64,000 nucleotides of DNA from Gemmatimonadales bacterium (GCA_035491895.1 DATJJY010000063.1:6593-70592); one strand, 5' to 3'; positions 1-64,000 are shown, counted from the first letter of the stretch. Made by a program: numbers and translations. Notes: generated by a model from the sequence alone, not told the origin.

Positions 1-210
1 AACATCGTAGAGGGGTCATCGCGCAAGAGTCGCAGAGACTTCCGTCGATTCCTCGATATCTCGCTCGCTTCCCTTACCGAGGTGGGATACGCCCTTCGAT
101 TTGCGAAGGAAGCGGGTCTTCTACCTGATACCGAGTGGGCCAAGCTCGATGATCAACAAAGCCGCGCGCGGTTTCTTACCTGGCAACTCTACAAATCGCT
201 ATCTGGTTGA
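1..210 (+). CDS. four-helix-bundle protein (23S rRNA intervening-sequence protein family), 5' partial
   Basis: Hand translation of frame +1 from base 1 gives NIVEGSSRKSRRDFRRFLDISLASLTEVGYALRFAKEAGLLPDTEWAKLDDQQSRARFLTWQLYKSLSG, with stop TGA at 208-210. This resembles the C-terminal helices of the TIGR02436-like family (from memory). It is absent from the ORF track because the start lies outside the window. Confidence 0.7.
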   Translation, partial: NIVEGSSRKSRRDFRRFLDISLASLTEVGYALRFAKEAGLLPDTEWAKLDDQQSRARFLTWQLYKSLSG

Positions 211-246
211 TCTCCAGCATCCTCCACCATCCTCCAGCATCCTCCA
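211..246. repeat. tandem 10-nt repeat (CATCCTCCA+N), about 3.7 copies
   Basis: Read directly: tctccag CATCCTCCA c CATCCTCCA g CATCCTCCA. Full copies lie at 218-226, 228-236 and 238-246. The repeat fills the whole spacer between two convergent stop codons (210 and 247). I saw no inverted-repeat partner. Confidence 0.85.
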
Positions 247-591
247 TCACCCGACTTTTCTCAGCCGTTTCTCGATCTCTTCAATTGCCGTCAGCAGCTC
301 AGCGGCCTCCTTCGGGGTCAGCTTGAGTCGCCCCGCGTCCACGTCGAACGCGAGGAGCTGCAGATTCTCCGCCGCCCGGCGCAACCGGAAACGGTCGAGG
401 TATTCCTGAGAGTTCTCGCTGTTCTGGGCCATCAGCACGGTCCAGATCCGCAGCCGGAGATCGTCGAGGGCCGTTTTGACTTCCTCGAGTCCCGCGGTCG
501 GGACGTCTTCCAGCGCGCCGAGTTGCCGCTCGAACGCCGTAACGGCGATTTGCAGATTCCCGATTGCGGCCAACCGGTCGGACTGGGGCAT
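247..591 (-). CDS. hypothetical helical protein
   Basis: 114-aa ORF. It starts 3 nt after the stop of the upstream symporter gene. The composition is normal (not Arg/Pro-rich) and predicted helical. No family recognised. Confidence 0.55.
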   Translation of the reverse strand: MPQSDRLAAIGNLQIAVTAFERQLGALEDVPTAGLEEVKTALDDLRLRIWTVLMAQNSENSQEYLDRFRLRRAAENLQLLAFDVDAGRLKLTPKEAAELLTAIEEIEKRLRKVG

Positions 592-594
592 CGG

Positions 595-2355
595 CTAGGT
601 CTTCCATATCTTCGGCATCAGCCGCAACAGGGCCACGCCGCTGACCACAAACACGCTGACCCAGAAGACGGCAAGCGACGTTCGGCCGTAGAGCAGGCTG
701 CCAACTCCGAAGAGCCCGGAATAGATGAATGCGCAGCCGCACATCCACCCCACCATCTGGAGGGGCAGGCTGTCCGGCGACGCCGTCACCCCGGCCTCGG
801 CGCGCACCGACGTCCAACCCGGCCCCGCGGGCCGGACAAGCTTGTAGAAGGCTACCAGCGTGGGGCGATCGGTCGGGGTGGTGTTATAGGCCACCGTCAC
901 CCACACGATCGTCGTGATCACGACTGTCGCGATCAGCGACCAATGCGCCGGCACAGCATGTCCCGTCTTGGCGGCGATCTGGAATCCCACGGCCACGATG
1001 AACGAGCTCGCCATCGCGGCGACCTCGCTCCAGGCGTTGACGCGCCACCAGAACCAGCGCAGCAGGTAGATCAGGCCCGTGCCGGCGCCGACCGACAGGA
1101 TGAGGGTGAAGGCATCCTTGGCCGTATCGAGGGCGTAGGTCGTGAGCGCCGCGGTGATCATGAGGAGCGCGGTTACGATGCGTCCCATCAGCACGTAGTG
1201 CTTCTCGCTCGCGCCGCGGTTCAGAAAGCGGCGGTAGAAATCGTGCACCAGGTACGAGGTGCCCCAATTGAGGTGCGTCTCGATCGTCGAGCGATACGCC
1301 GCCAGCATCCCCGCGAGCATCAGTCCGATGAACGGCGTGGGGAGGAACTTCAGCATCGCGGGGTACGCGATGTCGTTGCCGATCAGCTTCGGGTCGACGT
1401 TCGGGAACGCGCGGGCGATGTCCGAGAGCTGCGGGAACACGAGCGTCGACGCCAGCGCCACGATCACCCAGGGCCAGGGGCGCAGGGCGTAGTGCATGAT
1501 GTTGAAGAGCAGCGTGCCGCCCACGGCATCCTTCTCGGTCCGGGACGCGAGCATTCGCTGGGCGATGTAACTGCCGCCGCCGGGCTCGGCGCCCGGATAC
1601 CAGACCGACCACCATTGGATCGTGAGCGGAATGACCAGTACCGACAGCGCCACCGACCAGTTGGAGAAGTCGGGGAGGAAGTCGAGGGTCCGCGGGTTCA
1701 CCCGGGCGAAGAGGCCGGAGAGGTGACCCACCTCGGGCTGCTGCAGCGCGAAATACGCAGCGGCGAAGGCGCCCGTCATCGTCACGGTGAACTGAATAGA
1801 ATCGGTGACGAGCACGCCCCAGAGCCCTGATACCGACGCGAAGAAGATGGTAATCACCGACGCGAAGGCCAGAGTGCGGTACATCGGCCAGCCGAGCAGG
1901 ATGTTGGCGATCTTCGCGGCGGCGAGGTTGACCGTCGCCATGATGAAGCAGTTGAAAAACAGCCCCAGATAGACCGCGCGGAAGCCGCGCACGAACGTCG
2001 CCGCACGGCCCGAGTAGCGGATCTCGTAGAACTCGAGGTCCGTCAGGACGCCCGAGCGGCGCCACATCTTGGCGTAAAAAAAGACCGTCGCCATGCCGGT
2101 CAGGAGGAATGACCACCACAGCCAGTTCTCGGCGACGCCCTGATCGCGCACGAAGTTCGTCACGAGGTTCGGCGTGTCGGTACTGAACGTCGTCGCCACC
2201 ATCGAGATACCCACGAGCCACCAGGGGGCCGCGCGCCCGGAGGTAAAGAACTCCGTGGTACTGGAGCTGGCGCGGCGCCAGAAGAACAGCGCCGGCAGGA
2301 ACGAGATGATGATCGACAGGGCGATGACGACGAGGTCCGCGGTATTGAGGTGCAT
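595..2355 (-). CDS. sodium:solute symporter (SSF) family transporter
   Basis: 586 aa with an ATG start and many TM segments. The N-terminus EFFTSGRAAPWWLVGISMVATTFSTDTP and the overall pattern are typical of SSF/SLC5-type transporters. Confidence 0.9.
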   Translation of the reverse strand: MHLNTADLVVIALSIIISFLPALFFWRRASSSTTEFFTSGRAAPWWLVGISMVATTFSTDTPNLVTNFVRDQGVAENWLWWSFLLTGMATVFFYAKMWRRSGVLTDLEFYEIRYSGRAATFVRGFRAVYLGLFFNCFIMATVNLAAAKIANILLGWPMYRTLAFASVITIFFASVSGLWGVLVTDSIQFTVTMTGAFAAAYFALQQPEVGHLSGLFARVNPRTLDFLPDFSNWSVALSVLVIPLTIQWWSVWYPGAEPGGGSYIAQRMLASRTEKDAVGGTLLFNIMHYALRPWPWVIVALASTLVFPQLSDIARAFPNVDPKLIGNDIAYPAMLKFLPTPFIGLMLAGMLAAYRSTIETHLNWGTSYLVHDFYRRFLNRGASEKHYVLMGRIVTALLMITAALTTYALDTAKDAFTLILSVGAGTGLIYLLRWFWWRVNAWSEVAAMASSFIVAVGFQIAAKTGHAVPAHWSLIATVVITTIVWVTVAYNTTPTDRPTLVAFYKLVRPAGPGWTSVRAEAGVTASPDSLPLQMVGWMCGCAFIYSGLFGVGSLLYGRTSLAVFWVSVFVVSGVALLRLMPKIWKT

Positions 2356-2396
2356 GGGGCGGCTAAGATAGGGCCCGCGCGCTACATTCGGAATCC

Positions 2397-4436
2397 ATGA
2401 CCCGACTCCTCATAGTGCTCACCGGCTTCGTGCCGGCTCTGGCGGCGCAGCAGGCGCCGGCCGCACCTCCCCTGATGCCCATGCCCCGGTCGCTCGAAAT
2501 CGGCCAGGGGCGGCTGCGCCTCGACTCGGGATTCAGCGTTGCCGTGGCGGGATTCCACGATGCGCGGCTCGACCGGGCGGTGAAACGCACGCTCACCCGA
2601 TTGGCGCGGCGCACGGCGATCACGCTCGGCGACTCGAGCGTGCACGATTCGAGCCTCGCGCGGCTCGTCGTCCAGGCGCAGGGAGCGGGCGAGGTGATCC
2701 AGACGGAGAGCGAAGACGAGTCCTATACGCTCGAGGTGACGCCGGCGCGAGCCGCGCTGCGCGCCCCAACCGTGGTAGGGGTGCTGCGTGGGTTCGAGAC
2801 GCTACTCCAGCTCGTGGCGGCGGACAGTGCCGGGTTCTTCATTCCGGCGGTCACCATCGCCGATGCGCCGCGCTTCCCATGGCGCGGCCTGCTGGTCGAC
2901 GCGGGGCGGCACTTCGAACCGGTCGACGTCATCGAGCGTACCCTCGACGGCATGGCGGCGGTGAAGCTGAACGTTCTCCACTGGCACCTCTCGGAGGATC
3001 AGGGCTTCCGAGTCGAGAGCAAACGCTTTCCGCTGCTGCAGCTCGACGGCTCCGACGGCCTCTTCTACACCCAGGTGCAGGTGCGTGAGGTGGTGGCGTA
3101 CGCGCGCGACCGCGGCATCCGCGTCGTCCCGGAGTTCGACATGCCGGGACACACGTCAGCGTGGCTCGTCGGGTACCCGCGCTACGGCAGCGGACGCGGC
3201 CCCTATCGGATACAGCGGACGTGGGGGGTGTTCGATCCGACGCTCGATCCGACACGCGAGGTCGTCTACCAGTTCATCGACGCCTTCGTCGGCGAGATGG
3301 TGGCGCTGTTCCCCGATCTCTACTGGCACGTCGGGGGCGATGAGGTCAACGGCGTTGAGTGGAACGCGAGCTCGAGGATCCGCGCCTTCAAGCAATTGCA
3401 CCACCTCGCCGACAATGCCGCCCTGCAGGCCTACTTCAATCAGCGGCTGTCCCGTATCCTGACCAACCACGGCAAGCGGATGGTAGGGTGGGACGAAATC
3501 CTCAACCCCGACCTGCCGCAAACGGCGATGGTGCAGTCGTGGCGTGGTCTCGAGTACCTCCCGCAGACCGTCCGCGCCGGCCATCGGGCCATACTTTCCG
3601 CTCCCTACTACCTCGACCATATGGAGAGCGCCGAGGACCATTACGTCGACCCGCTCCCCGACTCGCTCGGTCTCAGCCCCGAGGAAGCGGCCCGCCTGGT
3701 GGGGGGCGAGGCGTGCATGTGGGGAGAGCACATCGGGCCGGAGACGATCGATTCACGCATCTGGCCGCGCCTCGCGGCCGTGGCGGAGAAACTCTGGTCC
3801 CCCGCGTCGGTGAAGGATGTGCACGACATGTATCGGCGGCTCGCGGTGACGAGCCTCAGACTCTCCGAGGTCGGCCTGGGCCACAACGAGCACGCGGCGC
3901 ACATGCTGCATCAGTCGATCGGCAACGGTCCCGACTTTCAGACGATGATGGCGCTCGTGTCGCTCTCCCAACCCGTGACCTTCGGGCAGCGCCACCGCCT
4001 CCAGGAAGGGATGACGCAGCAGACCCCGCTGACTCGCCTCATCGACGCGGCCCGCCCCGATCCGCCGGCGCGCTGGGGCTCGCTGACGATGGTCGAGCGT
4101 TTCGTCGCGGACTCGGGGACCTCTGCGGTGCTGCGCGATTCGCTGCGCCAGACCTTCGCCGCGTGGCAAGCGCTGGCGCCTGCGGTACACGCCGTCGCGG
4201 TACGCAAGCCGCTCGCGCGCGACGGTGTCCCCGCCGCCGACGCACTCGCCAAGGTCGCCGCAGTGGGCACCGCGGCGCTCGACCGCTTCGGGGGCTCGGT
4301 GGTGCCGACCAGGGCCTGGCAGGATTCGGCGCGGGCCGTGCTCGATTCCGCGACGGGTCCGCAAGGGCTGTTGCGGCTTGCGGTCGTCGATGCGGTGCGC
4401 TGGCTGGTGGAGGTCGCCCCCGTCAAGGCGAACTGA
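2397..4436 (+). CDS. beta-N-acetylhexosaminidase (GH20), secreted
   Basis: Signal peptide MTRLLIVLTGFVPALAAQQ. GH20 motifs are present: RGLLVDAGRHF, LHWHLSEDQGFR, EFDMPGHTSAW and HVGGDEVN (the catalytic D-E pair). Confidence 0.9.
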   Translation: MTRLLIVLTGFVPALAAQQAPAAPPLMPMPRSLEIGQGRLRLDSGFSVAVAGFHDARLDRAVKRTLTRLARRTAITLGDSSVHDSSLARLVVQAQGAGEVIQTESEDESYTLEVTPARAALRAPTVVGVLRGFETLLQLVAADSAGFFIPAVTIADAPRFPWRGLLVDAGRHFEPVDVIERTLDGMAAVKLNVLHWHLSEDQGFRVESKRFPLLQLDGSDGLFYTQVQVREVVAYARDRGIRVVPEFDMPGHTSAWLVGYPRYGSGRGPYRIQRTWGVFDPTLDPTREVVYQFIDAFVGEMVALFPDLYWHVGGDEVNGVEWNASSRIRAFKQLHHLADNAALQAYFNQRLSRILTNHGKRMVGWDEILNPDLPQTAMVQSWRGLEYLPQTVRAGHRAILSAPYYLDHMESAEDHYVDPLPDSLGLSPEEAARLVGGEACMWGEHIGPETIDSRIWPRLAAVAEKLWSPASVKDVHDMYRRLAVTSLRLSEVGLGHNEHAAHMLHQSIGNGPDFQTMMALVSLSQPVTFGQRHRLQEGMTQQTPLTRLIDAARPDPPARWGSLTMVERFVADSGTSAVLRDSLRQTFAAWQALAPAVHAVAVRKPLARDGVPAADALAKVAAVGTAALDRFGGSVVPTRAWQDSARAVLDSATGPQGLLRLAVVDAVRWLVEVAPVKAN

Positions 4437-5604
4437 CAATGCGCTGAACCGGCGGGCAGTCTCGCATTCGTAGGACCGCGCTCCGGGCATCCGTGACGAA
4501 GTGCTGCCCGTCGACCGTGTGACCCACGGTGTCGGCCCCCGGCAGGTGGAGATAGGCGGGCAGGTCGGCGCATCCCTCGGCGGCGAGCGCGCCGGTGATC
4601 ACGTCACGCTCGTGATCCACGTCGGGGTCGATGCGATGCGTGATCAGATGGCGCAGCGGCTTGACCCGCAGCCCGATGTCCTTCGTGGCAGCGGCGACCC
4701 ACACTCCGTCTAGGCTGTCGAGCAGCCAGATCCTCACATGGTGACGGATGCGCGCGTTCGGTCCTGCGAGTTCGTAGGCGAGGTCCTCTTTGCGTCCCTC
4801 GAAATACAACGCGCTGACCGGCGCGCCGACGGCCGGCCGCGAGACGACGGCGGCCGTCACCTCCCGCGCGATCGCCCAGAGGGAGCCTGAGTGGGCAGCC
4901 ACCCAACCGGCCCGATGGAAGGCGCTGTCGATCTGCCACTCCCGCCCCAGAATGATCAAGTTGATGGCGTCGCCGGTGCGCCGGCCGTGTTTGTCGAGTG
5001 CGTAGGGCAGAAACCGCGGCAGCGTCGGCAGCTCTTGCAGCTCTTGCCGCGTGGCGACGGGACCGCACGCGGGTGGATCGGTGACGATCAGGGGCTCGAC
5101 CAGGCGGATCGCGCCGACTTCCCCCGAGAGAATCGACGGTCGCGCGCCGCGACGAGCCAGCAAGTACCCACCGAACAGCGGCGCGGGGAGGACCTCGAGA
5201 ACGGAGCCTGCCGCCGCGACAACGATCGGGAGGCGGCTGGCGCGGGCGTGTAACACCCCGGAATCCCGGATTGCCCCGGCTGGCGCGTATTCGAGCGTGT
5301 CCAGTGTGGCGTGGATCGGTAGCCAGATGCCGGGACGGATCTCGAGCGAGTCGAAATGGATTTCGAGCTGTCCGCCGCGCCCCAGCCGCCGGCCGCCGAT
5401 CGAGCGCACTACGCGACCGCTGATACGCGCGAAGGGCGGGACCACCATGCAGTTGCCGTGGATCATCGCGCCGAAGGTTTGTGCGATGACGGGTGTCCCT
5501 ACCGTGTCGCGCCCGCTCGTCACCGCCCCCAGGAATCGAACCTGGACGATGGTGCCGGCGGGGAAGGTGAACGGCCGCTGGCCGGGGGGCGCCGCCGCCA
5601 ACAC
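4423..5604 (-). CDS. LssY C-terminal domain-containing protein
   Basis: The C-terminal half (INLIILGREWQIDSAFHRAGW...RIRHHVRIWLL...VWVAAATKDIGL...ITHRIDPDVDHERD) matches my memory of the LssY_C family. The annotated start is GTG 5604. The 3' end overlaps the convergent GH20 gene by 14 bp. See the finding on a possible upstream non-canonical start. Confidence 0.65.
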   Translation of the reverse strand: MLAAAPPGQRPFTFPAGTIVQVRFLGAVTSGRDTVGTPVIAQTFGAMIHGNCMVVPPFARISGRVVRSIGGRRLGRGGQLEIHFDSLEIRPGIWLPIHATLDTLEYAPAGAIRDSGVLHARASRLPIVVAAAGSVLEVLPAPLFGGYLLARRGARPSILSGEVGAIRLVEPLIVTDPPACGPVATRQELQELPTLPRFLPYALDKHGRRTGDAINLIILGREWQIDSAFHRAGWVAAHSGSLWAIAREVTAAVVSRPAVGAPVSALYFEGRKEDLAYELAGPNARIRHHVRIWLLDSLDGVWVAAATKDIGLRVKPLRHLITHRIDPDVDHERDVITGALAAEGCADLPAYLHLPGADTVGHTVDGQHFVTDARSAVLRMRDCPPVQRIVSSP

Positions 5605-5640
5605 GGCGATCAGGAATGGGAGATCGGACCTGCGGATAGG

Positions 5641-5683
5641 GGCCTCGAGGAAGCGCGCTTCCTGCTAACACTCCCTCGAGGCC
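5641..5683 (-). terminator. GC-rich stem-loop after the FAD-subunit gene
   Basis: GGCCTCGAGG (5641-5650) pairs with CCTCGAGGCC (5674-5683). There is an inner palindrome GAAGCGCGCTTC. It lies 18 nt downstream of the stop at 5701. No U-tract follows, so function as an intrinsic terminator is uncertain. Confidence 0.4.
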
Positions 5684-5700
5684 AGGTCGGTCACAGGCAA

Positions 5701-6699
5701 CTACGAATGACGCACGCGCAGCTCCTCGAGTGCCCGTGTCACGTACACCCGCGTCATTTGCTTGCGCCACGAGAGATCGAAATCGGTGTTGTCCATGGGC
5801 TTGGCGGGGCGAAACGCCGCTTCGGCCGCCGCGGCGATCGCTTCCGGCTCGAGCGTTGATCCGCTGAGCGCCACACCCGCCTCGGCAATCTCCAGCGGAT
5901 AACTCGCCACGCCTCCGAGGACGACGCGCGCATCGGCGACCTTCACACCATCCCACCGCACCCACGCGGCGACGCCCAACACCGGAAAATCGAACGACCC
6001 GCGGCGGCGCAGCTTGTGGTACACGGCATCCCAGCCATCGGGGCTCGGGAGCCGCACGGCGGTGAGGATCTCGTCGGGTTGCTTCGTGAGGTAATTGATG
6101 CCGTCGTTGTGGTAGAAGCGGGCGGCGGGAACGACGCGCTCGCCAGAGGTGCTCGTCAGCACGTACTCCGCGCCGATCGCCACCATCACCGGCGCCACGT
6201 CCGACGAGCTGACCGCCCAGCAGCGCGGGCTGGACGGCGCCACCCAGCAGATCGCGCCGTCCTTCTTCATGCAGAAGTCGATCGCCTTACGCCACTCGTA
6301 CGACTGATCGTAGTAGTTGCAGCGGGTGTCGATGCAGAGATTCCCGCCCAGCGTCCCCATGTTGCGGAGCAGGGGAGTGGAGACGAGCTCGGCAGCCTCA
6401 GCGACGGCATGGTAGGCGGTCAGGCGGACGGGCGGGTGGGCGGACAACTGCGTCAGCGTCACGCAGGTACCGACGGTCATTCCGTCCGCCTGACCGCCCG
6501 AGCGCCCGACCGCCTTCAGCTCCGGTATCCCCATCAGCGAGATGACGGTTCTCGGCTCCTGCTGCCGCCGCTTCATGTTCGGGTAGAGGTCCGTCCCCCC
6601 GGCGACATACGATCCCTCCGGGCCGGCGTCCGCTTTCATCGCGAGCGCCTCCCGGAGGGACGTCGGTTGTCGATATGTGAACGTCGGCAGCCGCAGCAT
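5701..6699 (-). CDS. molybdenum-hydroxylase FAD-binding subunit (CoxM/XdhB family) with Cys-rich insertion, HcrB-like
   Basis: 332 aa. The N-terminus FTYRQPTSLREALAMK...YVAGGTDLYPNMK and the motif NMGTLGGNL are typical of the FAD_binding_5 / CO-dehydrogenase flavoprotein family. A roughly 38-aa insertion after GGNL carries Cys122/127/143/151/160. Confidence 0.85.
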   Translation of the reverse strand: MLRLPTFTYRQPTSLREALAMKADAGPEGSYVAGGTDLYPNMKRRQQEPRTVISLMGIPELKAVGRSGGQADGMTVGTCVTLTQLSAHPPVRLTAYHAVAEAAELVSTPLLRNMGTLGGNLCIDTRCNYYDQSYEWRKAIDFCMKKDGAICWVAPSSPRCWAVSSSDVAPVMVAIGAEYVLTSTSGERVVPAARFYHNDGINYLTKQPDEILTAVRLPSPDGWDAVYHKLRRRGSFDFPVLGVAAWVRWDGVKVADARVVLGGVASYPLEIAEAGVALSGSTLEPEAIAAAAEAAFRPAKPMDNTDFDLSWRKQMTRVYVTRALEELRVRHS

Positions 6700-6708
6700 G
6701 CGCCTACC

Positions 6709-8595
6709 TTAACGTGGCTCCTCCGCGCGGGCCAGGCCGAGTGATTGCGCCGCCGCGGCGAGTCGCACGAACTCCGCGCGGTACCCGTCGGAGTCGGGCC
6801 CCAGCGACGCGCGCGCCGCTGCGATCACGTCCTCAAAGCTCGCCGAGCCGCGGTACGCCGAGCCCTTGAGCAAGAGGCCGAACTCGGCCACCGCCTGCTG
6901 GAACCGGAAGTCCGGCGACATCGTCTCGCTGCTTGTCGCCGCGATCGGCTGCGACAACAGCCGGCTCCGGTCACCGTCCGGGGTTTTGTAGCGGACTTTG
7001 ACAAACCCCAGCTCCCGGGTACCGAGCTGGACGCGGGGCGCGACGTTCGTCTGGTAGCGCAGCGAGTCCGGGCGCCGAATCGTGCCATCGTTGGGCGCTC
7101 CCGCCGGAATGATCTCGTACAGCGCCGTCACCGAGTGTCCTGATCCCATCTCGCCGGCGTCCTTCGTGTCGTCGTTGAAGTCCTCGTCGGCGAACAGCCG
7201 GTTCTCGTAGCCGAGCAGCCGGTATGCCTGGACGACCGCGGGGTTGAACTCGACCTGGATCTTCACGTCCTTGGCGACGGTGTAGAGCGTGCCGCCCATC
7301 TCGTGCACCAGCGTCTTCTTCGCCTCGAGCGCGTTGTCGATGTAGGCGTAGTTGCCATTCCCGTGGTCGGCGAGCTGCTCCATCTTCGAGTCCTTCAGGT
7401 TGCCCATGCCGAACCCCCGGACCGTGAGGAACACACCGGTGCGGCGCCGGTCCTCGATCAGCCGGATCAGCTCGCCGTCGCTCGACACGCCGACGTTGAA
7501 GTCGCCGTCGGTGGCGAGGATGACGCGATTGTTGCCGCCGCGGATGAAGTTGGTCACCGCTTCGTCGTAGGCGCGCTTGATCCCCGCGCCGCCAGCCGTG
7601 CTGCCACCCGCCTCGAGCCGGTCGATCGCCTCGAGGATCGTGGACTTCTGATCGCCGGACGTCGAAGGGAGTACCAACCCGGCGGAGCCGGCGTAGACGA
7701 CGATGGCGACGCGGTCTTTGGGACGCAGTGTATTGACGAGCATCGTAAGCGACGACTTCACGAGCGGCAGCTTGTTCGGCTCGTCCATCGACCCCGAGAC
7801 ATCGATCAGGAAGACGAGATTCGAGGCGGGAAGCCCGGCCACCTCGACGCGCTTCGCCTGAAGGCCGATGCGCAGCAGCTGGTGCCCGCGCTTCCAGGGC
7901 GCGTTCGCCAGCTCCGTATGAATCGCCACGGGATCGTCGCCCACGGGCCCCGCGTACTCGTAGGGGAAGTAATTGACCAGCTCTTCGATGCGCACCGCGT
8001 CGGCCGGGGGCGCCTGCCCGCCCAGCAGGAAACGGCGGACGTTGCTGTAGGAGGCGCGGTCGACGTCGATCGAGAACGTCGAGAGCGCGTGCGCCGTCAC
8101 GGCGAGGAACGGGTTCTCGTCCTTGTGGCCGTATTCCTCGGTGTTCCAAGGCTCGGGCTGCCGGCGATAGGCCTGGTCGTATAGTGCGCCGGGTGCCTGC
8201 GCGGCTCCGAGGGCCGCCCGCTTGGCTTCCGACACCGGTGCCGCGGTCGCGACGACCGCATCGAGGTGCACGGTCGATGGCTGGAGCACAAAATCGGTCG
8301 TCGCGGTCCCGTTTGTCGTGACGCGCACACCATGCACTTCCAGCGCGGTGTAACCGATGAACATCGCCCGGAGCGTATAGGCACCCTCGGGGACCGTCTC
8401 AATCGTGTAGCCGCCGGTGCCGTCGGTCGCGGCAGCGAACGTCGTTCCGATGACCACGACCCGGGCTCCGGCGAGCGCTGAGCCGGCGGCGTCCCGGACG
8501 TGCCCGGTGATGCGGCCGACGCCGGCGGGGGCGGAAAGGGGGGTCGCGACGACGGTAGTCGCAACCAGGATCAGACGGACGGCGTGGGTGAGCAT
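6709..8595 (-). CDS. secreted VWA domain protein (CarboxypepD_reg N-domain + vWA + YfbK-like C-terminal region)
   Basis: Signal peptide MLTHAVRLILVATTVVATPLSAPA. CarboxypepD_reg-like stretch GRITGHVRDAAGSALAGARVVV...GGYTIETVPEGAYTL. The VWA MIDAS motif is VFLIDVSGSM, followed by ILATDGDFNVG. Confidence 0.85.
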   Translation of the reverse strand: MLTHAVRLILVATTVVATPLSAPAGVGRITGHVRDAAGSALAGARVVVIGTTFAAATDGTGGYTIETVPEGAYTLRAMFIGYTALEVHGVRVTTNGTATTDFVLQPSTVHLDAVVATAAPVSEAKRAALGAAQAPGALYDQAYRRQPEPWNTEEYGHKDENPFLAVTAHALSTFSIDVDRASYSNVRRFLLGGQAPPADAVRIEELVNYFPYEYAGPVGDDPVAIHTELANAPWKRGHQLLRIGLQAKRVEVAGLPASNLVFLIDVSGSMDEPNKLPLVKSSLTMLVNTLRPKDRVAIVVYAGSAGLVLPSTSGDQKSTILEAIDRLEAGGSTAGGAGIKRAYDEAVTNFIRGGNNRVILATDGDFNVGVSSDGELIRLIEDRRRTGVFLTVRGFGMGNLKDSKMEQLADHGNGNYAYIDNALEAKKTLVHEMGGTLYTVAKDVKIQVEFNPAVVQAYRLLGYENRLFADEDFNDDTKDAGEMGSGHSVTALYEIIPAGAPNDGTIRRPDSLRYQTNVAPRVQLGTRELGFVKVRYKTPDGDRSRLLSQPIAATSSETMSPDFRFQQAVAEFGLLLKGSAYRGSASFEDVIAAARASLGPDSDGYRAEFVRLAAAAQSLGLARAEEPR

Positions 8596-8596
8596 G

Positions 8597-8626
8597 GTCT
8601 CTCCAGTTGGGGTGCCCAGGAGAGAC
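8597..8626 (-). promoter_or_regulatory. hairpin that sequesters the Shine-Dalgarno sequence of the VWA gene
   Basis: In minus-strand sense the RNA reads GUCUCUCC-UGGGCACCCCAACU-GGAGAGAC-C-AUG. This is a perfect 8-bp stem (8626-8619 with 8604-8597) whose 3' arm contains the GGAGAG ribosome-binding site immediately before ATG 8595. Confidence 0.4.
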
Positions 8627-8669
8627 GTTCAGGAACGGCGGAGACGCACACCCTTCTCGGAGGCCGGTG

Positions 8670-9950
8670 TCAGCGACTGGCCGTGATCACCACGACGACG
8701 CGGTCGATCTCTCCCGCGGCTGGGGGCAGCTGCAGCGTCACGCCCGCAGCCGCCTGCTGGTACGGGACCGCTGCGCCACCGTGCAACAGGTGCGCCGACC
8801 GCACCCGCGCGCCCAGCGGTGGGAGCGCCAGCAGTGCATCGGGCCAGTCGAGCACATGGACGAACACGGTGTCGCCGCGTCGCGTCGTGGCACCCCAGGA
8901 GCGTGGACCAACCGGCCCGCGGCGCGTGTCGTAGATCGCCGTGCCGTACGTCCCGAGCCACTCTCCCAGAGAGTCGAGCCGCGCCGCGAACTCGGGGCTG
9001 ATCGTGCCGTCGGGCCGTGGGCCCACGTTCAGGAGGAGGTTGCCGCCGTTCCCCGCCGCGCGCACCAGATAGCCGACGATCGCGCGCACCGGCTTGTAAT
9101 TCGTGTCGGTGATGTTGAAGCCCCAGGAATCGTTCATCGTGAGCGACGTCTCGAGCGGCAGGTTGCCGCTGACATAGCTCGTATTGAACCCGGCGGTGTT
9201 GGCGCCGGGGAGGTCCTGCTCGAACGTCTGGACGTCCTCCCCCGCGCGCGGCCGCTGGTGGTGGTTCGGGATGATCAGCGTCGCCGGCTGCAGCCGGTGA
9301 ATCAGGGCGTAGGTCGAATCGAGCTGCCAGTCGGCAGCGGGCTTGTCCCACATGCCGTCGAACCAGATGCCGCCGACCGCACCGTAGTGCGTGAGCAGCT
9401 CGGTGAGCTGCGCGTTCATGAACTTCAGGTAGCGGCTCCAGTCGCCCGACGCGGGGCGGCCGTTGTCCCACGCCGTGGCACCGCGCGGCCAGTAATCGGC
9501 GTGGTGCCAGTCGAGCTGCGAGTAGTAGAAGAAGAGCTTGATCCCGGCGGCGTGACACGCCTCGGCAAGCTCCGCCATCGGATCCCGCTTGAACGGCGTC
9601 CAGTCGACGATGTTGTACGGCGTCTCCGCCGTCTTGAACATCGAGAAGCCATCGTGGTGGCGCGACGTAATCGTGATGTAGCGGACGCCGGCGCGGCGGG
9701 CGAGCGCCACCCAGGCTTTGGCATCGAACTTCGTCGGATCGAATGTGCTCGCGAGGGCCTCGTAGGCGGGGACGCCGATCTGGCGGTTGTGCATCACCCA
9801 CTCGCCGGCGCCGAGCTCGCTGTAGACGCCCCAGTGGATGAACAGCCCGAACTTCGCATCGGCGAACCACGCCCGCGCAGCGAGTCGCTCGGCAGACACG
9901 GAGTCCGACGTCTGCGCCGTGACCGGGGCGGCGAGCACCAGCGTCGCCAC
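8670..9950 (-). CDS. alpha-L-fucosidase (GH29)
   Basis: GH29 motifs FGLFIHWGVYS, YITITSRHHDGFSMFKT and GGIWFDGMW. The first canonical start is GTG 9950. An in-frame CTG at 9974 would restore a fuller signal peptide (see finding). Confidence 0.9.
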   Translation of the reverse strand: MATLVLAAPVTAQTSDSVSAERLAARAWFADAKFGLFIHWGVYSELGAGEWVMHNRQIGVPAYEALASTFDPTKFDAKAWVALARRAGVRYITITSRHHDGFSMFKTAETPYNIVDWTPFKRDPMAELAEACHAAGIKLFFYYSQLDWHHADYWPRGATAWDNGRPASGDWSRYLKFMNAQLTELLTHYGAVGGIWFDGMWDKPAADWQLDSTYALIHRLQPATLIIPNHHQRPRAGEDVQTFEQDLPGANTAGFNTSYVSGNLPLETSLTMNDSWGFNITDTNYKPVRAIVGYLVRAAGNGGNLLLNVGPRPDGTISPEFAARLDSLGEWLGTYGTAIYDTRRGPVGPRSWGATTRRGDTVFVHVLDWPDALLALPPLGARVRSAHLLHGGAAVPYQQAAAGVTLQLPPAAGEIDRVVVVITASR

Positions 9951-9970
9951 GATCGCGAGTCGTGTCGCGA

Positions 9971-12439
9971 TCAGTGCTGTCGCTCCTCCCGCACTCCACC
10001 CGCGAGCGTCGCGGCCTGATCACGCGCCTTGCCGTCGCCGCCTTCCCAGGGGGGCGGGACCCGCGTCGGCTCGGGCCAGGGAATCTCGGGAAACGTGGTG
10101 GGACCGTAGCGCGGCGTCTCCCCCTTCTGCTTGTGCTTGAGCGCCTTCAGCACCTTCTCGGGTGTGATCGGGACCTCGTCGATGCGCACCCCGACCGCGT
10201 CGTACACGGCGTTCGCCACGGCGGGCATCACGGGGAGCAGCGGGCCCTGGCCGACTTCCTTCGCACCGTACGGGCCGTTGGGATCGGGGTCTTCGATGAT
10301 GTAGGTAATGACGTCGCACATCTCGAGCGTTGTGGGACTCTTGTACTCGAGCAGGCTGGGAAACTTGTGCACCACCTGCCGGTTCTCGCGGTAGGTCATC
10401 TCCTCCATCAGCGCTTCGCCCAAACCCATATAGACGGAGCCCTCGACCTGGCCGATCGCCGTGGCGGCGTTGATGCAGCGCCCCACGTCGTGGGCGATCC
10501 AGATCGTCGGGACGCGGACGATCCCGGTCGCCGGATCGACGTCGACTTCGGCGACGCAGGCGCTGTAGGAGTAGGCGGGCGAGGGGCCGACGCCCGCGCC
10601 GCGGTAGCGGCCGGCGCTCTTGGGCGGCGTGTACGAGCCGACGGTACCCACCGTGCCGACCGCGCTCTCGGCGGCCTGGACCGCTTCGGCGAAGCTCATG
10701 CCGTGCTCGGGACTCTCGACATCGAACACTCTGGAATCGGCGAACACAATACGGGTCATGGGGACGTCGAGCTTGCGGGCGGCGTGCGGGAGGATGATCT
10801 CGCGGGCCCGTTCCGCCGCCTGCAGCGCCGCGTTGCCGCTCATCAGCGTGACGCGCGACGAGTAGCTGCCGAGATCCACGGGTGTGAGATCGGTGTCGGC
10901 GGTCACGATGCGAATGTCGAACGGGTCGACCCCCAGCACCTCGGCGGTGATAAGGCCGAGAATCGAGTCGGAGCCCTGACCGATGTCGGTCGAGCCGCAG
11001 AAGACGGTGATCCCCCCAGACCGGTCGCACTTCAGCTGGACGCCGGAGTGCGGCATGTGATTCCAGTAGATCGGCAGGCCGGCGCCCGACAGATACGACG
11101 AGCAGGCGAGGCCGACCCCTCGGCCACGCGGCAGACGCTTGAACTTCTCTCTCCATCCCGATCCCGCGGTGACCTTGCGGATGCACTCGCCGAGGCCCAT
11201 CGAGCCGACGCGCAGGTAGTTCGCCGTCAGCGAGTCGGGGGGCTGCAGATGCTTGAGGCGTAGCTCCGCCGGATCGATTCCCAGTTCTTCGGCGATCTTG
11301 TCGAGATGGACCTCGAGCGCGAAGCGCGGCTGCGGCGTGCCGTGGCCGCGCTTCGGGCCGCAGGGGGGCTTATTCGTGAAGGCGCGCGCCCCCTGGAATT
11401 TGTAACGCTTGATCGGATAGGTGACGGTTTGCAGCGCACCGGTATAGTACGTGCTCGCCACGCCGTAGGAGCCGTAGCCGCCGCCGTCCAGCAGCGAGCG
11501 GAAGTGCATCGCGGTGATCGCCCCGTCGCGCGTGACTCCCGTCTTCACCGCCATGAGCGTCGGGTGGCGGCCGCGGTGGCAATAGAACACCTCTTCGCGG
11601 GTGAGCGTGATCTTCACGGGCCGGCCGGTGAGCATCGCGAGCTTTGCGACGGCGATCTCGTGGCTGAAGGAATCGCTCTTGCCGCCGAAGCCGCCGCCGT
11701 TGGGGGTAGCGATCACGCGGATCCGCGCCGCCGCCAGCTCGAGCACCTTGGCGAGCGCGCGGTGCACGTAGTGCGGCGTCTGCGTCGAGCTCCAGAGGGT
11801 CACCTTTCCGTCGGCCGACCAGTCGGCCAGGGCAGCGTGCTGCTCCATCGGCAGATGCGTATTGCCCTCGAAGAAGAAGAGGTCCTCGCGGATCACGGCC
11901 GCCTCGGCGAACCCTTCGTCCACGTCGCCGAACTCGAGGTTGATGAGCTTGTGCAGGTTGCCGGTGTCGCCGTAGTCGTGGATGCGCGGCTCGGGGTGCG
12001 CCAGCGCGTCTTCGGCCGATCCGATGGCACGCAGCGGCTCGTAGGTCACGTCGATCAGGTCGAGCGCGGCGGTCGCCGTCTCCTCGGTGGTCGCGGCCAC
12101 CGCGGCGACGGGGTCTCCGATGAAGCGCACGGTATCGACGCACAGCGTGTGCTCGTCCTGGCTCACGGGGAGGATGCCGAAGGGGATCGGGAGATCCTTC
12201 CCCGTCAGCACCGCTTTGACGCCGTGGAGCGCGCTGGCCCGCGATGTGTCGATGGCGACGATGCGGGCGTGGGGATGCGGGCTGCGCAGCAGCTTGGCAT
12301 AGAGCATCCGCGGGAGCATCAGGTCGTCGGCGAACTTCGTGGCGCCGGTGACCTTGGCGACGGCGTCGACTTTGCGGTGCGCTTTGCCGACGACGCGCAG
12401 TGCCGGCTCTGTCGCCCCCTTCTTCTTACCGGCGCCCAT
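9971..12439 (-). CDS. molybdopterin-binding large subunit of xanthine-dehydrogenase-family enzyme (HcrA/CoxL-like)
   Basis: The start is trimmed to ATG 12439 (MGAGKKKGATEPALRVVGKAHRKVDAVAKVTGATKFADD). The longer track ORF (to 12694) is Arg/Ser-rich and overlaps the small-subunit gene. Family motifs: KVTGxxxFxxD, PNGGGFGGKSD and a C-terminal YGAKEVGQGP. Confidence 0.9.
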   Translation of the reverse strand: MGAGKKKGATEPALRVVGKAHRKVDAVAKVTGATKFADDLMLPRMLYAKLLRSPHPHARIVAIDTSRASALHGVKAVLTGKDLPIPFGILPVSQDEHTLCVDTVRFIGDPVAAVAATTEETATAALDLIDVTYEPLRAIGSAEDALAHPEPRIHDYGDTGNLHKLINLEFGDVDEGFAEAAVIREDLFFFEGNTHLPMEQHAALADWSADGKVTLWSSTQTPHYVHRALAKVLELAAARIRVIATPNGGGFGGKSDSFSHEIAVAKLAMLTGRPVKITLTREEVFYCHRGRHPTLMAVKTGVTRDGAITAMHFRSLLDGGGYGSYGVASTYYTGALQTVTYPIKRYKFQGARAFTNKPPCGPKRGHGTPQPRFALEVHLDKIAEELGIDPAELRLKHLQPPDSLTANYLRVGSMGLGECIRKVTAGSGWREKFKRLPRGRGVGLACSSYLSGAGLPIYWNHMPHSGVQLKCDRSGGITVFCGSTDIGQGSDSILGLITAEVLGVDPFDIRIVTADTDLTPVDLGSYSSRVTLMSGNAALQAAERAREIILPHAARKLDVPMTRIVFADSRVFDVESPEHGMSFAEAVQAAESAVGTVGTVGSYTPPKSAGRYRGAGVGPSPAYSYSACVAEVDVDPATGIVRVPTIWIAHDVGRCINAATAIGQVEGSVYMGLGEALMEEMTYRENRQVVHKFPSLLEYKSPTTLEMCDVITYIIEDPDPNGPYGAKEVGQGPLLPVMPAVANAVYDAVGVRIDEVPITPEKVLKALKHKQKGETPRYGPTTFPEIPWPEPTRVPPPWEGGDGKARDQAATLAGGVREERQH

Positions 12440-12971
12440 ACATCGCCTCCCGGCTCGGCTGAGCGTCCTCGCCGAGCAGGCGCGCCGCAGCCAACTCCAC
12501 CGCTTCGTAGATCTTGATGTAGCCGGTGCAGCGACAGAGGTTGCCGGCGAGCGCCTGCTTGATCTCGTCGCGGGACGGTTTGGGGTTGTGCTCGAGCAGG
12601 GCCTGCGCTGCGAGCAGGAACGCGGGCGTGCAATACCCGCACTGCGCGGCCCCCAGATCGGCGAATGCCGTCTGCAAGGGATGCAGCGTGGCACCGGCCA
12701 TGCCCTCGACCGTGCGGACCGAGCGCCCGCCGCACGCCTGGCCCAGTACCAGGCACGAGAGGACCGGCTGGTCGTCGACCAGGACGGTACAGGTGCCGCA
12801 CTCTCCCAGCTCGCAGCCGTGCTTCGTGCCGGTGAGTCCCAGGTCCTCGCGCAGCACCTCGAGCAGCGTCTTGTGCGGGGCGAACGACACCTCGCACGGC
12901 TCGGTGTTCAGCACGAAGGTGATCGCGACCTTCGACTCGGGCATGTCGACTAAGCTAACCTTGCCATTCAT
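12426..12971 (-). CDS. (2Fe-2S)-binding small subunit of molybdenum hydroxylase (HcrC/CoxS-like)
   Basis: Two cluster motifs are present: GCELGECGTCTVLVDDQPVLSC and CGYCTPAF...CRCTGY. It overlaps the large-subunit start by 14 nt. An alternative start is ATG 12944. Confidence 0.9.
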   Translation of the reverse strand: MNGKVSLVDMPESKVAITFVLNTEPCEVSFAPHKTLLEVLREDLGLTGTKHGCELGECGTCTVLVDDQPVLSCLVLGQACGGRSVRTVEGMAGATLHPLQTAFADLGAAQCGYCTPAFLLAAQALLEHNPKPSRDEIKQALAGNLCRCTGYIKIYEAVELAAARLLGEDAQPSREAMYGRR

Positions 12972-13017
12972 CAGACGCAGCGCGAGCTTCCGTGCGACCG
13001 CTCACAGGAACCGCGCA

Positions 13018-14229
13018 GTGTTGTTCCGCTCGACCCTCGTGCTCCTCGCCTGCTCCAGCGCACTCGTCCTGCACGCCTACGCGCAGGGCGCCGCCGCTCC
13101 CGACTATCGTCTCCAGGCGATCCAGATCCTCAAGACCGTGCCGCTCGTGGACGGGCACAACGACATCCCCGACGCGATTCGCGGACGGGGCGGCGTCGAT
13201 TCGGTCGATTTTTCGGCCACCCAGCTCGGTCTCATGACCGATATCCCGAAGCTGCGGGACGGCCACGTGGGCGCGCAGTTCTGGGCCGCGTATGTCCCGG
13301 TCACGACGATGCACGAAGGCGAGCACCCGGCCGTGTACGCGCTCGAGCAAATCGACCTGGTGCGGCGCCTGTGTGCGCGCTACCCCAGGGATCTCGCCAT
13401 GGCGTACACGGCCGCCGACATCGAGCGCCACTTCAAGGCCGGAAAGGTCTCCTGCCTGATCGGGATCGAAGGCGGGCACGCCATCGAGAGCTCGCTTGGC
13501 GCGCTGCGGATGTTCTACGCCCTCGGCACCCGCTACATGACGCTGACGCACTGGGAGACCACCGACTGGGCCGACGCCGCGACCGACACCGCCAAGCACG
13601 GCGGGCTGACGGCGTTCGGGGAGCAGGTGGTGCTCGAGATGAACCGGCTCGGGATGCTGGTCGACCTGTCGCACGTCTCGGACGGGACGATGATGGACGC
13701 GCTGCGCGTCTCCAAGGCGCCGGTGATGTTCTCCCACTCTTCGGCCCGGTCCATCTCGAATCACGTGCGCAACGTCCCCGACTCGATCCTGAAGCTCGTC
13801 ACCGCGAACGGCGGCATCGTGATGGTGAACTTCAACCCCGGCTTCGTGTCCGAGACGGTCCGGCTGTACGAGGACAGCATGGCGGCGCGGAGCAAGACGC
13901 TGCGCGCGGCAGGGGTGGACTCGGCGGCGCTCGCCGATTCCGCCAAACGCTGGGACCGCGATGCCCCCCGCGCCACGCTGCAGCAGGTGGCCGACCACAT
14001 CGAGCACGTGCGCGACGTGGCGGGGATCGATCATGTGGGACTGGGATCGGACTTCGACGGGATTACGAGCGTGCCGACGGGCCTGGAAAACGTGTCGAAG
14101 TTTCCGGATCTCATCGCGGAGCTGCTGAAGCGGGGATGGAAGCCGGAGGACGTAAGAAAAGTGGTTGGACTCAATGCAATTCGAGTGTTGCGGGATGCGG
14201 AGAGGGTAGCTCGTCAGCTCCAGCGCTAG
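13018..14229 (+). CDS. membrane dipeptidase (peptidase M19)
   Basis: M19 motifs VDGHNDIP, TLTHWETTDWAD, VDLSHVSD, FSHSSARS and GLGSDFDG. The start is set at GTG 13018, which gives signal peptide (M)LFRSTLVLLACSSALVLHAYAQG. The track ORF from 12526 runs antisense through the 2Fe-2S gene. ATG 12943 is an alternative start. Confidence 0.85.
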   Translation: MLFRSTLVLLACSSALVLHAYAQGAAAPDYRLQAIQILKTVPLVDGHNDIPDAIRGRGGVDSVDFSATQLGLMTDIPKLRDGHVGAQFWAAYVPVTTMHEGEHPAVYALEQIDLVRRLCARYPRDLAMAYTAADIERHFKAGKVSCLIGIEGGHAIESSLGALRMFYALGTRYMTLTHWETTDWADAATDTAKHGGLTAFGEQVVLEMNRLGMLVDLSHVSDGTMMDALRVSKAPVMFSHSSARSISNHVRNVPDSILKLVTANGGIVMVNFNPGFVSETVRLYEDSMAARSKTLRAAGVDSAALADSAKRWDRDAPRATLQQVADHIEHVRDVAGIDHVGLGSDFDGITSVPTGLENVSKFPDLIAELLKRGWKPEDVRKVVGLNAIRVLRDAERVARQLQR

Positions 14230-14243
14230 TAGTTAGACGTCCC

Positions 14244-14303
14244 GGGAGACGCTCGGCGTCTGCCTCTACGGCTCAGCGGCCCGGCGTCTCCCTAAGCGTC
14301 TCC
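14244..14303. terminator. bidirectional stem-loop region built from GCGTCTCC-type motifs
   Basis: GGGAGACGC (14244-14252) can pair with GCGTCTCCC (14284-14292) or with AGCGTCTCC (14295-14303). There is also a local hairpin AGACGC-TCG-GCGTCT (14247-14261). The region lies between convergent stops at 14229 and 14307. Confidence 0.45.
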
Positions 14304-14306
14304 TCC

Positions 14307-15830
14307 CTAAAACCCGATCTGATATCGCAAACCTACCGACCAGTACCGGTACTTCTCCGCCGTATTCAGGCTCGGTCCCGCGCCCGTCGTTGCTTGCGCG
14401 CTGTTGGTGTACGTCGCTATCAGCGAGATCTCATCAACCGACCTCCAACTGTGACCCACCGAGGCATCGCCGTGCCATTCCGCCTGCGTCGGCAGCCCCG
14501 TTCCCACTTGCTGGACGCCCAGGCCGACGATCGTGCGCATCCACCATCCTGGGCGGCGGAACAGATATACGGCGCGCCCTTCGCCCAATACGAAGCGGTC
14601 CGGGGCGAAGTAGGTGTGGGAGGGACTGGGTGATTCGCGGTACCCCATGATTCGCCCGTAGACGCCGGCACGCAACCCGAAGGCCACTCCCATCATCACC
14701 GCGACGTTGCCGATGAGCCGGCGATTGCCGTCGGAGAGCCAGGCGGCGTCCCATCCGCTCGACACTTCGAAATTGGGGCTCGGCGATGCATCTAGGTCGA
14801 TGCCGATCTCGTTCCAGACGAAACCGCTGTCCACGAGCAGACGGGTTTCGTCGAATGGATAACGGTTGTAGCTCGCCCCAATCGACAAGTATGTCGTGGG
14901 GTGCAGGCCGGCGCCGAGCTGCACGGTGGCAAATGTGCGCGTGGGTCCGACATCCGGATCGAGGGCGCGCACGCCCACGCCGCCCCGCAGCGTGAGCTTC
15001 GGTGGAAAGGCCTTGATCAGCACCCCGTCGAAGCCCCTGCTCCGTGCCAAGATCCGCGGTGCCCCTGCCGAAGCCTGAGATGCGTTCTGTCGCCAGGAGG
15101 CACGAAGCTGGCCCTGCAACGCTGGACGCAGCAATGCGCTCACGCTGCCGGTCAACGCCACGAAGCTGTTGCGCTCGATGTCGTTCGCGGCGTCCGACGT
15201 GACCCTGAACAAAGGCCGCCGCTCCGCCCGCACCTGGGAGAGTAGTTCCCGCGCTTCGCGGTCCGAGGGCGCGAGCTGCCGCGCCCGGGCGACGTACAGC
15301 TCCGCGAGATCCGGCTCCCCTTGCCACTCGAGCGTTTGGCCGAGGCCCACGAGAATCTCGGGGTCGTCGGGGTGGTGCTCGAGCGCCTCGCGCCACATTC
15401 GCTCGGCCCGGTTCAAGTCCCCGGCCCAGGCCACCATCCGGGCGCGGCCCGCGATCGCGTCGGTCCGGGTCGAATCGATCGCCAGCACCGAATCGTACAG
15501 CGCGGCGGCCCACGTGATCTGTCCGCTCCACGACAGCACGCGGGCGTGCGACACCATCTCGTCTGGCTGCAGCGGCTCGATGCGCCGCAACAGGGCGAAG
15601 CGCGCGAGCGAGCGCTTCAGCTTTCCGTCCCAGCTGTCGAGCGTGGCGAGGCGAAACAGGGCGCGCGGATTGAGGGAGTCGAGCGCCAGGGCCGAGTCGT
15701 ACAAGGCACGGGCGGCCCGGAAGTCCCCGCGGTTGAATGCGTCTTCGGCTTCGGGGAGCTGGGCTGCCGCGCGCCGCGGCACGAGCAGCGCGACGCCGAT
15801 GGCCAGCGCGGCGAAGCTGCTCCGTTTCAC
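14307..15830 (-). CDS. outer-membrane TPR + beta-barrel protein (PgaA/BcsC/PelB-like exopolysaccharide export porin candidate)
   Basis: The start is set at GTG 15830 (GTGA overlap with the upstream stop), giving signal peptide (M)KRSSFAALAIGVALLVPRRAAAQ. About 200 aa of TPR-like helices follow (AEDAFNRGDFRAARALYDSALALD...). The final roughly 290 aa have alternating-hydrophobic strand patterns and end YRYWSVGLRYQIGF (terminal aromatic residue). Confidence 0.7.
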   Translation of the reverse strand: MKRSSFAALAIGVALLVPRRAAAQLPEAEDAFNRGDFRAARALYDSALALDSLNPRALFRLATLDSWDGKLKRSLARFALLRRIEPLQPDEMVSHARVLSWSGQITWAAALYDSVLAIDSTRTDAIAGRARMVAWAGDLNRAERMWREALEHHPDDPEILVGLGQTLEWQGEPDLAELYVARARQLAPSDREARELLSQVRAERRPLFRVTSDAANDIERNSFVALTGSVSALLRPALQGQLRASWRQNASQASAGAPRILARSRGFDGVLIKAFPPKLTLRGGVGVRALDPDVGPTRTFATVQLGAGLHPTTYLSIGASYNRYPFDETRLLVDSGFVWNEIGIDLDASPSPNFEVSSGWDAAWLSDGNRRLIGNVAVMMGVAFGLRAGVYGRIMGYRESPSPSHTYFAPDRFVLGEGRAVYLFRRPGWWMRTIVGLGVQQVGTGLPTQAEWHGDASVGHSWRSVDEISLIATYTNSAQATTGAGPSLNTAEKYRYWSVGLRYQIGF

Positions 15831-18376
15831 CACGACCCCCACAGGTCGCGCATGGCGTAGTACGCGGGCTTCAGCTGCTCGTGCCACTGGGGATCCTCCC
15901 AGGTGGGCCAGACATAGGTAGTGGACGCCGGAACGAACGCGGCGACGTGATCATCCGGGCGCGCCAGGGCCGCGACGACGAAGCGGAACCCGTCCGTCGT
16001 CGCGGTGACGACATTCTCTCGCGCATGAATGGCGGTGAGCACCGTGCGCGTCGAGGGATCGGTCACATTGAGGAGGCCCCATGGCAGCCGCACTTCGACG
16101 AGACTCCGCTCCGCCGTCCGGTCGATGAACCAATCGACGAGTGAGGATGCGGTGACGCGCCCGTAGCGCAGCCGGCCGCGGTTCACCCCCGCCGCCGGGA
16201 TGCGCGTTCCCGTGCGCGTGATCCGAAACCGGTTCGTGGTCACGAACATCGAATCGAACTGTCCCGCGTCGCCGCGTGAGTCGACGGTGCAGAGCAGATT
16301 GTAGAACGGGTCGAGTGCGGTGGGATCCATCCCCGCGCGCGGCTGGATGTAGGGGTTGTAGCTCCGCGTCACAAATAGCTGGCCCTTCGTCGAGTCACCC
16401 AGGTCGAGATAAAACTCGACGCCCACGCCGATCCCCGGCACGCCCGGCAGCCGGAATTCTCCTCGATCGGCGCGAAATGTGTCGAGCCCTATCAGGTAGC
16501 GTACCGCGTCGGGTCCGAGCGGCGGCCGGGCATCGATCGCCAGATAGAGATACGCCTCGTCCGATCCGACGCGCAGCATGAGAGAATCATTTCCCTCGAG
16601 CTGGTGCAGCGCGCGCCAGCGTGCCGGGTCGCCGCCCGGCTCCGGCCGTGTCGCCGCGCCGGCGTAGAGGCCCAGCAGGCCGTAGTGCTGCTCGGCGTCC
16701 ATCGCATTGTGCCACAGCCGCGTGTGGTCGGCCGGCACCTCGAGGTCGATCACGACCCAGTTGTGCTTGAACCATTCGTCGATCCACGCGAACAGGATGC
16801 CGCCGGCGAGGCCGGCCTCGCGGATATCCCGGGTCAGGCGTACGTCCACGTCCGCCATGGTGCGCTCGTCGTGGCCGCCGTGGTTCATGCCTTCGGGCTG
16901 CAGATGGGCGAGTCCGCGCGAGGACGGCACGCCATACTCGGCGATGAGTAGCGGCCGTCCAGCGTGATGGCGCTTCAAGTCCTCCAGGTAACCGAGGTAA
17001 TGCGAAACGCCGGTCGAGTCCCGCGCCGTCCCGTAGGTCGAGTCGTAATCCATGAAATCGGGATAGTACGGGTAGGCGTGATACGAGGCGAAGTAGCCGC
17101 CGAGGTCCGCGGTGGTGGTCCGCACCAGCATGGCATCGAGCGACTGGTCGTCGTTGTTGTACTCGTGGACGCCTTTCAGTGGGGGCAGCCCGAAACGGTC
17201 GCGAAGCTCGGCCTCCTCTTCCAGCGTCGGCTCGGTGGGGTGATGCAGCGGGTCGAGCGTCGGCCAGTTGGTATAGGCGATGGGTCGCTGCGCGTGGTAG
17301 CCGTCCCATTCGTACGTCAAGAGAAAGTCGCACTGCTCCGCCATCCAGACGTCGGCCGGGGTGCCCGAGTCCACCACGAGAAACTTCCCAGCGTAGCGCG
17401 TGCGGCCCGCGCGACGCTCGTTGTAGTGGTGAATCGAAAACGGCTCCCACTCCCGGCCGACGATGAATGCCAGGACGTGGTCCGACACGTCGACGGTGTA
17501 GCGGCCGCCGGCATGCCCGGGACGCGCCGGGATGATCGCGTGCCCGTGCAGCAGATCCACCACCCGGCGCATTTCGTCGCGAAACTCGCTCTTCCAGGCG
17601 GGGTCATCGTAGTCGTCGGCGGGCGGCACCTCCGCCCACACGCCGTGGACCAACCACAGCGTCTGAGCGGAATGACCGTCGTTCCACCGCTTCAGCGCCC
17701 GATAAAACGCCGGCGGGAAGATCGTGTAGAGACGAATCACGTTCGCATGGGCCGCCGCGATGCGGGAGATCCACGACGAGTACGTCGAATCGTCCGCCGG
17801 GAACTCGGCGGGGAATTTCCCGGGACGGGCGGCACCGATGTTGACCCCCTTCACGTAGAACGGGTGCCACGCGGTGCCCTGCAGGATCTCGAAGCGCTCG
17901 CCATGCGCGCGCGCCGGGACCTGCGCCGCCGACGGCCGTCGGACTGGGGGGAGCGCTTCGCCCAGGTATCCGAGAGCATCGAGACGATGCTTCGCGTCGG
18001 CGTAGCCGGGCGCGATACGCAGCGCGCGGCGAAAGGCGGTAATCGCCTGCTCCCGTTTCCCCTGTCGCTCGCGTATCAGGCCGATCCCATACCACGCGTC
18101 GGCGTTCTGCGAATCGGCCTTCAGGGCGGCGCCGAAGCGCCGCTCCGCCCGGCCGATATCGCTCATGCGCAACGCCACGAACCCGAGCCCGATCTGAATG
18201 TCGGGGAGGCCGGGGCAGAGGGAATCGGCTGCGGCGAACCGTGCGGCGGCGACCGGAATCCGCTCCTCGCGGTAGGCATGCCAGGCGCTGTCGGCGAGGC
18301 CGGCGATGCGCGCCGGGCACGTAGAACGGGGGCTCGCGACCTGCTGCAGGGTGAGGACGCTCAGCACCAGGATCAC
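15827..18376 (-). CDS. secreted TPR + (beta/alpha)8 glycoside-hydrolase-like protein
   Basis: The start is set at GTG 18376 (GTGA overlap with the GT2 stop), giving (M)ILVLSVLTLQQVASP. The track ORF extends to 19075, but that extension is Arg/Pro-rich and overlaps the GT2 gene. TPRs: ADAWYGIGLIRERQGKREQAITAFRRALRIAPGYADA. Clan GH-A-like motifs appear in order: ANVIRLYT, IVGREWEP, SYHAYPYY, LLIAEYGVP, FAWIDEWF. Confidence 0.65.
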   Translation of the reverse strand: MILVLSVLTLQQVASPRSTCPARIAGLADSAWHAYREERIPVAAARFAAADSLCPGLPDIQIGLGFVALRMSDIGRAERRFGAALKADSQNADAWYGIGLIRERQGKREQAITAFRRALRIAPGYADAKHRLDALGYLGEALPPVRRPSAAQVPARAHGERFEILQGTAWHPFYVKGVNIGAARPGKFPAEFPADDSTYSSWISRIAAAHANVIRLYTIFPPAFYRALKRWNDGHSAQTLWLVHGVWAEVPPADDYDDPAWKSEFRDEMRRVVDLLHGHAIIPARPGHAGGRYTVDVSDHVLAFIVGREWEPFSIHHYNERRAGRTRYAGKFLVVDSGTPADVWMAEQCDFLLTYEWDGYHAQRPIAYTNWPTLDPLHHPTEPTLEEEAELRDRFGLPPLKGVHEYNNDDQSLDAMLVRTTTADLGGYFASYHAYPYYPDFMDYDSTYGTARDSTGVSHYLGYLEDLKRHHAGRPLLIAEYGVPSSRGLAHLQPEGMNHGGHDERTMADVDVRLTRDIREAGLAGGILFAWIDEWFKHNWVVIDLEVPADHTRLWHNAMDAEQHYGLLGLYAGAATRPEPGGDPARWRALHQLEGNDSLMLRVGSDEAYLYLAIDARPPLGPDAVRYLIGLDTFRADRGEFRLPGVPGIGVGVEFYLDLGDSTKGQLFVTRSYNPYIQPRAGMDPTALDPFYNLLCTVDSRGDAGQFDSMFVTTNRFRITRTGTRIPAAGVNRGRLRYGRVTASSLVDWFIDRTAERSLVEVRLPWGLLNVTDPSTRTVLTAIHARENVVTATTDGFRFVVAALARPDDHVAAFVPASTTYVWPTWEDPQWHEQLKPAYYAMRDLWGSW

Positions 18377-19788
18377 GACGGGATCCTCGTCCCGGCCGCG
18401 GCGAATCCGGTACGGGTCATCCGGCCCCACGTCTTGCGCGCCCGGATCGCCGACCAGAACGCCTTCAGACGAAACCACACGGTGCACTGGCGGTAGCCGA
18501 AGTTCTCGAGGGCTGCGTACCAGAGGAGGCGCACCAGGTCGCTCGCCCGCCGGTAGCGGCGGAAGCCGACTTCCTCGAGCAGGATCCCCCAGATCGACAG
18601 GATCATGCCGTACCCGAGCGCAACCAGCAGGAAGAGCAGCGCGAAGGGGACATCGATGAACCCCCACCACAGTCCCAGCGCGGTGACGAGGTAGCCGAGC
18701 ACCTCGACGAGCGGAGCCAGCATTTCGCCGAACGTGAAGAACGGGAAGCCGAGCAACCCGATGCGCTTGTACCGCGGCCGGAGCATCATGTGCCGATACT
18801 TCCACATCGTGAGGATCAGGCCGCGGTGCCAGCGCTCCCGCTGGCGGCCCAGCACCGCCAGCGTTTCGGGGACCTCGGTCCAGGCGACGGGGTCGGGGAC
18901 GAAGGTAATCGAGTAGGGGAGGCGCCGGTCGAGCAGGTAGCGGTGCAGGCGGACCACGACGTCGAAGTCCTCGACGACGCTGTCGGTGCGATAGCCGCCG
19001 ATCTCCAGCAGATAGTCCTTGCGGAACAGCCCGAACGCCCCCGAGATGATCATGTTGCCGCCCAGCCGGTTCCACCCGAGCCGGCCATACAGGAAGGACC
19101 GCAGGTACTCGACCACCTGGATCCCGGGGAGAAAGCGCGGCGCCACGCGCGGCTCGACGACGCGCCCGTCCTTGATCACCGATCCGTTCGCGACGCGCAC
19201 CGTGCCGCCCACCGCCGCGATGCGCAGCCCGAGCGAGAACGGGCGGGTCAGCCGCAGCATGGCGTCGGGCTCGATCAGCGTGTCGGCATCGACCGCAATG
19301 ACGAGCGGCCAGCGGCTGGCGTTGATCGCCGCGTTCAGGGAATCGGCCTTGCCGCCGTTCTCCTTGTCGATCACGAGAAGGCGCGGCCGCGTGCGGGAGC
19401 GGTACAGCGCGCGAATCGGACTGGTCGACAGCGTCTCCGGGTAGGTGCGCGGAATCTCATAGAGATCGAACGCGTCCTCCAGACGCCCCATCGTGTCGTC
19501 CGAGGACCCGTCGTTGACGACGATCACCTCGTAGTGCCGGTAATCGAGCGTGAGGATCGCGGTAACGCTCGCCTTGATCGTGGCGCTCTCGTTGTAGGCC
19601 GGCACCAGGATCGAGATCGGCGGCGGGGCACCCACCTCCTGCAGCCGCACCAGGTCCTCGTCTTCGGCGAGGAGGCTCTGCTCCCAGATCTCGGGGAGGG
19701 CGAGGATCAACAGCAGCGCGTAGAACGAGTTCAGCAGGACGAAGTACACGACGACGGCGGCGTCGAATCCGTGGATGAAGTGGTTCAC
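18373..19788 (-). CDS. processive family-2 glycosyltransferase (PgaC/IcaA/BcsA-class polysaccharide synthase)
   Basis: 471 aa with a GTG start. There is an N-terminal TM helix, then ISILVPAYNE, VVNDGSSDD, AVDADT (DxD), VVEDFD (ED) and QRERWHRG (QxxRW), followed by a C-terminal TM bundle. No PilZ or other c-di-GMP module is visible. Confidence 0.9.
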   Translation of the reverse strand: MNHFIHGFDAAVVVYFVLLNSFYALLLILALPEIWEQSLLAEDEDLVRLQEVGAPPPISILVPAYNESATIKASVTAILTLDYRHYEVIVVNDGSSDDTMGRLEDAFDLYEIPRTYPETLSTSPIRALYRSRTRPRLLVIDKENGGKADSLNAAINASRWPLVIAVDADTLIEPDAMLRLTRPFSLGLRIAAVGGTVRVANGSVIKDGRVVEPRVAPRFLPGIQVVEYLRSFLYGRLGWNRLGGNMIISGAFGLFRKDYLLEIGGYRTDSVVEDFDVVVRLHRYLLDRRLPYSITFVPDPVAWTEVPETLAVLGRQRERWHRGLILTMWKYRHMMLRPRYKRIGLLGFPFFTFGEMLAPLVEVLGYLVTALGLWWGFIDVPFALLFLLVALGYGMILSIWGILLEEVGFRRYRRASDLVRLLWYAALENFGYRQCTVWFRLKAFWSAIRARKTWGRMTRTGFAAAGTRIPS

Positions 19789-20846
19789 GCCGCGAACTCC
19801 GACAGCGCCTGCGGCGACAGGCCGAGGATCAGGCGTGAGACGTAGCGCGCATCGGGTTGGGCGCCGGTTTCGGCCTTGAGCAGGGCGTCACGCCCTGCGG
19901 CGCCGAGCCGGGTCAGGGCGAGCGCGGCGCGGAGCCGCACCCACCACTCGGCGTCCGCGAGCCGCGACCGGAGATCGGCGAGCGTCGCCGCATCGCCGAT
20001 TCGACCGAGCGAGCGCACCGCCAGCGCGCGGACTTCCCAGGCCGAGTCGGTGCACAGCGTCTGCAGTACCGTCACCGTGCGAGCGTGAGGGTAATCTCCC
20101 AGCGCCCGCGCCACCTGCACGCGCACCTCCGCATCGCGGTGCGTGGCGAGCGCGGTGATCGGCTCGCGCAGCCGCGCGTCCCCCAGCCGGCCGGAGAACT
20201 CCACGATGCGTGGGAGCCCGAGATCGTAGACGAGGCCGAGCCGCTCGGTGAGGAGCGGCACGGTGACGGCGTTCTGGCCCCGCAACACCGCCGCGTAGTG
20301 CGCCTGCACCGGGCCGACCATGTCGGGCAGCCGGTCGAGCACGATGTTGACGAGACGCGGAGTGGCGAACCGTTCGAGCGCGACGGCGATGGTGATGCGC
20401 ACAGCGGGGTGCGGGTCCTTGAGCAGCCGCTCGATGTCGCCCGCGTCGGCGGCGGTGCCGGCGACCGACAGGAATCGGGCCGCCTCGAGCCGCCGCCACC
20501 AGGTGCGCGACCGCACCGCCTTCCGCAAACGCGTCGTCCAGGGGCGGCGCTCCAGCGCATCGGCGAGGGCGCGCCAGCGCTCGCCGGTGAGCCGCACCGA
20601 CCAGGCGAGCAGGGCTTCCACGGCGTCGCTGCGCGGCAGCGCCTCGAGCCCGCGCACCACCAGCTCGGGACCGACGTCCCCGAGCGCCCAGCCCTTGATC
20701 GCTTCGTCGAGCACCATGCGCCGCGGGGCCACCCGGTCGCGGCGCCGCCGTCGCAACCAGCGGTTGGCGAGCAGGACCGCGATCAGGACGACGATCGACC
20801 CCCCCTGCAGCACCGCCACGAAAAAAAGGAGTGTCTCCGCCGTCAC
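19785..20846 (-). CDS. membrane-anchored HEAT-repeat protein
   Basis: GTG start. The N-terminal TM helix is TLLFFVAVLQGGSIVVLIAVLLA, followed by RRRRRDR. HEAT / PBS-lyase-like repeats are present: DPHPAVRITIAVALE, DAEVRVQVARALGD, DSAWEVRALAVRSLGRIGD, DAEWWVRLRAALALTRLG. Confidence 0.75.
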   Translation of the reverse strand: MTAETLLFFVAVLQGGSIVVLIAVLLANRWLRRRRRDRVAPRRMVLDEAIKGWALGDVGPELVVRGLEALPRSDAVEALLAWSVRLTGERWRALADALERRPWTTRLRKAVRSRTWWRRLEAARFLSVAGTAADAGDIERLLKDPHPAVRITIAVALERFATPRLVNIVLDRLPDMVGPVQAHYAAVLRGQNAVTVPLLTERLGLVYDLGLPRIVEFSGRLGDARLREPITALATHRDAEVRVQVARALGDYPHARTVTVLQTLCTDSAWEVRALAVRSLGRIGDAATLADLRSRLADAEWWVRLRAALALTRLGAAGRDALLKAETGAQPDARYVSRLILGLSPQALSEFAA

Positions 20847-21571
20847 CGACCGACCCAGCGGCGGATCTTCTCCAGTGCCACGCGCAGGCTCACCGGCTTC
20901 ACGAGGTAGTCTGTCGCCCCGCCTTCGAGAGCGCGCAGCTGCTCGTCCTCACCGCCGTGCACCGTCATGAACACGACCCGGAACACTCCGGGCCGCTCGC
21001 GCTGCAGCATATAGAAGAGGGAATGGCCGTCGAGCCCCGGCAGATCGACGTCGAGCAGCAGCAGGGGGTGCGCGTCGCCGACGGCGAGGGTCCGCAGCGT
21101 ATCGAGTGCGTCCCGCCCGTTGCGCAGCACCCGGCTCGTGTAGCCGCGGGACGACAGCCCGTACTCGAGCAGCTCGATCAGCGCGGTATCGTCCTCGATA
21201 ATGAACACGTCGGGGAGCTGGGAGACGGGGCCCGGCTGGGTGAACGTGGCCCTGAGCCGCCCGACGTAGGCGTGAGCGGTCACGCCGCGGTCGGTGGCCG
21301 CGACGCCACCACCGGCGATCCAGCTCTTCGCGGCCTCCTCCATCTCCGCAGCGACCCGCGTCGCCTCCGCGAATCCGTAGGAGCCCGCCGAGCCGCGGAT
21401 CTTGTGCGATTCGCGCCGGAATTCGTCGAGTGCCTGCGGGTCGGCGCCGTCGGTGGCCAGCCGGTCGGCGAGACTGGCGAGGTGCTCGATCTGCCCCTGC
21501 ACGCTTCGGAGGTACCCTTCGAGGAGGCCGGGAGGGAGCAGTCCCGGGTCGAAATCGCCCGTCACGACCAT
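20843..21571 (-). CDS. Hpt domain - receiver (REC) domain fusion protein
   Basis: Hpt motif EFRRESHKIRGSAGSYGF. REC residues: IIEDD, LLLLDVDLPGLDG, VVFMTVHG, DYLVKP. No DNA-binding output domain is present. The start is set at ATG 21571 (a G-run lies upstream). GTG 21637 is the longest alternative. Confidence 0.8.
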   Translation of the reverse strand: MVVTGDFDPGLLPPGLLEGYLRSVQGQIEHLASLADRLATDGADPQALDEFRRESHKIRGSAGSYGFAEATRVAAEMEEAAKSWIAGGGVAATDRGVTAHAYVGRLRATFTQPGPVSQLPDVFIIEDDTALIELLEYGLSSRGYTSRVLRNGRDALDTLRTLAVGDAHPLLLLDVDLPGLDGHSLFYMLQRERPGVFRVVFMTVHGGEDEQLRALEGGATDYLVKPVSLRVALEKIRRWVGR

Positions 21572-21628
21572 GAAGATAGGAACCCCCCCCGCGAGGGGCC
21601 ATAGTGCTGCCGGAGTTATGCTTGGGTC

Positions 21629-22075
21629 GTGGAGCACCAGGATATCGGGTTGTGCCTGATGTGCCGCTGGAAGCGCGCCGTTACGAACCGGCGCGGCTCG
21701 CTGTTCTTCCGCTGCGCGCGTGCCGAGTCGGATGCGCGCTTCGTCCGCTACCCGCCACTGCCGGTGCTCGCCTGCCCCGGATACGAGGAAGCAATGCTAT
21801 TCGTCGTCCTGATGCACTACACGAAGCCGCTGGCCGAGGTGGACGCGGTCCGCGCCGAGCACTATGGGCATCTCGAGCGCGCGGCCGCCGAGGGCACGAT
21901 ACTCGCCTGGGCGCGACGCGACCCCCCGACGGGGGGCGTGCTCGTGGCTGCGGCCCCCGATCGGGCGGCGCTGGAGCGCGTCCTGGCGGAGGACCCTTAC
22001 GTGCGCGCGGGTGTCGCGAAACCGGAAATTGTGGAGTTCAATCCGAAGACCGTGAAACTGAAGCTGCGTGAATAG
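21629..22075 (+). CDS. YciI-like protein with N-terminal Cys-rich (CxxC...C...C) extension
   Basis: The C-terminal roughly 95 aa (MLFVVLMHYTKPLAEVDAVRAEHYGHLERAAAEGTILAWARR...DPYVRAGVAKPEIVEFNP) look YciI-like. The N-terminal 55 aa carry CLMC...FRC...LAC. The start is GTG 21629. No stop separates the two parts. Confidence 0.65.
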   Translation: MEHQDIGLCLMCRWKRAVTNRRGSLFFRCARAESDARFVRYPPLPVLACPGYEEAMLFVVLMHYTKPLAEVDAVRAEHYGHLERAAAEGTILAWARRDPPTGGVLVAAAPDRAALERVLAEDPYVRAGVAKPEIVEFNPKTVKLKLRE

Positions 22076-22127
22076 TGGCCTGTGGCGGTGGCCAGTGATC
22101 TGCACCAGCCACTCGCTACAGGCCACT
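22074..22127. terminator. stem-loop between convergent genes
   Basis: AGTGGCCTGT (22074-22083) pairs perfectly with ACAGGCCACT (22118-22127). The hairpin starts at the stop codon of the YciI-like gene and ends 8 nt before the stop of the minus-strand gene. Confidence 0.5.
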
Positions 22128-22134
22128 GGTCACG

Positions 22135-22575
22135 TCATTTGCCGTACACACCGATCCCGTACCAGCACGGGTTCGTTTGGCAGTTCGCCATAACCACCTT
22201 CACGCGATAGCGCTGCGTCTCGCTCGGCGTGACCTGCACCAGCGGATAGTCGTCGTTCTGGATGTCGGAATCGACCTGATCGCCGTCGGCGTCGTAAAGG
22301 ACGAGATCGAGGTCCTTGCAGTCGTTGTCGCATACACCGACGAGCGCGTACCGCGTGCCGGCGTGCAGCGTCAGGGTGAACGAGTCGTTCTCATTGTCGT
22401 GCAGCGACCCGATCTGGGTCTCGTGTGTCTGCTCGTAACCCTTATCGCTGAGTCCCTTGGACGCACTTTTCAGGTAAGTCTCTACCTGAGTGCGCCACTG
22501 GTTGTCGCTCTGCGCCTGAGCGGGCGTGAGCCCGAAGGCCAGGGCGACGGTGACGGCGACGGCGACTCGATGCAT
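22135..22575 (-). CDS. secreted hypothetical protein (Cys-containing, beta-rich)
   Basis: Signal peptide MHRVAVAVTVALAFGLTPAQAQ. The mature part is acidic and has 4 Cys (VGVCDNDCKD...MANCQTNPCW). No family recognised. Confidence 0.6.
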   Translation of the reverse strand: MHRVAVAVTVALAFGLTPAQAQSDNQWRTQVETYLKSASKGLSDKGYEQTHETQIGSLHDNENDSFTLTLHAGTRYALVGVCDNDCKDLDLVLYDADGDQVDSDIQNDDYPLVQVTPSETQRYRVKVVMANCQTNPCWYGIGVYGK

Positions 22576-22757
22576 GGCGACCCCCTCTTGGGAAAGCTGG
22601 TGACGACCCTACGCTGCTGGTTGGGAACCAGCCGCAGATTGGCGAAAACCGTGCCATCCGCGGCGCGCTACTAAAGTAGTAAGCGGAAGTCGGTTACAGC
22701 GGATCCGCGGCGGTCCTTCACACATGCCACCCCTGCAGGGTGCAAAAACGCCGCAGT

Positions 22758-23021
22758 TTATGCGTCGGGCGGGGTCCCGGAGTTCTGTCCACCGGCCCAC
22801 CCCGTACCCACCCCGATCCCGAACAGCACGCCCATCGGGATGGTGATGATGGGAAGGGCGGCGACCACGATGCCGGCGGCGGTGCCCACGACCCCGGCGA
22901 CCACTGCGGCGGCGGGCTTCTGCGCCCCGTCGACGTAGCGCAGCCGGCGTCGCACGAAGTTCTTCGTGGGAAGGAATCCGCCGCCGAACGCGGCGGCGCC
23001 GAGCAACAATCCGATGATCAT
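22758..23021 (-). CDS. small Gly/Ala-rich membrane protein
   Basis: 87 aa with an ATG start. There are two or three hydrophobic segments (MIIGLLLGAAAFGGGF, AAAVVAGVVGTAAGIVVAALPIITIPMGVLFGIGVG). Coding status rests on composition only. Confidence 0.5.
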   Translation of the reverse strand: MIIGLLLGAAAFGGGFLPTKNFVRRRLRYVDGAQKPAAAVVAGVVGTAAGIVVAALPIITIPMGVLFGIGVGTGWAGGQNSGTPPDA

Positions 23022-23082
23022 GGCTCCTCCTACGGAACTTGCGGCGTCTTGGTTTCCGACGCAATGTCTGGAAAGGCGCGCT

Positions 23083-23181
23083 ATCAGCCATCAGCTATCA
23101 GCCGTCAGCGACGACATTCTGGACGGGCACGGGATCGCTGACGGCTTATGCCTGACAGCTGATGGCTGACAGCTGATGGCT
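23083..23181. repeat. inverted arrays of tandem heptanucleotide repeats (ATCAGCN x4 / NGCTGAY x6.5)
   Basis: Left arm 23083-23110: atcagcc atcagct atcagcc gtcagcg. Right arm 23136-23181: cgctgac ggcttat gcctgac agctgat ggctgac agctgat ggct. The arms are complementary (stems of 11 and 10 bp). The 14-mer TGACAGCTGATGGC is directly duplicated at 23153-23166 and 23167-23180. Confidence 0.85.
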
Positions 23182-23814
23182 CTCAAAGACATCGACATCG
23201 TCGAGCGAACCCAGCTCCTCAAGATCGCCGTCTGGTTCGGGCCGGCGACGTTCATCATGCTGTCGGCCGCCTGGGCGAAGGCTTACGCCCAGGGTTCGAT
23301 TCCCGGCTGGCTCTGCGCCCTCTTGATTGTCCTCGATCTCCCGCTGATCGCATTCGGGATACTCGGGATTCACGTGTTCACGAATCGCGCATCGCAGGGA
23401 CTCGTCCAGGGGATCTACGCGGTGGGCGACATCCCGCCGCCGCGCAGCTATCCACGGCAGGACGTGATGATCGTGCGGGGACAGTTCCAGGAGGCAGCGG
23501 ACTACTTCCGCGATCACCTCACCGTCGAGCCGGACGACAACGAGGCGCGACTGCGGTTGGCCGATCTGCTCGAGCAGCGGCTCAACGACCTCCCCGGTGC
23601 TGAACGATTGTACCTCGAGGTCCGGGGGCACCAGCCCATTCGCGGGGAGGAGATGCGGGCGTCGAACGGTCTGATCGATCTGTATCGCAAACAGGGCAAT
23701 CGCGAGCGGCTGCTGGTGGAGCTGGCGCGGTTCCGCGACCGCTACCCGGGGACGCCCGGGGCAGAGGCGGCAGCCCGTCTGTTGCAGGAGCTCAAGAGCC
23801 TGACTGACGTCTGA
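23176..23814 (+). CDS. membrane protein with C-terminal TPR-like region
   Basis: 212 aa. There are two TM segments (IAVWFGPATFIMLSAAWA, WLCALLIVLDLPLIAFGILGIHVF), then helical repeats (RGQFQEAADYFRDHLTVEPDDNEARLRLADLL...). The ATG lies inside the last heptamer repeat. Confidence 0.6.
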   Translation: MALKDIDIVERTQLLKIAVWFGPATFIMLSAAWAKAYAQGSIPGWLCALLIVLDLPLIAFGILGIHVFTNRASQGLVQGIYAVGDIPPPRSYPRQDVMIVRGQFQEAADYFRDHLTVEPDDNEARLRLADLLEQRLNDLPGAERLYLEVRGHQPIRGEEMRASNGLIDLYRKQGNRERLLVELARFRDRYPGTPGAEAAARLLQELKSLTDV

Positions 23815-23824
23815 CGTCTGACGT
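23804..23824. repeat. (TGACGTC)x3 tandem heptamer
   Basis: Read directly: TGACGTC at 23804-23810, 23811-23817 and 23818-23824. Each unit contains the palindrome GACGTC. The array spans the stop codon (23812-23814) of the plus-strand gene and ends 5 nt before the fabH stop. Confidence 0.9.
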
Positions 23825-23829
23825 CAGCA

Positions 23830-24825
23830 TCACCATCTCACCGCAGCACTCCCCCACGTAAACCCCGACCCGAACGCCGTCAGAATCAGCAACTCCCCGC
23901 GCCCCAGGCGCCCATCGCAGACCGCCTCGTGCAGGGCGATGGGAATCGACGCGGCGGTCGTGTTGCCGTACTTCTGGATGTTGTTGAAGATCTGGTCGTC
24001 GCGCAGCTCGAGCTGGCGCTGCACCATCTCGGAGATGCGCTGATTGGCCTGGTGCGCGATCAGGAGCTTCACGTCGCTCGTCGTATGGCCGTTCGTCTGG
24101 AGGGCGAGCTTCACCGACTCGGGCATCTTCGTCGTGGCGTGCTTGAAAACCTCGCGTCCTTCCATTTTGATTCGGGCCTTTCCGTCCGCGAGCATCTGGG
24201 CGCTGATCCATGGGACGTGCGACAGTCCCGGGCCGTCCATCCAGAGCTTCTCGGCCTGGCGACCGTCGCTGAAGAGGTGCGTGGAGAGGATGCCGCGCTT
24301 GGAGTCGTCGGTGGGCCCGAGAATCGCCACGCCCGCGCCGTCGCCGAAGATCACTGCCGTGTCGCGTCCCTCGGTTGTCGGCTCGAGTCCCGGCGACTGG
24401 ATTTCGGCTCCCACGAGCAGCACGCGGCGGTACTGACCGCAGCGGACCCACGCGTCGGCCACCGAGAGGCCATACAAAAAGCCGGTGCATTGATCGCGCA
24501 CGTCGAGCGCGGGGATATCGGTGACGCCGAGCAGGCGCTGCAAGAAGACGCCGTTGCCGGGGAAGAAGTGGTCGGGGGAGGCGGTCGCAAAGATGATGCA
24601 GTCGAGGTCCGTCGCCCGGAGACCCGCCTGGGCGAGCGCCATGCGCGTTGCCTCGGCGGCCAGCGAGGAGCAGGTCGTGCCGGGCTCCACCCAGCGCCGC
24701 TCCCGGATCCCGGTGCGCTGCGTAATCCATTCGTCCGACGTGTCCATCAGCTTGGACAGGTCGTCATTGGTAACAACGCGCGGGGGAACGTAGAACCCAG
24801 TGGCAATGAATTCAGTGCGAGCCAT
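23830..24825 (-). CDS. fabH: beta-ketoacyl-ACP synthase III
   Basis: 331 aa. The protein reads MARTEFIATGFYVPPRVVTNDDLSKLMDTSDEWITQRTGIRERRW. The active-site Cys context is DQCTGFLYGL. HQANQRI and GNTTAASIP are typical FabH motifs. Confidence 0.9.
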   Translation of the reverse strand: MARTEFIATGFYVPPRVVTNDDLSKLMDTSDEWITQRTGIRERRWVEPGTTCSSLAAEATRMALAQAGLRATDLDCIIFATASPDHFFPGNGVFLQRLLGVTDIPALDVRDQCTGFLYGLSVADAWVRCGQYRRVLLVGAEIQSPGLEPTTEGRDTAVIFGDGAGVAILGPTDDSKRGILSTHLFSDGRQAEKLWMDGPGLSHVPWISAQMLADGKARIKMEGREVFKHATTKMPESVKLALQTNGHTTSDVKLLIAHQANQRISEMVQRQLELRDDQIFNNIQKYGNTTAASIPIALHEAVCDGRLGRGELLILTAFGSGFTWGSAAVRW

Positions 24826-24959
24826 GCACCCTCTGTTTCACTGACACCTGTTCACCCCTGTGCGTCGGCACGTCTGTACGTCTGCAATGTCTATCATCTA
24901 GCTTTTCACTGTAGTTGAGAGAAGATTTGCCGCTTACTAACTCCCCCGCAAGGGAGCCC

Positions 24960-25217
24960 ATGGAGCTGACGATCACACGCGCGCAGTGCGACGCAGTGCG
25001 CGCCGCCAAGCATCTTCCCGACGTGCTGAAGCGCGTGCTCGACGGCGCGAAGCCCGCGGGGGGTGGATTCGTGCTGCACCTCACCTACGAGGAGGCGACG
25101 GCGCTGCAGGAGCTGGCCGCCTGGAGCGTCCACACCGACGATGCGGGAGTCGTGACACCCGAATCGCAGATCTTCGACGACCTCGTCAAAGCCATCATCA
25201 CTCACCCGGACTACTGA
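24960..25217 (+). CDS. hypothetical protein
   Basis: The start is set at ATG 24960, preceded by AGGGAG, giving MELTITRAQCDAVRAAKHLPDVLKRVL... The stop lies 3 nt before the S9 peptidase start. No family recognised. Confidence 0.5.
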   Translation: MELTITRAQCDAVRAAKHLPDVLKRVLDGAKPAGGGFVLHLTYEEATALQELAAWSVHTDDAGVVTPESQIFDDLVKAIITHPDY

Positions 25218-25220
25218 CCC

Positions 25221-27251
25221 ATGCGAGCGCTGCGCTTCCTTTCCCTGTCGATCCTCTCGATCACCGCCATCCCGCCGCTCGCCGCCCAGAAGCGCGCCAT
25301 CACTTTCGACGACTACATCGCGCTCCCCGTCGTCTCCGATCCCCAGCTCTCGCCGGACGGGAAATGGGTGGTGTACACGGTGACGACGCCTTCGCTCAAG
25401 GAGAATCGCGGCATCGCGCGGCTGTGGCTCGCCGATATCGCCGGCGGGCAGCCGCGCCAGATCACTCAGGGGCCCGGCTCGGACCGCTCGCCCCGCTGGT
25501 CCCCCGACGGGAAGACGATCGCTTTCATCTCGAGCCGGCAGGGAGGCCCCCAGATCTGGGCGCTGTCCACGGCCGGCGGCGAGGCGCGCAAGATCACGAG
25601 CATCGACGACGGTGTGGGCGAGATCTACTGGAGGCCGGACGGACGCAGCCTCCTGGCCGTCGTCGACGTGAAATGGCCGCCCGATCAGGAGATCGACAAG
25701 CGCAACGGCGACTACCAGACCGATGCCAGGATCTGGACCGAGCTCCTCTGGCGCCATTGGGACGACTTCCGCGCGGGACACCGCCAGCACGTCTTCAGCG
25801 TCGATTTCGCGAGCGGGAAGGCGACCGATCTGACGCCGCTGGACCACGACGTGCCCGCGATCGCGACGAGCGGGGACGGCGACGTGGCGACGTCACCCGA
25901 TGGGAGGGAAATCGCGGTCGCCATGCACGGCGATACCGTGGTCGCCACCAACACCAACGTCGACATCTACGTCATGGGCCCCGATGGCTCGGGGATGCGC
26001 AATGTCACGGCGGCACTGCCGGGAGCGGAGAACACGCCGCGCTACTCCCCCGACGGAAAGTGGCTCTCGTTTCTCTCGATGCCGCGCGCCGGATTCGAAG
26101 CCGACCGGCAGCGCCTGATGCTGGCCGCCAGGAGCGACGGCAAGCTGGCAGCGGCTCCTGTCGACGCCACGGCCGGGTGGACCCTCTCCGTCGGCTCCTA
26201 CACCTGGTGCGCCGATTCGAAGTGCGTGTACGCGGTCGTGGAGGATCGCGGACGCGAGAACGTCTACAAGATCGAGCTTCCTTCGTACCGCCGGTCCATC
26301 GCCGTATCGGGCGGCGTGAACACGAACCCCGATCCCTCGGCCGACGGGAAGACGCTCGTCTACCTGCGCCAGACCGATACGCACCCCGCGGAGGTGTGGG
26401 TCAATGGAGCGGCGCTGACGCACCACACCGATGCCGGGATCGCGCCGCTCGATCTCCCGCCGCTCGAATGGTTCGGCTTCGTTGGCGCCCGCGGCGATTC
26501 GGTATTCGGGTGGCTACAGAAGCCCCCCGCCTTCGACCCGGCGAAGAAGTATCCGCTCGTCTACCTGCTGCACGGCGGCCCGCAGACGTCGTGGATGGAT
26601 CTGTGGCACGCCCGCTGGAACTATCAGATGTTCGCCAGCCACGGCTACGTCGTCGCGGTCGTGAACCGCCACGGCTCGACGGGGTTTGGGCAGGCGTTCA
26701 CCGACGCCGTCTCACAGCACTGGGGTGATTGGCCGTACGAAGACGTGATGAAGGGGCTCGATGTGGTGACACAGATGTCCTTCGTCGACTCGACGCGCAT
26801 GTGCGCCGCCGGAGCGAGCTATGGCGGCTACATGGTCTACTGGATCGCGGGCCACACCGACCGGTTCAAGTGTCTCGTTGCCCACGACGGCGTCTTCAAC
26901 ACCGTGAGCATGGGCGGCTCGACCGAGGAGCTGTGGTTTCCAAACTGGGAATTCGGCGGCACGCTGTACCAGGCGCGCGATCAGTGGGAGAAGTGGTCGC
27001 CGGTGAACTTCGTCAAGAATTGGAAGGCGCCGATGCTGGTCGTGCACTCGCAGCTCGACTACCGCGTCGACCTCTCCGAGGGCTATCAGGCCTTCACGGC
27101 GGCCCGGCAGATGGGTGTCCCCGCCAAGTTCCTCTACTTCCCCGACGAGGGCCACTGGGTGCTGAAGCCGCGCAACCGGCGGATCTGGTGGGGCGTCGTG
27201 CTGGACTGGATGGACCAATACCTGAAAACGCCCGTCGTGGGAAGTCGCTAA
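25221..27251 (+). CDS. S9 family serine peptidase (beta-propeller + prolyl-oligopeptidase-type hydrolase domain)
   Basis: Signal peptide MRALRFLSLSILSITAIPPLAAQ. PD40-like repeats (SPDGKWVVYT, SPDGKTIAFIS, SPDGKWLSFLS). The nucleophile elbow is GASYGGYM. The Asp context is VHSQLDYRV and the His context is DEGHWV. Confidence 0.9.
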   Translation: MRALRFLSLSILSITAIPPLAAQKRAITFDDYIALPVVSDPQLSPDGKWVVYTVTTPSLKENRGIARLWLADIAGGQPRQITQGPGSDRSPRWSPDGKTIAFISSRQGGPQIWALSTAGGEARKITSIDDGVGEIYWRPDGRSLLAVVDVKWPPDQEIDKRNGDYQTDARIWTELLWRHWDDFRAGHRQHVFSVDFASGKATDLTPLDHDVPAIATSGDGDVATSPDGREIAVAMHGDTVVATNTNVDIYVMGPDGSGMRNVTAALPGAENTPRYSPDGKWLSFLSMPRAGFEADRQRLMLAARSDGKLAAAPVDATAGWTLSVGSYTWCADSKCVYAVVEDRGRENVYKIELPSYRRSIAVSGGVNTNPDPSADGKTLVYLRQTDTHPAEVWVNGAALTHHTDAGIAPLDLPPLEWFGFVGARGDSVFGWLQKPPAFDPAKKYPLVYLLHGGPQTSWMDLWHARWNYQMFASHGYVVAVVNRHGSTGFGQAFTDAVSQHWGDWPYEDVMKGLDVVTQMSFVDSTRMCAAGASYGGYMVYWIAGHTDRFKCLVAHDGVFNTVSMGGSTEELWFPNWEFGGTLYQARDQWEKWSPVNFVKNWKAPMLVVHSQLDYRVDLSEGYQAFTAARQMGVPAKFLYFPDEGHWVLKPRNRRIWWGVVLDWMDQYLKTPVVGSR

Positions 27252-27331
27252 AGGCGAGAGAGGTGAGAAGTGAGAGGTGAGAGGTCAAAAGGGAAGTCCC
27301 TCTTACCTCTTACCTCTCACCTCTCACGCCT
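27252..27331. terminator. long imperfect hairpin made of GAGAGGT-type heptamers (bidirectional terminator candidate)
   Basis: Left arm 27252-27284: aggcgaGAGAGGTGAGAAGTGAGAGGTGAGAGG. Loop 27285-27298: tcaaaagggaagtc. Right arm 27299-27331: CCTCTTACCTCTTACCTCTCACCTCTCACGCCT. This gives about 33 bp with 2 mismatches and 2 G-U pairs (paired by hand). It lies between convergent stops at 27251 and 27337. Confidence 0.7.
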
Positions 27332-27336
27332 CTCGT

Positions 27337-29286
27337 TCAGGGTTTCGTCCACACGTTGTTTGCTCTCCGGACGTCCGGGAAGTTGTGGGACGCATCGACC
27401 TCCACCTTCACGAGATCGCGTGTTGCCGGCAGTTCGTACCTGTAATGGTTGCCGAGGTACCAGACTTCGACAGGCAGTCGAGTCATTTGCTTCGTCCCGT
27501 CGCCCCAGGTGAGGGTGAGGTCCACCGGCATCGGAAGCTGCCCCGGGCTCGAGAGCCAGATCCGCGCCGACCGGGTGCCGGCCGAATCGGTGGCGGTCGT
27601 TACCGAGTCCACCGCCTCATCGACCACGTCGTTGCGATAAAACCAGCCGCGCCAGAACCACGACAGGTCTTCCCCCAGCCCGTCTTCCATAGTGCGGAAA
27701 AAGTCGGCGGGTGTGGGGTGCTTGAACGCCCAGCGTCGGATGTACTCACGAAAGGCCGTGTCGAAGCGTGCCGTATCGCTCAGCACCTCGTGGCGCAGCA
27801 GATAGAGCCCGACTGCCGGCTTGTCGTAGCCAGCGGCGCCCAAGGCCTGGGCGGGAATGCGGTCGGCGGGGAGGATCGACGGAACGTCACGGCCCGTAGC
27901 GGCGTAGTTGCCCCAGGTGTCGATGCCCGCGCTCGCCTCTCCCGTCGTGTCGTGATAGAAGGCGCGATCCGAATAGATGTTGATGAAGGTGTTGAACCCC
28001 TCGTCCTGCCAGGCATACAGCCGCTCGTTCGATCCGACCATCATCGGGAACCATTGATGGCCCAGCTCGTGGGTGGTGACGCCGAACAGCCCTCGGCCCC
28101 CCGCGCGCGCGCCGCAGAACACGATCATCGGATACTCCATCCCGCCCACGGGACCCGCGATGTTGATCGCCGTCGGATAGGGATAGGGGAACCACTTCTC
28201 CGAGTAATGCTTGATCGTGTGCCGTACGTACACCGTCGATTTGGCCCAATCGGCGTTCGCTTCCGGCGGGTAGAACGACTGCATCAGAATGCCGTTCCAG
28301 CCGCTCGCGTCCCATACGAAATTCGGGGCGGCGGCCCAGGCGACATCGCGGACGTTCTTGGCGCTGAAGTGCCAGGTGAGGGTGGGGGAGGCCCCGGGGG
28401 GCCTAGTCTCCGGCTTGCCGGCTTCGTCTCGCGCGACGATCGCGACCGTCGAGTCGGCGGTCCGGGCGCGGGCGAGGCGCGCGCGCTCGGTCGGGGTGAG
28501 CACCTCCAACGGATTGAGCAGCGTGCCGCTTCCCGCCACGATGAAGCTGTGCGGCACCGTCACCGAGAAGTCGATGTCGCCGTACTCGAGGTAGAACTCA
28601 CCCTGGCCGAAGTACTGCTCCGTGTTCCAGCCGCGCACGTCGTCGTACACGGCGAGACGCGGAAACCACTCCGCGATCTCGTAGAGCCACCCTGCGGTGA
28701 ACCGTTGGCGTCCCATCCGGTCGGAGCCGTGCTCGGGCACCTGGAAGGTGTAGTCGAGCGACAGGGTGACGGCGGCGCCCGAAGGGAGCGGCTGGTCGAG
28801 ATCCACGCGCATCATCGTGCCGTTGACCGTCGTGGCGAGCGGCACCGGGCGCGTCCGGCCGGCCGCAGGACCGCGCTGCGCTGACCATCCGTGGATCCGG
28901 TAGCCGCCCTGAAAGCCCCGCGCCGCCCAGCGGGCGTCCTCCGGATAAATGAAGCTTCCCAAACTTCCTTCCGCGTAGATGTTCTGGTCCACCTGGAACC
29001 AGAGGTAGCGCAGCGCGTCAGGCGAATGATTCGTGTAACGGATCGTTTCGCTTCCCGAGACGCTGTGTGTGCCCGTGTCGAGCGTCGCGTGAATGGTGTA
29101 GTCGACCCGCTGCTGCCAGTAGCGCGGACCGGGTGTGCCCGCACCGGTACGGATCTCGTTCGGCGACGGCAGGGCGAGCCGCCGGAACGGCGACGTGTCT
29201 CCGACACCCACCGGGATGACGGAAGACGCGGGAGCTTGGGTGGGTTGTTGCAGGACGGCGGCGAAGAGCAGCGTCACGACGGTCAT
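27337..29286 (-). CDS. M1 family metallopeptidase (aminopeptidase N-like), secreted
   Basis: HELGHQWF followed by 18 residues and then E (WQDEGFNTF) is the HEXXH-X18-E gluzincin signature. The N-terminus is hydrophobic: MTVVTLLFAAVLQQP. Confidence 0.9.
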   Translation of the reverse strand: MTVVTLLFAAVLQQPTQAPASSVIPVGVGDTSPFRRLALPSPNEIRTGAGTPGPRYWQQRVDYTIHATLDTGTHSVSGSETIRYTNHSPDALRYLWFQVDQNIYAEGSLGSFIYPEDARWAARGFQGGYRIHGWSAQRGPAAGRTRPVPLATTVNGTMMRVDLDQPLPSGAAVTLSLDYTFQVPEHGSDRMGRQRFTAGWLYEIAEWFPRLAVYDDVRGWNTEQYFGQGEFYLEYGDIDFSVTVPHSFIVAGSGTLLNPLEVLTPTERARLARARTADSTVAIVARDEAGKPETRPPGASPTLTWHFSAKNVRDVAWAAAPNFVWDASGWNGILMQSFYPPEANADWAKSTVYVRHTIKHYSEKWFPYPYPTAINIAGPVGGMEYPMIVFCGARAGGRGLFGVTTHELGHQWFPMMVGSNERLYAWQDEGFNTFINIYSDRAFYHDTTGEASAGIDTWGNYAATGRDVPSILPADRIPAQALGAAGYDKPAVGLYLLRHEVLSDTARFDTAFREYIRRWAFKHPTPADFFRTMEDGLGEDLSWFWRGWFYRNDVVDEAVDSVTTATDSAGTRSARIWLSSPGQLPMPVDLTLTWGDGTKQMTRLPVEVWYLGNHYRYELPATRDLVKVEVDASHNFPDVRRANNVWTKP

Positions 29287-29321
29287 CTGGTTGATACCTC
29301 GAGGAAATGGGTGGTGACGGC

Positions 29322-31589
29322 CTACTCTACGTCGACCGATACCTGATCGCTCTTGCCGCTGGCGTCGACGGCGCGGATCGTGTGGCGCCCGTGCGCGATC
29401 GGCCAGCGCTCACTGCGCCACGCCCGTCCATCGACGTACCAGCGCACGCCCGAGCCTCCCACAGCACGAAGTGAAATGGTCGCGTAGCGCGCCTCTACTC
29501 CCACAGGCACGGAATAGCGGTCGCCGTCCTGGGGACTGGTGATCCGGAAACCTCCCACGGGTGGGTTAACCCCGGGCCAACGGCCCATCGTAGTGGTTGC
29601 CGCTGCCGGCTCCGGGGTGGCCCCCACACCTGACCCAGGAGTTGAGGCTGCCCACTCCGCGTACTCCGCTGGCAACACCACCTGCCCACTGCGGTGCCAG
29701 TCGCACGTCCGAACGGGCTCGGTGCCAGGGACGAACCACTCGTCCGCGGGCGGGCACTCCGGTCCTGCCCGGAGTCCCGAAAGCCGGCAGATCTTGACCA
29801 CCACCGCGCCGACCTCTCCGGGCGTCGCAAACACGCCGGGCGGAACCCGCTGCGCTACGAGCAGCGCGGCGCGGTGCAGCAAGGGCCCGGCGCCGGTGAT
29901 GCCGCCCACGCCCTGCATGGGGGTGCCGTTGAAGTTGCCGACCCACACGGCGACGGTGAAGCGGCCGGTCGTCGCTACCGCCCAGTTGTCGGTGAAGTGC
30001 CGGCTCGTCCCGGTCTTCGCCGCCGCCTTGAAGGGAAAGTCGAGCGGCGTTTCGCTCCCGAAGCTCGGCAGCCGGGCCACCGGATCGCTCAACACGTCGA
30101 GCACCAGCGCCGCCGCCTGACGCGACATGACGCGCCGCTCCTCGAGCGGCGCCTCGGCGCTCGTGTTCCAGCGGACCGGCCGCCACACCCCGCCGTTGGC
30201 GAGGGCGCGATATCCGTTCGCCAGCTCGAGCAGCGTGACGTCGCCGTTCCCGAGGGCCAGTCCCAATCCATAGTACTCGGCGGAATGGTCGAGCGTGGCG
30301 AACCCCGCGGTGTGCAGCGTGCTCAGCAGGCTCGCCACGCCGATCCGCTGTGCCAGCTCGACGGCGGGAACGTTGTAGGAGCTGCCCAGCGCATCGCGCG
30401 CCCGCACCGGGCCGTGGAAGGCGCGGTCGTAGTTGCGCGGGCGATACGGCCCGAATGTCGTCTCGTAGGTGTGCGGGATGTCGGGCAGCACCGTCGCCGG
30501 CGTGACCCCGCGGTCGAAGGCGAGACCGTAGAGGAACGGTTTGAGCGCCGACCCCGGTTGGCGCGGCGAGATCACCATGTCCACCTGGCCCGCGGTGTCG
30601 GCGAAGAAATCGGGCGAGCCGACCCAGGCGAGGACGTCGCCATCGGTGTTGTCGAGCACGATGAGTGCGGCGTGGGCGACGCCCTTGTCCCGCAACACCT
30701 CCACCGTATGGCGGACCTCCGCCTCGAGCGCCGTCTGCAGGCCGAGGTCGAGCGTCGTGCGCCACTCGCCGCTCGGGATCGCGCCGTTCTGCCCCGCCTC
30801 CTCCAGCACGTGCGTCGTGAAGTGGGGAGCCAGAAACGGCGTCTCGGCGTCGTGCACCAGTACCGGCTCGAGGTTGGCGCGCTGCACGTCCTCCGCGCGC
30901 GAGAACCCCAGCGCCGCCATGCGCCCGAGCGCGATCCGGCGACGCGCACGAGCGCGGTCGATCGAGACGAGCGGGTTGTCGCGGGCGGGCGCGTGCGCGA
31001 GTGAGGCGAGCAGCGCCGCCTGCCCGAGGCTCAAGGCTCGCGGGTCGGCATCGAAGTAGAGCTCCGCGGCCGCGGTGACACCGGCCGTTCCCTGGCCGAG
31101 CGGCACGCGATTCAGGTATTGCTCGAGGATCGTCTGCTTGTCGAGGTGGAGGTCCAGCCGCCAGCTCCAGAGGATCTGGCTCACCTTGCCCGGAATGGTG
31201 CGCGCTGTTCCCCTGAGCAGGCGCGCCAGCTGCATCGTGATCGTCGAGCCGCCCGCGACGAGGCCGCCGGCGCGCACATCCTGCCACGCGGCGCGGCCCA
31301 GGGCGCGCAGGTCGACGCCGTGGTGGTCGTAGAAGCGGTGGTCCTCCACGGCGAGGAACGCCTGCAGCAGCTTGGGATCGAGGTCGCCGAGGCTCGTCCA
31401 GCCGCCGCGCCCTTCCGGGCCCCTCGTGGCGCGCAACGGCAGGCCATGCCGGTCGAGCAGCACGAGTCGCGGTACGGGACCGGGGTTGGCGAGCGAGGCG
31501 GGGAGGGGCAGGGCGATCCAGCCGACGAGCAGCACGACCATGACGGCCAGAGCCGCCGCGCTGCGCCGGAGCAGCCGCCGCCGTGTCAT
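29322..31589 (-). CDS. pbpC: penicillin-binding protein 1C (bifunctional transglycosylase/transpeptidase)
   Basis: The start is trimmed to ATG 31589 (MTRRRLLRRSAAALAVMVVLLVGW), which forms an ATGA overlap with the upstream stop. GT51 motifs: AVEDHRFYDHHGVD, GGSTITMQLAR. Transpeptidase motif: RQPGSALKPF. The C-terminal roughly 100-aa beta-domain is typical of PBP1C. Confidence 0.85.
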   Translation of the reverse strand: MTRRRLLRRSAAALAVMVVLLVGWIALPLPASLANPGPVPRLVLLDRHGLPLRATRGPEGRGGWTSLGDLDPKLLQAFLAVEDHRFYDHHGVDLRALGRAAWQDVRAGGLVAGGSTITMQLARLLRGTARTIPGKVSQILWSWRLDLHLDKQTILEQYLNRVPLGQGTAGVTAAAELYFDADPRALSLGQAALLASLAHAPARDNPLVSIDRARARRRIALGRMAALGFSRAEDVQRANLEPVLVHDAETPFLAPHFTTHVLEEAGQNGAIPSGEWRTTLDLGLQTALEAEVRHTVEVLRDKGVAHAALIVLDNTDGDVLAWVGSPDFFADTAGQVDMVISPRQPGSALKPFLYGLAFDRGVTPATVLPDIPHTYETTFGPYRPRNYDRAFHGPVRARDALGSSYNVPAVELAQRIGVASLLSTLHTAGFATLDHSAEYYGLGLALGNGDVTLLELANGYRALANGGVWRPVRWNTSAEAPLEERRVMSRQAAALVLDVLSDPVARLPSFGSETPLDFPFKAAAKTGTSRHFTDNWAVATTGRFTVAVWVGNFNGTPMQGVGGITGAGPLLHRAALLVAQRVPPGVFATPGEVGAVVVKICRLSGLRAGPECPPADEWFVPGTEPVRTCDWHRSGQVVLPAEYAEWAASTPGSGVGATPEPAAATTTMGRWPGVNPPVGGFRITSPQDGDRYSVPVGVEARYATISLRAVGGSGVRWYVDGRAWRSERWPIAHGRHTIRAVDASGKSDQVSVDVE

Positions 31590-32608
31590 GCCGCCGCTCC
31601 GAGCCGCGCTTCCGCGAGCTGGTCCGCGGCGGCGGCTGGCGTGATTCCCTGAGCCTCGGCGCTCGCAAAGATCTCGAGCATGGTGTCGTAGATGGCGTCG
31701 ATCGTCGTCCGGTTGCGCTCTTCCGTCCACCCGAAGAGGTAGCGCGCCCCGTCGATCACCCCACCGGCGTTCGCGATGTAATCGGGACCGTACAGAATTC
31801 CCCGAGCCGCAAGCCGGTCGGCGTCGGCCGGCTCGGCGAGCTGGTTGTTGGCCGCGCCGACCACGATCTCGCACCGCAGCGTCGGAATCGTTGCGCGATC
31901 GAGCACGCCGCCCAGGGCGCAGGGAACGAAGCCCTGCGCCGCAGCGCTCGTGATGGCACCGGCCGGCACGACCTGGTCGATGCCGGCTCGTACCACACGG
32001 CGGGCCCGAGCGTCGTCCATGTCAGCCACGAGGAGCCTGGCCCCCGCGTCCTGTAGCATGCGCGCGAGCGCCGCGCCGATGTGCCCGCAGCCCTGCAGCG
32101 CGAGCGTGCGGTCGCGCAAGTCGTCCGTCCCCCAACGACGCCGGGCGGCTGCCTGCAGGGCGCGAAATACTCCACGCGCCGTGAATGGCGACGGATCGCG
32201 CAGCCCCGCGACGTGCTGTGTTTCGCGCCGTACGATCGCCATGTCTTCGTGAGAGGTCCCGACGTCTTCGGCGGTGATGTAGCGGCCGCCCAGGTGCTCG
32301 ACGAATCGGCCGTGGGCCTGAAACAGCTTCTCTCGCGATGCGTGGCGGTGATCGGCGATGATCACCGACTTGCCGCCGCCCATGGGAAGACCCGCGGCAG
32401 CGGCCTTGTAGGACATCGCGCGCGACAGGCGTAGAGCGTCGGCGAGCGCGTCGGCGTCGGAGTCATAGCGCCAGAGACGCGTCCCGCCGCACGCCGGCCC
32501 CAGCCGCGTGTTGTGAATCGCGATGATGGCCCGGTATCCCGCCCGCTCGTCCTCCGCCTGGAGCACGAGCTCGTGCTCGGTGCCGGGGTGGAGCTCGGTG
32601 ATGCGCAT
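31586..32608 (-). CDS. Glu/Leu/Phe/Val dehydrogenase family enzyme (leucine/valine dehydrogenase-like)
   Basis: The start is set at ATG 32608 (MRITELHPGTEHELVLQAEDERAGYRAIIAIHNTRLGPACGGTRLW). The catalytic Lys context is GLPMGGGKSVI. The Rossmann motif is LQGCGHIGAAL. Confidence 0.85.
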   Translation of the reverse strand: MRITELHPGTEHELVLQAEDERAGYRAIIAIHNTRLGPACGGTRLWRYDSDADALADALRLSRAMSYKAAAAGLPMGGGKSVIIADHRHASREKLFQAHGRFVEHLGGRYITAEDVGTSHEDMAIVRRETQHVAGLRDPSPFTARGVFRALQAAARRRWGTDDLRDRTLALQGCGHIGAALARMLQDAGARLLVADMDDARARRVVRAGIDQVVPAGAITSAAAQGFVPCALGGVLDRATIPTLRCEIVVGAANNQLAEPADADRLAARGILYGPDYIANAGGVIDGARYLFGWTEERNRTTIDAIYDTMLEIFASAEAQGITPAAAADQLAEARLGAAA

Positions 32609-32719
32609 GCGCCGAATGGGAAGATATGCCAAGGAACGGCGCAAGCCCGGGGTTAGCAAAGCCGGAACCGAACGGAATCCGGCTAGCGCCCAAGCGGGCG
32701 GCGGTTAGGCTACCGGCCT

Positions 32720-33544
32720 ATGGCTCCTGCCGGTGCGTCGTCCATCCCTACCCTGATCGGCGTGCCGTTCGATGCGGCCTCGTCGTTTCGTCGCGGCGCC
32801 GCGGCCGCGCCGGGCGCGATCCGCGCGGCACTCACCTCGCCGGCAGGAAACACCTGGACCGAGGGGATGGTGGACCTGGGCGGGGCGGGAACGCTCGCCG
32901 ATGCGGGCGACGTCGCGGAGCTCGAGGGCGCGAACGCGCGCGCGGCGATCGAGCAGGCGGTGGGGAAGCTCGTGGCATCCGGGGCGCGGCCGATCGTGTT
33001 GGGCGGAGATCACTCGATCACCTATCCGGTCCTGCGCGGGTTGCGGCCGTATCACCCGCACTTGAGCGTGCTGCATATCGACGCCCATCCCGACCTGTAC
33101 GAGGAGTTCGAAGGAGATCGCTTCTCCCATGCCTGTCCATTCGCGCGGGTGCTGGAGGAGCGGCTCACGGACGAGCTGGTGCAGGTGGGGATCCGGACGA
33201 TGACTGGGCACCAGCGGGCCCAGGCCGAGCGCTTCGGTGTGGTGGTGATCGACATGGACGCGTGGACCGAGGGCCGCCGCCCGCGCCTCGCCTATCCCGT
33301 GTACTTGTCGATCGATCTTGACGGCTTCGATCCGGCGCACTGTCCTGGTGTCTCGCATCCCGAGCCGGGCGGGATCACGGTGCGCGACTTCCTCTACATG
33401 CTGCACCGTCTCACCGTGCCGGTCGTCGGCGCCGACGTAGTGGAGCTCAACCCAGCGGTGGATCCGGCGGGGCTGACCGCCCGCGTCGCGGCGAAGCTCG
33501 TCAAGGAAATCGTCGGCCAGATGCACCGCTCCGGCGGACCCTGA
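32720..33544 (+). CDS. arginase/agmatinase/ureohydrolase family protein
   Basis: Family metal-binding motifs GGDHSITYP, HIDAHPDLY and SIDLDGFDP. Substrate (agmatine versus other guanidino compounds) cannot be decided from sequence by eye. Confidence 0.85.
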   Translation: MAPAGASSIPTLIGVPFDAASSFRRGAAAAPGAIRAALTSPAGNTWTEGMVDLGGAGTLADAGDVAELEGANARAAIEQAVGKLVASGARPIVLGGDHSITYPVLRGLRPYHPHLSVLHIDAHPDLYEEFEGDRFSHACPFARVLEERLTDELVQVGIRTMTGHQRAQAERFGVVVIDMDAWTEGRRPRLAYPVYLSIDLDGFDPAHCPGVSHPEPGGITVRDFLYMLHRLTVPVVGADVVELNPAVDPAGLTARVAAKLVKEIVGQMHRSGGP

Positions 33545-33655
33545 CGCCGCGTCGTCGCGCGCCAGGTGCGGATGACTCACCCGGAGGTTAGGGTTGTGAT
33601 CGACCGCGTGATGGTCCGGCGGCCGTCGCCGACCAGACACCAACCCGGGGGGAGC

Positions 33656-34732
33656 TTGCACCGCTTGCCCGTGGCGCGTCTGGCGCTCTCGTGCCTGGCG
33701 TTCGGCTGCACGCACGACCAACCGATGTCCGTCGGCTCGTTCACGCCCAGTGGACCGCGCGGCAGCGTCGTGCCGGTACAGCTTACCTACAACCCCGGTG
33801 AAGATCTCGGCCCCGTCTGGCTCCCCGACGGCAGCGGCTTCTTCTATACCATGGAGCGCCTTGATCGCGACGATAAGGACCGCTGCCTCGTCCTCATGCC
33901 CGCAGGAGGCGGCTCCATCGAGCGGGAAATCTGCGACCGCACTCCCGCGGCGGACGATTCGGTGGATGCCTTCAGTGCAGCCGCGATCGCACCCGACGGC
34001 CGGTTGGTCTACGTCCGGGCAACGGCGTCGCTCGCGGCGGGATGGCCCGTCGCTCCGCACGACGAGCAGCTCGTCCTCGGTACGCTCGCCGATCCCTTCA
34101 CCGTCCGGATGTTGCTGCCGTCGATTCCCTACCCGGCCCCCAGCGGCCGGGTGCATCAGGGGGTGGCGCAGGTACGCTGGCTCGACGACAGCTCGCTCGT
34201 CTATGTCGGCCAGCAGGTGTCGTACCCCGCGGTGTGCATGAGCTGCGTGCTGCGCGACACGCTCGCCTCGGGGCTCGAGGTGGTGCGCCTCGATTTCGGG
34301 TCCAATCCGGTGCTGCGCGTGCTCCCCGGGACGGATCAGGCCTCGTCCGTGACGGTCGCGGGAAGCGACACCCTCTTCTTCACGGTCAACGGGGACACGC
34401 GGATCTTCCGCCTCACCCTCGCCAACGACTCGGTCACCGTGTTCCACGACTTCGGCAGCGGCAACATCGCCCGTGACGTCCAGGCAGATGCCGGCCGCGT
34501 CATCGCCGTCGTCGGTGGGAATGTGTCCTTCACTCCCGATTCCGTGGTAGGCGGCATACAGCGCGACAGCGGCGGGACGATCGTCCTGGTAGATCCGGCG
34601 AGCGGCAACGAGACGCCGATCGCAGCGGGAGCGTTTTTCCGCCACCCGGCACTTTCCCCCGACGGGCAGCGCATCGTGGCCGAATCCTATACCGGCCGGT
34701 CCACCGATCTCTGGCTTCTGGAGACCCCGTGA
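33656..34732 (+). CDS. PD40/TolB-like beta-propeller lipoprotein (putative)
   Basis: The start is set at TTG 33656, preceded by GGGGGGAG, giving (M)HRLPVARLALSCLAFGC (lipobox-like). Repeats: WLPDGSGFFYT, IAPDGRLVYV, LSPDGQRIVAES. The track ORF begins at GTG 33566. Confidence 0.55.
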   Translation: MHRLPVARLALSCLAFGCTHDQPMSVGSFTPSGPRGSVVPVQLTYNPGEDLGPVWLPDGSGFFYTMERLDRDDKDRCLVLMPAGGGSIEREICDRTPAADDSVDAFSAAAIAPDGRLVYVRATASLAAGWPVAPHDEQLVLGTLADPFTVRMLLPSIPYPAPSGRVHQGVAQVRWLDDSSLVYVGQQVSYPAVCMSCVLRDTLASGLEVVRLDFGSNPVLRVLPGTDQASSVTVAGSDTLFFTVNGDTRIFRLTLANDSVTVFHDFGSGNIARDVQADAGRVIAVVGGNVSFTPDSVVGGIQRDSGGTIVLVDPASGNETPIAAGAFFRHPALSPDGQRIVAESYTGRSTDLWLLETP

Positions 34733-37659
34733 TGAGTAAACCGCGCGGTGCCGTCGTCCAGTGTTCCGCGACTGAAGTCGCGGCTCGGCGCTTCGCGACG
34801 AGCCATGAATGGCTGCCTGCGCCATGCGTCTTTCAAGACGCGTCGCCGCAGGCGCCGAGCCGCGAGTTTACTCGCGGTATCCGAGGCGTGACGGTCGCCC
34901 TCTGCGCACTCGTTCTTCTTACTGGACCCCTCGCCGCCCAGACCGGCGGTGCGATCGCGGGCCGCGTGCACGATGCCGCCTCTTCGCTCAGCATCCCCGG
35001 CGCATTGGTCTCGGTCGACAATGGGCGACAGGGTGCGGCGACCGACACCGGGGGTTTCTACCGCGTGCGCGAGGTGCGCAGCGGATGGCACCGCGTCCAG
35101 ATCGCCCGGATCGGGTATCGCCCGGTGGTCTACGACAGCGTCCTGGTGCGCAGCGGCGAGACGGTCACGCTGAATGTCACGCTCACGGAGCTGGCGCTGC
35201 AGGTCGAGTCGATCGCCGTGACAGCGACGCCCGACCGCGTGCTCGATCCGATGGTCCCGCAGGATCTGCAGCGCGTGACGGGTGAAGAGATCCGCAAGCT
35301 TCCCGTCACCACCATCGCCGAGGCCGTGGCGCTGTCGGCGGGTGCGGTGGGGGAGAGCTATCGCGGCGGCCGGCTCGGCGAGCAGGCGTTCGTGCTCGAC
35401 GGCATCGGCGTCAAGAACCAGCTCGACGCCTCGACCGGCTCGATCGGCCTGCGCATCCCCCCCGACATGCTCACCGAGGCATCGCTCGTCACCAACGGCT
35501 TTTCGGCCCGCTACGGACAGGCGATCTCGGGTCTCATCAACGTCGTGACCAAGGACGGCGGCGACCGCTGGGAAGGGCGCTCGGCGCTCGAGACCGATCG
35601 CCCGCTGCCGCAGGGGTGGGACCACGGCATCGACCGGCTCGTGGTGGCGGGCTCAGGCCCCCTGACGAAAGGCATCGGTGTCGTGGGGGTGCTCGACGCC
35701 GAGGGGCGGCTCGATGCCGATCCGGTGAACGCGCCGCCGCCTCCGGACGCACACGATCCCCGCAATCAGAACCCCTATCTGCTGCCGCACAACAGCGGTG
35801 AGCGCTACGACGCCGGACTCAAGTTCACCGTCCCGCTCGGGAGCCGGCAGACGGTGCGGCTCTTCGGGCTCCAGTCGATCGATCAGCAGCTGCTGTTCGA
35901 TCCGGCGTTCAAGTACGCCCCGGCGTTCGGTCCGGCGCGGCGGGTGCGCGCCTCACTCTTCACCGGTCAGATCCAGCACACCTCCGGGCCCGACGCGGTG
36001 AACCCGCTCACCGTCGATCTGCGACTGGGCTACTTTGACCGCAGCTTCTTCCGAGGCGCGCTCCAGGATCAACCGAAGCTCGAGGTCGGCGGCTTTACGT
36101 TCTCGACGTTCCGCTTCCTGGGTCAGGACCTGGCGCAGCGGATGGACACGATCGCGGCGCGCGGGGCGGTCCCCGGATTCGTCGCCCCCGATTTCAGCGA
36201 CCGGTCTCCCTGGGGCGTGCCGGGCTTTTTTCTGGGCGACGGGTCGCGCGGGGAGATTTCCTGGAACCGTTTCCGCGAGCTGCGCGGCAAGCTCGACCTG
36301 ACGCTCGGCGCGGGTCGGGACGCCGATTTCTACCTCGGCGGGGAAGTCGCGGGACAGCACGTCCAGACGTTCCAGCGCGTGTTCGCATACCTGCCGGTGG
36401 ACAGCACCGTCCCGCCACCAACGGCGTCCGATTTCAAACCGGTGAGCGCCGCGGCGTACGCCGAGACGCAGCTGCGGGTGCAGGACCTTGCGTTCACGAT
36501 CGGACTGCGCTACGACCAGTTCGACGGCCGGGTGCCGCCGGCCATCGGCGGGAAGCGGTTCGGCGCGCAGCGTTCGATCAACCCGCGTCTCGCCGTGTCG
36601 ACGGTGTTGAAGGGCGCCACCTTCGTGGCCAGCTGGGGACGGTTCAGCCAGGCGCCGGACTTCCAGTATCTCGTGGATGCGGCGTTCGACGACACGACGC
36701 GCACCGGTCGCTTCCGCGAGGGCAACCCTTCGCTCGGCTTCGAGAGCGCGACGCAGTACGAGTTCTCGCTGCGCCTCAGGCCCACCGACATCACGTCGGT
36801 GCGGACCAACCTCTACGTCAAGCGGCTCGACGGGCTGGTCGCGTCGGTGCCGCTCGGCCTCGACCCCGATTCGACGATCTTCGGCAACGCCGACTTCGGT
36901 ACCGTCAAAGGGGTGGAGCTGATCTTCGAGAAGGAGATGACACACGGCTGGGCGATGCGCGTCGCGTACACGCTGCAGACGGCCACGGCGACCGCGACCA
37001 ACGCATTCCAGCTGTTGCGGCGCATCCGCTTCGACACGCTCACGGGCGACACGATCAACCCGGCACGCGTCGAGTTTCCGCTCGACTACGACCGGCGCCA
37101 CAGCGTGACGGTCATCGGCCAGGCCAGAGTGAGCGACGGGGCGGGGCCTAGGGCTTTCGGGCAGTATGTCTTCGGGGGACTCGAGGCGGCGGCGATCTTC
37201 CACTTCGGGTCGGGGCTGCCGTATTCCCGCACCAACACCGGCGGGGACACGCTGATCGGGCTGCCGAACAGCGCGCGGCTGCCGCCCGAATACTCACTCG
37301 ACGCGCTGCTGCGCCGTCCGATTCGCGTAATGGGCTTGAATGGCGGTGTCTACGTGGACGCGCGCAACCTCCTGAACCGCCGCAACACCGTGTCGGTACG
37401 ACGCGATACCGGGCAACCCACGCTCACGAACGCCACGTTGCAGGCGATCGCCCTTGCGGCCTATCAGGCGCATCCGGAGCCGATCCCGTACGAATCGCCG
37501 CGCTACCGGCTGTGGGCCGATCTCGACGGGAATGGATTGATCGAAGGGCAGGGAGAGCTCTTGCCGCTGTACTTCGCCGCGGCGCGCGACTTTGCGCAAC
37601 CGCTATTCTATTACGGGCCGCCGCGGGTCGTGCGTCTGGGCGTGGAGCTGACCTTCTAA
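34729..37659 (+). CDS. TonB-dependent receptor with N-terminal CarboxypepD_reg domain
   Basis: CarboxypepD_reg stretch: GAIAGRVHDAASSLSIPGALVSV...GFYRVREVRSGWHRV. A plug region follows (RVTGEEIRKLPVTTIAEAV...VLDGIGV), then a long barrel ending VVRLGVELTF. The signal peptide (VTVALCALVLLTGPLAAQ) lies about 55 codons after GTG 34729, so the true start may be GTG 34888. Confidence 0.85.
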   Translation: MMSKPRGAVVQCSATEVAARRFATSHEWLPAPCVFQDASPQAPSREFTRGIRGVTVALCALVLLTGPLAAQTGGAIAGRVHDAASSLSIPGALVSVDNGRQGAATDTGGFYRVREVRSGWHRVQIARIGYRPVVYDSVLVRSGETVTLNVTLTELALQVESIAVTATPDRVLDPMVPQDLQRVTGEEIRKLPVTTIAEAVALSAGAVGESYRGGRLGEQAFVLDGIGVKNQLDASTGSIGLRIPPDMLTEASLVTNGFSARYGQAISGLINVVTKDGGDRWEGRSALETDRPLPQGWDHGIDRLVVAGSGPLTKGIGVVGVLDAEGRLDADPVNAPPPPDAHDPRNQNPYLLPHNSGERYDAGLKFTVPLGSRQTVRLFGLQSIDQQLLFDPAFKYAPAFGPARRVRASLFTGQIQHTSGPDAVNPLTVDLRLGYFDRSFFRGALQDQPKLEVGGFTFSTFRFLGQDLAQRMDTIAARGAVPGFVAPDFSDRSPWGVPGFFLGDGSRGEISWNRFRELRGKLDLTLGAGRDADFYLGGEVAGQHVQTFQRVFAYLPVDSTVPPPTASDFKPVSAAAYAETQLRVQDLAFTIGLRYDQFDGRVPPAIGGKRFGAQRSINPRLAVSTVLKGATFVASWGRFSQAPDFQYLVDAAFDDTTRTGRFREGNPSLGFESATQYEFSLRLRPTDITSVRTNLYVKRLDGLVASVPLGLDPDSTIFGNADFGTVKGVELIFEKEMTHGWAMRVAYTLQTATATATNAFQLLRRIRFDTLTGDTINPARVEFPLDYDRRHSVTVIGQARVSDGAGPRAFGQYVFGGLEAAAIFHFGSGLPYSRTNTGGDTLIGLPNSARLPPEYSLDALLRRPIRVMGLNGGVYVDARNLLNRRNTVSVRRDTGQPTLTNATLQAIALAAYQAHPEPIPYESPRYRLWADLDGNGLIEGQGELLPLYFAAARDFAQPLFYYGPPRVVRLGVELTF

Positions 37660-38096
37660 GTACCTCGCAAACCGACGCGCAGCTCGTCCCAGGCGATGCG
37701 GCCGCTCTGGATCGCATCGCGCACCGCGCGCTCTCGGGGAGTGAGAGCCGCCGCCCCGGTCTTCACCTCCAGAAACACCACCCGCTCGAGTGCGCCCGCG
37801 TCCATTCCGTCGAATACCACGAAGTCCACGGGACTCCCCAGAAAACGGGCATCCTTCGGGTTGTAGCCGAACCCCGGCAGGTACGGCACGAGCTGCTCGG
37901 AGACCTTCCCGACGGTGACCGCCAGGCTCTTTGCCACCGCATCGGCCCGAATGGCGCTCGCGTGCTTCGCGCGCCAGACGATGAACGCCAGGAGTCCGAT
38001 CAGCAATCCGATCGCCAGCCCGAACGCGGCCCCGACGAGCGTGTCGATCAAGCGTGCTGCGCCCAGGACGTCTCCCCCGGCTTGTACGGCGCGCAC
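37656..38096 (-). CDS. membrane-anchored Holliday-junction-resolvase-like endonuclease family protein
   Basis: TM helix LIDTLVGAAFGLAIGLLIGLLAFIVW. The next stretch, GKVSEQLVPYLPGFGYNPKDARFLGSPVDFVVFDG...VVFLEVKTGAAALTPRERAVRDAI, matches my memory of the Endonuc_Holl / COG4741 family. An alternative start, TTG 38051, would form a TTGA overlap with the upstream stop. Confidence 0.65.
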   Translation of the reverse strand: MRAVQAGGDVLGAARLIDTLVGAAFGLAIGLLIGLLAFIVWRAKHASAIRADAVAKSLAVTVGKVSEQLVPYLPGFGYNPKDARFLGSPVDFVVFDGMDAGALERVVFLEVKTGAAALTPRERAVRDAIQSGRIAWDELRVGLRGT

Positions 38097-38677
38097 GGAT
38101 CGAACCGCGCCGGCGTTTCGAGATAACGCATCGCTTTCGTGTAGCCGATCTCCGAAGTGAAGTAGCCGAGCAGTGTCAGCTCTTTCATCATGCGGAAGTA
38201 GTGTGGTGGAGTGTCGGGCGCAGGAGCCGCATCAGTGGCCGCTGCCTGCTTGGCGGCGCGGTCGTCCATGTACGCCTTCTGCTCCTTGTCGATTTGGTCG
38301 AGCAGAGCCAGACGCTGTGCCGGCGTCACCGCCATGAATCCCGTCTTGTACAGCTGGCGGCACGCCGTGTCGAGCTGCTGCATCCCGTTGCGAAATACCT
38401 GCTGATCGCGATCGCTGTAGGTGTCCGTGACCATCAGCGCCAGAAAGGCTCCCACCTGCGCCGCCTTCGCCCCCGGAGTGGATGTTTCGGGGAGGATGGT
38501 CTCCGCGATCTCGTCGAGATAGGTGATGTCACTGGGAGTGAAGGAGGTGGCGGCAGCAGCACGACCGGCGCTGCGGTCCCTGCCGCAGGCATCGAGCAGG
38601 GCGGTTTCCGAGACGAGCGCGATCCCGCCGAGCAGCGCGCTCACCCGCCGGATCGCTTCGCGACGATCAATACTCAT
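38048..38677 (-). CDS. gluconate 2-dehydrogenase subunit 3 family protein (Tat-exported)
   Basis: The twin-arginine leader is MSIDRREAIRRVSALLGGIALVS. The conserved end is LTLLGYFTSEIG. It lies directly downstream of a GMC flavoprotein, which is the usual pairing. Confidence 0.85.
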   Translation of the reverse strand: MSIDRREAIRRVSALLGGIALVSETALLDACGRDRSAGRAAAATSFTPSDITYLDEIAETILPETSTPGAKAAQVGAFLALMVTDTYSDRDQQVFRNGMQQLDTACRQLYKTGFMAVTPAQRLALLDQIDKEQKAYMDDRAAKQAAATDAAPAPDTPPHYFRMMKELTLLGYFTSEIGYTKAMRYLETPARFDPCAPYKPGETSWAQHA

Positions 38678-38695
38678 TATGCCTCCGCACGACGT

Positions 38696-40408
38696 CTAGA
38701 GGTTATTGCGCTTCATCTCGTTCACGGCGTAATCCGCCGCGCGCGCGGTGAGCGCCATATAGGTCAGGGACGGATTGGGGCATGCCGTCGACACCATGCA
38801 GGAGCCATCGGTGACGAACACGTTCTGGGCGTCCCACACCTGGTTGTGGCTGTTGAGGACTGACGTCTTCGGGTCGCGGCCCATCCGCGCCGTGCCCATC
38901 TCGTGGATCCCCATGCCCGGGAAGTAGCCGTTGTCGTAGGTCCGGACATTCTTGACGCCGCATGCCGTGAGCGTCTCGGCCATGTCGTTCTTCATGTCAT
39001 CGCGCATGAGATGCTCGTTCTCGCCGGTGGCGCAATCGATCGCGAGCACGGGCAGTCCCCACTTGTCCACCTTCGTCCTGTCGAGCGTGACTTTGTTGTC
39101 GTGATTCGGCAACATCTCGCCGAACGCGGTGCCGCCGATCGTCCATTTCCCCGGCTGCGCCGCCGTGTCCTTGTACGCCGCCCCCACCCCCAGCTCGGCC
39201 ACCGCCCGCGACCAGCCTTCGCGCGACGCGCCGCCCTGGTAACCGAAGCCGCGCAGATACGGCCGCTTGTCGCCGAGCAGGTTGCGGTAGCGCGGAATGT
39301 AGAATCCGGTCGGGCGCCGCCCGAAGTAGTACTTCGCGTCGAGCCCAGGCTCCTCGATGTCGCCCGACGCGCCGGCGCGGAAATGGTGGTCCATGAGGTT
39401 GTGGCCCAGCTCCCCCGAGCTCGACCCCAGCCCCTCGGGCCAGACATCGGTCGCCGAGCGCAGCAGCAGCCAGGTCGAGTTCAACGTCGACGCGCAGAGG
39501 AAGATGATGCGCGCCGTGTACTCGGTGGTCTTGTTGGTCATGGCGTCCATCACCCGGACGCCTGTCGCGCGCTTGTTGTCCTTGTCGTAGAGGATCTCCG
39601 TGACGATGGCGAACGGCGTGAGCGTCAGCCGGCCTGTGGCCATCGCTGCCGGCAGCGTGGAGGACTGTGTGCTGAAGTAGCCGCCGAACGGACACCCTAG
39701 CCAACAGGCGTTGCGGTACTGGCATTGGGTTCGTCCCGGCAGGGGCTTGGTGAGATTCGCCGTGCGGCCCGGGATGATGCGGCGGCGCCCGCCGAACTGC
39801 CGCTTCAGCCTTCCCGCGATGAGGTCCTCGCCGCAGTTGAGCGGCATCGCAGGTTGGAACTGGCCGTCGGGGAGCTGCGGCATTTTCTCGAGCGAGCCCG
39901 AGATGCCGGCGTGCCGCTCGGCGTGATCGTACCAGGGAGCGATGTCGGCGTAGCGAATCGGCCAGTCGACCGCGATGCCTTCTCTGAGATTCGCCTCGAA
40001 GTCGAAATCGCTCCAGCGGTAACTCTGGCGGCCCCACATGAGCGAGCGGCCGCCCACATGGTAGCCGCGGAACCAGTCGAAGCGTTTGATCTCGGTATAG
40101 GGCGAGTCTTTGTCGGATGCCCACCAGTCGAGGTTCTTCTCGTTGAGGGGGTAGTCCCGCTTCAGCACCGGGTACGCCTCTTCCATCGCCCTCGTATGGC
40201 CGCCGCGGTGCGGGTACTCCCAGGGCGCCTTGGTCGCGTTGACGTAGTCCTTGATGTGCTCGATGTTCTTGCCCCGCTCGAGCATCAGGACCTGCAGCCC
40301 TTTCTCGGTGAGCTCCTTCGCGGCCCAGCCGCCGGAGATCCCCGATCCCACCACAATCGCGTCATATGTACGAGACTGCACCGTGCCCTCCAAAGAGTTG
40401 GCACTCAA
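38696..40408 (-). CDS. GMC family FAD-dependent oxidoreductase
   Basis: The N-terminal FAD-binding motif is YDAIVVGSGISGGWAAKELTEKGLQVLMLERG. Its length (570 aa) and pairing with the subunit-3 gene fit membrane-associated sugar dehydrogenases. Confidence 0.9.
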   Translation of the reverse strand: MSANSLEGTVQSRTYDAIVVGSGISGGWAAKELTEKGLQVLMLERGKNIEHIKDYVNATKAPWEYPHRGGHTRAMEEAYPVLKRDYPLNEKNLDWWASDKDSPYTEIKRFDWFRGYHVGGRSLMWGRQSYRWSDFDFEANLREGIAVDWPIRYADIAPWYDHAERHAGISGSLEKMPQLPDGQFQPAMPLNCGEDLIAGRLKRQFGGRRRIIPGRTANLTKPLPGRTQCQYRNACWLGCPFGGYFSTQSSTLPAAMATGRLTLTPFAIVTEILYDKDNKRATGVRVMDAMTNKTTEYTARIIFLCASTLNSTWLLLRSATDVWPEGLGSSSGELGHNLMDHHFRAGASGDIEEPGLDAKYYFGRRPTGFYIPRYRNLLGDKRPYLRGFGYQGGASREGWSRAVAELGVGAAYKDTAAQPGKWTIGGTAFGEMLPNHDNKVTLDRTKVDKWGLPVLAIDCATGENEHLMRDDMKNDMAETLTACGVKNVRTYDNGYFPGMGIHEMGTARMGRDPKTSVLNSHNQVWDAQNVFVTDGSCMVSTACPNPSLTYMALTARAADYAVNEMKRNNL

Positions 40409-40445
40409 GTATGCTGCCGTTGGTCATAGTCTATCAATGCTCGTC

Positions 40446-40522
40446 GGCGAGTCCGTCTCCGGGCTCGACTCCCCAACAACCGCCCCGCCACCCCCCCGGA
40501 GTCGCCCTCCGACGGACTCGCC
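40446..40522 (-). other. extended stem-loop with C-rich (G-rich on the transcribed strand) loop
   Basis: GGCGAGTCCGTC (40446-40457) pairs perfectly with GACGGACTCGCC (40511-40522). The inner pair is CGACTCC (40466-40472) with GGAGTCG (40498-40504). The loop is ccaacaaccgccccgccaccccccc. It lies between the cyclase stop (40547) and the GMC start (40408). Confidence 0.5.
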
Positions 40523-40546
40523 GCCTCGCGTTGCAACGCCCGCGGT

Positions 40547-41203
40547 CTATTCGACTCGAGCGAACGCACGAACGGGGAACGACCCCATCCCGCGCACCTT
40601 CACCGGGACGGCGAAGAACCTGAAGGCCTTGTCGGGCAGGCGCTCGAGGCCCGTGAGATGCTCGACGATCGTCACGCGGGCGCCGAGCAGGATCGTGTGG
40701 GCGGGTCTCGTGCCATCAGCGGTGTCGTCGATGTTGAGCGAATCGATCCCCACGAGCACCGCACCCTGATGCACGAGATACTCCGCAGCGTCACTCGTGA
40801 CGTACGGGTTTCCCGTGCCGTAGGCGGGCGACCCCCAGTGCCGATCCCACCCGGTATGGATCAGCACCGCGCGACCCTCCACCGAAATGCCCGCGAACGC
40901 GTCGCGGTCCACGACGCGGCCCATCCCCACGCGGCGGATCACGACGCCATCGAGATCGGCGAGTGTTTCGAGCGGCAAATCGGCGAGGTCCGCGCCGTCG
41001 GCGTACCGGTGCCACGGCGCATCGACGTATGTCCCCGTGTTCGCGATCATCTCGATCTTGCCGATCTGAAATTCCGTCCCCGGGGCGTAGCGGGAATGCG
41101 ATGCCGCCCGGCTCAGATGATCGCTGATGACAGGGGCAGGGAGACCGGGGTATGTCACCATCCCGGCAGCGACGACGTGACTCAAGTCGATGAGACGGCT
41201 CAC
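40547..41203 (-). CDS. cyclase family protein (kynurenine formamidase/isatin hydrolase fold)
   Basis: GTG start. The N-terminus is MSRLIDLSHVV...YPG. The motif region is ANTGTYVDAPWH, and later GIDSLNIDD...RPAHTILLG. The first motif deviates from the canonical HxGTHxDxPxH (see finding). Confidence 0.8.
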   Translation of the reverse strand: MSRLIDLSHVVAAGMVTYPGLPAPVISDHLSRAASHSRYAPGTEFQIGKIEMIANTGTYVDAPWHRYADGADLADLPLETLADLDGVVIRRVGMGRVVDRDAFAGISVEGRAVLIHTGWDRHWGSPAYGTGNPYVTSDAAEYLVHQGAVLVGIDSLNIDDTADGTRPAHTILLGARVTIVEHLTGLERLPDKAFRFFAVPVKVRGMGSFPVRAFARVE

Positions 41204-41230
41204 CTCTTACCTCTCACCCCTCACGCCTCT
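41202..41230. repeat. second copy of the 29-nt CCTCTTACCTCTCACC-type arm
   Basis: 41202-41230 (acctcttacctctcaccCctcacgcctct) matches 27305-27333 with one mismatch (compared by hand). No complementary arm is nearby. It spans the 3' end of the DMT gene, its TAA stop, and the GTG start of the cyclase gene. Confidence 0.75.
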
Positions 41231-42130
41231 TGCTTCTTCCAGGTAGCCTCCCGCCACGCCACCCACGACCATCACGAGTCCGAGCGTGCCGAGTGCGCTG
41301 AGCCGCTGGCCAAACAGGACGAAGGCGAGCAACGTCGCGACCACGGGCTCGATCGTCGCTGCGACCGCGGTCGGGGCGGCATCGATACGCTTGGTGGCGT
41401 TGAAGAACAGTACGTTGGCGATCACCACGGTGCCGGCCCCGAGCAACGCGGTGTACACCCACGCTCCCGGGGTCGGCGGCGGCAGCGGCGGCCGTCTTGC
41501 CAACACAAGGACGAGCCCGAGAATGACGATGCCGCCAAGGATCTCGAGCAACAAAACGCGCATGGCCCCGTAGCGGGGAACCGCATAGCGCGCCAGCAAT
41601 GTCGTGCCCACGTAGCTCAACGCGGCGAGCGCGCCGCCCAGAACGCCGGCGCGCAACGTAGTCGGAATCGCGACGCCGGCGCGGCTACCCCCCAATACAG
41701 CGAGCACCGCTCCCGCCATCACGACCACGGCCAGGACGAGACGCAACGGCGTGAGCGCTTCACCCAGTAGTGGTTTGGCCAGCAATGCCACGAGGACCGG
41801 GGCGGTGTACAGCAGCGCCGCCGCCCCAGCGACGCCCGCGCCGGAGATCGCGAACTGGTACGCGATCTCGAACAGGGCGACGAGCGCGCCACCAAGGAGG
41901 CCCACCAGGAGCCAGCCGTTGCGGTCGATGCGGAACAGGTCAGGGCGGGCGAGGCCGTAGGCCAGAATGGCCGTGATACCGAGCACCAGGCGCCAAAACC
42001 CGATCCCCGTGAGCGCCGCGCCTTGAGAATAGAGTAGCGTCGACAGCGGCCCCGTCGTCCCCCAGATCGAGCCGGCGCCCAGGGCGCAGGCGTAGCCCGT
42101 GAGGCGTGTGCGGCGGGAGGTGGTGTTCAA
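41207..42130 (-). CDS. DMT superfamily (EamA-like) transporter
   Basis: The start is trimmed to TTG 42130 (TTGA overlap with the phzF-like stop). About 10 TM segments are present. It is Gly/Ala/Leu-rich, with the EamA-type pattern GYACALGAGSIWGTTGPL... Confidence 0.8.
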   Translation of the reverse strand: MNTTSRRTRLTGYACALGAGSIWGTTGPLSTLLYSQGAALTGIGFWRLVLGITAILAYGLARPDLFRIDRNGWLLVGLLGGALVALFEIAYQFAISGAGVAGAAALLYTAPVLVALLAKPLLGEALTPLRLVLAVVVMAGAVLAVLGGSRAGVAIPTTLRAGVLGGALAALSYVGTTLLARYAVPRYGAMRVLLLEILGGIVILGLVLVLARRPPLPPPTPGAWVYTALLGAGTVVIANVLFFNATKRIDAAPTAVAATIEPVVATLLAFVLFGQRLSALGTLGLVMVVGGVAGGYLEEARGVRGER

Positions 42131-42933
42131 TCGGGATCGACGTCGAGGTCGCCGCGCAGCACGATGACCGCCTGGCCGGCGAGGATGACGCGCTCCCCCT
42201 TCGCCCGGACCTTCACGATGCCGCCACGCGCCGACGCCTGGCGGCCGACCAGCTCGGCACGACCCAGCTTCGCCGCCCAGTAGGGTGCGAGCGCGCAATG
42301 CGCGGAGCCGGTCACCGGGTCTTCATCTACACCGGAGCCCGGCGCGAAGAAGCGGGAGACGAAGTCGTAGTCGGAGCCGGACGCCCGGGCGGTGACGATT
42401 ACGCCGCGTACGGGGAGGCGGCGCAGCCTCGTGTGGTCGGGCGCGACGGCGAGCACCTCCGCCTCGGAGCCGACTTCGACGAGGTAATCCATACGGTTCC
42501 TTCCGATTGCGACGGCCGTGACACCGAGCGCGGGGAGGAGGTCGGGTGGCGCCCCGACCGGCGTCACCGGGACGGCGGGGAAGTCCATCGCGATCCACGA
42601 CCCGTCACGGTCCGCGGTGAGGCGGCCGCTCATCGTATCGAACCGTGCCTGGGTCCCGGCGGGGAGCAGCTGGTCCTCCCAGAGCACGTGTGCGGACGCG
42701 AGCGTCGCATGGCCGCACAGCGCGATCTCGACCGTGGGCGTGAACCAGCGCAGCTGCCAGGCGTCGCTCGCCGATGGGCGCACCAGGAACGCCGTTTCCG
42801 AGAGATTCATCTCGCGCGCCACGCGCTGCATCCACCCCTCGCTCGCCGGGCTGGGCAGCACGCACACCGCGGCGGGATTCCCCGCGAACGGCGTAGCGGT
42901 GAACGCGTCGACCTGCACGATGCGGACGCTCAT
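42127..42933 (-). CDS. PhzF family isomerase
   Basis: The protein reads MSVRIVQVDAFTATPFAGNPAAVCVL...ETAFL...LCGHATLASAHVL...GSAHCALAPYW, which is typical of the PhzF/YddE family. Confidence 0.9.
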   Translation of the reverse strand: MSVRIVQVDAFTATPFAGNPAAVCVLPSPASEGWMQRVAREMNLSETAFLVRPSASDAWQLRWFTPTVEIALCGHATLASAHVLWEDQLLPAGTQARFDTMSGRLTADRDGSWIAMDFPAVPVTPVGAPPDLLPALGVTAVAIGRNRMDYLVEVGSEAEVLAVAPDHTRLRRLPVRGVIVTARASGSDYDFVSRFFAPGSGVDEDPVTGSAHCALAPYWAAKLGRAELVGRQASARGGIVKVRAKGERVILAGQAVIVLRGDLDVDPD

Positions 42934-43420
42934 GTGGGTCCGCCTGCGGCGTGGATCCAGGATGGGAGATCCATCTCTGTAGAAGATAATGACTACGGGG
43001 CCTGAGCTAGCTCGTTGACGGCGCGCCGTTGCGGTGGTGTGATCCCGGCGACGAACGGTGAATGTGGCCCGGCTGGTTTCTCGGGACCGTCGGCGTGTCG
43101 TCCGCCTTCTTCTGGCACAACATCACCACGAGACACAACGTGGTGACCGGCACCCACCGATACTTCCGCCACGAACGCATGCGCCCCCTCCAGGCCTGTT
43201 TCGACCAAACCGCTCTTCGCTTCCAACTCGCTACGGGCAGTCTGACGTGGCCGACTCTCGTACGGCGGCTCGAAGCCGCCGCTCGGCGCCTGCGGCGACG
43301 CGTCTTCAGACACGCTCGCAACCGCCATTTATGGCATGTCGCGTCAGCGCCGAGCGCGGACTTCAGGCCGCGAACAAACCGCACCGACCTTGGTCAGGCT
43401 TTCCCAGGAGACCTGTCTGA

Positions 43421-44941
43421 TCAGTGGGCCGTCACGTTACCGGTCACCGGCGGGGCCATCGCGCCGAGCTGTGCTGCGCGCGCCGCGACCAGGTCACGCG
43501 CACGCGATTCCGACCAATTCCAGGACCGCCAGTCGCGCCCGCTGGGCGTCCCCCACCGCTCCAGCAGGAGCTTTGCCACCGCGGCTCGCTCGGCGGGCGC
43601 CAGTCGCGACAGCTCGTCGAGCAGCACCGGTACGGCGTCGGCGCTCAGCGTTCCCGCGGCGTACGCGGCATCGAACGGCATGGGAGAGGCGTGCGCGGCG
43701 TTCACCCGTGCGATCAACGCATCGGGGTTAACGAGGTGGAGAGCGCCGAGCACCGCCATGGCGTGCAGCAGGGCGCCGAAGGCGAATCGCGGGCGGCCGT
43801 CCCGCAACACCGTCCAGAGGAACCAGGCGAACACCCCGCCCAGCCAGACCATGAACGCCGTGGTGTAGAGGCGCAGCTCCGTCAGGCCGAACGCTCCGAC
43901 GTACAGCAGCATGCGCTGCAGCGCCGAGACAAGCAGCACGCCCACCATCGCCACGAGGAGGGTCGCAAGCACGCGGAACACCTGCCGCTCGCGAGGGCTT
44001 TGGCGCAGCGTGGCCCAATCGGCGACGAGCAGTACCGGCAGCACGAGCGCCGACGCCGTCACGAGCTCGAAGAAGCCACGACGGGCGTACTCCGCCATGG
44101 TGAGTCCCGTCGTCGCGGCGATCACTGCAGCGCCGCCGAATAACCAGCGGATCTGCAACGTCACGAATACCAGAAACAGCAGGTCGAGCGCGCCCAGCGC
44201 CGTCGCCGCGCTCGTGAGCCGCAGCGCCGGGCTGGCGACCCGCTCTCCGACTCCGGCGATTTCCGGGAAACCCATCGCGGCGCCGCGCAGGGCGCCCGTC
44301 GCGAGCCCGCCGATCAGCGCCGTGAAGAAAATGTGGCTCGCGAGCGTCGGGAGATCGAGCTGGATGCCATTCACCAGTGACTCGAACTCCGCATCGGCCC
44401 CCATGAAGAGTCCACCGAACACGACGAGCAGCGGCAGCGCTAGGATGAGTCCGATGCCGACGGCGCTCAAGTGCCGCCACCGCCCGCGTCCCTGGATCTG
44501 GCTCCAGGTGATGTCGCCGAACAGGAGGCGCGGCGTCCCGAACCAGGCATGCGCGCAGGCGAGGCAGGTGGCGACGAGGTAGGTCGACACCCCGCGGAGC
44601 CGGATCCGGCCGCCCTGCGTGGCCAGCGCGGTGAGCGAGAGCAGCCCGACCAACACCGCGAAGTCGATGAGGTGCAGCGCGGAGGAATCGCGCCGCACGA
44701 ACGCGATCGCGCAGAGGAAGACCGACAGCATGAGCCAGGGAAAGTCGGCGGAGACAGGCAGCCGGTAGCGGTGCGCCAGCCAGATTCCGGCCACGAGCAG
44801 CGTGCCGATCCAGATGGCGAGGTTCAATCCCAACGGTGCTCGCAGCAGCAGGTCCCCGAGTACTCCGAGACCCAGTCCCGACGCCAGGACGGTGAGGCCC
44901 AGCTCGGTGCGGGGCGTGGCCGGCAGCGTCGCGGCGGTCAT
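43421..44941 (-). CDS. DUF4173-like polytopic membrane protein
   Basis: 506 aa with more than 10 TM segments. The N-terminus LGLGVLGDLLLRAPLGLNLAIW is reminiscent of the DUF4153/DUF4173 family (from memory). ATGA overlap with the upstream gene. Confidence 0.65.
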   Translation of the reverse strand: MTAATLPATPRTELGLTVLASGLGLGVLGDLLLRAPLGLNLAIWIGTLLVAGIWLAHRYRLPVSADFPWLMLSVFLCAIAFVRRDSSALHLIDFAVLVGLLSLTALATQGGRIRLRGVSTYLVATCLACAHAWFGTPRLLFGDITWSQIQGRGRWRHLSAVGIGLILALPLLVVFGGLFMGADAEFESLVNGIQLDLPTLASHIFFTALIGGLATGALRGAAMGFPEIAGVGERVASPALRLTSAATALGALDLLFLVFVTLQIRWLFGGAAVIAATTGLTMAEYARRGFFELVTASALVLPVLLVADWATLRQSPRERQVFRVLATLLVAMVGVLLVSALQRMLLYVGAFGLTELRLYTTAFMVWLGGVFAWFLWTVLRDGRPRFAFGALLHAMAVLGALHLVNPDALIARVNAAHASPMPFDAAYAAGTLSADAVPVLLDELSRLAPAERAAVAKLLLERWGTPSGRDWRSWNWSESRARDLVAARAAQLGAMAPPVTGNVTAH

Positions 44942-45576
44942 GCGGCCAACCGGAACAACAGCTTCCCGTGCAGGAAGGCGTTTTCGTGAGCGATCATGAG
45001 GTGCGTCGGCCAGTCACCGCTCTCCAGCTCGAGTCGCGGCTGCCCTGCGTCCACCGGCACGTCGAAGACGAAGTCGGTGCTGTACTCCTGACCCGGGAGC
45101 AGCGTGCGGTCGAGGGCGTCGGGTGCGGCCGGATAGCGCCGGCCCTGCGCGTCGATCAGCGCCACCCTCCGTCCGTTCGGGTAGAGCGGGACGTCGCGCG
45201 GGCGCCAGCTGGCGATGGTCCCCGAATCGAAGCGCACGCGGACGGTGACGATGTAGAACAGCCCCTGGGCCGCCTTGCCCGCCCAGTCCTTCGCCGTCTT
45301 CACGCCGGCGACCGAGTAGGCGAGGTGGCAGTCGACCTCACAGATGTGCTTTTCCTCTCCCAGGGCCAGATCGCGCGTCCGGCTGGCGAGCGACGTGATC
45401 AGGAACAGGCCGGCGTACAGGGTGAGCCCGCCACCCTCGATCCAGGCGATGACCCGAGCCCACGCCGGCTGCTTGAGCATCAGGGCGAGGAGGAAGCCCG
45501 CTCCCAGCGCCAGCGTGCCGAGCACGGCCACGATGAAGAGACCGAACGAGATGGGGCCCAGACTGTCGGTGATCAT
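44938..45576 (-). CDS. hypothetical membrane protein (2 TM + beta-rich domain)
   Basis: 212 aa with an ATG start. TM segments: ISFGLFIVAVLGTLALGAGFLLALML and LTLYAGLFLITSLA. No family recognised. Confidence 0.6.
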   Translation of the reverse strand: MITDSLGPISFGLFIVAVLGTLALGAGFLLALMLKQPAWARVIAWIEGGGLTLYAGLFLITSLASRTRDLALGEEKHICEVDCHLAYSVAGVKTAKDWAGKAAQGLFYIVTVRVRFDSGTIASWRPRDVPLYPNGRRVALIDAQGRRYPAAPDALDRTLLPGQEYSTDFVFDVPVDAGQPRLELESGDWPTHLMIAHENAFLHGKLLFRLAA

Positions 45577-45597
45577 TTCCAGCTCCGAGGACAGGGG

Positions 45598-46230
45598 TCA
45601 GCCGGCGGCGGCCTCGGAGATTCCTCCGAAGCGGCGGTCGCGGGCGTGGAACCAGTCGATGGCGGCCGCCAGGTCGGCGGCGCCGAAGTCGGGCCACATC
45701 GTGGTCGTGAAGTACAGCTCGGCGTAGGCGCATTCCCACAGCAGGAAGTCCGACAGGCGCTGCTCGCCGCCGGTGCGGATCAGCAGGTCGACGTCGGGGA
45801 GGAGGTGGCCCGTCTCGATGGCGTGCCGGGCCGAGTAGTCCACCGCGAGCCGCAGCGCGAGCTTCGTTCCGGCGCGCGTGCGCTCTTCGGCAACGGCGAT
45901 GGCCTCGACCAGCGGCCCCGCGAGGCGGTCGCGCCGGCCGATGACGCGCAGGGCGACTCCGTGCTCGATGCAGCGCGGGGTCTCGGTGCGCAGGTGGCGG
46001 GCGAAGAGGCGCATCAGCGTGTTGACCTCGGCCGGGGGGCGCTTCCAGTTGTCGCTGGAGAAGGCGAACAGCGTGAGCGCGCCGACCCCGAGGCCGGGGG
46101 CCGCCTCGATCGTGCGGCGCACCGCTTCGGCGCCGACGCGGTGTCCGGCGGTGCGCTCGAGCCCGCGGCGCTGCGCCCAGCGGCCGTTGCCATCGAGGAT
46201 GATCGCGACATGCAGAGGACTTTGTGACAT
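45598..46230 (-). CDS. uppS: isoprenyl transferase (undecaprenyl-diphosphate synthase family)
   Basis: The start is set at ATG 46230, preceded by GAGGG. Family motifs: [48 protein letters not shown]. At about 210 aa it is shorter than typical UppS. Confidence 0.9.
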
Positions 46231-46258
46231 AAAGTTTACCCTCAAAAAAAATTGGGGC

Positions 46259-46627
46259 TCACCGCGTAGCGCGGATCAACGCCTCCATGTGGTCGAGATA
46301 GCGCTCCAGCGCCCGGCGTCCGGAGGCGGTGAGGCGGTACTCGGTCTTCGGGATGCGGCCGTCGAACGACTTCGTGCAGCTGATGTATTCCGCTTCCTCG
46401 AGCTTGCGGGCGTGGACGCTGAGATTGCCGTCCGACACCTTGAGCAACGACTTGAGGTCGTTGAAGCTGAGCCGATCGACGCCGGCCAGCGCCGACACGA
46501 TCCCCAGCCGTACGCGCTCGTGGATCAGGCGGTCCAGCTCGGCCGCGGCGCGCGCCGCTCCGCGCGCGGCGGTTTCGCCGCGTGGGGACGGGGTCGTGTG
46601 CCGTGCAGCCGACGATTTAGCCACCAT
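46259..46627 (-). CDS. winged-helix transcriptional regulator (HTH_34/ArsR-like)
   Basis: The start is trimmed to ATG 46627. The protein reads [84 protein letters not shown]. Confidence 0.8.
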
Positions 46628-47198
46628 ACCTCCGCGCGATCCAGTATCCGAAGACGATGTGCAACCCGCCGAAGCCGGCGGCGAGCAGCCACTCGGCTGC
46701 CCCGGGAGCAAACAGTGCCGCCGACCCCAGCAGGAGAAATCCCAAGCCCATGACCGGCACGATGGGGACCGAGAAGGCTCCCCCCGCCACAACACCCGTC
46801 CCGTACAACAGCAGCCAGACGGCGGGAATCAGGCGGCGGTCACCGCCGAAATACAGCGCCACCGTCAACAGCCCGCCCACGATGAGCGGCGGGAGGAAAC
46901 TCAACCCGAAGCGCCGGCCGGGGCCGGAGAGCAGCGAGTCGTTGGCGGCGCGCGCTTTACGCACCATCGTCCAGCCGCCGATCGCCAACGCCAGGATCGC
47001 TTCACCGAGCCAGGTGACCAGCCAGTTCAACACCGACGTCTGCCGGGCGGCGAGCGCCGCGGCGCCGAGCGCCGTGACGCCGATCGCGACCTGGCCCCAC
47101 CCGGGAACGGCGGTGAACGATCCGGCGCGCTCCATGGTGCGGCGGATGTAGCTCAGGTTGTCGAGCGCACGGTCGGCGAGCGGCTGCGGCGACGCCAT
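46617..47198 (-). CDS. hypothetical membrane protein (partner of the HTH regulator)
   Basis: The start is set at ATG 47198 (MASPQPLADRALDNLSYIRRTMERAG). The track start, TTG 47237, is the TTGACA of the putative promoter. There are 5-6 TM segments. It overlaps the regulator gene by 11 nt. Confidence 0.65.
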   Translation of the reverse strand: MASPQPLADRALDNLSYIRRTMERAGSFTAVPGWGQVAIGVTALGAAALAARQTSVLNWLVTWLGEAILALAIGGWTMVRKARAANDSLLSGPGRRFGLSFLPPLIVGGLLTVALYFGGDRRLIPAVWLLLYGTGVVAGGAFSVPIVPVMGLGFLLLGSAALFAPGAAEWLLAAGFGGLHIVFGYWIARRYGG

Positions 47199-47203
47199 GC
47201 TGG

Positions 47204-47255
47204 ATACTAATATCTGATATCCGAATGTTCTTGTCAAGTACTTTGTGATACAAAG
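47204..47255 (-). promoter_or_regulatory. sigma70-like promoter with adjacent palindromes in an AT-rich island
   Basis: On the minus strand: TTGACA (47237-47232), a 17-nt spacer, then GATATT (47214-47209), about 10 nt before ATG 47198. The palindrome CTTTGT-GAT-ACAAAG (47241-47255) lies just upstream of the -35 element. ATATC-T-GATAT (47210-47220) overlaps the -10 element. Confidence 0.4.
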
Positions 47256-47275
47256 AAGCGAGGATTCTCAACCGA

Positions 47276-47713
47276 TTACGGTGACCGGTCTTTCAGGCGC
47301 CGCACCAGCTTCAGCCCCGACCACACCTCGTCGATGGCGCAAACCTTCACATCGACGAGGCCGCCAGCCAGGGCCACTTCTCGCACGACGTCCTCCGTGA
47401 GATCGGTCGCGACCCCCGACGCCTTCTTGGGCCACGACACCCACAGCGCGCCGTCCTGTGCCAATGCTCGCTTCAGGGAAGGGAAGCGCCGTTCGAGCTG
47501 CGCTCGCCGCGTGGTGAAGAAATGAATGAAGGGGAGCACGCCGCGCAGAGACGAGGCAACGGATACCCCAATGGGCAATGGGCCGAGCGTGGACCGGTAG
47601 CCGCGCCGTGCGGCGATGATCGCGATGCGGAAGCCCGGTTTGATGCCGAGTTTGTCGACGAGGCGCTTGCCTGAGTATCCGGTTGTCCTCATCCCTCTCC
47701 CCTGGGCGTTCAC
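47276..47713 (-). CDS. DUF3052-like protein
   Basis: TGYSGKRLVDKLGIKPGFRIAII...ALWVSWPKKASGVATDLTEDVVR matches my memory of DUF3052. The start may be the internal ATG at 47692. Confidence 0.65.
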   Translation of the reverse strand: MNAQGRGMRTTGYSGKRLVDKLGIKPGFRIAIIAARRGYRSTLGPLPIGVSVASSLRGVLPFIHFFTTRRAQLERRFPSLKRALAQDGALWVSWPKKASGVATDLTEDVVREVALAGGLVDVKVCAIDEVWSGLKLVRRLKDRSP

Positions 47714-47756
47714 TCAGCGGCTCTGCGGCCCGGCGTCTGCCCCGACGTCTCAGCGT

Positions 47757-48602
47757 CTATTGCCCGAACAAAACGAGACCGTATGCTCCTACGGCGCGAA
47801 ACCCAATTCCCCGGTAAGCCCGCTTTGCATCCTCGCGCTCCGCGAACAGCACGGCGCGTCGCACCCCGGTTTGCGCCACCTCGACGAGCGAGCCGGCGAC
47901 GACCGCCCGTCCATACCCCCGTCCCCTGAGCTCCCGCGGCGTCCAGACGCCGCCGATCTGCACGATGTCCGGCAGCCGGGCGTTGAACGCGGAGTACGAG
48001 ACGAGACCGCCGTCTTCCAGCACCCAGTTCGAGCCCTGCTCGTAGGCGAGCGCGAGCTCCCGCTCGCATTCGCCGCGCAGCGTCGGCGAGTCGGGGAATT
48101 GCAGTGCTTCGCGAGCGAAGTCGACGCGCCAGTCGACGAGGAGTTCGAGCTCGTCCGGCCGTGGGTGGCGACAGATCCAGCGGCCGTCGGCAAGCGGCTG
48201 CGGAACCACGAGATCGGCGAGGTCCAAGGCGAACAGCTCCTCGCGGCCGAATTTCGGGGCGGGGCGATCGTCCAGGCCCAGGGCGGTTCGCGCCGCGCTG
48301 ACCTGCTCGGCGGGCCCCGAGAGCCCGGCGATTGGCCGGCCCGATTGCGCGACCGCCGCGCGCGCCACCGCGGCGATGTTCACCGGCGCCTGCAACAGGA
48401 GCATGCCGTTCCAGCAGTGGGCCGCGACGGCGACGATCTGATCGCTGTCGAACGCCGCGACGTACTCCGCTTCGAGCGGCTGGCCCTGGTAGACGAGGCC
48501 CGCGGCGCGGGAGTTCGAGCGCAGAAACATCGAGAAGTCGGCGTGGCGGACGAGAAATGTCTCGAGCTGCGCTGCGTCGCCGGGCCGGAGCGGACGAATC
48601 AT
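47757..48602 (-). CDS. GNAT family N-acetyltransferase
   Basis: 281 aa. The acetyl-CoA motif region is VWTPRELRGRGYGRAVVAGSL. The ATG immediately abuts the upstream stop. Confidence 0.8.
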   Translation of the reverse strand: MIRPLRPGDAAQLETFLVRHADFSMFLRSNSRAAGLVYQGQPLEAEYVAAFDSDQIVAVAAHCWNGMLLLQAPVNIAAVARAAVAQSGRPIAGLSGPAEQVSAARTALGLDDRPAPKFGREELFALDLADLVVPQPLADGRWICRHPRPDELELLVDWRVDFAREALQFPDSPTLRGECERELALAYEQGSNWVLEDGGLVSYSAFNARLPDIVQIGGVWTPRELRGRGYGRAVVAGSLVEVAQTGVRRAVLFAEREDAKRAYRGIGFRAVGAYGLVLFGQ

Positions 48603-49508
48603 CTACGGCGTCGCGGTCGTCGCCTTGGGGTTTCGCACGAAGTCCGCCACCAGGTTCGCGACGGGATCCGCGGGATCCAGGAAGCCCGTCGTCGTCGTGA
48701 TGTGACGGCGGCCCGGAAGGATCCGGATGTCCGCGGGACGCTCGTGCTCCCGCATCAGACGGACGAAGCGGGCCCCTTCTTCGAGGATCGATGGAAAGAA
48801 GCGCTCGGACTCCGCCACCAGGACGAGAAATGGCGGTGCGGTGGGCCCTACCCACGCTGTGGGGTTGGCGCGCAGTCGCCACGCGAGGGTCCCGTAGAGC
48901 TGGCGGTCCGTGGCGTCACGGGCGAACGCCGCGGCGAGCTTTTGCGGATTCACCTCTCTCCCCGTGGTGTCCCACGGCGCGAGCGTGCACCCCATCGCTA
49001 CAACGCCGGCGACGGCAGCGGGCGTGAGGCCGCTCTTCTGGAGATAGATCGAATCGAGGGCGACGAGCGCAGCAAGGAAGCATCCTGAGCTGTGGCCGAC
49101 GAGAAAGATCCGGTTGGGATCGCCACCGTGCGCGGCGACGGAGTCCTTCAGCCAACGCACCGCCGCGGCCACGTCCTCGGGCATCGCGGGCCACCGGTAG
49201 GAGGGTGAGAGTCGATAGTCCATTGTGGCGCAGACAATGCCGCGCAGGGTGAGCCCCGGGCATACTTGAGCATAGATCGGGGACGTACGGCGCTCGCCCG
49301 CTTCCTCGAGCGAGCCCCCGTGGATGAACAGGACGACGGGCGCATGCGCGGCGTCTGCCCGCGCGAATAAGTCCAGGTGTTGTTCCGTCGCGGCGTCCAG
49401 CCGATACGGGATGTTGCGGTCGACACGTTGCGCGCTGAGGACAGTGGCGACGGCAGCGTGAACGGCACAGGTGAGGGCGGCCAGGAACCGGATGTCCACG
49501 ATCCTCAC
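48603..49508 (-). CDS. secreted alpha/beta hydrolase (esterase/lipase-like)
   Basis: The start is set at GTG 49508, giving (M)RIVDIRFLAALTCAVHAAVATVLSAQ. The oxyanion region is VVLFIHGGSL. The nucleophile elbow is LVGHSSGCF. Confidence 0.8.
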   Translation of the reverse strand: MRIVDIRFLAALTCAVHAAVATVLSAQRVDRNIPYRLDAATEQHLDLFARADAAHAPVVLFIHGGSLEEAGERRTSPIYAQVCPGLTLRGIVCATMDYRLSPSYRWPAMPEDVAAAVRWLKDSVAAHGGDPNRIFLVGHSSGCFLAALVALDSIYLQKSGLTPAAVAGVVAMGCTLAPWDTTGREVNPQKLAAAFARDATDRQLYGTLAWRLRANPTAWVGPTAPPFLVLVAESERFFPSILEEGARFVRLMREHERPADIRILPGRRHITTTTGFLDPADPVANLVADFVRNPKATTATP

Positions 49509-49512
49509 GAAC

Positions 49513-49941
49513 CTATTGCAGGACCGTCTGCTGCATCGCGATCGCCTGCCAGCGACCATCCCGACGGACGAACACGCGCGTGTACCGGATCTTGCCCGTG
49601 AACGGGAAGCCGCGAAACGTCCCGGTGTTGTCGGCGATGCCGCGCAGCACGGCGACGTCGCCGTAGATCCGAACGGCCAGGCTGTCGTAGTGCACCGTCA
49701 CGAGCTTCAGGTCGCCGCTCGCGATATCGCGGATGTTGTCCGCCCGCGTGCGGATCTGGCCGAGGCGCGAAACTTCCACGAATTCCTCGGCGATCATTCG
49801 CGACAGCGCGACGGTATCGGCTTTCACGAGCGCCTGCGCCCGGGCCTGCTCCGCGGCGCGCACCGAATCTTCGGCTGTGCCCTGGGCCGCGAGTCGTGCA
49901 GCCAACACCAGTGCGAGCCCCATCGAGAATATGGCCTTCAC
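49513..49941 (-). CDS. NTF2-like (DUF4440/SnoaL-like) secreted protein
   Basis: The start is set at GTG 49941 (GTGA overlap), giving (M)KAIFSMGLALVLAARLAAQG. The C-terminus YTRVFVRRDGRWQAIAMQQT is typical of DUF4440. Confidence 0.7.
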   Translation of the reverse strand: MKAIFSMGLALVLAARLAAQGTAEDSVRAAEQARAQALVKADTVALSRMIAEEFVEVSRLGQIRTRADNIRDIASGDLKLVTVHYDSLAVRIYGDVAVLRGIADNTGTFRGFPFTGKIRYTRVFVRRDGRWQAIAMQQTVLQ

Positions 49942-50246
49942 TTGACGTTCTCCCATGCCATCGTTAACGCCTCGCGCACCGCGCCTTTCCGTGCACTCGG
50001 AAGGGCCACGTTGGTCGCGCCGGATCGGCCCCACGCTCCTTTGACCGGCACAAACGCCTTGGGCTGACTGCGGACGAACAGCTCCTGCTGCTCGGACGTG
50101 AGCTTCACCATCCCCCAGCCGCGCCCGGGATAGCCGAGCGTCGCGAAGATCTTGCCACCGACGCGGAAGTCGGGGTGGCCCATGTGCGATTGGGCGGTCG
50201 CACCTTCGAGACGCAGGGCCATGCGCCGGAATTCCTGGGCCGTCAT
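49938..50246 (-). CDS. MmcQ/YjbR family protein
   Basis: MTAQEFRRMALRLEGATAQSHMGHPDFRVGGKIFATL matches the YjbR-like pattern. ATGA overlap with the upstream gene. Confidence 0.7.
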   Translation of the reverse strand: MTAQEFRRMALRLEGATAQSHMGHPDFRVGGKIFATLGYPGRGWGMVKLTSEQQELFVRSQPKAFVPVKGAWGRSGATNVALPSARKGAVREALTMAWENVK

Positions 50247-50878
50247 TTCCGCTCCACGAAGCGATAGCTGGCGTGCGAATCGTAGTCGATGCCGTGCTTC
50301 TGCTTCAGCTGCTGGATGTAGCGGAGCTGGCTCTTCGTGTGCGGGCTCGCGACGCCGTCGCCCAGCGGCTCGAAGGTGTGGAGCAGGGTCTCCTCGAGGC
50401 AGCTCGAGAGACTCATGTGCTTGTGGGCAGCGAGGTCCTGGAGCACCGCCGCGAGTCGCTTCTCGAGCCGGACCGGGACATCCGTCCGCTCGATCTCCAG
50501 CGGCTCACCCGTGTTGTAGATGTAGTGCCCGAACGTGAGCCGGTAGCCGTACAGGTCGCGGATGCTGTAATCGCGCAGGCCATAGGGCCGGTCGGCCGGG
50601 GGCTCGTCGACGGTGACGCCCGCGGCGCGATGAAACGCATGCAGCGCGTCGGCGTCGCCGACGACGAAATACACCGATGTCCCGCTGGGAGCGGGCGCAC
50701 CCTGCTCCAGGAAGATCTGCACCTGGTCGAGGTTCATCCCGGCGAACGTGGGCGGCTCGCCGTAGACGAACCCGGCGTGGAAGCCGAGCTGCTTGGTGTA
50801 GAACTCGACCGCCCGGGCGACGTCGGTGACCGCGAGGCCGGCGTGATGCCGCTCGCAGTCGACGGGGGGCGCGGTCAC
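50243..50878 (-). CDS. VOC (glyoxalase/bleomycin-resistance fold) protein with C-terminal extension
   Basis: The start is trimmed to GTG 50878 (GTGA overlap). The VOC core is HHAGLAVTDVARAVEFYTKQLGF...RDLYGYRLTFG. An extra C-terminal region of about 85 aa has unknown affiliation. Confidence 0.75.
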   Translation of the reverse strand: MTAPPVDCERHHAGLAVTDVARAVEFYTKQLGFHAGFVYGEPPTFAGMNLDQVQIFLEQGAPAPSGTSVYFVVGDADALHAFHRAAGVTVDEPPADRPYGLRDYSIRDLYGYRLTFGHYIYNTGEPLEIERTDVPVRLEKRLAAVLQDLAAHKHMSLSSCLEETLLHTFEPLGDGVASPHTKSQLRYIQQLKQKHGIDYDSHASYRFVERK

Positions 50879-51057
50879 CGCTTCGCGCTCGAGAGTCGCA
50901 GCAGACGGAACGCCCAGATGGACAATCCCGCAGCCAGGAACGTGAGGACCCACAGGGTCGGTTCCCGCAGTGCTCCGCCCTCGGTGATGAAACGCAACAC
51001 GTGTGACGCGACGATCAGTGCGAAGACGGTGCCGGTGGTGATGAGGTAGGCTTTCAT
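50875..51057 (-). CDS. small two-TM membrane protein
   Basis: ATG 51057. The protein is MKAYLITTGTVFALIVASHVLRFITEGGALREPTLWVLTFLAAGLSIWAFRLLRLSSAKR (60 aa). It is translationally coupled to the VOC gene. The call rests on hydrophobicity and coupling only. Confidence 0.45.
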   Translation of the reverse strand: MKAYLITTGTVFALIVASHVLRFITEGGALREPTLWVLTFLAAGLSIWAFRLLRLSSAKR

Positions 51058-51271
51058 GTCGCGCAGACGCCCGGATGAAGTTGGGTCTCGAATATTGTCC
51101 GGCCGTCCAAACTTGGCGAGGAGGGGTCGGATCGTTAACCCCGGGGCGCGCCGGCGAGAAGGACGGCGACCGCGCAAGAGAACGGATGCATACACGAGCT
51201 CCAGGAAAGGGAATGAGAGAGCCTTCCCGGGGTGGACGACCGAAGACGGCAGACTTGCACACGGCGTGAGG

Positions 51272-51895
51272 CTAGGCGGGGACCCCGTCGAAGAAGTCGA
51301 CCTCTCCCGTGTCCAGCGAATACTCCGCACCGACGATGACCAGCCCGTCCCGCTGCACGAGCCGCTCCAGGATTTCCGAGCCGTGCCGCAGGTGATCCGT
51401 CGCGGCGCGGACGTTCGCCCGCACCGCCTGCGCGATCAGTGCGTCCGGATCCTGGCCCAGCGGGGTGGAGAGCAGCGGCTCGACGGACGGGCGAATCCGG
51501 TCGACGATCGATCGCAGATTGGGCGAGCGGCTCGGGACCGGCTGCTGCAGCTCCTCGAGCGTTGCGGTGACGGCTCCGCACCGCGTGTGACCGAGCACGA
51601 CCGCGAGCCGGACCCCGAGCTTCCCTGCGGCAAACTCCACGCTGCCGACTTGAGACGGGGCCACGATGTTTCCGGCGACGCGGATCACGAACAGATCCCC
51701 GAAGCCTTGCCCGAACACCAGCTCGGCGGGGACACGGGAGTCCGAGCATCCCAGAATGACGGCGAACGGCTCCTGCGCCTGCGCGAGGGCGTTGCGGCGC
51801 GACTCGTCGAGCGCACCGGCGAGATCGAGCCGGCCGGAGACGAAACGCTGGTTGCCGTCGCGCAACCGCGCCAGGGCTGCGGCGCCGGAGATCAC
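51272..51895 (-). CDS. beta-class carbonic anhydrase
   Basis: The start is trimmed to GTG 51895 (GTGA overlap). Zinc-ligand motifs: GCSDSRVPAE and GHTRCGAV. The rest of the 546-aa track ORF overlaps the DUF418 gene in another frame. Confidence 0.85.
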   Translation of the reverse strand: MISGAAALARLRDGNQRFVSGRLDLAGALDESRRNALAQAQEPFAVILGCSDSRVPAELVFGQGFGDLFVIRVAGNIVAPSQVGSVEFAAGKLGVRLAVVLGHTRCGAVTATLEELQQPVPSRSPNLRSIVDRIRPSVEPLLSTPLGQDPDALIAQAVRANVRAATDHLRHGSEILERLVQRDGLVIVGAEYSLDTGEVDFFDGVPA

Positions 51896-53124
51896 GCCAC
51901 GCGACGCAGCGGTTGCGGCCGCGCGTACGTCAAGGTCCGCCACACCCACTCCAGCGGTCCGAAGCGAAACCGCGTGAGCCACGCACCGCTGAACAACACC
52001 TCGATACTGAACAGCAACACGGCTGCGACGACGTAGAGATAGGGCCGCAGCCTGAGTCCAAACCCGTACCCGCTCGACAAGACATCCAGCGCCGCCGCCT
52101 GGAACATGTAGTTGGTCAGGGCCATCCGTCCGGTCCACCCGAATGCCCGGAGCCGCACCGTCCAGATCGGCCGGTAGGCCAGCAACAACACCACGGCGCC
52201 GATGTAGGTGAAGCACAGCCACTGATCCTGCACCAGCCCGAACCCGTACGCGATCGGCCAGTCGGCGCCGGGAATGGATGGTGTGGGGATGTTTCGCAGC
52301 ACGAGCCACGCCATCCCCCAGGAGAGCGCCCCGAAGATCATCCACCCGACGATAGTGCGGACGTGCCGCGTCGGCTGATCGAGTATTTCGTGCCGCACCG
52401 CCAACAGGCCGAGTATGAACAAAGCGAGGTTCACGTCCGGCAGAAGATCCCGCCAAGTCCCCGGGTGAGTACCCACGAAAAGCGACCAGCGCGCCGCGAG
52501 CAGCGTGAAGTAGTTCGCCTGGTGAGTAGCCGCCTCCACTGCCTGATAGAGCGCAGCGGTCGCTGGAGCCGCGGTGGCCGCACCGCTCGCTCCGGACAGC
52601 GCGCTGACCTCTGCTATGACAGGCTTGAGGCACGCCGCGAGCACGGCGGTGATGAGGAGTGCGCGCGTCGACCACTTCCTCAGGACGAGCAGCGCCACGC
52701 CCCATGCGGCGTAGGCGAAGAGGATAGTGAAGCCGAACCCGACCTCGGCGATGATGCCGAAGGCGGCGAGCGTTGCGAGCCGGCGCAGGTAGATGGGAAC
52801 GACTGGAGCCCCTCGGGCTTCGAGCCGGCGCAACAGAATCGCGAAGCCGACGCCGAACAGGAAGGCGAACGTGCCCCAGGCCTTCTGCTCCACTCCGACC
52901 CACACGCCCCACGGGATCAGGTCCTCGATGCCCGTGACCTCGAGGCGCATCTTCTGGTGAAAGTGCACCAGAATCATGCCGAACAGCGCCAGGCCGCGGA
53001 GAATGTCGATCGCGTGCAGCCGCTCGGCGGCATCGAGCGGCGCAGCCGCGATCCCGGGTGCGGTGGGCGTTGGCGTGGTCATACGTGGGCGGCCTAAACT
53101 GCTACCGCTCCCGGCCGCCATCAA
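51892..53124 (-). CDS. DUF418/YeiB-like membrane protein
   Basis: ERLHAIDILRGLALFGMILVHF plus about 9 TM segments. The start is uncertain (ATG options at 53124 or about 13 codons downstream). Confidence 0.75.
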   Translation of the reverse strand: MMAAGSGSSLGRPRMTTPTPTAPGIAAAPLDAAERLHAIDILRGLALFGMILVHFHQKMRLEVTGIEDLIPWGVWVGVEQKAWGTFAFLFGVGFAILLRRLEARGAPVVPIYLRRLATLAAFGIIAEVGFGFTILFAYAAWGVALLVLRKWSTRALLITAVLAACLKPVIAEVSALSGASGAATAAPATAALYQAVEAATHQANYFTLLAARWSLFVGTHPGTWRDLLPDVNLALFILGLLAVRHEILDQPTRHVRTIVGWMIFGALSWGMAWLVLRNIPTPSIPGADWPIAYGFGLVQDQWLCFTYIGAVVLLLAYRPIWTVRLRAFGWTGRMALTNYMFQAAALDVLSSGYGFGLRLRPYLYVVAAVLLFSIEVLFSGAWLTRFRFGPLEWVWRTLTYARPQPLRRVA

Positions 53125-53138
53125 GCCACCTGGTCGGA

Positions 53139-53903
53139 TTACCCGTGCAGGGGCGTGACGCGCTCGTCCGTGAAGCTCAGGGCCCGCGCGGTGATGTCGT
53201 ACCGCACCCGGAGCACGCTGTGGGTTCGCGTGTCGACCCAGACGGTCGCGGGCGCTCCCGGCACGCCGACGCTCACGATCCAGACGTCGCGCTCCCCGAG
53301 CTGCGCGAACGCGACGGTGGCGCGGTCGCGCACCGCGACCGGCATCGAGACCCGGCCGCCGCGCTCATAAATGAAGAAGGGCAGCTCGGTCGAAAATCCC
53401 GCGTGCAGCGGCAACGCCGCCACCACCAGGTCGATCACGTTGGAGTCGAAGATCGGTCCACCGACGGATTGCCGCACGGGCGACACCGAGTCACCGGCGG
53501 GGCGGATCGCCGTCACCGTTCCCTGGGCGTCGTTGCCCTCGAAGGTGAAGCGCATGGTGCGCGTCGGCTGATGCGAACTGTGGGCCACGGCGCGCAGCGT
53601 GGCAAGCTCCGCGACCGCAGTATCGACGATCTCGCCACCGCCACCTGGGAAGCGTTGCTCGACCTGGAGCAGCGAGCGATTCGCAGCCGACCGGACGACC
53701 TGCAGCACGACGGTGCGCGTGCCCGCGGCACTGTCCCGATCGGCATGCGTGATGGTGCGTTGATACACGATCGTGTCGAGTCCTGCAGCCGGATCGAAGT
53801 GGAGCGCGAGGCCCGGCACGACGGTCGATTCGGTACGCTGCACATGGGCGCACCCGGGTACGATCAGAATCAGGAGACAGGAGAGGCAGGAACGGCGAGC
53901 CAT
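53139..53903 (-). CDS. hypothetical lipoprotein
   Basis: The lipobox is MARRSCLSCLLILIVPGC. The mature part is beta-rich. No family recognised. Confidence 0.6.
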   Translation of the reverse strand: MARRSCLSCLLILIVPGCAHVQRTESTVVPGLALHFDPAAGLDTIVYQRTITHADRDSAAGTRTVVLQVVRSAANRSLLQVEQRFPGGGGEIVDTAVAELATLRAVAHSSHQPTRTMRFTFEGNDAQGTVTAIRPAGDSVSPVRQSVGGPIFDSNVIDLVVAALPLHAGFSTELPFFIYERGGRVSMPVAVRDRATVAFAQLGERDVWIVSVGVPGAPATVWVDTRTHSVLRVRYDITARALSFTDERVTPLHG

Positions 53904-53986
53904 ACGGCATTTCCCCGATGAGGTCGCTCCTCAGATGCGGGGTGACCGAGCCGGGTCGCCTGCGATCGTACCGCCTGACCAATTGC

Positions 53987-54646
53987 TCACACTCGGGCGA
54001 CCCCCTTGAGGAGGAGCCAGAACCCGAGCGGGATCTCGAACGCCGCCATTGGTAACCACATCAGCTGGGTCAGGGGACCGTGGAGAACGTCTGCGAGTTG
54101 TAATGGCAGCCCCACGACGAGCAGGACAGACGCCAGCACGCCGAGCCGTGCCAGTGCGATCGGAATGGCCCGGCCGCGCAGCAGGAGCCAGGAGAAGAGC
54201 GTGCTGCCCACGGCAAAGAAGAGTGCGCTGACGAGCGGGGTCTGCTCGAGCACGAACGCGGCCAGCGCCTGAGTGGCCGCGCCGTCCGGCGCCGCTTGTC
54301 CCGTGGCCGTGGCAAGCTGGAGCAATGCCACGGTCGCCGGGATGGAGGCGGCACCGATCAGGCCCTCCCCGACGCGACACGTCAAGCCCAGCAGGGCGAG
54401 ATCGGGATCCTCGTCGCGCGTGATGGCGTAGAGCGTCACGGCCAGGACCAGAGCGGAAAAGCACCCGCCCAGCGAGAGCACGACGGCGAGGCGCAGGTCT
54501 GCTGCGTGCCGGGCGATGCCGGCCAGCTGCGCGGCGAGTCCCGTGCCGCTCGTCGCCCGGTTGAACAGGACCATGCTCGGGAATGCGACCGCGATGTAGA
54601 ACAGGAACGTGAAGCCCGCGAGTCTCGCGTTCGTGGTGCGCGTCAT
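53987..54646 (-). CDS. DUF4386-like membrane protein
   Basis: ARLAGFTFLFYIAVAFPSMVL plus 5-6 further TM segments. The pattern matches my memory of DUF4386. Confidence 0.65.
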   Translation of the reverse strand: MTRTTNARLAGFTFLFYIAVAFPSMVLFNRATSGTGLAAQLAGIARHAADLRLAVVLSLGGCFSALVLAVTLYAITRDEDPDLALLGLTCRVGEGLIGAASIPATVALLQLATATGQAAPDGAATQALAAFVLEQTPLVSALFFAVGSTLFSWLLLRGRAIPIALARLGVLASVLLVVGLPLQLADVLHGPLTQLMWLPMAAFEIPLGFWLLLKGVARV

Positions 54647-54656
54647 GGGTGTCCTC

Positions 54657-57383
54657 CTACGCCGAACGCATGGCGATGGCCGGGTCGATGCGTGACGCCC
54701 TGAGTGCTGGAATCCAGCACGCGACGATCCCGATCGCCATCATCAGCAGCGCCACACCGACGAACGTCGCGGGATCGCGCGGCGCGACCCCGAACAGCAG
54801 GCCGCGAACGAGGCCGGTGGCGAAGAAGGCACCGGCGACGCCCAGCACCAGTCCCAGGGCAAGCAACACGCCCCCCTCCCAGAGAATCATCCGCTGCACC
54901 TGACCGCGGTCGGCTCCCAGGGACATCCGGATCCCGATCTCCGTGGTCCGCGCGCTCACCGAAAACGCCAGCACGCCGGCGATCCCCACGGCGGCGATGA
55001 TCAATGCCAGGATGCCGAACGACGACACGAGCTCGGCGTTGAGACGCCGGGGCGAGACGCTCTGGTCCTTGATCTGGGCCACCGTCAGCACGCGCACGAT
55101 CGGCGCCGCCGGCGCGATGCGATGCACGATGCGCGTCGCCGCGGCGACCAGGCCCGGGGCATTGCTGTCGGCCCGGATCACCAGCGCGCCGCCGATCGAC
55201 AACATCTGTGCGAACGGCATGAACACCGAGGCACGGGGCTCCGCGTCCAGCCCGCCGTCGCGTGTATTGCCGCTGACCCCGACGATGGTGCGCCAGTCGC
55301 CGCTGATGGGGCTGAGCTTGAGCAGTGGGCCGGTCCACGCGATCCGCTTCCCGATCGGGTCTTCACCGGGGAAGAACTTGTCGGCGAACGTCTTGTTGAC
55401 GATCACCACGAGCCCCGAGCCGGCTCGATCGGTGCTGGTGAACTCGCGGCCCAGGAGGAGCGGAGTCCCGGAAGCTCGGAAGTATTCGGGGCTCGCCGTG
55501 CGAACGTCGGCGCGCGGCATGGCTTCGCCCACGGCGAGGGGCTGGCCTTCCGCCTTTACATCGAAGATCAACATCGAGGCCGCCAGCGGAATGCTGGAGC
55601 CCAATCCCGCTTCGGTGACGCCGGGGAGCGCCCGGATCTCGCTCCGCATGCGCTCGTACTGTTCCTTGGCCGCGACGTCCAGCTCCATGATGTGCCGGAA
55701 CCACGCCATCGGGTCGGTTCCGCCGCTCGGGCCCCCGCTCAGCTGCAGCAGCGGCACATCCATGGCAAACACTTCCTCGGCCACGAGACCGCTGTCCACC
55801 TCGGACAGCCGGATCATCGTACGGGTGAGCAGGCCGGCGCCGGCGAGCAGTACGACGGACACCGCGACCTGCGCCACGACGAGTCCGCGCTGCAGTCGCT
55901 GCTTGCGCAGCGATCCGCTCATCCGCCGTACGCCCGCGGAGATCCAGGCAGCGAACGTGCCTTCCTTCGGCAGGGACGCGATGAACGAGAGCAGCAGGGC
56001 GAGCGCGACCGACAACGCGAGCGTGAAGCCGAGCACGACGCCGTCGAGCCGGATCTCGCCGGCGCGGGGCGAGTAGCGCGCCGCGAGCGAGACGAGCAGC
56101 CGCACGCCGACCAGCGCAATCACCACGCCGAACACGGCGCCGAGCAGGGTGAGGACGAGATTCTCGACCAGCAAGAGCCGCCGCAGCCTGGCGACCCCCG
56201 CGCCGAGAGCCGCGCGGACCACCAGCTCGTGCTCCCGGCGCACGCCGCGCATCAGCGTCAGGTTCGCGACGTTGGCGGCGGAAATGATCATGACGAACGC
56301 GGCCGCTGCCATGAGGAGCCAGAGCGTCAGCCGGGCGCGCTCGCCCAGCGCCTCCTTGAAAGGCGTGACCGCGATGCGATAGTGGGATCCCGGGTTATAG
56401 GCTTCCGTGTAGTCGTTTTGCAAACGTGTGTAGACCGCGGCGACTTCCGTCCGTGCCTGCGCCACGGTGGCTCCCGGTGCGAGCCGGGCGACGACCTCGG
56501 TCATGCGGTGCGACCGGTTCTGCACCATCATCGCGCTCACATGATGCGGGCTCACGACCATGTTGAGCAGCGCATCGATCCGATCGGGGAAGAACGGGGC
56601 CGGTTGGAGCACGCCGATGACCGTCACCGACTGGCCGTCCAGCTTTACCTGCCGGCCGACGACGCCGGGATCGCCGCCGAAGCGTTTGATCCAGAAATCG
56701 TGCGTGAGCACCATGACCGGCGGAACGCCGGCGCCGTCGTCGCTGGGGCGCGTCAGCCGGCCCAGGACCGGCGAGAGCCCCATGACGTCGAAGTAGTTCC
56801 CGGTCACGAGTCCCACGTCGAGGCGGACTGCGTCGTTGTCGCCCTGCAGGGTGAGATTCCACGGAGAGTATTCGGCGATGCCACCCAGCGACGGAACGCC
56901 GGTGCGGAGATCGTGCACCTCCGGAACGGAGAAGGAGATGTTGGCTTGCCCGGGGCCGTCGGCCGACTGCCGCAGGTAGAGCAGCCGATCGCCGTCACGG
57001 TTGGGAAGCGGTTTGAGCAGCACACCGTGGACGACGCTGAAGATCGCGGTGTTGGCGCCGATCCCGAGTGCCAGCGTCAGTACGACCACGGTTGTGAACG
57101 CTGGGCTGCGTCGCAGCGTGCGCAACGCGTATCGGACATCGGCTACCACACTCTCGAGCCACGGGAGCCCGCGCTGATCGCGCACCGCCTCCGCCGCCTG
57201 CGTGAGCCCGCCGGAGGCGAGCAGCGCCCGGCGGCGCGCCTCGTCCGGCGCCATACCGCGCCGGATGTACTCGGCCGCCTCCATGTCGAGGTGTGCCTGC
57301 AACTCTTCCTTGAGATCGTCGTCGGCGCGGTCTTTGGTGAAGAAGCCAGCCAACCGCGCGAGCGCGGCGCGAATGTGTCTCAT
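54657..57383 (-). CDS. ADOP family duplicated FtsX/MacB-type permease
   Basis: The start is trimmed to ATG 57383 (ATGA overlap with the padR stop). The N-terminal cytoplasmic helix is DDLKEELQAHLDMEAAEYIRRGMAPDEARRRA, then LRRSPAFTTVVVLTLALGIGANTAIFSV. There are two MacB-like periplasmic domains and two FtsX 4-TM modules. Confidence 0.9.
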   Translation of the reverse strand: MRHIRAALARLAGFFTKDRADDDLKEELQAHLDMEAAEYIRRGMAPDEARRRALLASGGLTQAAEAVRDQRGLPWLESVVADVRYALRTLRRSPAFTTVVVLTLALGIGANTAIFSVVHGVLLKPLPNRDGDRLLYLRQSADGPGQANISFSVPEVHDLRTGVPSLGGIAEYSPWNLTLQGDNDAVRLDVGLVTGNYFDVMGLSPVLGRLTRPSDDGAGVPPVMVLTHDFWIKRFGGDPGVVGRQVKLDGQSVTVIGVLQPAPFFPDRIDALLNMVVSPHHVSAMMVQNRSHRMTEVVARLAPGATVAQARTEVAAVYTRLQNDYTEAYNPGSHYRIAVTPFKEALGERARLTLWLLMAAAAFVMIISAANVANLTLMRGVRREHELVVRAALGAGVARLRRLLLVENLVLTLLGAVFGVVIALVGVRLLVSLAARYSPRAGEIRLDGVVLGFTLALSVALALLLSFIASLPKEGTFAAWISAGVRRMSGSLRKQRLQRGLVVAQVAVSVVLLAGAGLLTRTMIRLSEVDSGLVAEEVFAMDVPLLQLSGGPSGGTDPMAWFRHIMELDVAAKEQYERMRSEIRALPGVTEAGLGSSIPLAASMLIFDVKAEGQPLAVGEAMPRADVRTASPEYFRASGTPLLLGREFTSTDRAGSGLVVIVNKTFADKFFPGEDPIGKRIAWTGPLLKLSPISGDWRTIVGVSGNTRDGGLDAEPRASVFMPFAQMLSIGGALVIRADSNAPGLVAAATRIVHRIAPAAPIVRVLTVAQIKDQSVSPRRLNAELVSSFGILALIIAAVGIAGVLAFSVSARTTEIGIRMSLGADRGQVQRMILWEGGVLLALGLVLGVAGAFFATGLVRGLLFGVAPRDPATFVGVALLMMAIGIVACWIPALRASRIDPAIAMRSA

Positions 57384-57712
57384 GGAGCCTCCCGGCGGGG
57401 CGCGAGAAAGGCGGCGATCAGATCGGCGGTCTCGTGCCATTCACGGGTTTCGCGCGCCAGCCGTTTGCGCCCCGCGGCGGTGAGCGCGTAGAACTTCGCG
57501 CGCCGATTGTTTTCGGATTGGCGCCATTCCGCTGCGATAAAGCCCTCCTGTTCGAGCTTCAGGAGGGCGGGGTAGAGCGTGCCGTAGTTGAGGGTGAGGC
57601 GGTGCCGACTCGTTTCCTCGATGCGGCGGGCGATACCGTAGCCGTGCAGGGACCCCAGGACCTCGAGGGTTCTGAGGATCATCAAGGCGAGGGTACCCTG
57701 TTGGACGTCCAT
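57380..57712 (-). CDS. PadR family transcriptional regulator
   Basis: The protein reads LALMILRTLEVLGSLHGYGIARRIEETSRHRLTLNYGTLYPALLKLEQEGFIAAEWRQSENNRRAKFYALTAAGRKRL. Confidence 0.9.
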   Translation of the reverse strand: MDVQQGTLALMILRTLEVLGSLHGYGIARRIEETSRHRLTLNYGTLYPALLKLEQEGFIAAEWRQSENNRRAKFYALTAAGRKRLARETREWHETADLIAAFLAPRREAP

Positions 57713-57725
57713 GTCCCCGGTCCTT

Positions 57726-57750
57726 CGTCATATGGGATACCCATATGACG
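57726..57750. promoter_or_regulatory. perfect 25-bp palindrome upstream of padR (candidate PadR operator)
   Basis: CGTCATATGGG-ATA-CCCATATGACG, read directly. It has 11-bp perfect arms and lies 14-38 nt upstream of the padR start codon (57712). Confidence 0.6.
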
Positions 57751-57786
57751 GGAGGGGCCGAGGAAAGGTTTCAGGCGAGTGGCGCT

Positions 57787-58077
57787 CTACGGCTTTTCGG
57801 TGGGACTCCCCAGTTGCTGCTGGGCCTCACGCGAGCGGCCTAGCATCCGCTCCACGAAATCCAGCCGTTCCTCCAGCTGCTCCACCCGGACGTCTGCGTG
57901 CTGCTGCTCGGCGAGCCAGGCACGAATAGCGTCGACCTCTTCAGCGGTGAGCTGACCCTCACTCGATGTCGCCCCCATTCGCTTGATGCGACCGATCGCC
58001 AGGACGATGGTCCAGATGACGGTCACCGCCGCTCCGGTGAAGGAGAGCAACATGACCAGGAAGTCGCCGATGCCCAT
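57787..58077 (-). CDS. small single-pass membrane protein with coiled C-terminus
   Basis: The protein is MGIGDFLVMLLSFTGAAVTVIWTIVLAIG followed by a charged helical tail. It has an ATG start. No family recognised. Confidence 0.5.
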   Translation of the reverse strand: MGIGDFLVMLLSFTGAAVTVIWTIVLAIGRIKRMGATSSEGQLTAEEVDAIRAWLAEQQHADVRVEQLEERLDFVERMLGRSREAQQQLGSPTEKP

Positions 58078-58116
58078 GGGGTTAGCCTTTCCGTACGCGT
58101 GCGCAGGAGGGGAGTT

Positions 58117-58515
58117 TCACGCCTGTCTCTTCCGCGCTCGCGGCCGCCGTTTCAGCTCCAGGTCTTTCGGGGCCTGGCAGCGCCACGCCTCCGTGATGAT
58201 CGGTCTGAGCTCACCAACGGTAATCGCCGCCAAACGAATGAGAACGGCAGGGAATCCGTTGTAATGCGGCTCGGTGAAGAACTTTTCCGGGTCGAGCGCG
58301 AGCAGAATCTCCTTGTCGTCGAGATTGGCGACTCTGGCGGCGATGACTTTCGGCTGCGGCACGCGCGCTTTCTTCGGGTGGACGCGCTCCATCCACACCC
58401 AGACGAAGCCCTTCAGTTTGCCCTTGTTGCGAACCGAGAACGCGAAGTGGTTCGGCGACTCCACAGTGCCGGGCAACGACAGGGCGATGCGGCGCACGTC
58501 CGCCTGAGTCGCCAT
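58117..58515 (-). CDS. MmcQ/YjbR family protein
   Basis: DVRRIALSLPGTVE...FFTEPHYNGFPAVLIRLAAI...EAWRCQAP matches the YjbR-like pattern. It is the second paralogue in the window. Confidence 0.7.
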   Translation of the reverse strand: MATQADVRRIALSLPGTVESPNHFAFSVRNKGKLKGFVWVWMERVHPKKARVPQPKVIAARVANLDDKEILLALDPEKFFTEPHYNGFPAVLIRLAAITVGELRPIITEAWRCQAPKDLELKRRPRARKRQA

Positions 58516-58649
58516 TCGAGCGCCTCCTGATATGACTCAGTGTAAGCGTCGAATCGCAACTCGGTGAGACCTGACAGGATGGAGCGGCGGCGAAACCGGC
58601 TTTCTACGGCGGCCGTAGGGTACGGATCCCCCAGTCCATCGGCATCGTC

Positions 58650-61091
58650 ATGCTCGACTTGCTGAGACACGACGTTCGCTACGCCGCCCGCGCGCTCTCG
58701 CGCAGCCCCGTCTTCGCGCTCGTGTCGGTCGTCTCGATCGCCATCGGCGTCGGCGCCACGACGGCCATCGTCACTATCGCGAACACCCTGCTGCTCAGTC
58801 CACCTCCGGGGGTCGGCCACCCCGGGGGCCTCGTGATGCTGGGACGCACGCAGGACGGTCACGGCTTCGATACGTTCTCGTTCCCGACATTCCAGGAATT
58901 CAGCGCGGCCAGGTCGCTGAGCGGCGCCGCCGCCTTGGACCTCGAGCCGAAGGCCGTCAGCCTCATTGGGCCGAATGGCGGCGAGCCGATCCAGGTGACC
59001 GCGGTCAGCGGCAGCCTGTTCGGTGTCCTCGAAGCGCGCCCCGGCCTTGGTCGCTTCTTCACGCCGGAAGATGACCGTGCACCCGGAGGCAATTCCGTCG
59101 TCGTCCTCAGTCACAAATTCTGGGAGCGGCGCTTCGCCGCCGATTCATCGATAGTCGGCCGGCCGATCGTGTTGAACCGGTCGCCGTTCACCGTCATCGG
59201 CGTCGCGCGGGAGCGGTTCCAGGGCCCGTTCGTGGTGGCGCCCGATGCGTGGGTCCCGTTGGCGGCGTCGACGCACCTCGGGACCCCGGCGGCGATCTTT
59301 TCCGAGCGCGGGTCGGTCTGGCTGATCGGCATCGCGCGGCTGGCGCCCGATGCCGGCATCAGCCAGGCACAGGCCGAGCTGTCGGCGATCGCCGCACGAC
59401 AGGCACAGGACTATCCCGATGCGAATGCCGGGAAGGGCGTAGTGGTCGCACCGGCGAGTCTCTTCCCGGCGGACATGCAGGGACCGATCAGCGGGTTCAT
59501 GGCCATGTTGCTCGCCGTCGCCGGGCTCGTCCTCGTCATCGCGACCATCAACGTCGCGGGGATGCTGCTCGCGCGCGCCACCGTCCGGCGGCGGGAAATC
59601 GCCGTGCGGCTCGCACTCGGCGCCTCGCGGGTGCAGCTCGTTACACAGCTCGTCGTCGAGAGCCTGCTGCTCTTCGTGGCTGCGGGAGCGGCCGGGTTGA
59701 TGCTTGCGCGCTGGCTCGTCTCTGGGCTCTTGGCCCTCGTCCCGCGCCTCCCCATGCAGCTCTCGGTCGACCCGCGGCTCGACTGGCGCGTGCTCGGCTT
59801 CGCCCTGGTCCTGTCACTCGCGACGGGGCTCATCGCCGGCCTCGTGCCGGCGCTGCAGACCACGCGCCCCGATCTCGTCCCCACGCTCAAGTCCGGGGAT
59901 GGGAGCGGTGCCGGGCGCCGGCGCCTGCGGCTGCGCAGCGGCTTGCTCGTCGCCCAGATCGCCTTCTCTATGCTGCTCCTGATCGTCGCGGGGCTGTTTG
60001 CGCGCACGCTCGCCCATGCGCGCAGCATCGATCCCGGCTTCGAGCCGCGAGACGTGTCCATCGCCTCGATCGATCTCGGGCTCTCGAACTACAACGAGGA
60101 TCAGGGTCGTCGTGTGGCCGCGGCGATCCTGGAGCACACGCGCGTGCTGCCGGGTGTTCGCACCGCGGGGCTCTCGGCGATGTTGCCACTCGACGGCGGT
60201 GGGCTGGGGTTGGGGGAGATCACCGTCCCGGGTCGCGAGCCGCCCGACCCACGCGCCGGATGGCGCGCCGACTGGAACATCGTGACGCCCGGCTATTTCG
60301 CGACGCTGGGTATTCCGATCGTACGAGGCCGCGACTTCGCCGACCAGGACCGCACCGGCGTGGGGGACGTCGCGATTGTCAACGAATCCTTCGCCGCCGC
60401 CCTGTTCCCGGGTGAGGATCCCATCGGGCGCACCCTGACGAACGAGGGCCGCAACGTCACGGTGATCGGCGTCGCGCGCAACGCGAAGTACCGCTCGCTC
60501 GGCGAGCAGCCACGCAACTTCATCTACATGACGCTGGGGCAGCGCTACTTCGGCCGCATCCACCTGCTGATCAAGACGGCCCCAGGCGCCCCAGCGGCGG
60601 GAGGAGCGGTCCGCAGCATCGTGGCCGGGATCGATCCGTCACTGCCAATCCTGCGGCAGCAGACGATGTTGGAGCAGACCGCCACGTCGTTGTTCCCGCA
60701 GCGATTGGCGCTCTACGTCTCGGGCGGGCTTGGCGCGGTGGCGCTGCTGCTCGTGCTGATCGGGATCTATGGTGTGACGGCGTTCAGCGTCGCGCAGCGC
60801 ACCAGGGAGATCGGCGTGCGGGTGGCGTTGGGCGCGCAGCGGTCACACGTGCTGGCCATGGTAGTGCGCCAGGGCTTGGTCCTGGTGGGGATCGGCGTGA
60901 TGCTGGGCTCGCTCGCGGCATTCGCCGCAACGCGATTGATCCGCGACCTGCTCTACGGCGTGCCGCCAACCGATGGTGTGGCGTTGAGCGCCGCCGCCGC
61001 GCTACTCGCGCTCGCGGCGCTCGTGGCCAGCTGGATTCCCGCTCTCCGCGCGGCGCGTCTCGATCCAGTCATCGCGCTACGCAGCGAGTAA
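58650..61091 (+). CDS. ADOP family duplicated FtsX/MacB-type permease (no N-terminal cytoplasmic helix)
   Basis: It begins directly at MLDLLRHDVRYAARALSRSPVFALVSVVSIAIGVGATTAIVT. There are two periplasmic domains and two FtsX modules. It ends IPALRAARLDPVIALRSE. Confidence 0.9.
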   Translation: MLDLLRHDVRYAARALSRSPVFALVSVVSIAIGVGATTAIVTIANTLLLSPPPGVGHPGGLVMLGRTQDGHGFDTFSFPTFQEFSAARSLSGAAALDLEPKAVSLIGPNGGEPIQVTAVSGSLFGVLEARPGLGRFFTPEDDRAPGGNSVVVLSHKFWERRFAADSSIVGRPIVLNRSPFTVIGVARERFQGPFVVAPDAWVPLAASTHLGTPAAIFSERGSVWLIGIARLAPDAGISQAQAELSAIAARQAQDYPDANAGKGVVVAPASLFPADMQGPISGFMAMLLAVAGLVLVIATINVAGMLLARATVRRREIAVRLALGASRVQLVTQLVVESLLLFVAAGAAGLMLARWLVSGLLALVPRLPMQLSVDPRLDWRVLGFALVLSLATGLIAGLVPALQTTRPDLVPTLKSGDGSGAGRRRLRLRSGLLVAQIAFSMLLLIVAGLFARTLAHARSIDPGFEPRDVSIASIDLGLSNYNEDQGRRVAAAILEHTRVLPGVRTAGLSAMLPLDGGGLGLGEITVPGREPPDPRAGWRADWNIVTPGYFATLGIPIVRGRDFADQDRTGVGDVAIVNESFAAALFPGEDPIGRTLTNEGRNVTVIGVARNAKYRSLGEQPRNFIYMTLGQRYFGRIHLLIKTAPGAPAAGGAVRSIVAGIDPSLPILRQQTMLEQTATSLFPQRLALYVSGGLGAVALLLVLIGIYGVTAFSVAQRTREIGVRVALGAQRSHVLAMVVRQGLVLVGIGVMLGSLAAFAATRLIRDLLYGVPPTDGVALSAAAALLALAALVASWIPALRAARLDPVIALRSE

Positions 61092-61112
61092 GGGTCCAGC
61101 GCGGGCCGCGCC

Positions 61113-63707
61113 TCAGTCTTGCAGCAGTGCCGTCAGCGCCCGGATACGCGTCGCGCGCTGCGCCGGGAGATAGCCCGCCAGCAGCGCCGCCAGCACCAGC
61201 ACGGCCGTCACCGCGGCGAGCGTCGCGGGATCGGTCGGCTTCACCTCGAACAACGACTTGGAGAGGACACTGGTCAGGGCCAGTGAGCCGAGGATACCGA
61301 GCGCGGCGCCCACGAGCGCCAGCGCGGCGGTGCGCCGCAGGACCATGCGGAGCACGTTCCCGGGAGTTGCGCCGAGCGCGATGCGCAGGCCGATCTCGCG
61401 GGTGCGCTCCGTGACGTCGTAGGCGAGCACCCCGTACGTGCCGAGCGCGGCGAGCAGGAGCGCCAGGATCGCGAAGGCCGTCAGCAGGCGCATCTGGAAG
61501 ACCGGCTCCGCGATCGTGTCCAGCATCGACTCGTCCATCGTCTGCAGCGCCTGGGCCGGTACCGCCGGGTCGACGTCGCGCAACGCGGCCCGCATCTCCG
61601 GCGCGAGGTTTCCGGCCTGCGGCGCGGGCCGAACCACGAACGTCATGTGACTGATGAAGAACGGCAGGGTCGTCTGGAGATACGGCAGGTAGATCGTGGA
61701 GTGTCGGCTCAGGTGCTCGTCCTGCACGACATCGTTGACGACGCCGATGACGGAGAGCCAGTCGTTCGGACCCGGGTGATCCTGCATCGAGATCCGTTTG
61801 CCGACGGCGCTCTGGTTGGGCCAGATCCGCCGGGCCACTGCTTCACTCACTACCACCACCCCCGGCGCGCCCGCCCGGTCGGCCGCGGTGAAGTCGCGCC
61901 CTGCAAGCATCCGGATCCCCAGCGCGCCGAAGTAGCCCGGACTCACCGTCGTCTTGTCGACGGTGTAGCCGTGCGGCAGCGGCGTCGGACTCTCCGCCTG
62001 GAAGTCACCCATGATCCCCATATCGCTCATGGGGCGGAACGACACGGCGCCGACGGCACGCGCCCCGGGGATCCGGGCCAACCGCTCCAGCAGCGCGGTA
62101 TGGAACGCCTGCATGCGGGCGGCGTCGGGGAAGGCGATCGGCGGCAGATCGACCGCCATCGTCACGACGCGCGACGCATCGTACCCGGTGTCGAGCGAGC
62201 GCATGATGAGGAAGCTCTTGATCATGAGTCCGGCGCCGGTGAGGAGAATCAGCGCCAGGGCGATCTCGCCGGTCACGAACACGGAGCGCAGGCGATAGTG
62301 CGGCCCGCCCATGAGTCGCATGCCCTGACCGAGCGCCTCCTGTGGCTCGCGGCGCGCGCCGCTCTTCGCCGGCACCAGGCCGAAGAGAATGCCCGTGATC
62401 AACGAGACGGCGAGGGTGAAGAGGAGCACCCACCCGTTCACCTGCACTTCGTCGACGCGTGGAATGCGCCCGGCGGGCGCCATCGCGAGCAGTCCTCGCA
62501 CACCGGCGAACGCTACGAGAATGCCGAACGCGCCGCCGATCAACCCGATCAATACACTCTCTGTCAGGAGCTGCCGCGCGATGCGTCCGCGGCTCGCGCC
62601 GAGCGCGACGCGCACCGCCATCTCGTGCCGCCGCGTAGCGGCGCGAATCAAGAGGAGGTTGGCGACGTTGGCGCAGGCGATCAGCAACACGAAGAGGACG
62701 GCGCCGGCAAGCACCAGCAACGACGTCCGCACGTGACTCGTCAACGTCTGCTTGAGCGGGATGATCGCCGCCGCTGGATGTGATCCTGCGGTTCGCGGGT
62801 CTTGCGGCATCGCGCCGGCGATCGCCTCCAGCTCGCTCTTCGCCTGATCCGGCGTCGCGCCGGCGCGCAGCCGCCCGACGACCGGGAAGATGAAGGAGTT
62901 GCCGGCATCGAGTCGCAGCGCGAGCGGGGTCCACAACTCGGAAGCGGCGGGGAAGGTAAACCCGCGCGGCATCACGCCGATCACCGTGCGGGGGATGCCG
63001 TCGAGTGTAATCGTCGCGCCGAGGACGCTACGATCGCCGTTGAACCGGGTGCGCCAGAGGCGGTCGCTCAGAATGACGACCTGGTCGGTGCCCGCTTGAT
63101 CCTCCTGGGGAGTGAAGGCTCGCCCCAGCGCGGGCTGCACGCCCAGCACTTCGAAGAAGTTCGCGCTGGCGCGCGCGCCCGCCAGACGGGTCGCGTCCCC
63201 GGCACCACTGAGCGTCAACGCCTGTCGCTGGTAGCCCGCGACCTGCTCGAACCGGGACACATGCCCGCGATACTCGAGGTACAGCCGGTCGTCGAGCCCC
63301 GGCGGTAGCTCGAACGGTAGGTCGGCCGGGAGATAGGAAGCGGCGTACAGCCGCCCCGGGTCACGGAACGGCAACGGTGCCAGGAGGACGCTGTTCACGA
63401 CCGTGAACACCGCGCTGTTGGCGCCGATCGCGAGCGCGAGAGTGGCCACGGCGACGGCGGTGAAGGCTGGCGTGCGGCGCAGCGCGCGCCACCCGTAACG
63501 CAGATCCTGGGCGAGGCGCTCGAGCCAGAGCGCTGGTCCGCGCTGCGCCTCGCGCGTCACCTCCGCGACGTGGGTGACGTTGCCGAACTCTCGGCGCGCG
63601 GCGCGCTCGGCCTCCTCGCGCGATGCGCCGCGCGCCATCCGGTCGGCGATGGCCATGCGCAGATGCGCGGCGATCTCTTCCTGCAGCTCCTCGTCGCGCC
63701 GGCTCAC
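61113..63707 (-). CDS. ADOP family duplicated FtsX/MacB-type permease
   Basis: GTG start at 63707 (GTGA overlap with the padR stop). The N-terminal helix is EELQEEIAAHLRMAIADRMARGASREEAERAARREFGN, then LRRTPAFTAVAVATLALAIGANSAVFTV. The FtsX modules are duplicated. Confidence 0.9.
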   Translation of the reverse strand: MSRRDEELQEEIAAHLRMAIADRMARGASREEAERAARREFGNVTHVAEVTREAQRGPALWLERLAQDLRYGWRALRRTPAFTAVAVATLALAIGANSAVFTVVNSVLLAPLPFRDPGRLYAASYLPADLPFELPPGLDDRLYLEYRGHVSRFEQVAGYQRQALTLSGAGDATRLAGARASANFFEVLGVQPALGRAFTPQEDQAGTDQVVILSDRLWRTRFNGDRSVLGATITLDGIPRTVIGVMPRGFTFPAASELWTPLALRLDAGNSFIFPVVGRLRAGATPDQAKSELEAIAGAMPQDPRTAGSHPAAAIIPLKQTLTSHVRTSLLVLAGAVLFVLLIACANVANLLLIRAATRRHEMAVRVALGASRGRIARQLLTESVLIGLIGGAFGILVAFAGVRGLLAMAPAGRIPRVDEVQVNGWVLLFTLAVSLITGILFGLVPAKSGARREPQEALGQGMRLMGGPHYRLRSVFVTGEIALALILLTGAGLMIKSFLIMRSLDTGYDASRVVTMAVDLPPIAFPDAARMQAFHTALLERLARIPGARAVGAVSFRPMSDMGIMGDFQAESPTPLPHGYTVDKTTVSPGYFGALGIRMLAGRDFTAADRAGAPGVVVVSEAVARRIWPNQSAVGKRISMQDHPGPNDWLSVIGVVNDVVQDEHLSRHSTIYLPYLQTTLPFFISHMTFVVRPAPQAGNLAPEMRAALRDVDPAVPAQALQTMDESMLDTIAEPVFQMRLLTAFAILALLLAALGTYGVLAYDVTERTREIGLRIALGATPGNVLRMVLRRTAALALVGAALGILGSLALTSVLSKSLFEVKPTDPATLAAVTAVLVLAALLAGYLPAQRATRIRALTALLQD

Positions 63708-64000
63708 GGCTCATTCCCGCGCGGTGCGGGGGGCGCCAGGACCGCGCCGATCGCGCGGCTCAGCTGCTCCCATTGCGATCGCTCGCGCGCCAGCTGCTTC
63801 CTGCCCTCCACCGTCAGGCGGTAGACCCGCACGCGCTGCTTGTTCTCGGACGTGCTCCACTCGGCGGCGATCCATCCCTTGCGCTCGAGCCGGTGCAGGG
63901 CGGGGTAGAGGGAGCCGGTGTCGACCTGCAGGACGTCCTCGGACGATGCGCGGATGGCCTGGGCGATACCGTAGCCGTGGCTCGGTCCCCAGCGCAGGGT
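63704..64000 (-). CDS. PadR family transcriptional regulator, 5' partial
   Basis: Hand translation of the reverse strand from the window end gives TLRWGPSHGYGIAQAIRASSEDVLQVDTGSLYPALHRLERKGWIAAEWSTSENKQRVRVYRLTVEGRKQLARERSQWEQLSRAIGAVLAPPAPRGNEP, with stop TGA at 63706-63704. It is not in the ORF track because the start is outside the window. Confidence 0.85.
   Translation of the reverse strand, partial: TLRWGPSHGYGIAQAIRASSEDVLQVDTGSLYPALHRLERKGWIAAEWSTSENKQRVRVYRLTVEGRKQLARERSQWEQLSRAIGAVLAPPAPRGNEP

What the first reader, a model, noticed from the sequence alone, without database searches (positions are those of the whole stretch)
14307..21637. Five-gene, GTGA-chained synthase-dependent exopolysaccharide locus with a non-canonical accessory and regulatory set
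Five consecutive minus-strand genes are joined at all four junctions by the same 4-nt GTGA start/stop overlap (20846/20843, 19788/19785, 18376/18373, 15830/15827). The order is:
1. Hpt-REC protein.
2. N-terminally membrane-anchored HEAT-repeat protein.
3. Processive GT2 synthase (D, DxD, ED and QRERW motifs, TM helices at both ends).
4. Secreted TPR + (beta/alpha)8 glycosidase-like protein.
5. TPR + C-terminal beta-barrel protein ending in Phe.

An inner-membrane GT2 synthase, a periplasmic TPR/hydrolase and a TPR-porin follow the logic of known synthase-dependent systems (PgaABCD, BcsABZC, Alg8/44/K/E, Pel). The accessory set here is different. I see no CE4 deacetylase, PgaD, BcsB, PilZ or other c-di-GMP receptor. 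A HEAT-repeat membrane protein and a phosphorelay module take their place. I could not match this architecture to a characterised system from memory. The polymer is unknown.
Basis: partly seen in the sequence, partly recalled or inferred. Interest (0 to 1): 0.75.

Follow-up and report, generated by a model that had tools for sequence, protein, structure and literature searches.

The report
Uncharacterised HEAT-partnered exopolysaccharide synthase-export operon
A soil Gemmatimonadales bacterium carries a five-gene operon that looks like a complete machine for making a sugar polymer and exporting it through both membranes, built around helper proteins (a HEAT-repeat partner, a phosphorelay protein and a new glycosidase-like family) that recur from Gemmatimonadota to Campylobacterota and Bacillota and that I could not find described.

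Summary
Five minus-strand genes (14307-21637) are chained by four GTGA overlaps, and every domain call was reproduced.

- **A:** Hpt-REC with all phospho-acceptor residues.
- **B:** one transmembrane (TM) helix plus cytoplasmic HEAT repeats.
- **C:** processive GT2, nearest to PgaC/IcaA but far below the family cut-off.
- **D:** TPR, then a clan GH-A-like (beta/alpha)8 barrel, then a beta-sandwich. It has no Pfam, NCBIfam or PDB sequence relative.
- **E:** TPR plus a 16-strand barrel whose best structural matches are BcsC, PgaA and PelB.

The five genes are two modules, not one fixed unit. A-B-C is an invariant triad, and D-E is an almost invariant pair that usually lies elsewhere. The modules are joined in several independent arrangements, and fusion proteins exist (GT2::D, D::E, D::CE4 deacetylase). 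HEAT-GT2-D recurs in Sulfuricurvum (with CE4 and an E-like porin) and in Gorillibacterium (with an Hpt-REC-GGDEF-REC regulator).

Best reading: a synthase-dependent exopolysaccharide system of a new, widespread variant. The polymer may be PNAG-like, and control probably runs through REC and HEAT. A link to c-di-GMP in relatives is not excluded. I rate it a new variant of a known kind.

The parts
20843..21637 (-). Gene A: Hpt-REC phosphorelay protein (264 aa by the longest ORF; Met23 at 21571 is an alternative start).
   Evidence: Pfam Hpt (E 1.6e-8) and Response_reg (E 1.2e-18). Canonical Hpt His78 in SHKIRGSAGSYG. REC residues E148-D149-D150, D196, T225 and K247 are present and conserved in orthologues. 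It lies directly upstream of B in essentially all B-seeded loci, and is REC-only in many of them.
19785..20846 (-). Gene B: single-pass membrane protein with a cytoplasmic HEAT-repeat solenoid (353 aa).
   Evidence: Pfam HEAT_2 (E 7.7e-32). A hydrophobic segment at residues 2-30 is followed by RRRRRDR...PRR, so by the positive-inside rule the HEAT domain faces the cytoplasm (topology is inferred). It sits immediately before C in every related locus. Profile matches extend to HEAT proteins next to the GT2 in L170, L172 and L173.
18373..19788 (-). Gene C: processive inner-membrane GT2 synthase (471 aa).
   Evidence: Pfam Glyco_tranf_2_3, Glycos_transf_2 and Glyco_trans_2_3. Best NCBIfam model is PgaC_IcaA at 144 bits, against a cut-off of 422. 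29% identical to E. coli PgaC over 271 aa. Motifs D93, D167xD169, E273-D274 and Q316RERW are present. Hydrophobic segments lie at about 4-35 and 356-405.
15827..18376 (-). Gene D: TPR (residues ~23-134), then a clan GH-A-like (beta/alpha)8 barrel (~155-570), then a beta-sandwich (~590-830); 849 aa. Residues 140-849 are the 'D-module', a family with no existing model.
   Evidence: AlphaFold model, pLDDT 76. Best non-TPR Foldseek matches are GH157 (E 4e-9), GH72 Gel4 and a GH5 mannosidase. No Pfam, NCBIfam or PDB sequence hit. The family has 1557 cluster representatives at 50% identity. Near-universal residues are R215, E309 (after beta4; codon 17450-17452), H433/Y435 (beta6), E480 (beta7; codon 16937-16939) and D533-E534-W535.
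14307..15830 (-). Gene E: signal peptide, TPR (to ~204), then a 16-strand outer-membrane beta-barrel (207-506) ending in Phe; 507 aa.
   Evidence: AlphaFold model, pLDDT 89.7, with 16 strands. Foldseek matches: BcsC 9b8a (E 1.6e-15), PgaA barrel 4y25 (TMt 0.77), PelB 9h80_M (TMt 0.70). The N-terminus MKRSSFAALAIGVALLVPRRAAA/QLP looks like a Sec signal. It follows D directly in 66 of 71 testable loci.
14235..14303 (.). Imperfect inverted repeats in the 77-nt gap between the convergent stops of E and the M19 dipeptidase gene. This may be a bidirectional terminator hairpin.
   Evidence: the repeat finder reports a 9-nt perfect arm pair (14245-14253 / 14295-14303) and longer arms at ~71% complementarity. 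There is no T-run, the terminator scan did not call it, and its function was not tested.

Best explanation
The locus encodes a complete synthase-dependent exopolysaccharide system for a bacterium with two membranes.

**Proposed mechanism (each step is shown only as far as the domain, fold and gene-neighbourhood evidence goes; the activities themselves are inferred)**
1. C, an inner-membrane processive GT2, polymerises a sugar from a nucleotide-sugar and threads the chain through its own TM channel.
2. B is anchored beside C by one TM helix and presents a cytoplasmic HEAT solenoid. It is an obligate partner of this GT2 clade, formally in the position of PgaD, PelE or Alg44. It probably works as an adaptor between signalling proteins and the synthase.
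3. A, a soluble Hpt-REC protein fed by an unlinked kinase, sets activity by phosphorylation of Asp196. This step is the least supported.
4. In the periplasm, D processes the nascent chain with a retaining GH-A-type active site (candidate residues E309 and E480). This would be trimming or transglycosylation. D probably docks through its TPR onto E.
5. E, a TPR scaffold plus a 16-strand porin, passes the polymer across the outer membrane.

The polymer is unknown. The most likely candidate is a beta-linked N-acetylhexosamine chain resembling PNAG (about 0.4). The reasons are that the nearest synthase family is PgaC/IcaA and that D-modules elsewhere are fused or adjacent to PgaB/IcaB-like CE4 deacetylases.
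For: **Fold and domain evidence for all five roles**
- Domain calls.
- AlphaFold models and Foldseek matches.
- Conserved candidate catalytic residues in D.

**Operon structure**
- Four conserved 4-nt overlaps join the genes.

**Functional linkage of the A-B-C and D-E modules**
- They lie next to each other in at least four different arrangements among Gemmatimonadales. There are 9 colinear loci and 1 divergent locus. In 3 loci B-C and a histidine kinase are inserted between D and E, and in 1 locus B-C follows E.
- One chromosomal slot holds A-B-C-D-E, A-B-C alone, or A-B-C with a different C-terminal extension.

**Rosetta-stone fusions**
- GT2::D-module: P0463, whose GT2 part is 45% identical to C over its full length.
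- D::E: P0378 and P0382.
- D::CE4: P0393 and P0396; the best model for the CE4 part is PgaB/IcaB.

**Cross-phylum synteny** (confirmed with profile HMMs)
- Sulfuricurvum: HEAT -> GT2 -> D -> CE4 -> E-like porin.
- Gorillibacterium: Hpt-REC-GGDEF-REC -> HEAT -> GT2 -> D-module protein.
- L170: histidine kinase -> REC -> HEAT -> GT2::D.
Against: - No experiment bears on the locus, and nothing is known about the polymer.
- In 30 of 44 D-seeded loci with room on both sides of D-E (at least 4.5 kb upstream and 6 kb downstream), D-E has no GT2 in the flanks. Most A-B-C loci lack D-E. I could not test whether the two modules co-occur in the same genomes.
- D has no convincing signal peptide.
- The window contains no CE4. 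The PNAG-like guess therefore rests on distant relatives.
- No cognate kinase was found in the 64-kb window.
- Relatives carry GGDEF, HD-GYP and degenerate HD_5 genes, so control could run through c-di-GMP rather than phosphorylation.
- The D model is only moderately confident (pLDDT 76), and its whole-chain TM-scores to GH157 are low (0.26 / 0.40).
Confidence: 0.75

Rival explanations
1. It is simply a diverged pgaABCD-type PNAG operon. C would be PgaC, E would be PgaA, and D would be a PgaB whose sequence has drifted beyond recognition. On this reading it is already known in kind, and only the names are missing.
For: - PgaC_IcaA is the best-scoring synthase model (E 5e-42).
- The PgaA barrel is a top structural match for E (4y25, TMt 0.77).
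- PgaB also carries a (beta/alpha)8 hydrolase domain (PMC5933820, listed).
- Sulfuricurvum and other relatives add CE4 deacetylases whose best models are PgaB/IcaB.
- A survey of pga operons reports environmental variants that lack detectable pgaB and pgaD (PMC7112194).
Against: - The GT2 scores 144 bits against a cut-off of 422, and is only 29% identical to PgaC with a 24-residue insertion.
- The PgaA model scores 32 bits against a cut-off of 367, in the TPR region only. hhalign of E against PgaA matched only one TPR stretch (probability 0.2).
- hhalign of D against PgaB gave nothing (probability 0.06). D's conserved residues fit a two-Glu clan GH-A site.
- There is no PgaD and no CE4 in the window or in 167 Gemmatimonadales-type loci.
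- An invariant HEAT partner and a REC protein have no counterpart in Pga.
Confidence: 0.15
2. The synthase is controlled by c-di-GMP rather than by phosphorylation. The HEAT-GT2 pair would bind the nucleotide at its interface, as PgaC-PgaD do, and the REC protein would only tune a local c-di-GMP source or sink.
For: - In Gorillibacterium the protein in position A is Hpt-REC-GGDEF-REC.
- L170 has an HD-GYP protein with the canonical HHEWYNGWGYP motif next to the operon.
- A membrane-bound, degenerate HD_5 gene lies divergently upstream of A in 27 of 36 Gemmatimonadales A-B-C loci that lack D-E.
- PgaCD binds c-di-GMP without any recognisable domain (PMC8461298).
Against: - The window has no GGDEF, EAL, HD-GYP or PilZ near the operon.
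- In the D-E-linked clade, only 1 of 10 B-seeded loci keeps the HD_5 gene.
- The REC domain keeps every phospho-acceptor residue and is the one constant signalling element. Histidine kinases sit in the operon in L055, L076, L079 and L170.
Confidence: 0.3
3. D-E is an independent outer-membrane and periplasmic module that merely landed next to A-B-C in this lineage. It might take up or degrade an external glycan, or export a different polymer.
For: - Most D-E pairs stand alone among housekeeping genes.
- D::E fusion proteins also stand alone.
- Some A-B-C loci carry a different downstream partner, a ~240-aa extension of C that is weakly YaiO-like.
Against: - A GT2::D fusion exists.
- B-C-D synteny is conserved in three other lineages at 32-45% identity.
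- In L055, L076 and L079, B-C is inserted exactly between D and E.
- E's nearest structures are all exopolysaccharide exporters.
Confidence: 0.1

Closest known systems
PgaABCD / HmsHFRS poly-beta-1,6-GlcNAc system (E. coli, Yersinia)
   Same: - The overall logic matches: an inner-membrane GT2 synthase, a periplasmic enzyme with a (beta/alpha)8 domain, and a TPR plus 16-strand porin.
- PgaC/IcaA is the nearest synthase model.
- The PgaA barrel superposes on E.
- Relatives of the locus add PgaB/IcaB-like CE4 deacetylases.
   Different: - The GT2 is 29% identical to PgaC and far below the family cut-off.
- There is no PgaD.
- There is no CE4 in this locus.
- D is not detectably homologous to PgaB and carries its own TPR and a beta-sandwich.
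- A HEAT-repeat membrane protein and an Hpt-REC protein are added.
Bcs cellulose system (BcsA-BcsB-BcsZ-BcsC)
   Same: - BcsC is the best structural match to E (9b8a, E 1.6e-15).
- It combines a periplasmic glycosidase with a TPR-porin.
- The GT2 has a QxxRW motif.
   Different: - There is no PilZ domain on the synthase and no BcsB.
- The CelA model scores only 48 bits.
- BcsZ is GH8, an (alpha/alpha)6 fold, not a GH-A barrel.
Pel system (PelA-G)
   Same: - PelB is a TPR-porin that matches E structurally (9h80_M, TMt 0.70).
- A periplasmic hydrolase, with or without a deacetylase, is associated with the porin's TPR.
- A helical-repeat inner-membrane accessory protein (PelE) is part of the synthase complex (PMC8461298).
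   Different: - Pel uses a soluble GT4 (PelF) and a GAF-GGDEF c-di-GMP receptor (PelD).
- Neither of these is present here.
Clan GH-A glycoside hydrolases (GH157 endo-beta-1,3-glucanase, GH72 Gel4, GH5)
   Same: - They are the best non-TPR structural matches to D.
- D keeps an Arg on beta2, a Glu after beta4, His-x-Tyr on beta6 and a Glu on beta7 in at least 95% of 150 family representatives.
   Different: - There is no sequence-level match to any Pfam, NCBIfam or PDB entry.
- The residue before the putative acid/base is Arg rather than Asn.
- Substrate and activity are untested.
E. coli yaiO-yaiP-yaiS cryptic cluster (GT2, outer-membrane barrel, deacetylase-like protein)
   Same: A GT2 is associated with a YaiO-type barrel. 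The 711-aa variants of C have a C-terminal extension with a weak Pfam YaiO hit, and JGI names them 'YaiO family'.
   Different: - YaiP is only 27% identical to C, over the N-terminal half.
- hhalign of the extension against E. coli YaiO is not significant.
- This variant is not the one in the window.

Membership tests
PgaABCD PNAG system | Synthase is a PgaC/IcaA equivalog (TIGR03937 score at or above the curated cut-off). | tested here: not met
   144.2 bits against a cut-off of 422.3. 29% identity to E. coli PgaC over 271 aa.
PgaABCD PNAG system | PgaB: periplasmic CE4 de-N-acetylase plus a GH153 domain. | tested here: not met
   No Polysacc_deac_1 in any of the five proteins. No CE4 in the window by tblastn, or in 167 related loci. 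hhalign of D against PgaB gave probability 0.06.
PgaABCD PNAG system | PgaD: a small inner-membrane partner that forms the c-di-GMP site together with PgaC. | tested here: not met
   No such gene is present. The gene before C encodes a 353-aa single-TM HEAT protein.
PgaABCD PNAG system | PgaA: TPR plus a 16-strand export porin. | tested here: inconclusive
   The fold criterion is met: 16 strands, and PgaA barrel 4y25 matches at TMt 0.77. The sequence model TIGR03939 scores 32.5 bits against a cut-off of 366.65. hhalign against PgaA is not significant.
Synthase-dependent exopolysaccharide secretion systems (general class) | Inner-membrane processive glycosyltransferase with D, DxD, ED and QxxRW motifs and flanking TM helices. 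| tested here: met
Synthase-dependent exopolysaccharide secretion systems (general class) | Outer-membrane beta-barrel porin coupled to a periplasmic TPR scaffold. | tested here: met
   Model with pLDDT 89.7. The best structural matches are BcsC, PgaA and PelB.
Synthase-dependent exopolysaccharide secretion systems (general class) | Periplasmic polymer-modifying or polymer-cleaving enzyme encoded with the porin. | tested here: inconclusive
   GH-A-like fold with conserved candidate catalytic Glu residues. The D->E pairing is conserved. Activity and periplasmic location were not tested, and the signal peptide is atypical.
Synthase-dependent exopolysaccharide secretion systems (general class) | Post-translational c-di-GMP receptor (PilZ, PelD-type GGDEF, PgaCD interface or MshEN). 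| tested here: not met
   No such domain is present in the window proteins. A cryptic site at a B-C interface cannot be tested with these tools.
Bcs cellulose synthase system | BcsA with a C-terminal PilZ domain, plus BcsB. | tested here: not met
   CelA scores 48 bits against a cut-off of 699. No PilZ or BcsB domains are present.
Clan GH-A glycoside hydrolases | (beta/alpha)8 barrel with an acid/base Glu after beta4 and a nucleophile Glu after beta7. | tested here: inconclusive
   Strand positions in the model place E309 after beta4 and E480 in beta7. These residues are conserved in 142/147 and 144/149 representatives. The top non-TPR fold matches are GH157, GH72 and GH5. There was no structural superposition of the isolated domain and no assay.
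Any existing Pfam/NCBIfam glycosidase family (for D) | Significant match to a profile model. | tested here: not met
   No hit at E up to 10 (Pfam) or 0.01 (NCBIfam). A profile search of PDB sequences found nothing relevant.
His-Asp phosphorelay components | Hpt with the phospho-His motif HxxKG; REC with an acidic pocket, phospho-Asp, Thr and Lys. | tested here: met
   H78 in SHKIRGSAGSYG. E148-D149-D150, D196, T225 and K247 are present and conserved in orthologues. Phosphotransfer itself was not tested.

The most novel reading that the evidence does not exclude
The locus represents a previously unrecognised, cross-phylum class of synthase-dependent exopolysaccharide machinery.

- Its hallmarks are an obligate HEAT-repeat inner-membrane partner of the GT2 and a founding glycoside-hydrolase or transglycosylase family, the D-module, with about 1,500 clusters at 50% identity.
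- The synthase would be gated by His-Asp phosphotransfer (REC to HEAT to GT2), either instead of the c-di-GMP receptors used by the cellulose, alginate, Pel, PNAG and Nfr systems or upstream of such a receptor.
Probability: 0.35. Interest if true: 0.8.

Novelty: new variant of a known kind. Interest (0 to 1): 0.66.

Why it matters
- **Few known types.** Only a handful of synthase-dependent polysaccharide systems are known: cellulose, alginate, Pel, PNAG and Nfr. All of them are gated by c-di-GMP (PMC8461298).
- **A further widespread type.** Relatives of the D protein turned up in more than 575 species-level genomes in one capped scan. The best 80 were almost all Gemmatimonadales. Clear relatives also exist in Campylobacterota and Bacillota. 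Three of its components carry no functional annotation.
- **What it could explain.**
  - It offers a candidate matrix polymer for Gemmatimonadota, an abundant soil phylum that is hard to culture.
  - It supplies a likely new CAZy family.
  - It gives a testable case of a synthase controlled through a response-regulator and HEAT adaptor.
- **A practical way in.** The fusion proteins and culturable carriers such as Gorillibacterium and Sulfuricurvum provide an experimental entry point.

Tried and rejected
**Searches that found nothing**
- Sequence searches for D residues 140-849 and for the E barrel in Pfam, NCBIfam and PDB, including a profile search at E=10.
- hhalign of D against PgaB and of E against PgaA: not significant.
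- Promoter and terminator scan of 14000-22400: counts at shuffle level.
- tblastn of the window for CE4, histidine kinase, HD_5 and GGDEF proteins taken from related loci: none.
- Literature searches:
  - No paper combined HEAT repeats with a synthase-dependent system or with PgaC/PNAG.
  - The two papers that mention Gemmatimonadota together with PgaC are glacier metagenome surveys.
  - The systematic pga/bcs/pel survey (PMC7112194) mentions neither HEAT nor Gemmatimonadota.
  - I considered the B. subtilis ydaJKLMN operon as a possible relative of the Bacillota D-module proteins. No B. subtilis sequence was available to compare, so this is untested.

**Tests that were weak or uninformative**
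- YaiO homology of the 240-aa extension in the 711-aa GT2 variants. Pfam gave only E 0.02, below the cut-off. hhalign against E. coli YaiO was not significant. I keep this as a weak lead only.
- Neighbours of stand-alone D-E pairs (NAD synthetase, DtxR, ABC transporter, thioesterase and others). These are lineage-specific housekeeping synteny, not system components.
- Using cluster-member names to learn whether the 711-aa GT2 and a D protein come from the same MAG: uninformative.

**Technical limits**
I used the single window sequence instead.
- Foldseek of the whole D model is swamped by TPR hits.
Full report
**Observation**

The window has 64-72% G+C. Its closest relatives are Gemmatimonadales metagenome-assembled genomes.

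Five minus-strand ORFs lie at the stated coordinates:

| Gene | Coordinates | Length |
|---|---|---|
| A | 20843-21637 | 264 aa |
| B | 19785-20846 | 353 aa |
| C | 18373-19788 | 471 aa |
| D | 15827-18376 | 849 aa |
| E | 14307-15830 | 507 aa |

All four junctions read GTGA. Orthologous operons whose D protein is 64-87% identical keep a 4-nt [A/G]TGA overlap at all four junctions. The chaining is therefore conserved, and it fits translational coupling. No internal promoter-like or terminator-like signals exceed chance.

The start of A is uncertain. The longest ORF overlaps a divergent YCII gene, and Met23 at 21571 is an alternative start.

**The five proteins**

- **A** has an Hpt domain (His78 in SHKIRGSAGSYG). 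Its REC domain has the full acidic pocket, Asp196, Thr225 and Lys247, and these are conserved in orthologues.
- **B** has one N-terminal hydrophobic helix followed by an Arg-rich cluster and then HEAT repeats. By the positive-inside rule the solenoid is cytoplasmic. This is an inference.
- **C** is a GT2 with D93, D167xD169, E273-D274 and Q316RERW, and hydrophobic segments at both ends.
  - Its best family model is PgaC/IcaA, at 144 bits against a cut-off of 422.
  - It is 29% identical to E. coli PgaC and carries a 24-residue insertion.
- **D** was modelled at pLDDT 76 as TPR (23-134), a (beta/alpha)8 barrel (about 155-570) and a beta-sandwich (about 590-830).
  - Apart from TPR proteins, the best Foldseek matches are GH157, GH72 Gel4 and a GH5 mannosidase, all clan GH-A.
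  - Residues 140-849 match no Pfam, NCBIfam or PDB sequence, even as a profile at E=10.
  - Across 150 representatives of the family, R215, E309 (after beta4), H433/Y435 (beta6), E480 (beta7) and D533-E534-W535 are at least 95% conserved. This is the pattern expected of a retaining GH-A active site.
  - The N-terminus is a short, uncharged hydrophobic stretch followed by an invariant Cys. Export is plausible but not shown.
- **E** was modelled at pLDDT 89.7 as a signal peptide, TPR helices and 16 beta-strands ending in Phe. Its best structural matches are BcsC, the PgaA barrel (TMt 0.77) and PelB. The barrel has no Pfam model.

**Two modules, not one fixed operon**

I seeded a search on D in one genome per species. 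At least 575 stretches encoded a relative, and the best 80 were almost all Gemmatimonadales.
- E follows D directly in 66 of 71 testable loci.
- A-B-C is colinear with D-E in 9 loci and divergent in 1.
- In 3 loci, B, C and a PAS histidine kinase lie on the other strand between D and E.
- In 1 locus, B-C follows E.
- In 30 loci with room on both sides, A-B-C is absent from the flanks.
- The neighbours of stand-alone D-E pairs are unrelated housekeeping genes.

I then seeded on B in metagenomes. Wherever the contig extended far enough, A lay directly upstream of B and C directly downstream. Of the 46 loci that could be classified downstream of C:
- 10 have D-E;
- 20 have a ~240-aa extension fused to C, preceded by a signal-like segment and weakly YaiO-like;
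- 16 have nothing.

All three forms occupy the same chromosomal slot between an S9 peptidase/FabH gene pair and an M19 peptidase/xanthine-dehydrogenase gene pair. The window sits in this slot too.

**Evidence that the modules work together**

A library of representatives clustered at 50% identity holds 1557 relatives of the D-module. Among them are three kinds of fusion protein:

| Fusion | Examples |
|---|---|
| GT2 + TM helix + D-module | P0463; its GT2 part is 45% identical to C over the full length |
| TPR + D-module + TPR-barrel (D::E) | P0378, P0382 |
| D-module + CE4 deacetylase (best model PgaB/IcaB) | P0393, P0396 |

The gene contexts of distant members repeat the same set (profile HMMs confirm the B, D and E assignments):
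- **L170:** PAS kinase -> REC -> HEAT -> GT2::D, with an HD-GYP gene nearby.
- **Gorillibacterium sp. (Bacillota):** Hpt-REC-GGDEF-REC -> HEAT -> GT2 -> D-module protein.
- **A Sulfuricurvum MAG (Campylobacterota):** HEAT -> GT2 -> D -> CE4 -> TPR-barrel.
- **L171:** GT2 -> TPR protein -> D::CE4 -> CE4, with no HEAT protein.

The conserved core across phyla is therefore HEAT + GT2 + D-module. Diderms add E. Some lineages add CE4. The signalling part varies but nearly always contains a REC domain.

**Mechanism**

*Shown:* the domain content, the folds, the conserved residues, the gene linkage and the fusions.

*Inferred:*
- C polymerises and translocates the chain.
- B is its obligate membrane partner and acts as a cytoplasmic adaptor.
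- A passes a phosphoryl signal from an unlinked kinase.
- D trims or transglycosylates the chain in the periplasm and docks on E.
- E exports the polymer.

The polymer is unknown. A PNAG-like N-acetylhexosamine chain is the best guess (about 0.4). It rests on the nearest synthase family and on CE4 partners in relatives. However, no CE4 lies in the window or in 167 Gemmatimonadales-type loci.

Control by c-di-GMP cannot be excluded. Relatives carry GGDEF, HD-GYP and degenerate HD_5 genes. PgaCD binds c-di-GMP without any recognisable domain (PMC8461298).

**Comparison with known systems and novelty**

The system works like Pga, Bcs and Pel, but it fails the membership tests for each:
- C is not a PgaC equivalog.
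- There is no PgaD, PgaB, BcsB, PilZ, PelD or PelF.

Literature searches found no description of a HEAT-partnered synthase or of this locus type. The systematic operon survey mentions neither HEAT repeats nor Gemmatimonadota.

I rate it a new variant of a known kind. It is widespread, three of its components lack functional annotation, and it has an unusual regulatory set.

**Limits**
- I could not test whether stand-alone D-E pairs and A-B-C triads co-occur in the same genomes.
- I could not fold the isolated catalytic domain of D or any complexes.
- I could not assign the substrate.

Noticed in passing
L082:10001-12136 (also L083, L084, L087 and 20 of 46 classifiable B-seeded loci): Many orthologues of C are 711 aa. 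The GT2 is followed by a signal-peptide-like hydrophobic segment (...KASVAALIALCCATPCLGQ...) and a conserved ~240-aa domain. That domain gets a sub-threshold Pfam YaiO hit (E 0.02), and JGI names these proteins 'YaiO family outer membrane protein'. A 416-aa putative lipoprotein often follows. An inner-membrane synthase fused to a possible outer-membrane barrel would need internal cleavage. hhalign against E. coli YaiO was not significant.
   Followed up: partly
L086:6727-7653 (-) and its equivalents; absent from the window upstream of 21637: A membrane-anchored HD_5 protein is transcribed divergently from gene A. It occurs in 27 of 36 A-B-C loci that lack D-E, but in only 1 of 10 that have D-E, and not in the window. 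The Gemmatimonadales version lacks the HD...GYP motif and looks degenerate. Its homologue next to the L170 operon has the canonical HHEWYNGWGYP motif.
   Followed up: partly
L172:3770-5458 (Gorillibacterium sp., GCA_051594765.1): The gene in position A of this Bacillota locus encodes Hpt-REC-GGDEF-REC (562 aa). This ties the HEAT-GT2-D core to a local diguanylate cyclase in that lineage.
   Followed up: no
L055:7157-9172 (-), L076:12946-15057 (-), L079:7951-10371 (-): In one Gemmatimonadales lineage a PAS-HisKA-HATPase kinase is the third gene of a B-C-kinase operon. That operon is inserted on the opposite strand between D and E, and there is no Hpt-REC gene. In L058, an Hpt-REC-REC protein of 707 aa precedes B.
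   Followed up: partly
window 15827-18376, D residues 1-60: D orthologues begin with only 8-10 hydrophobic residues and no basic n-region. A Cys invariant across the 36 aligned D proteins follows (Cys20), and a second invariant Cys lies at position 54. In some orthologues the context resembles a lipobox (e.g. LVAC), but not in the window. The export route of D is unclear.
   Followed up: partly
window 8670-14229 and 21629-27251: The flanking genes are:
- alpha-L-fucosidase (8670-9950, -);
- xanthine-dehydrogenase-type molybdopterin subunit (9971-12694, -);
- M19 membrane dipeptidase (12526-14229, +);
- YCII-domain protein (21629-22075, +);
- TPR protein (23176-23814, +);
- FabH-like ketoacyl synthase (23830-24825, -);
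- S9 prolyl oligopeptidase with PD40 repeats (25221-27251, +).

The peptidase/FabH and M19/xanthine-dehydrogenase flanks are syntenic with distant relatives of the locus.
   Followed up: partly
L046 (JBLMWC010000149.1, labelled Bacillota MAG) and L051 (JBGPXY010000103.1, labelled Candidatus Eisenbacteria): Two MAGs assigned to other phyla carry D-E pairs 50-52% identical to the window's, within the range seen among Gemmatimonadales. L051 also has B-C after E. This could be mis-binning or horizontal transfer, and I did not resolve it.
   Followed up: no
L174:9001-13551 and L175:9001-13104: D::E fusion proteins of 1516 and 1367 aa stand alone among unrelated genes. Their layout is TPR, D-module, TPR, then a barrel with a weak BCSC_C hit. 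They mirror the stand-alone D-E pairs.
   Followed up: partly
L171:4007-13207 (GCA_964495805.1): This variant locus has no HEAT protein. Its order is Big_7 protein -> GT2 (35% identical to C) -> TPR protein -> D-module::CE4 fusion -> a second CE4 protein.
   Followed up: no
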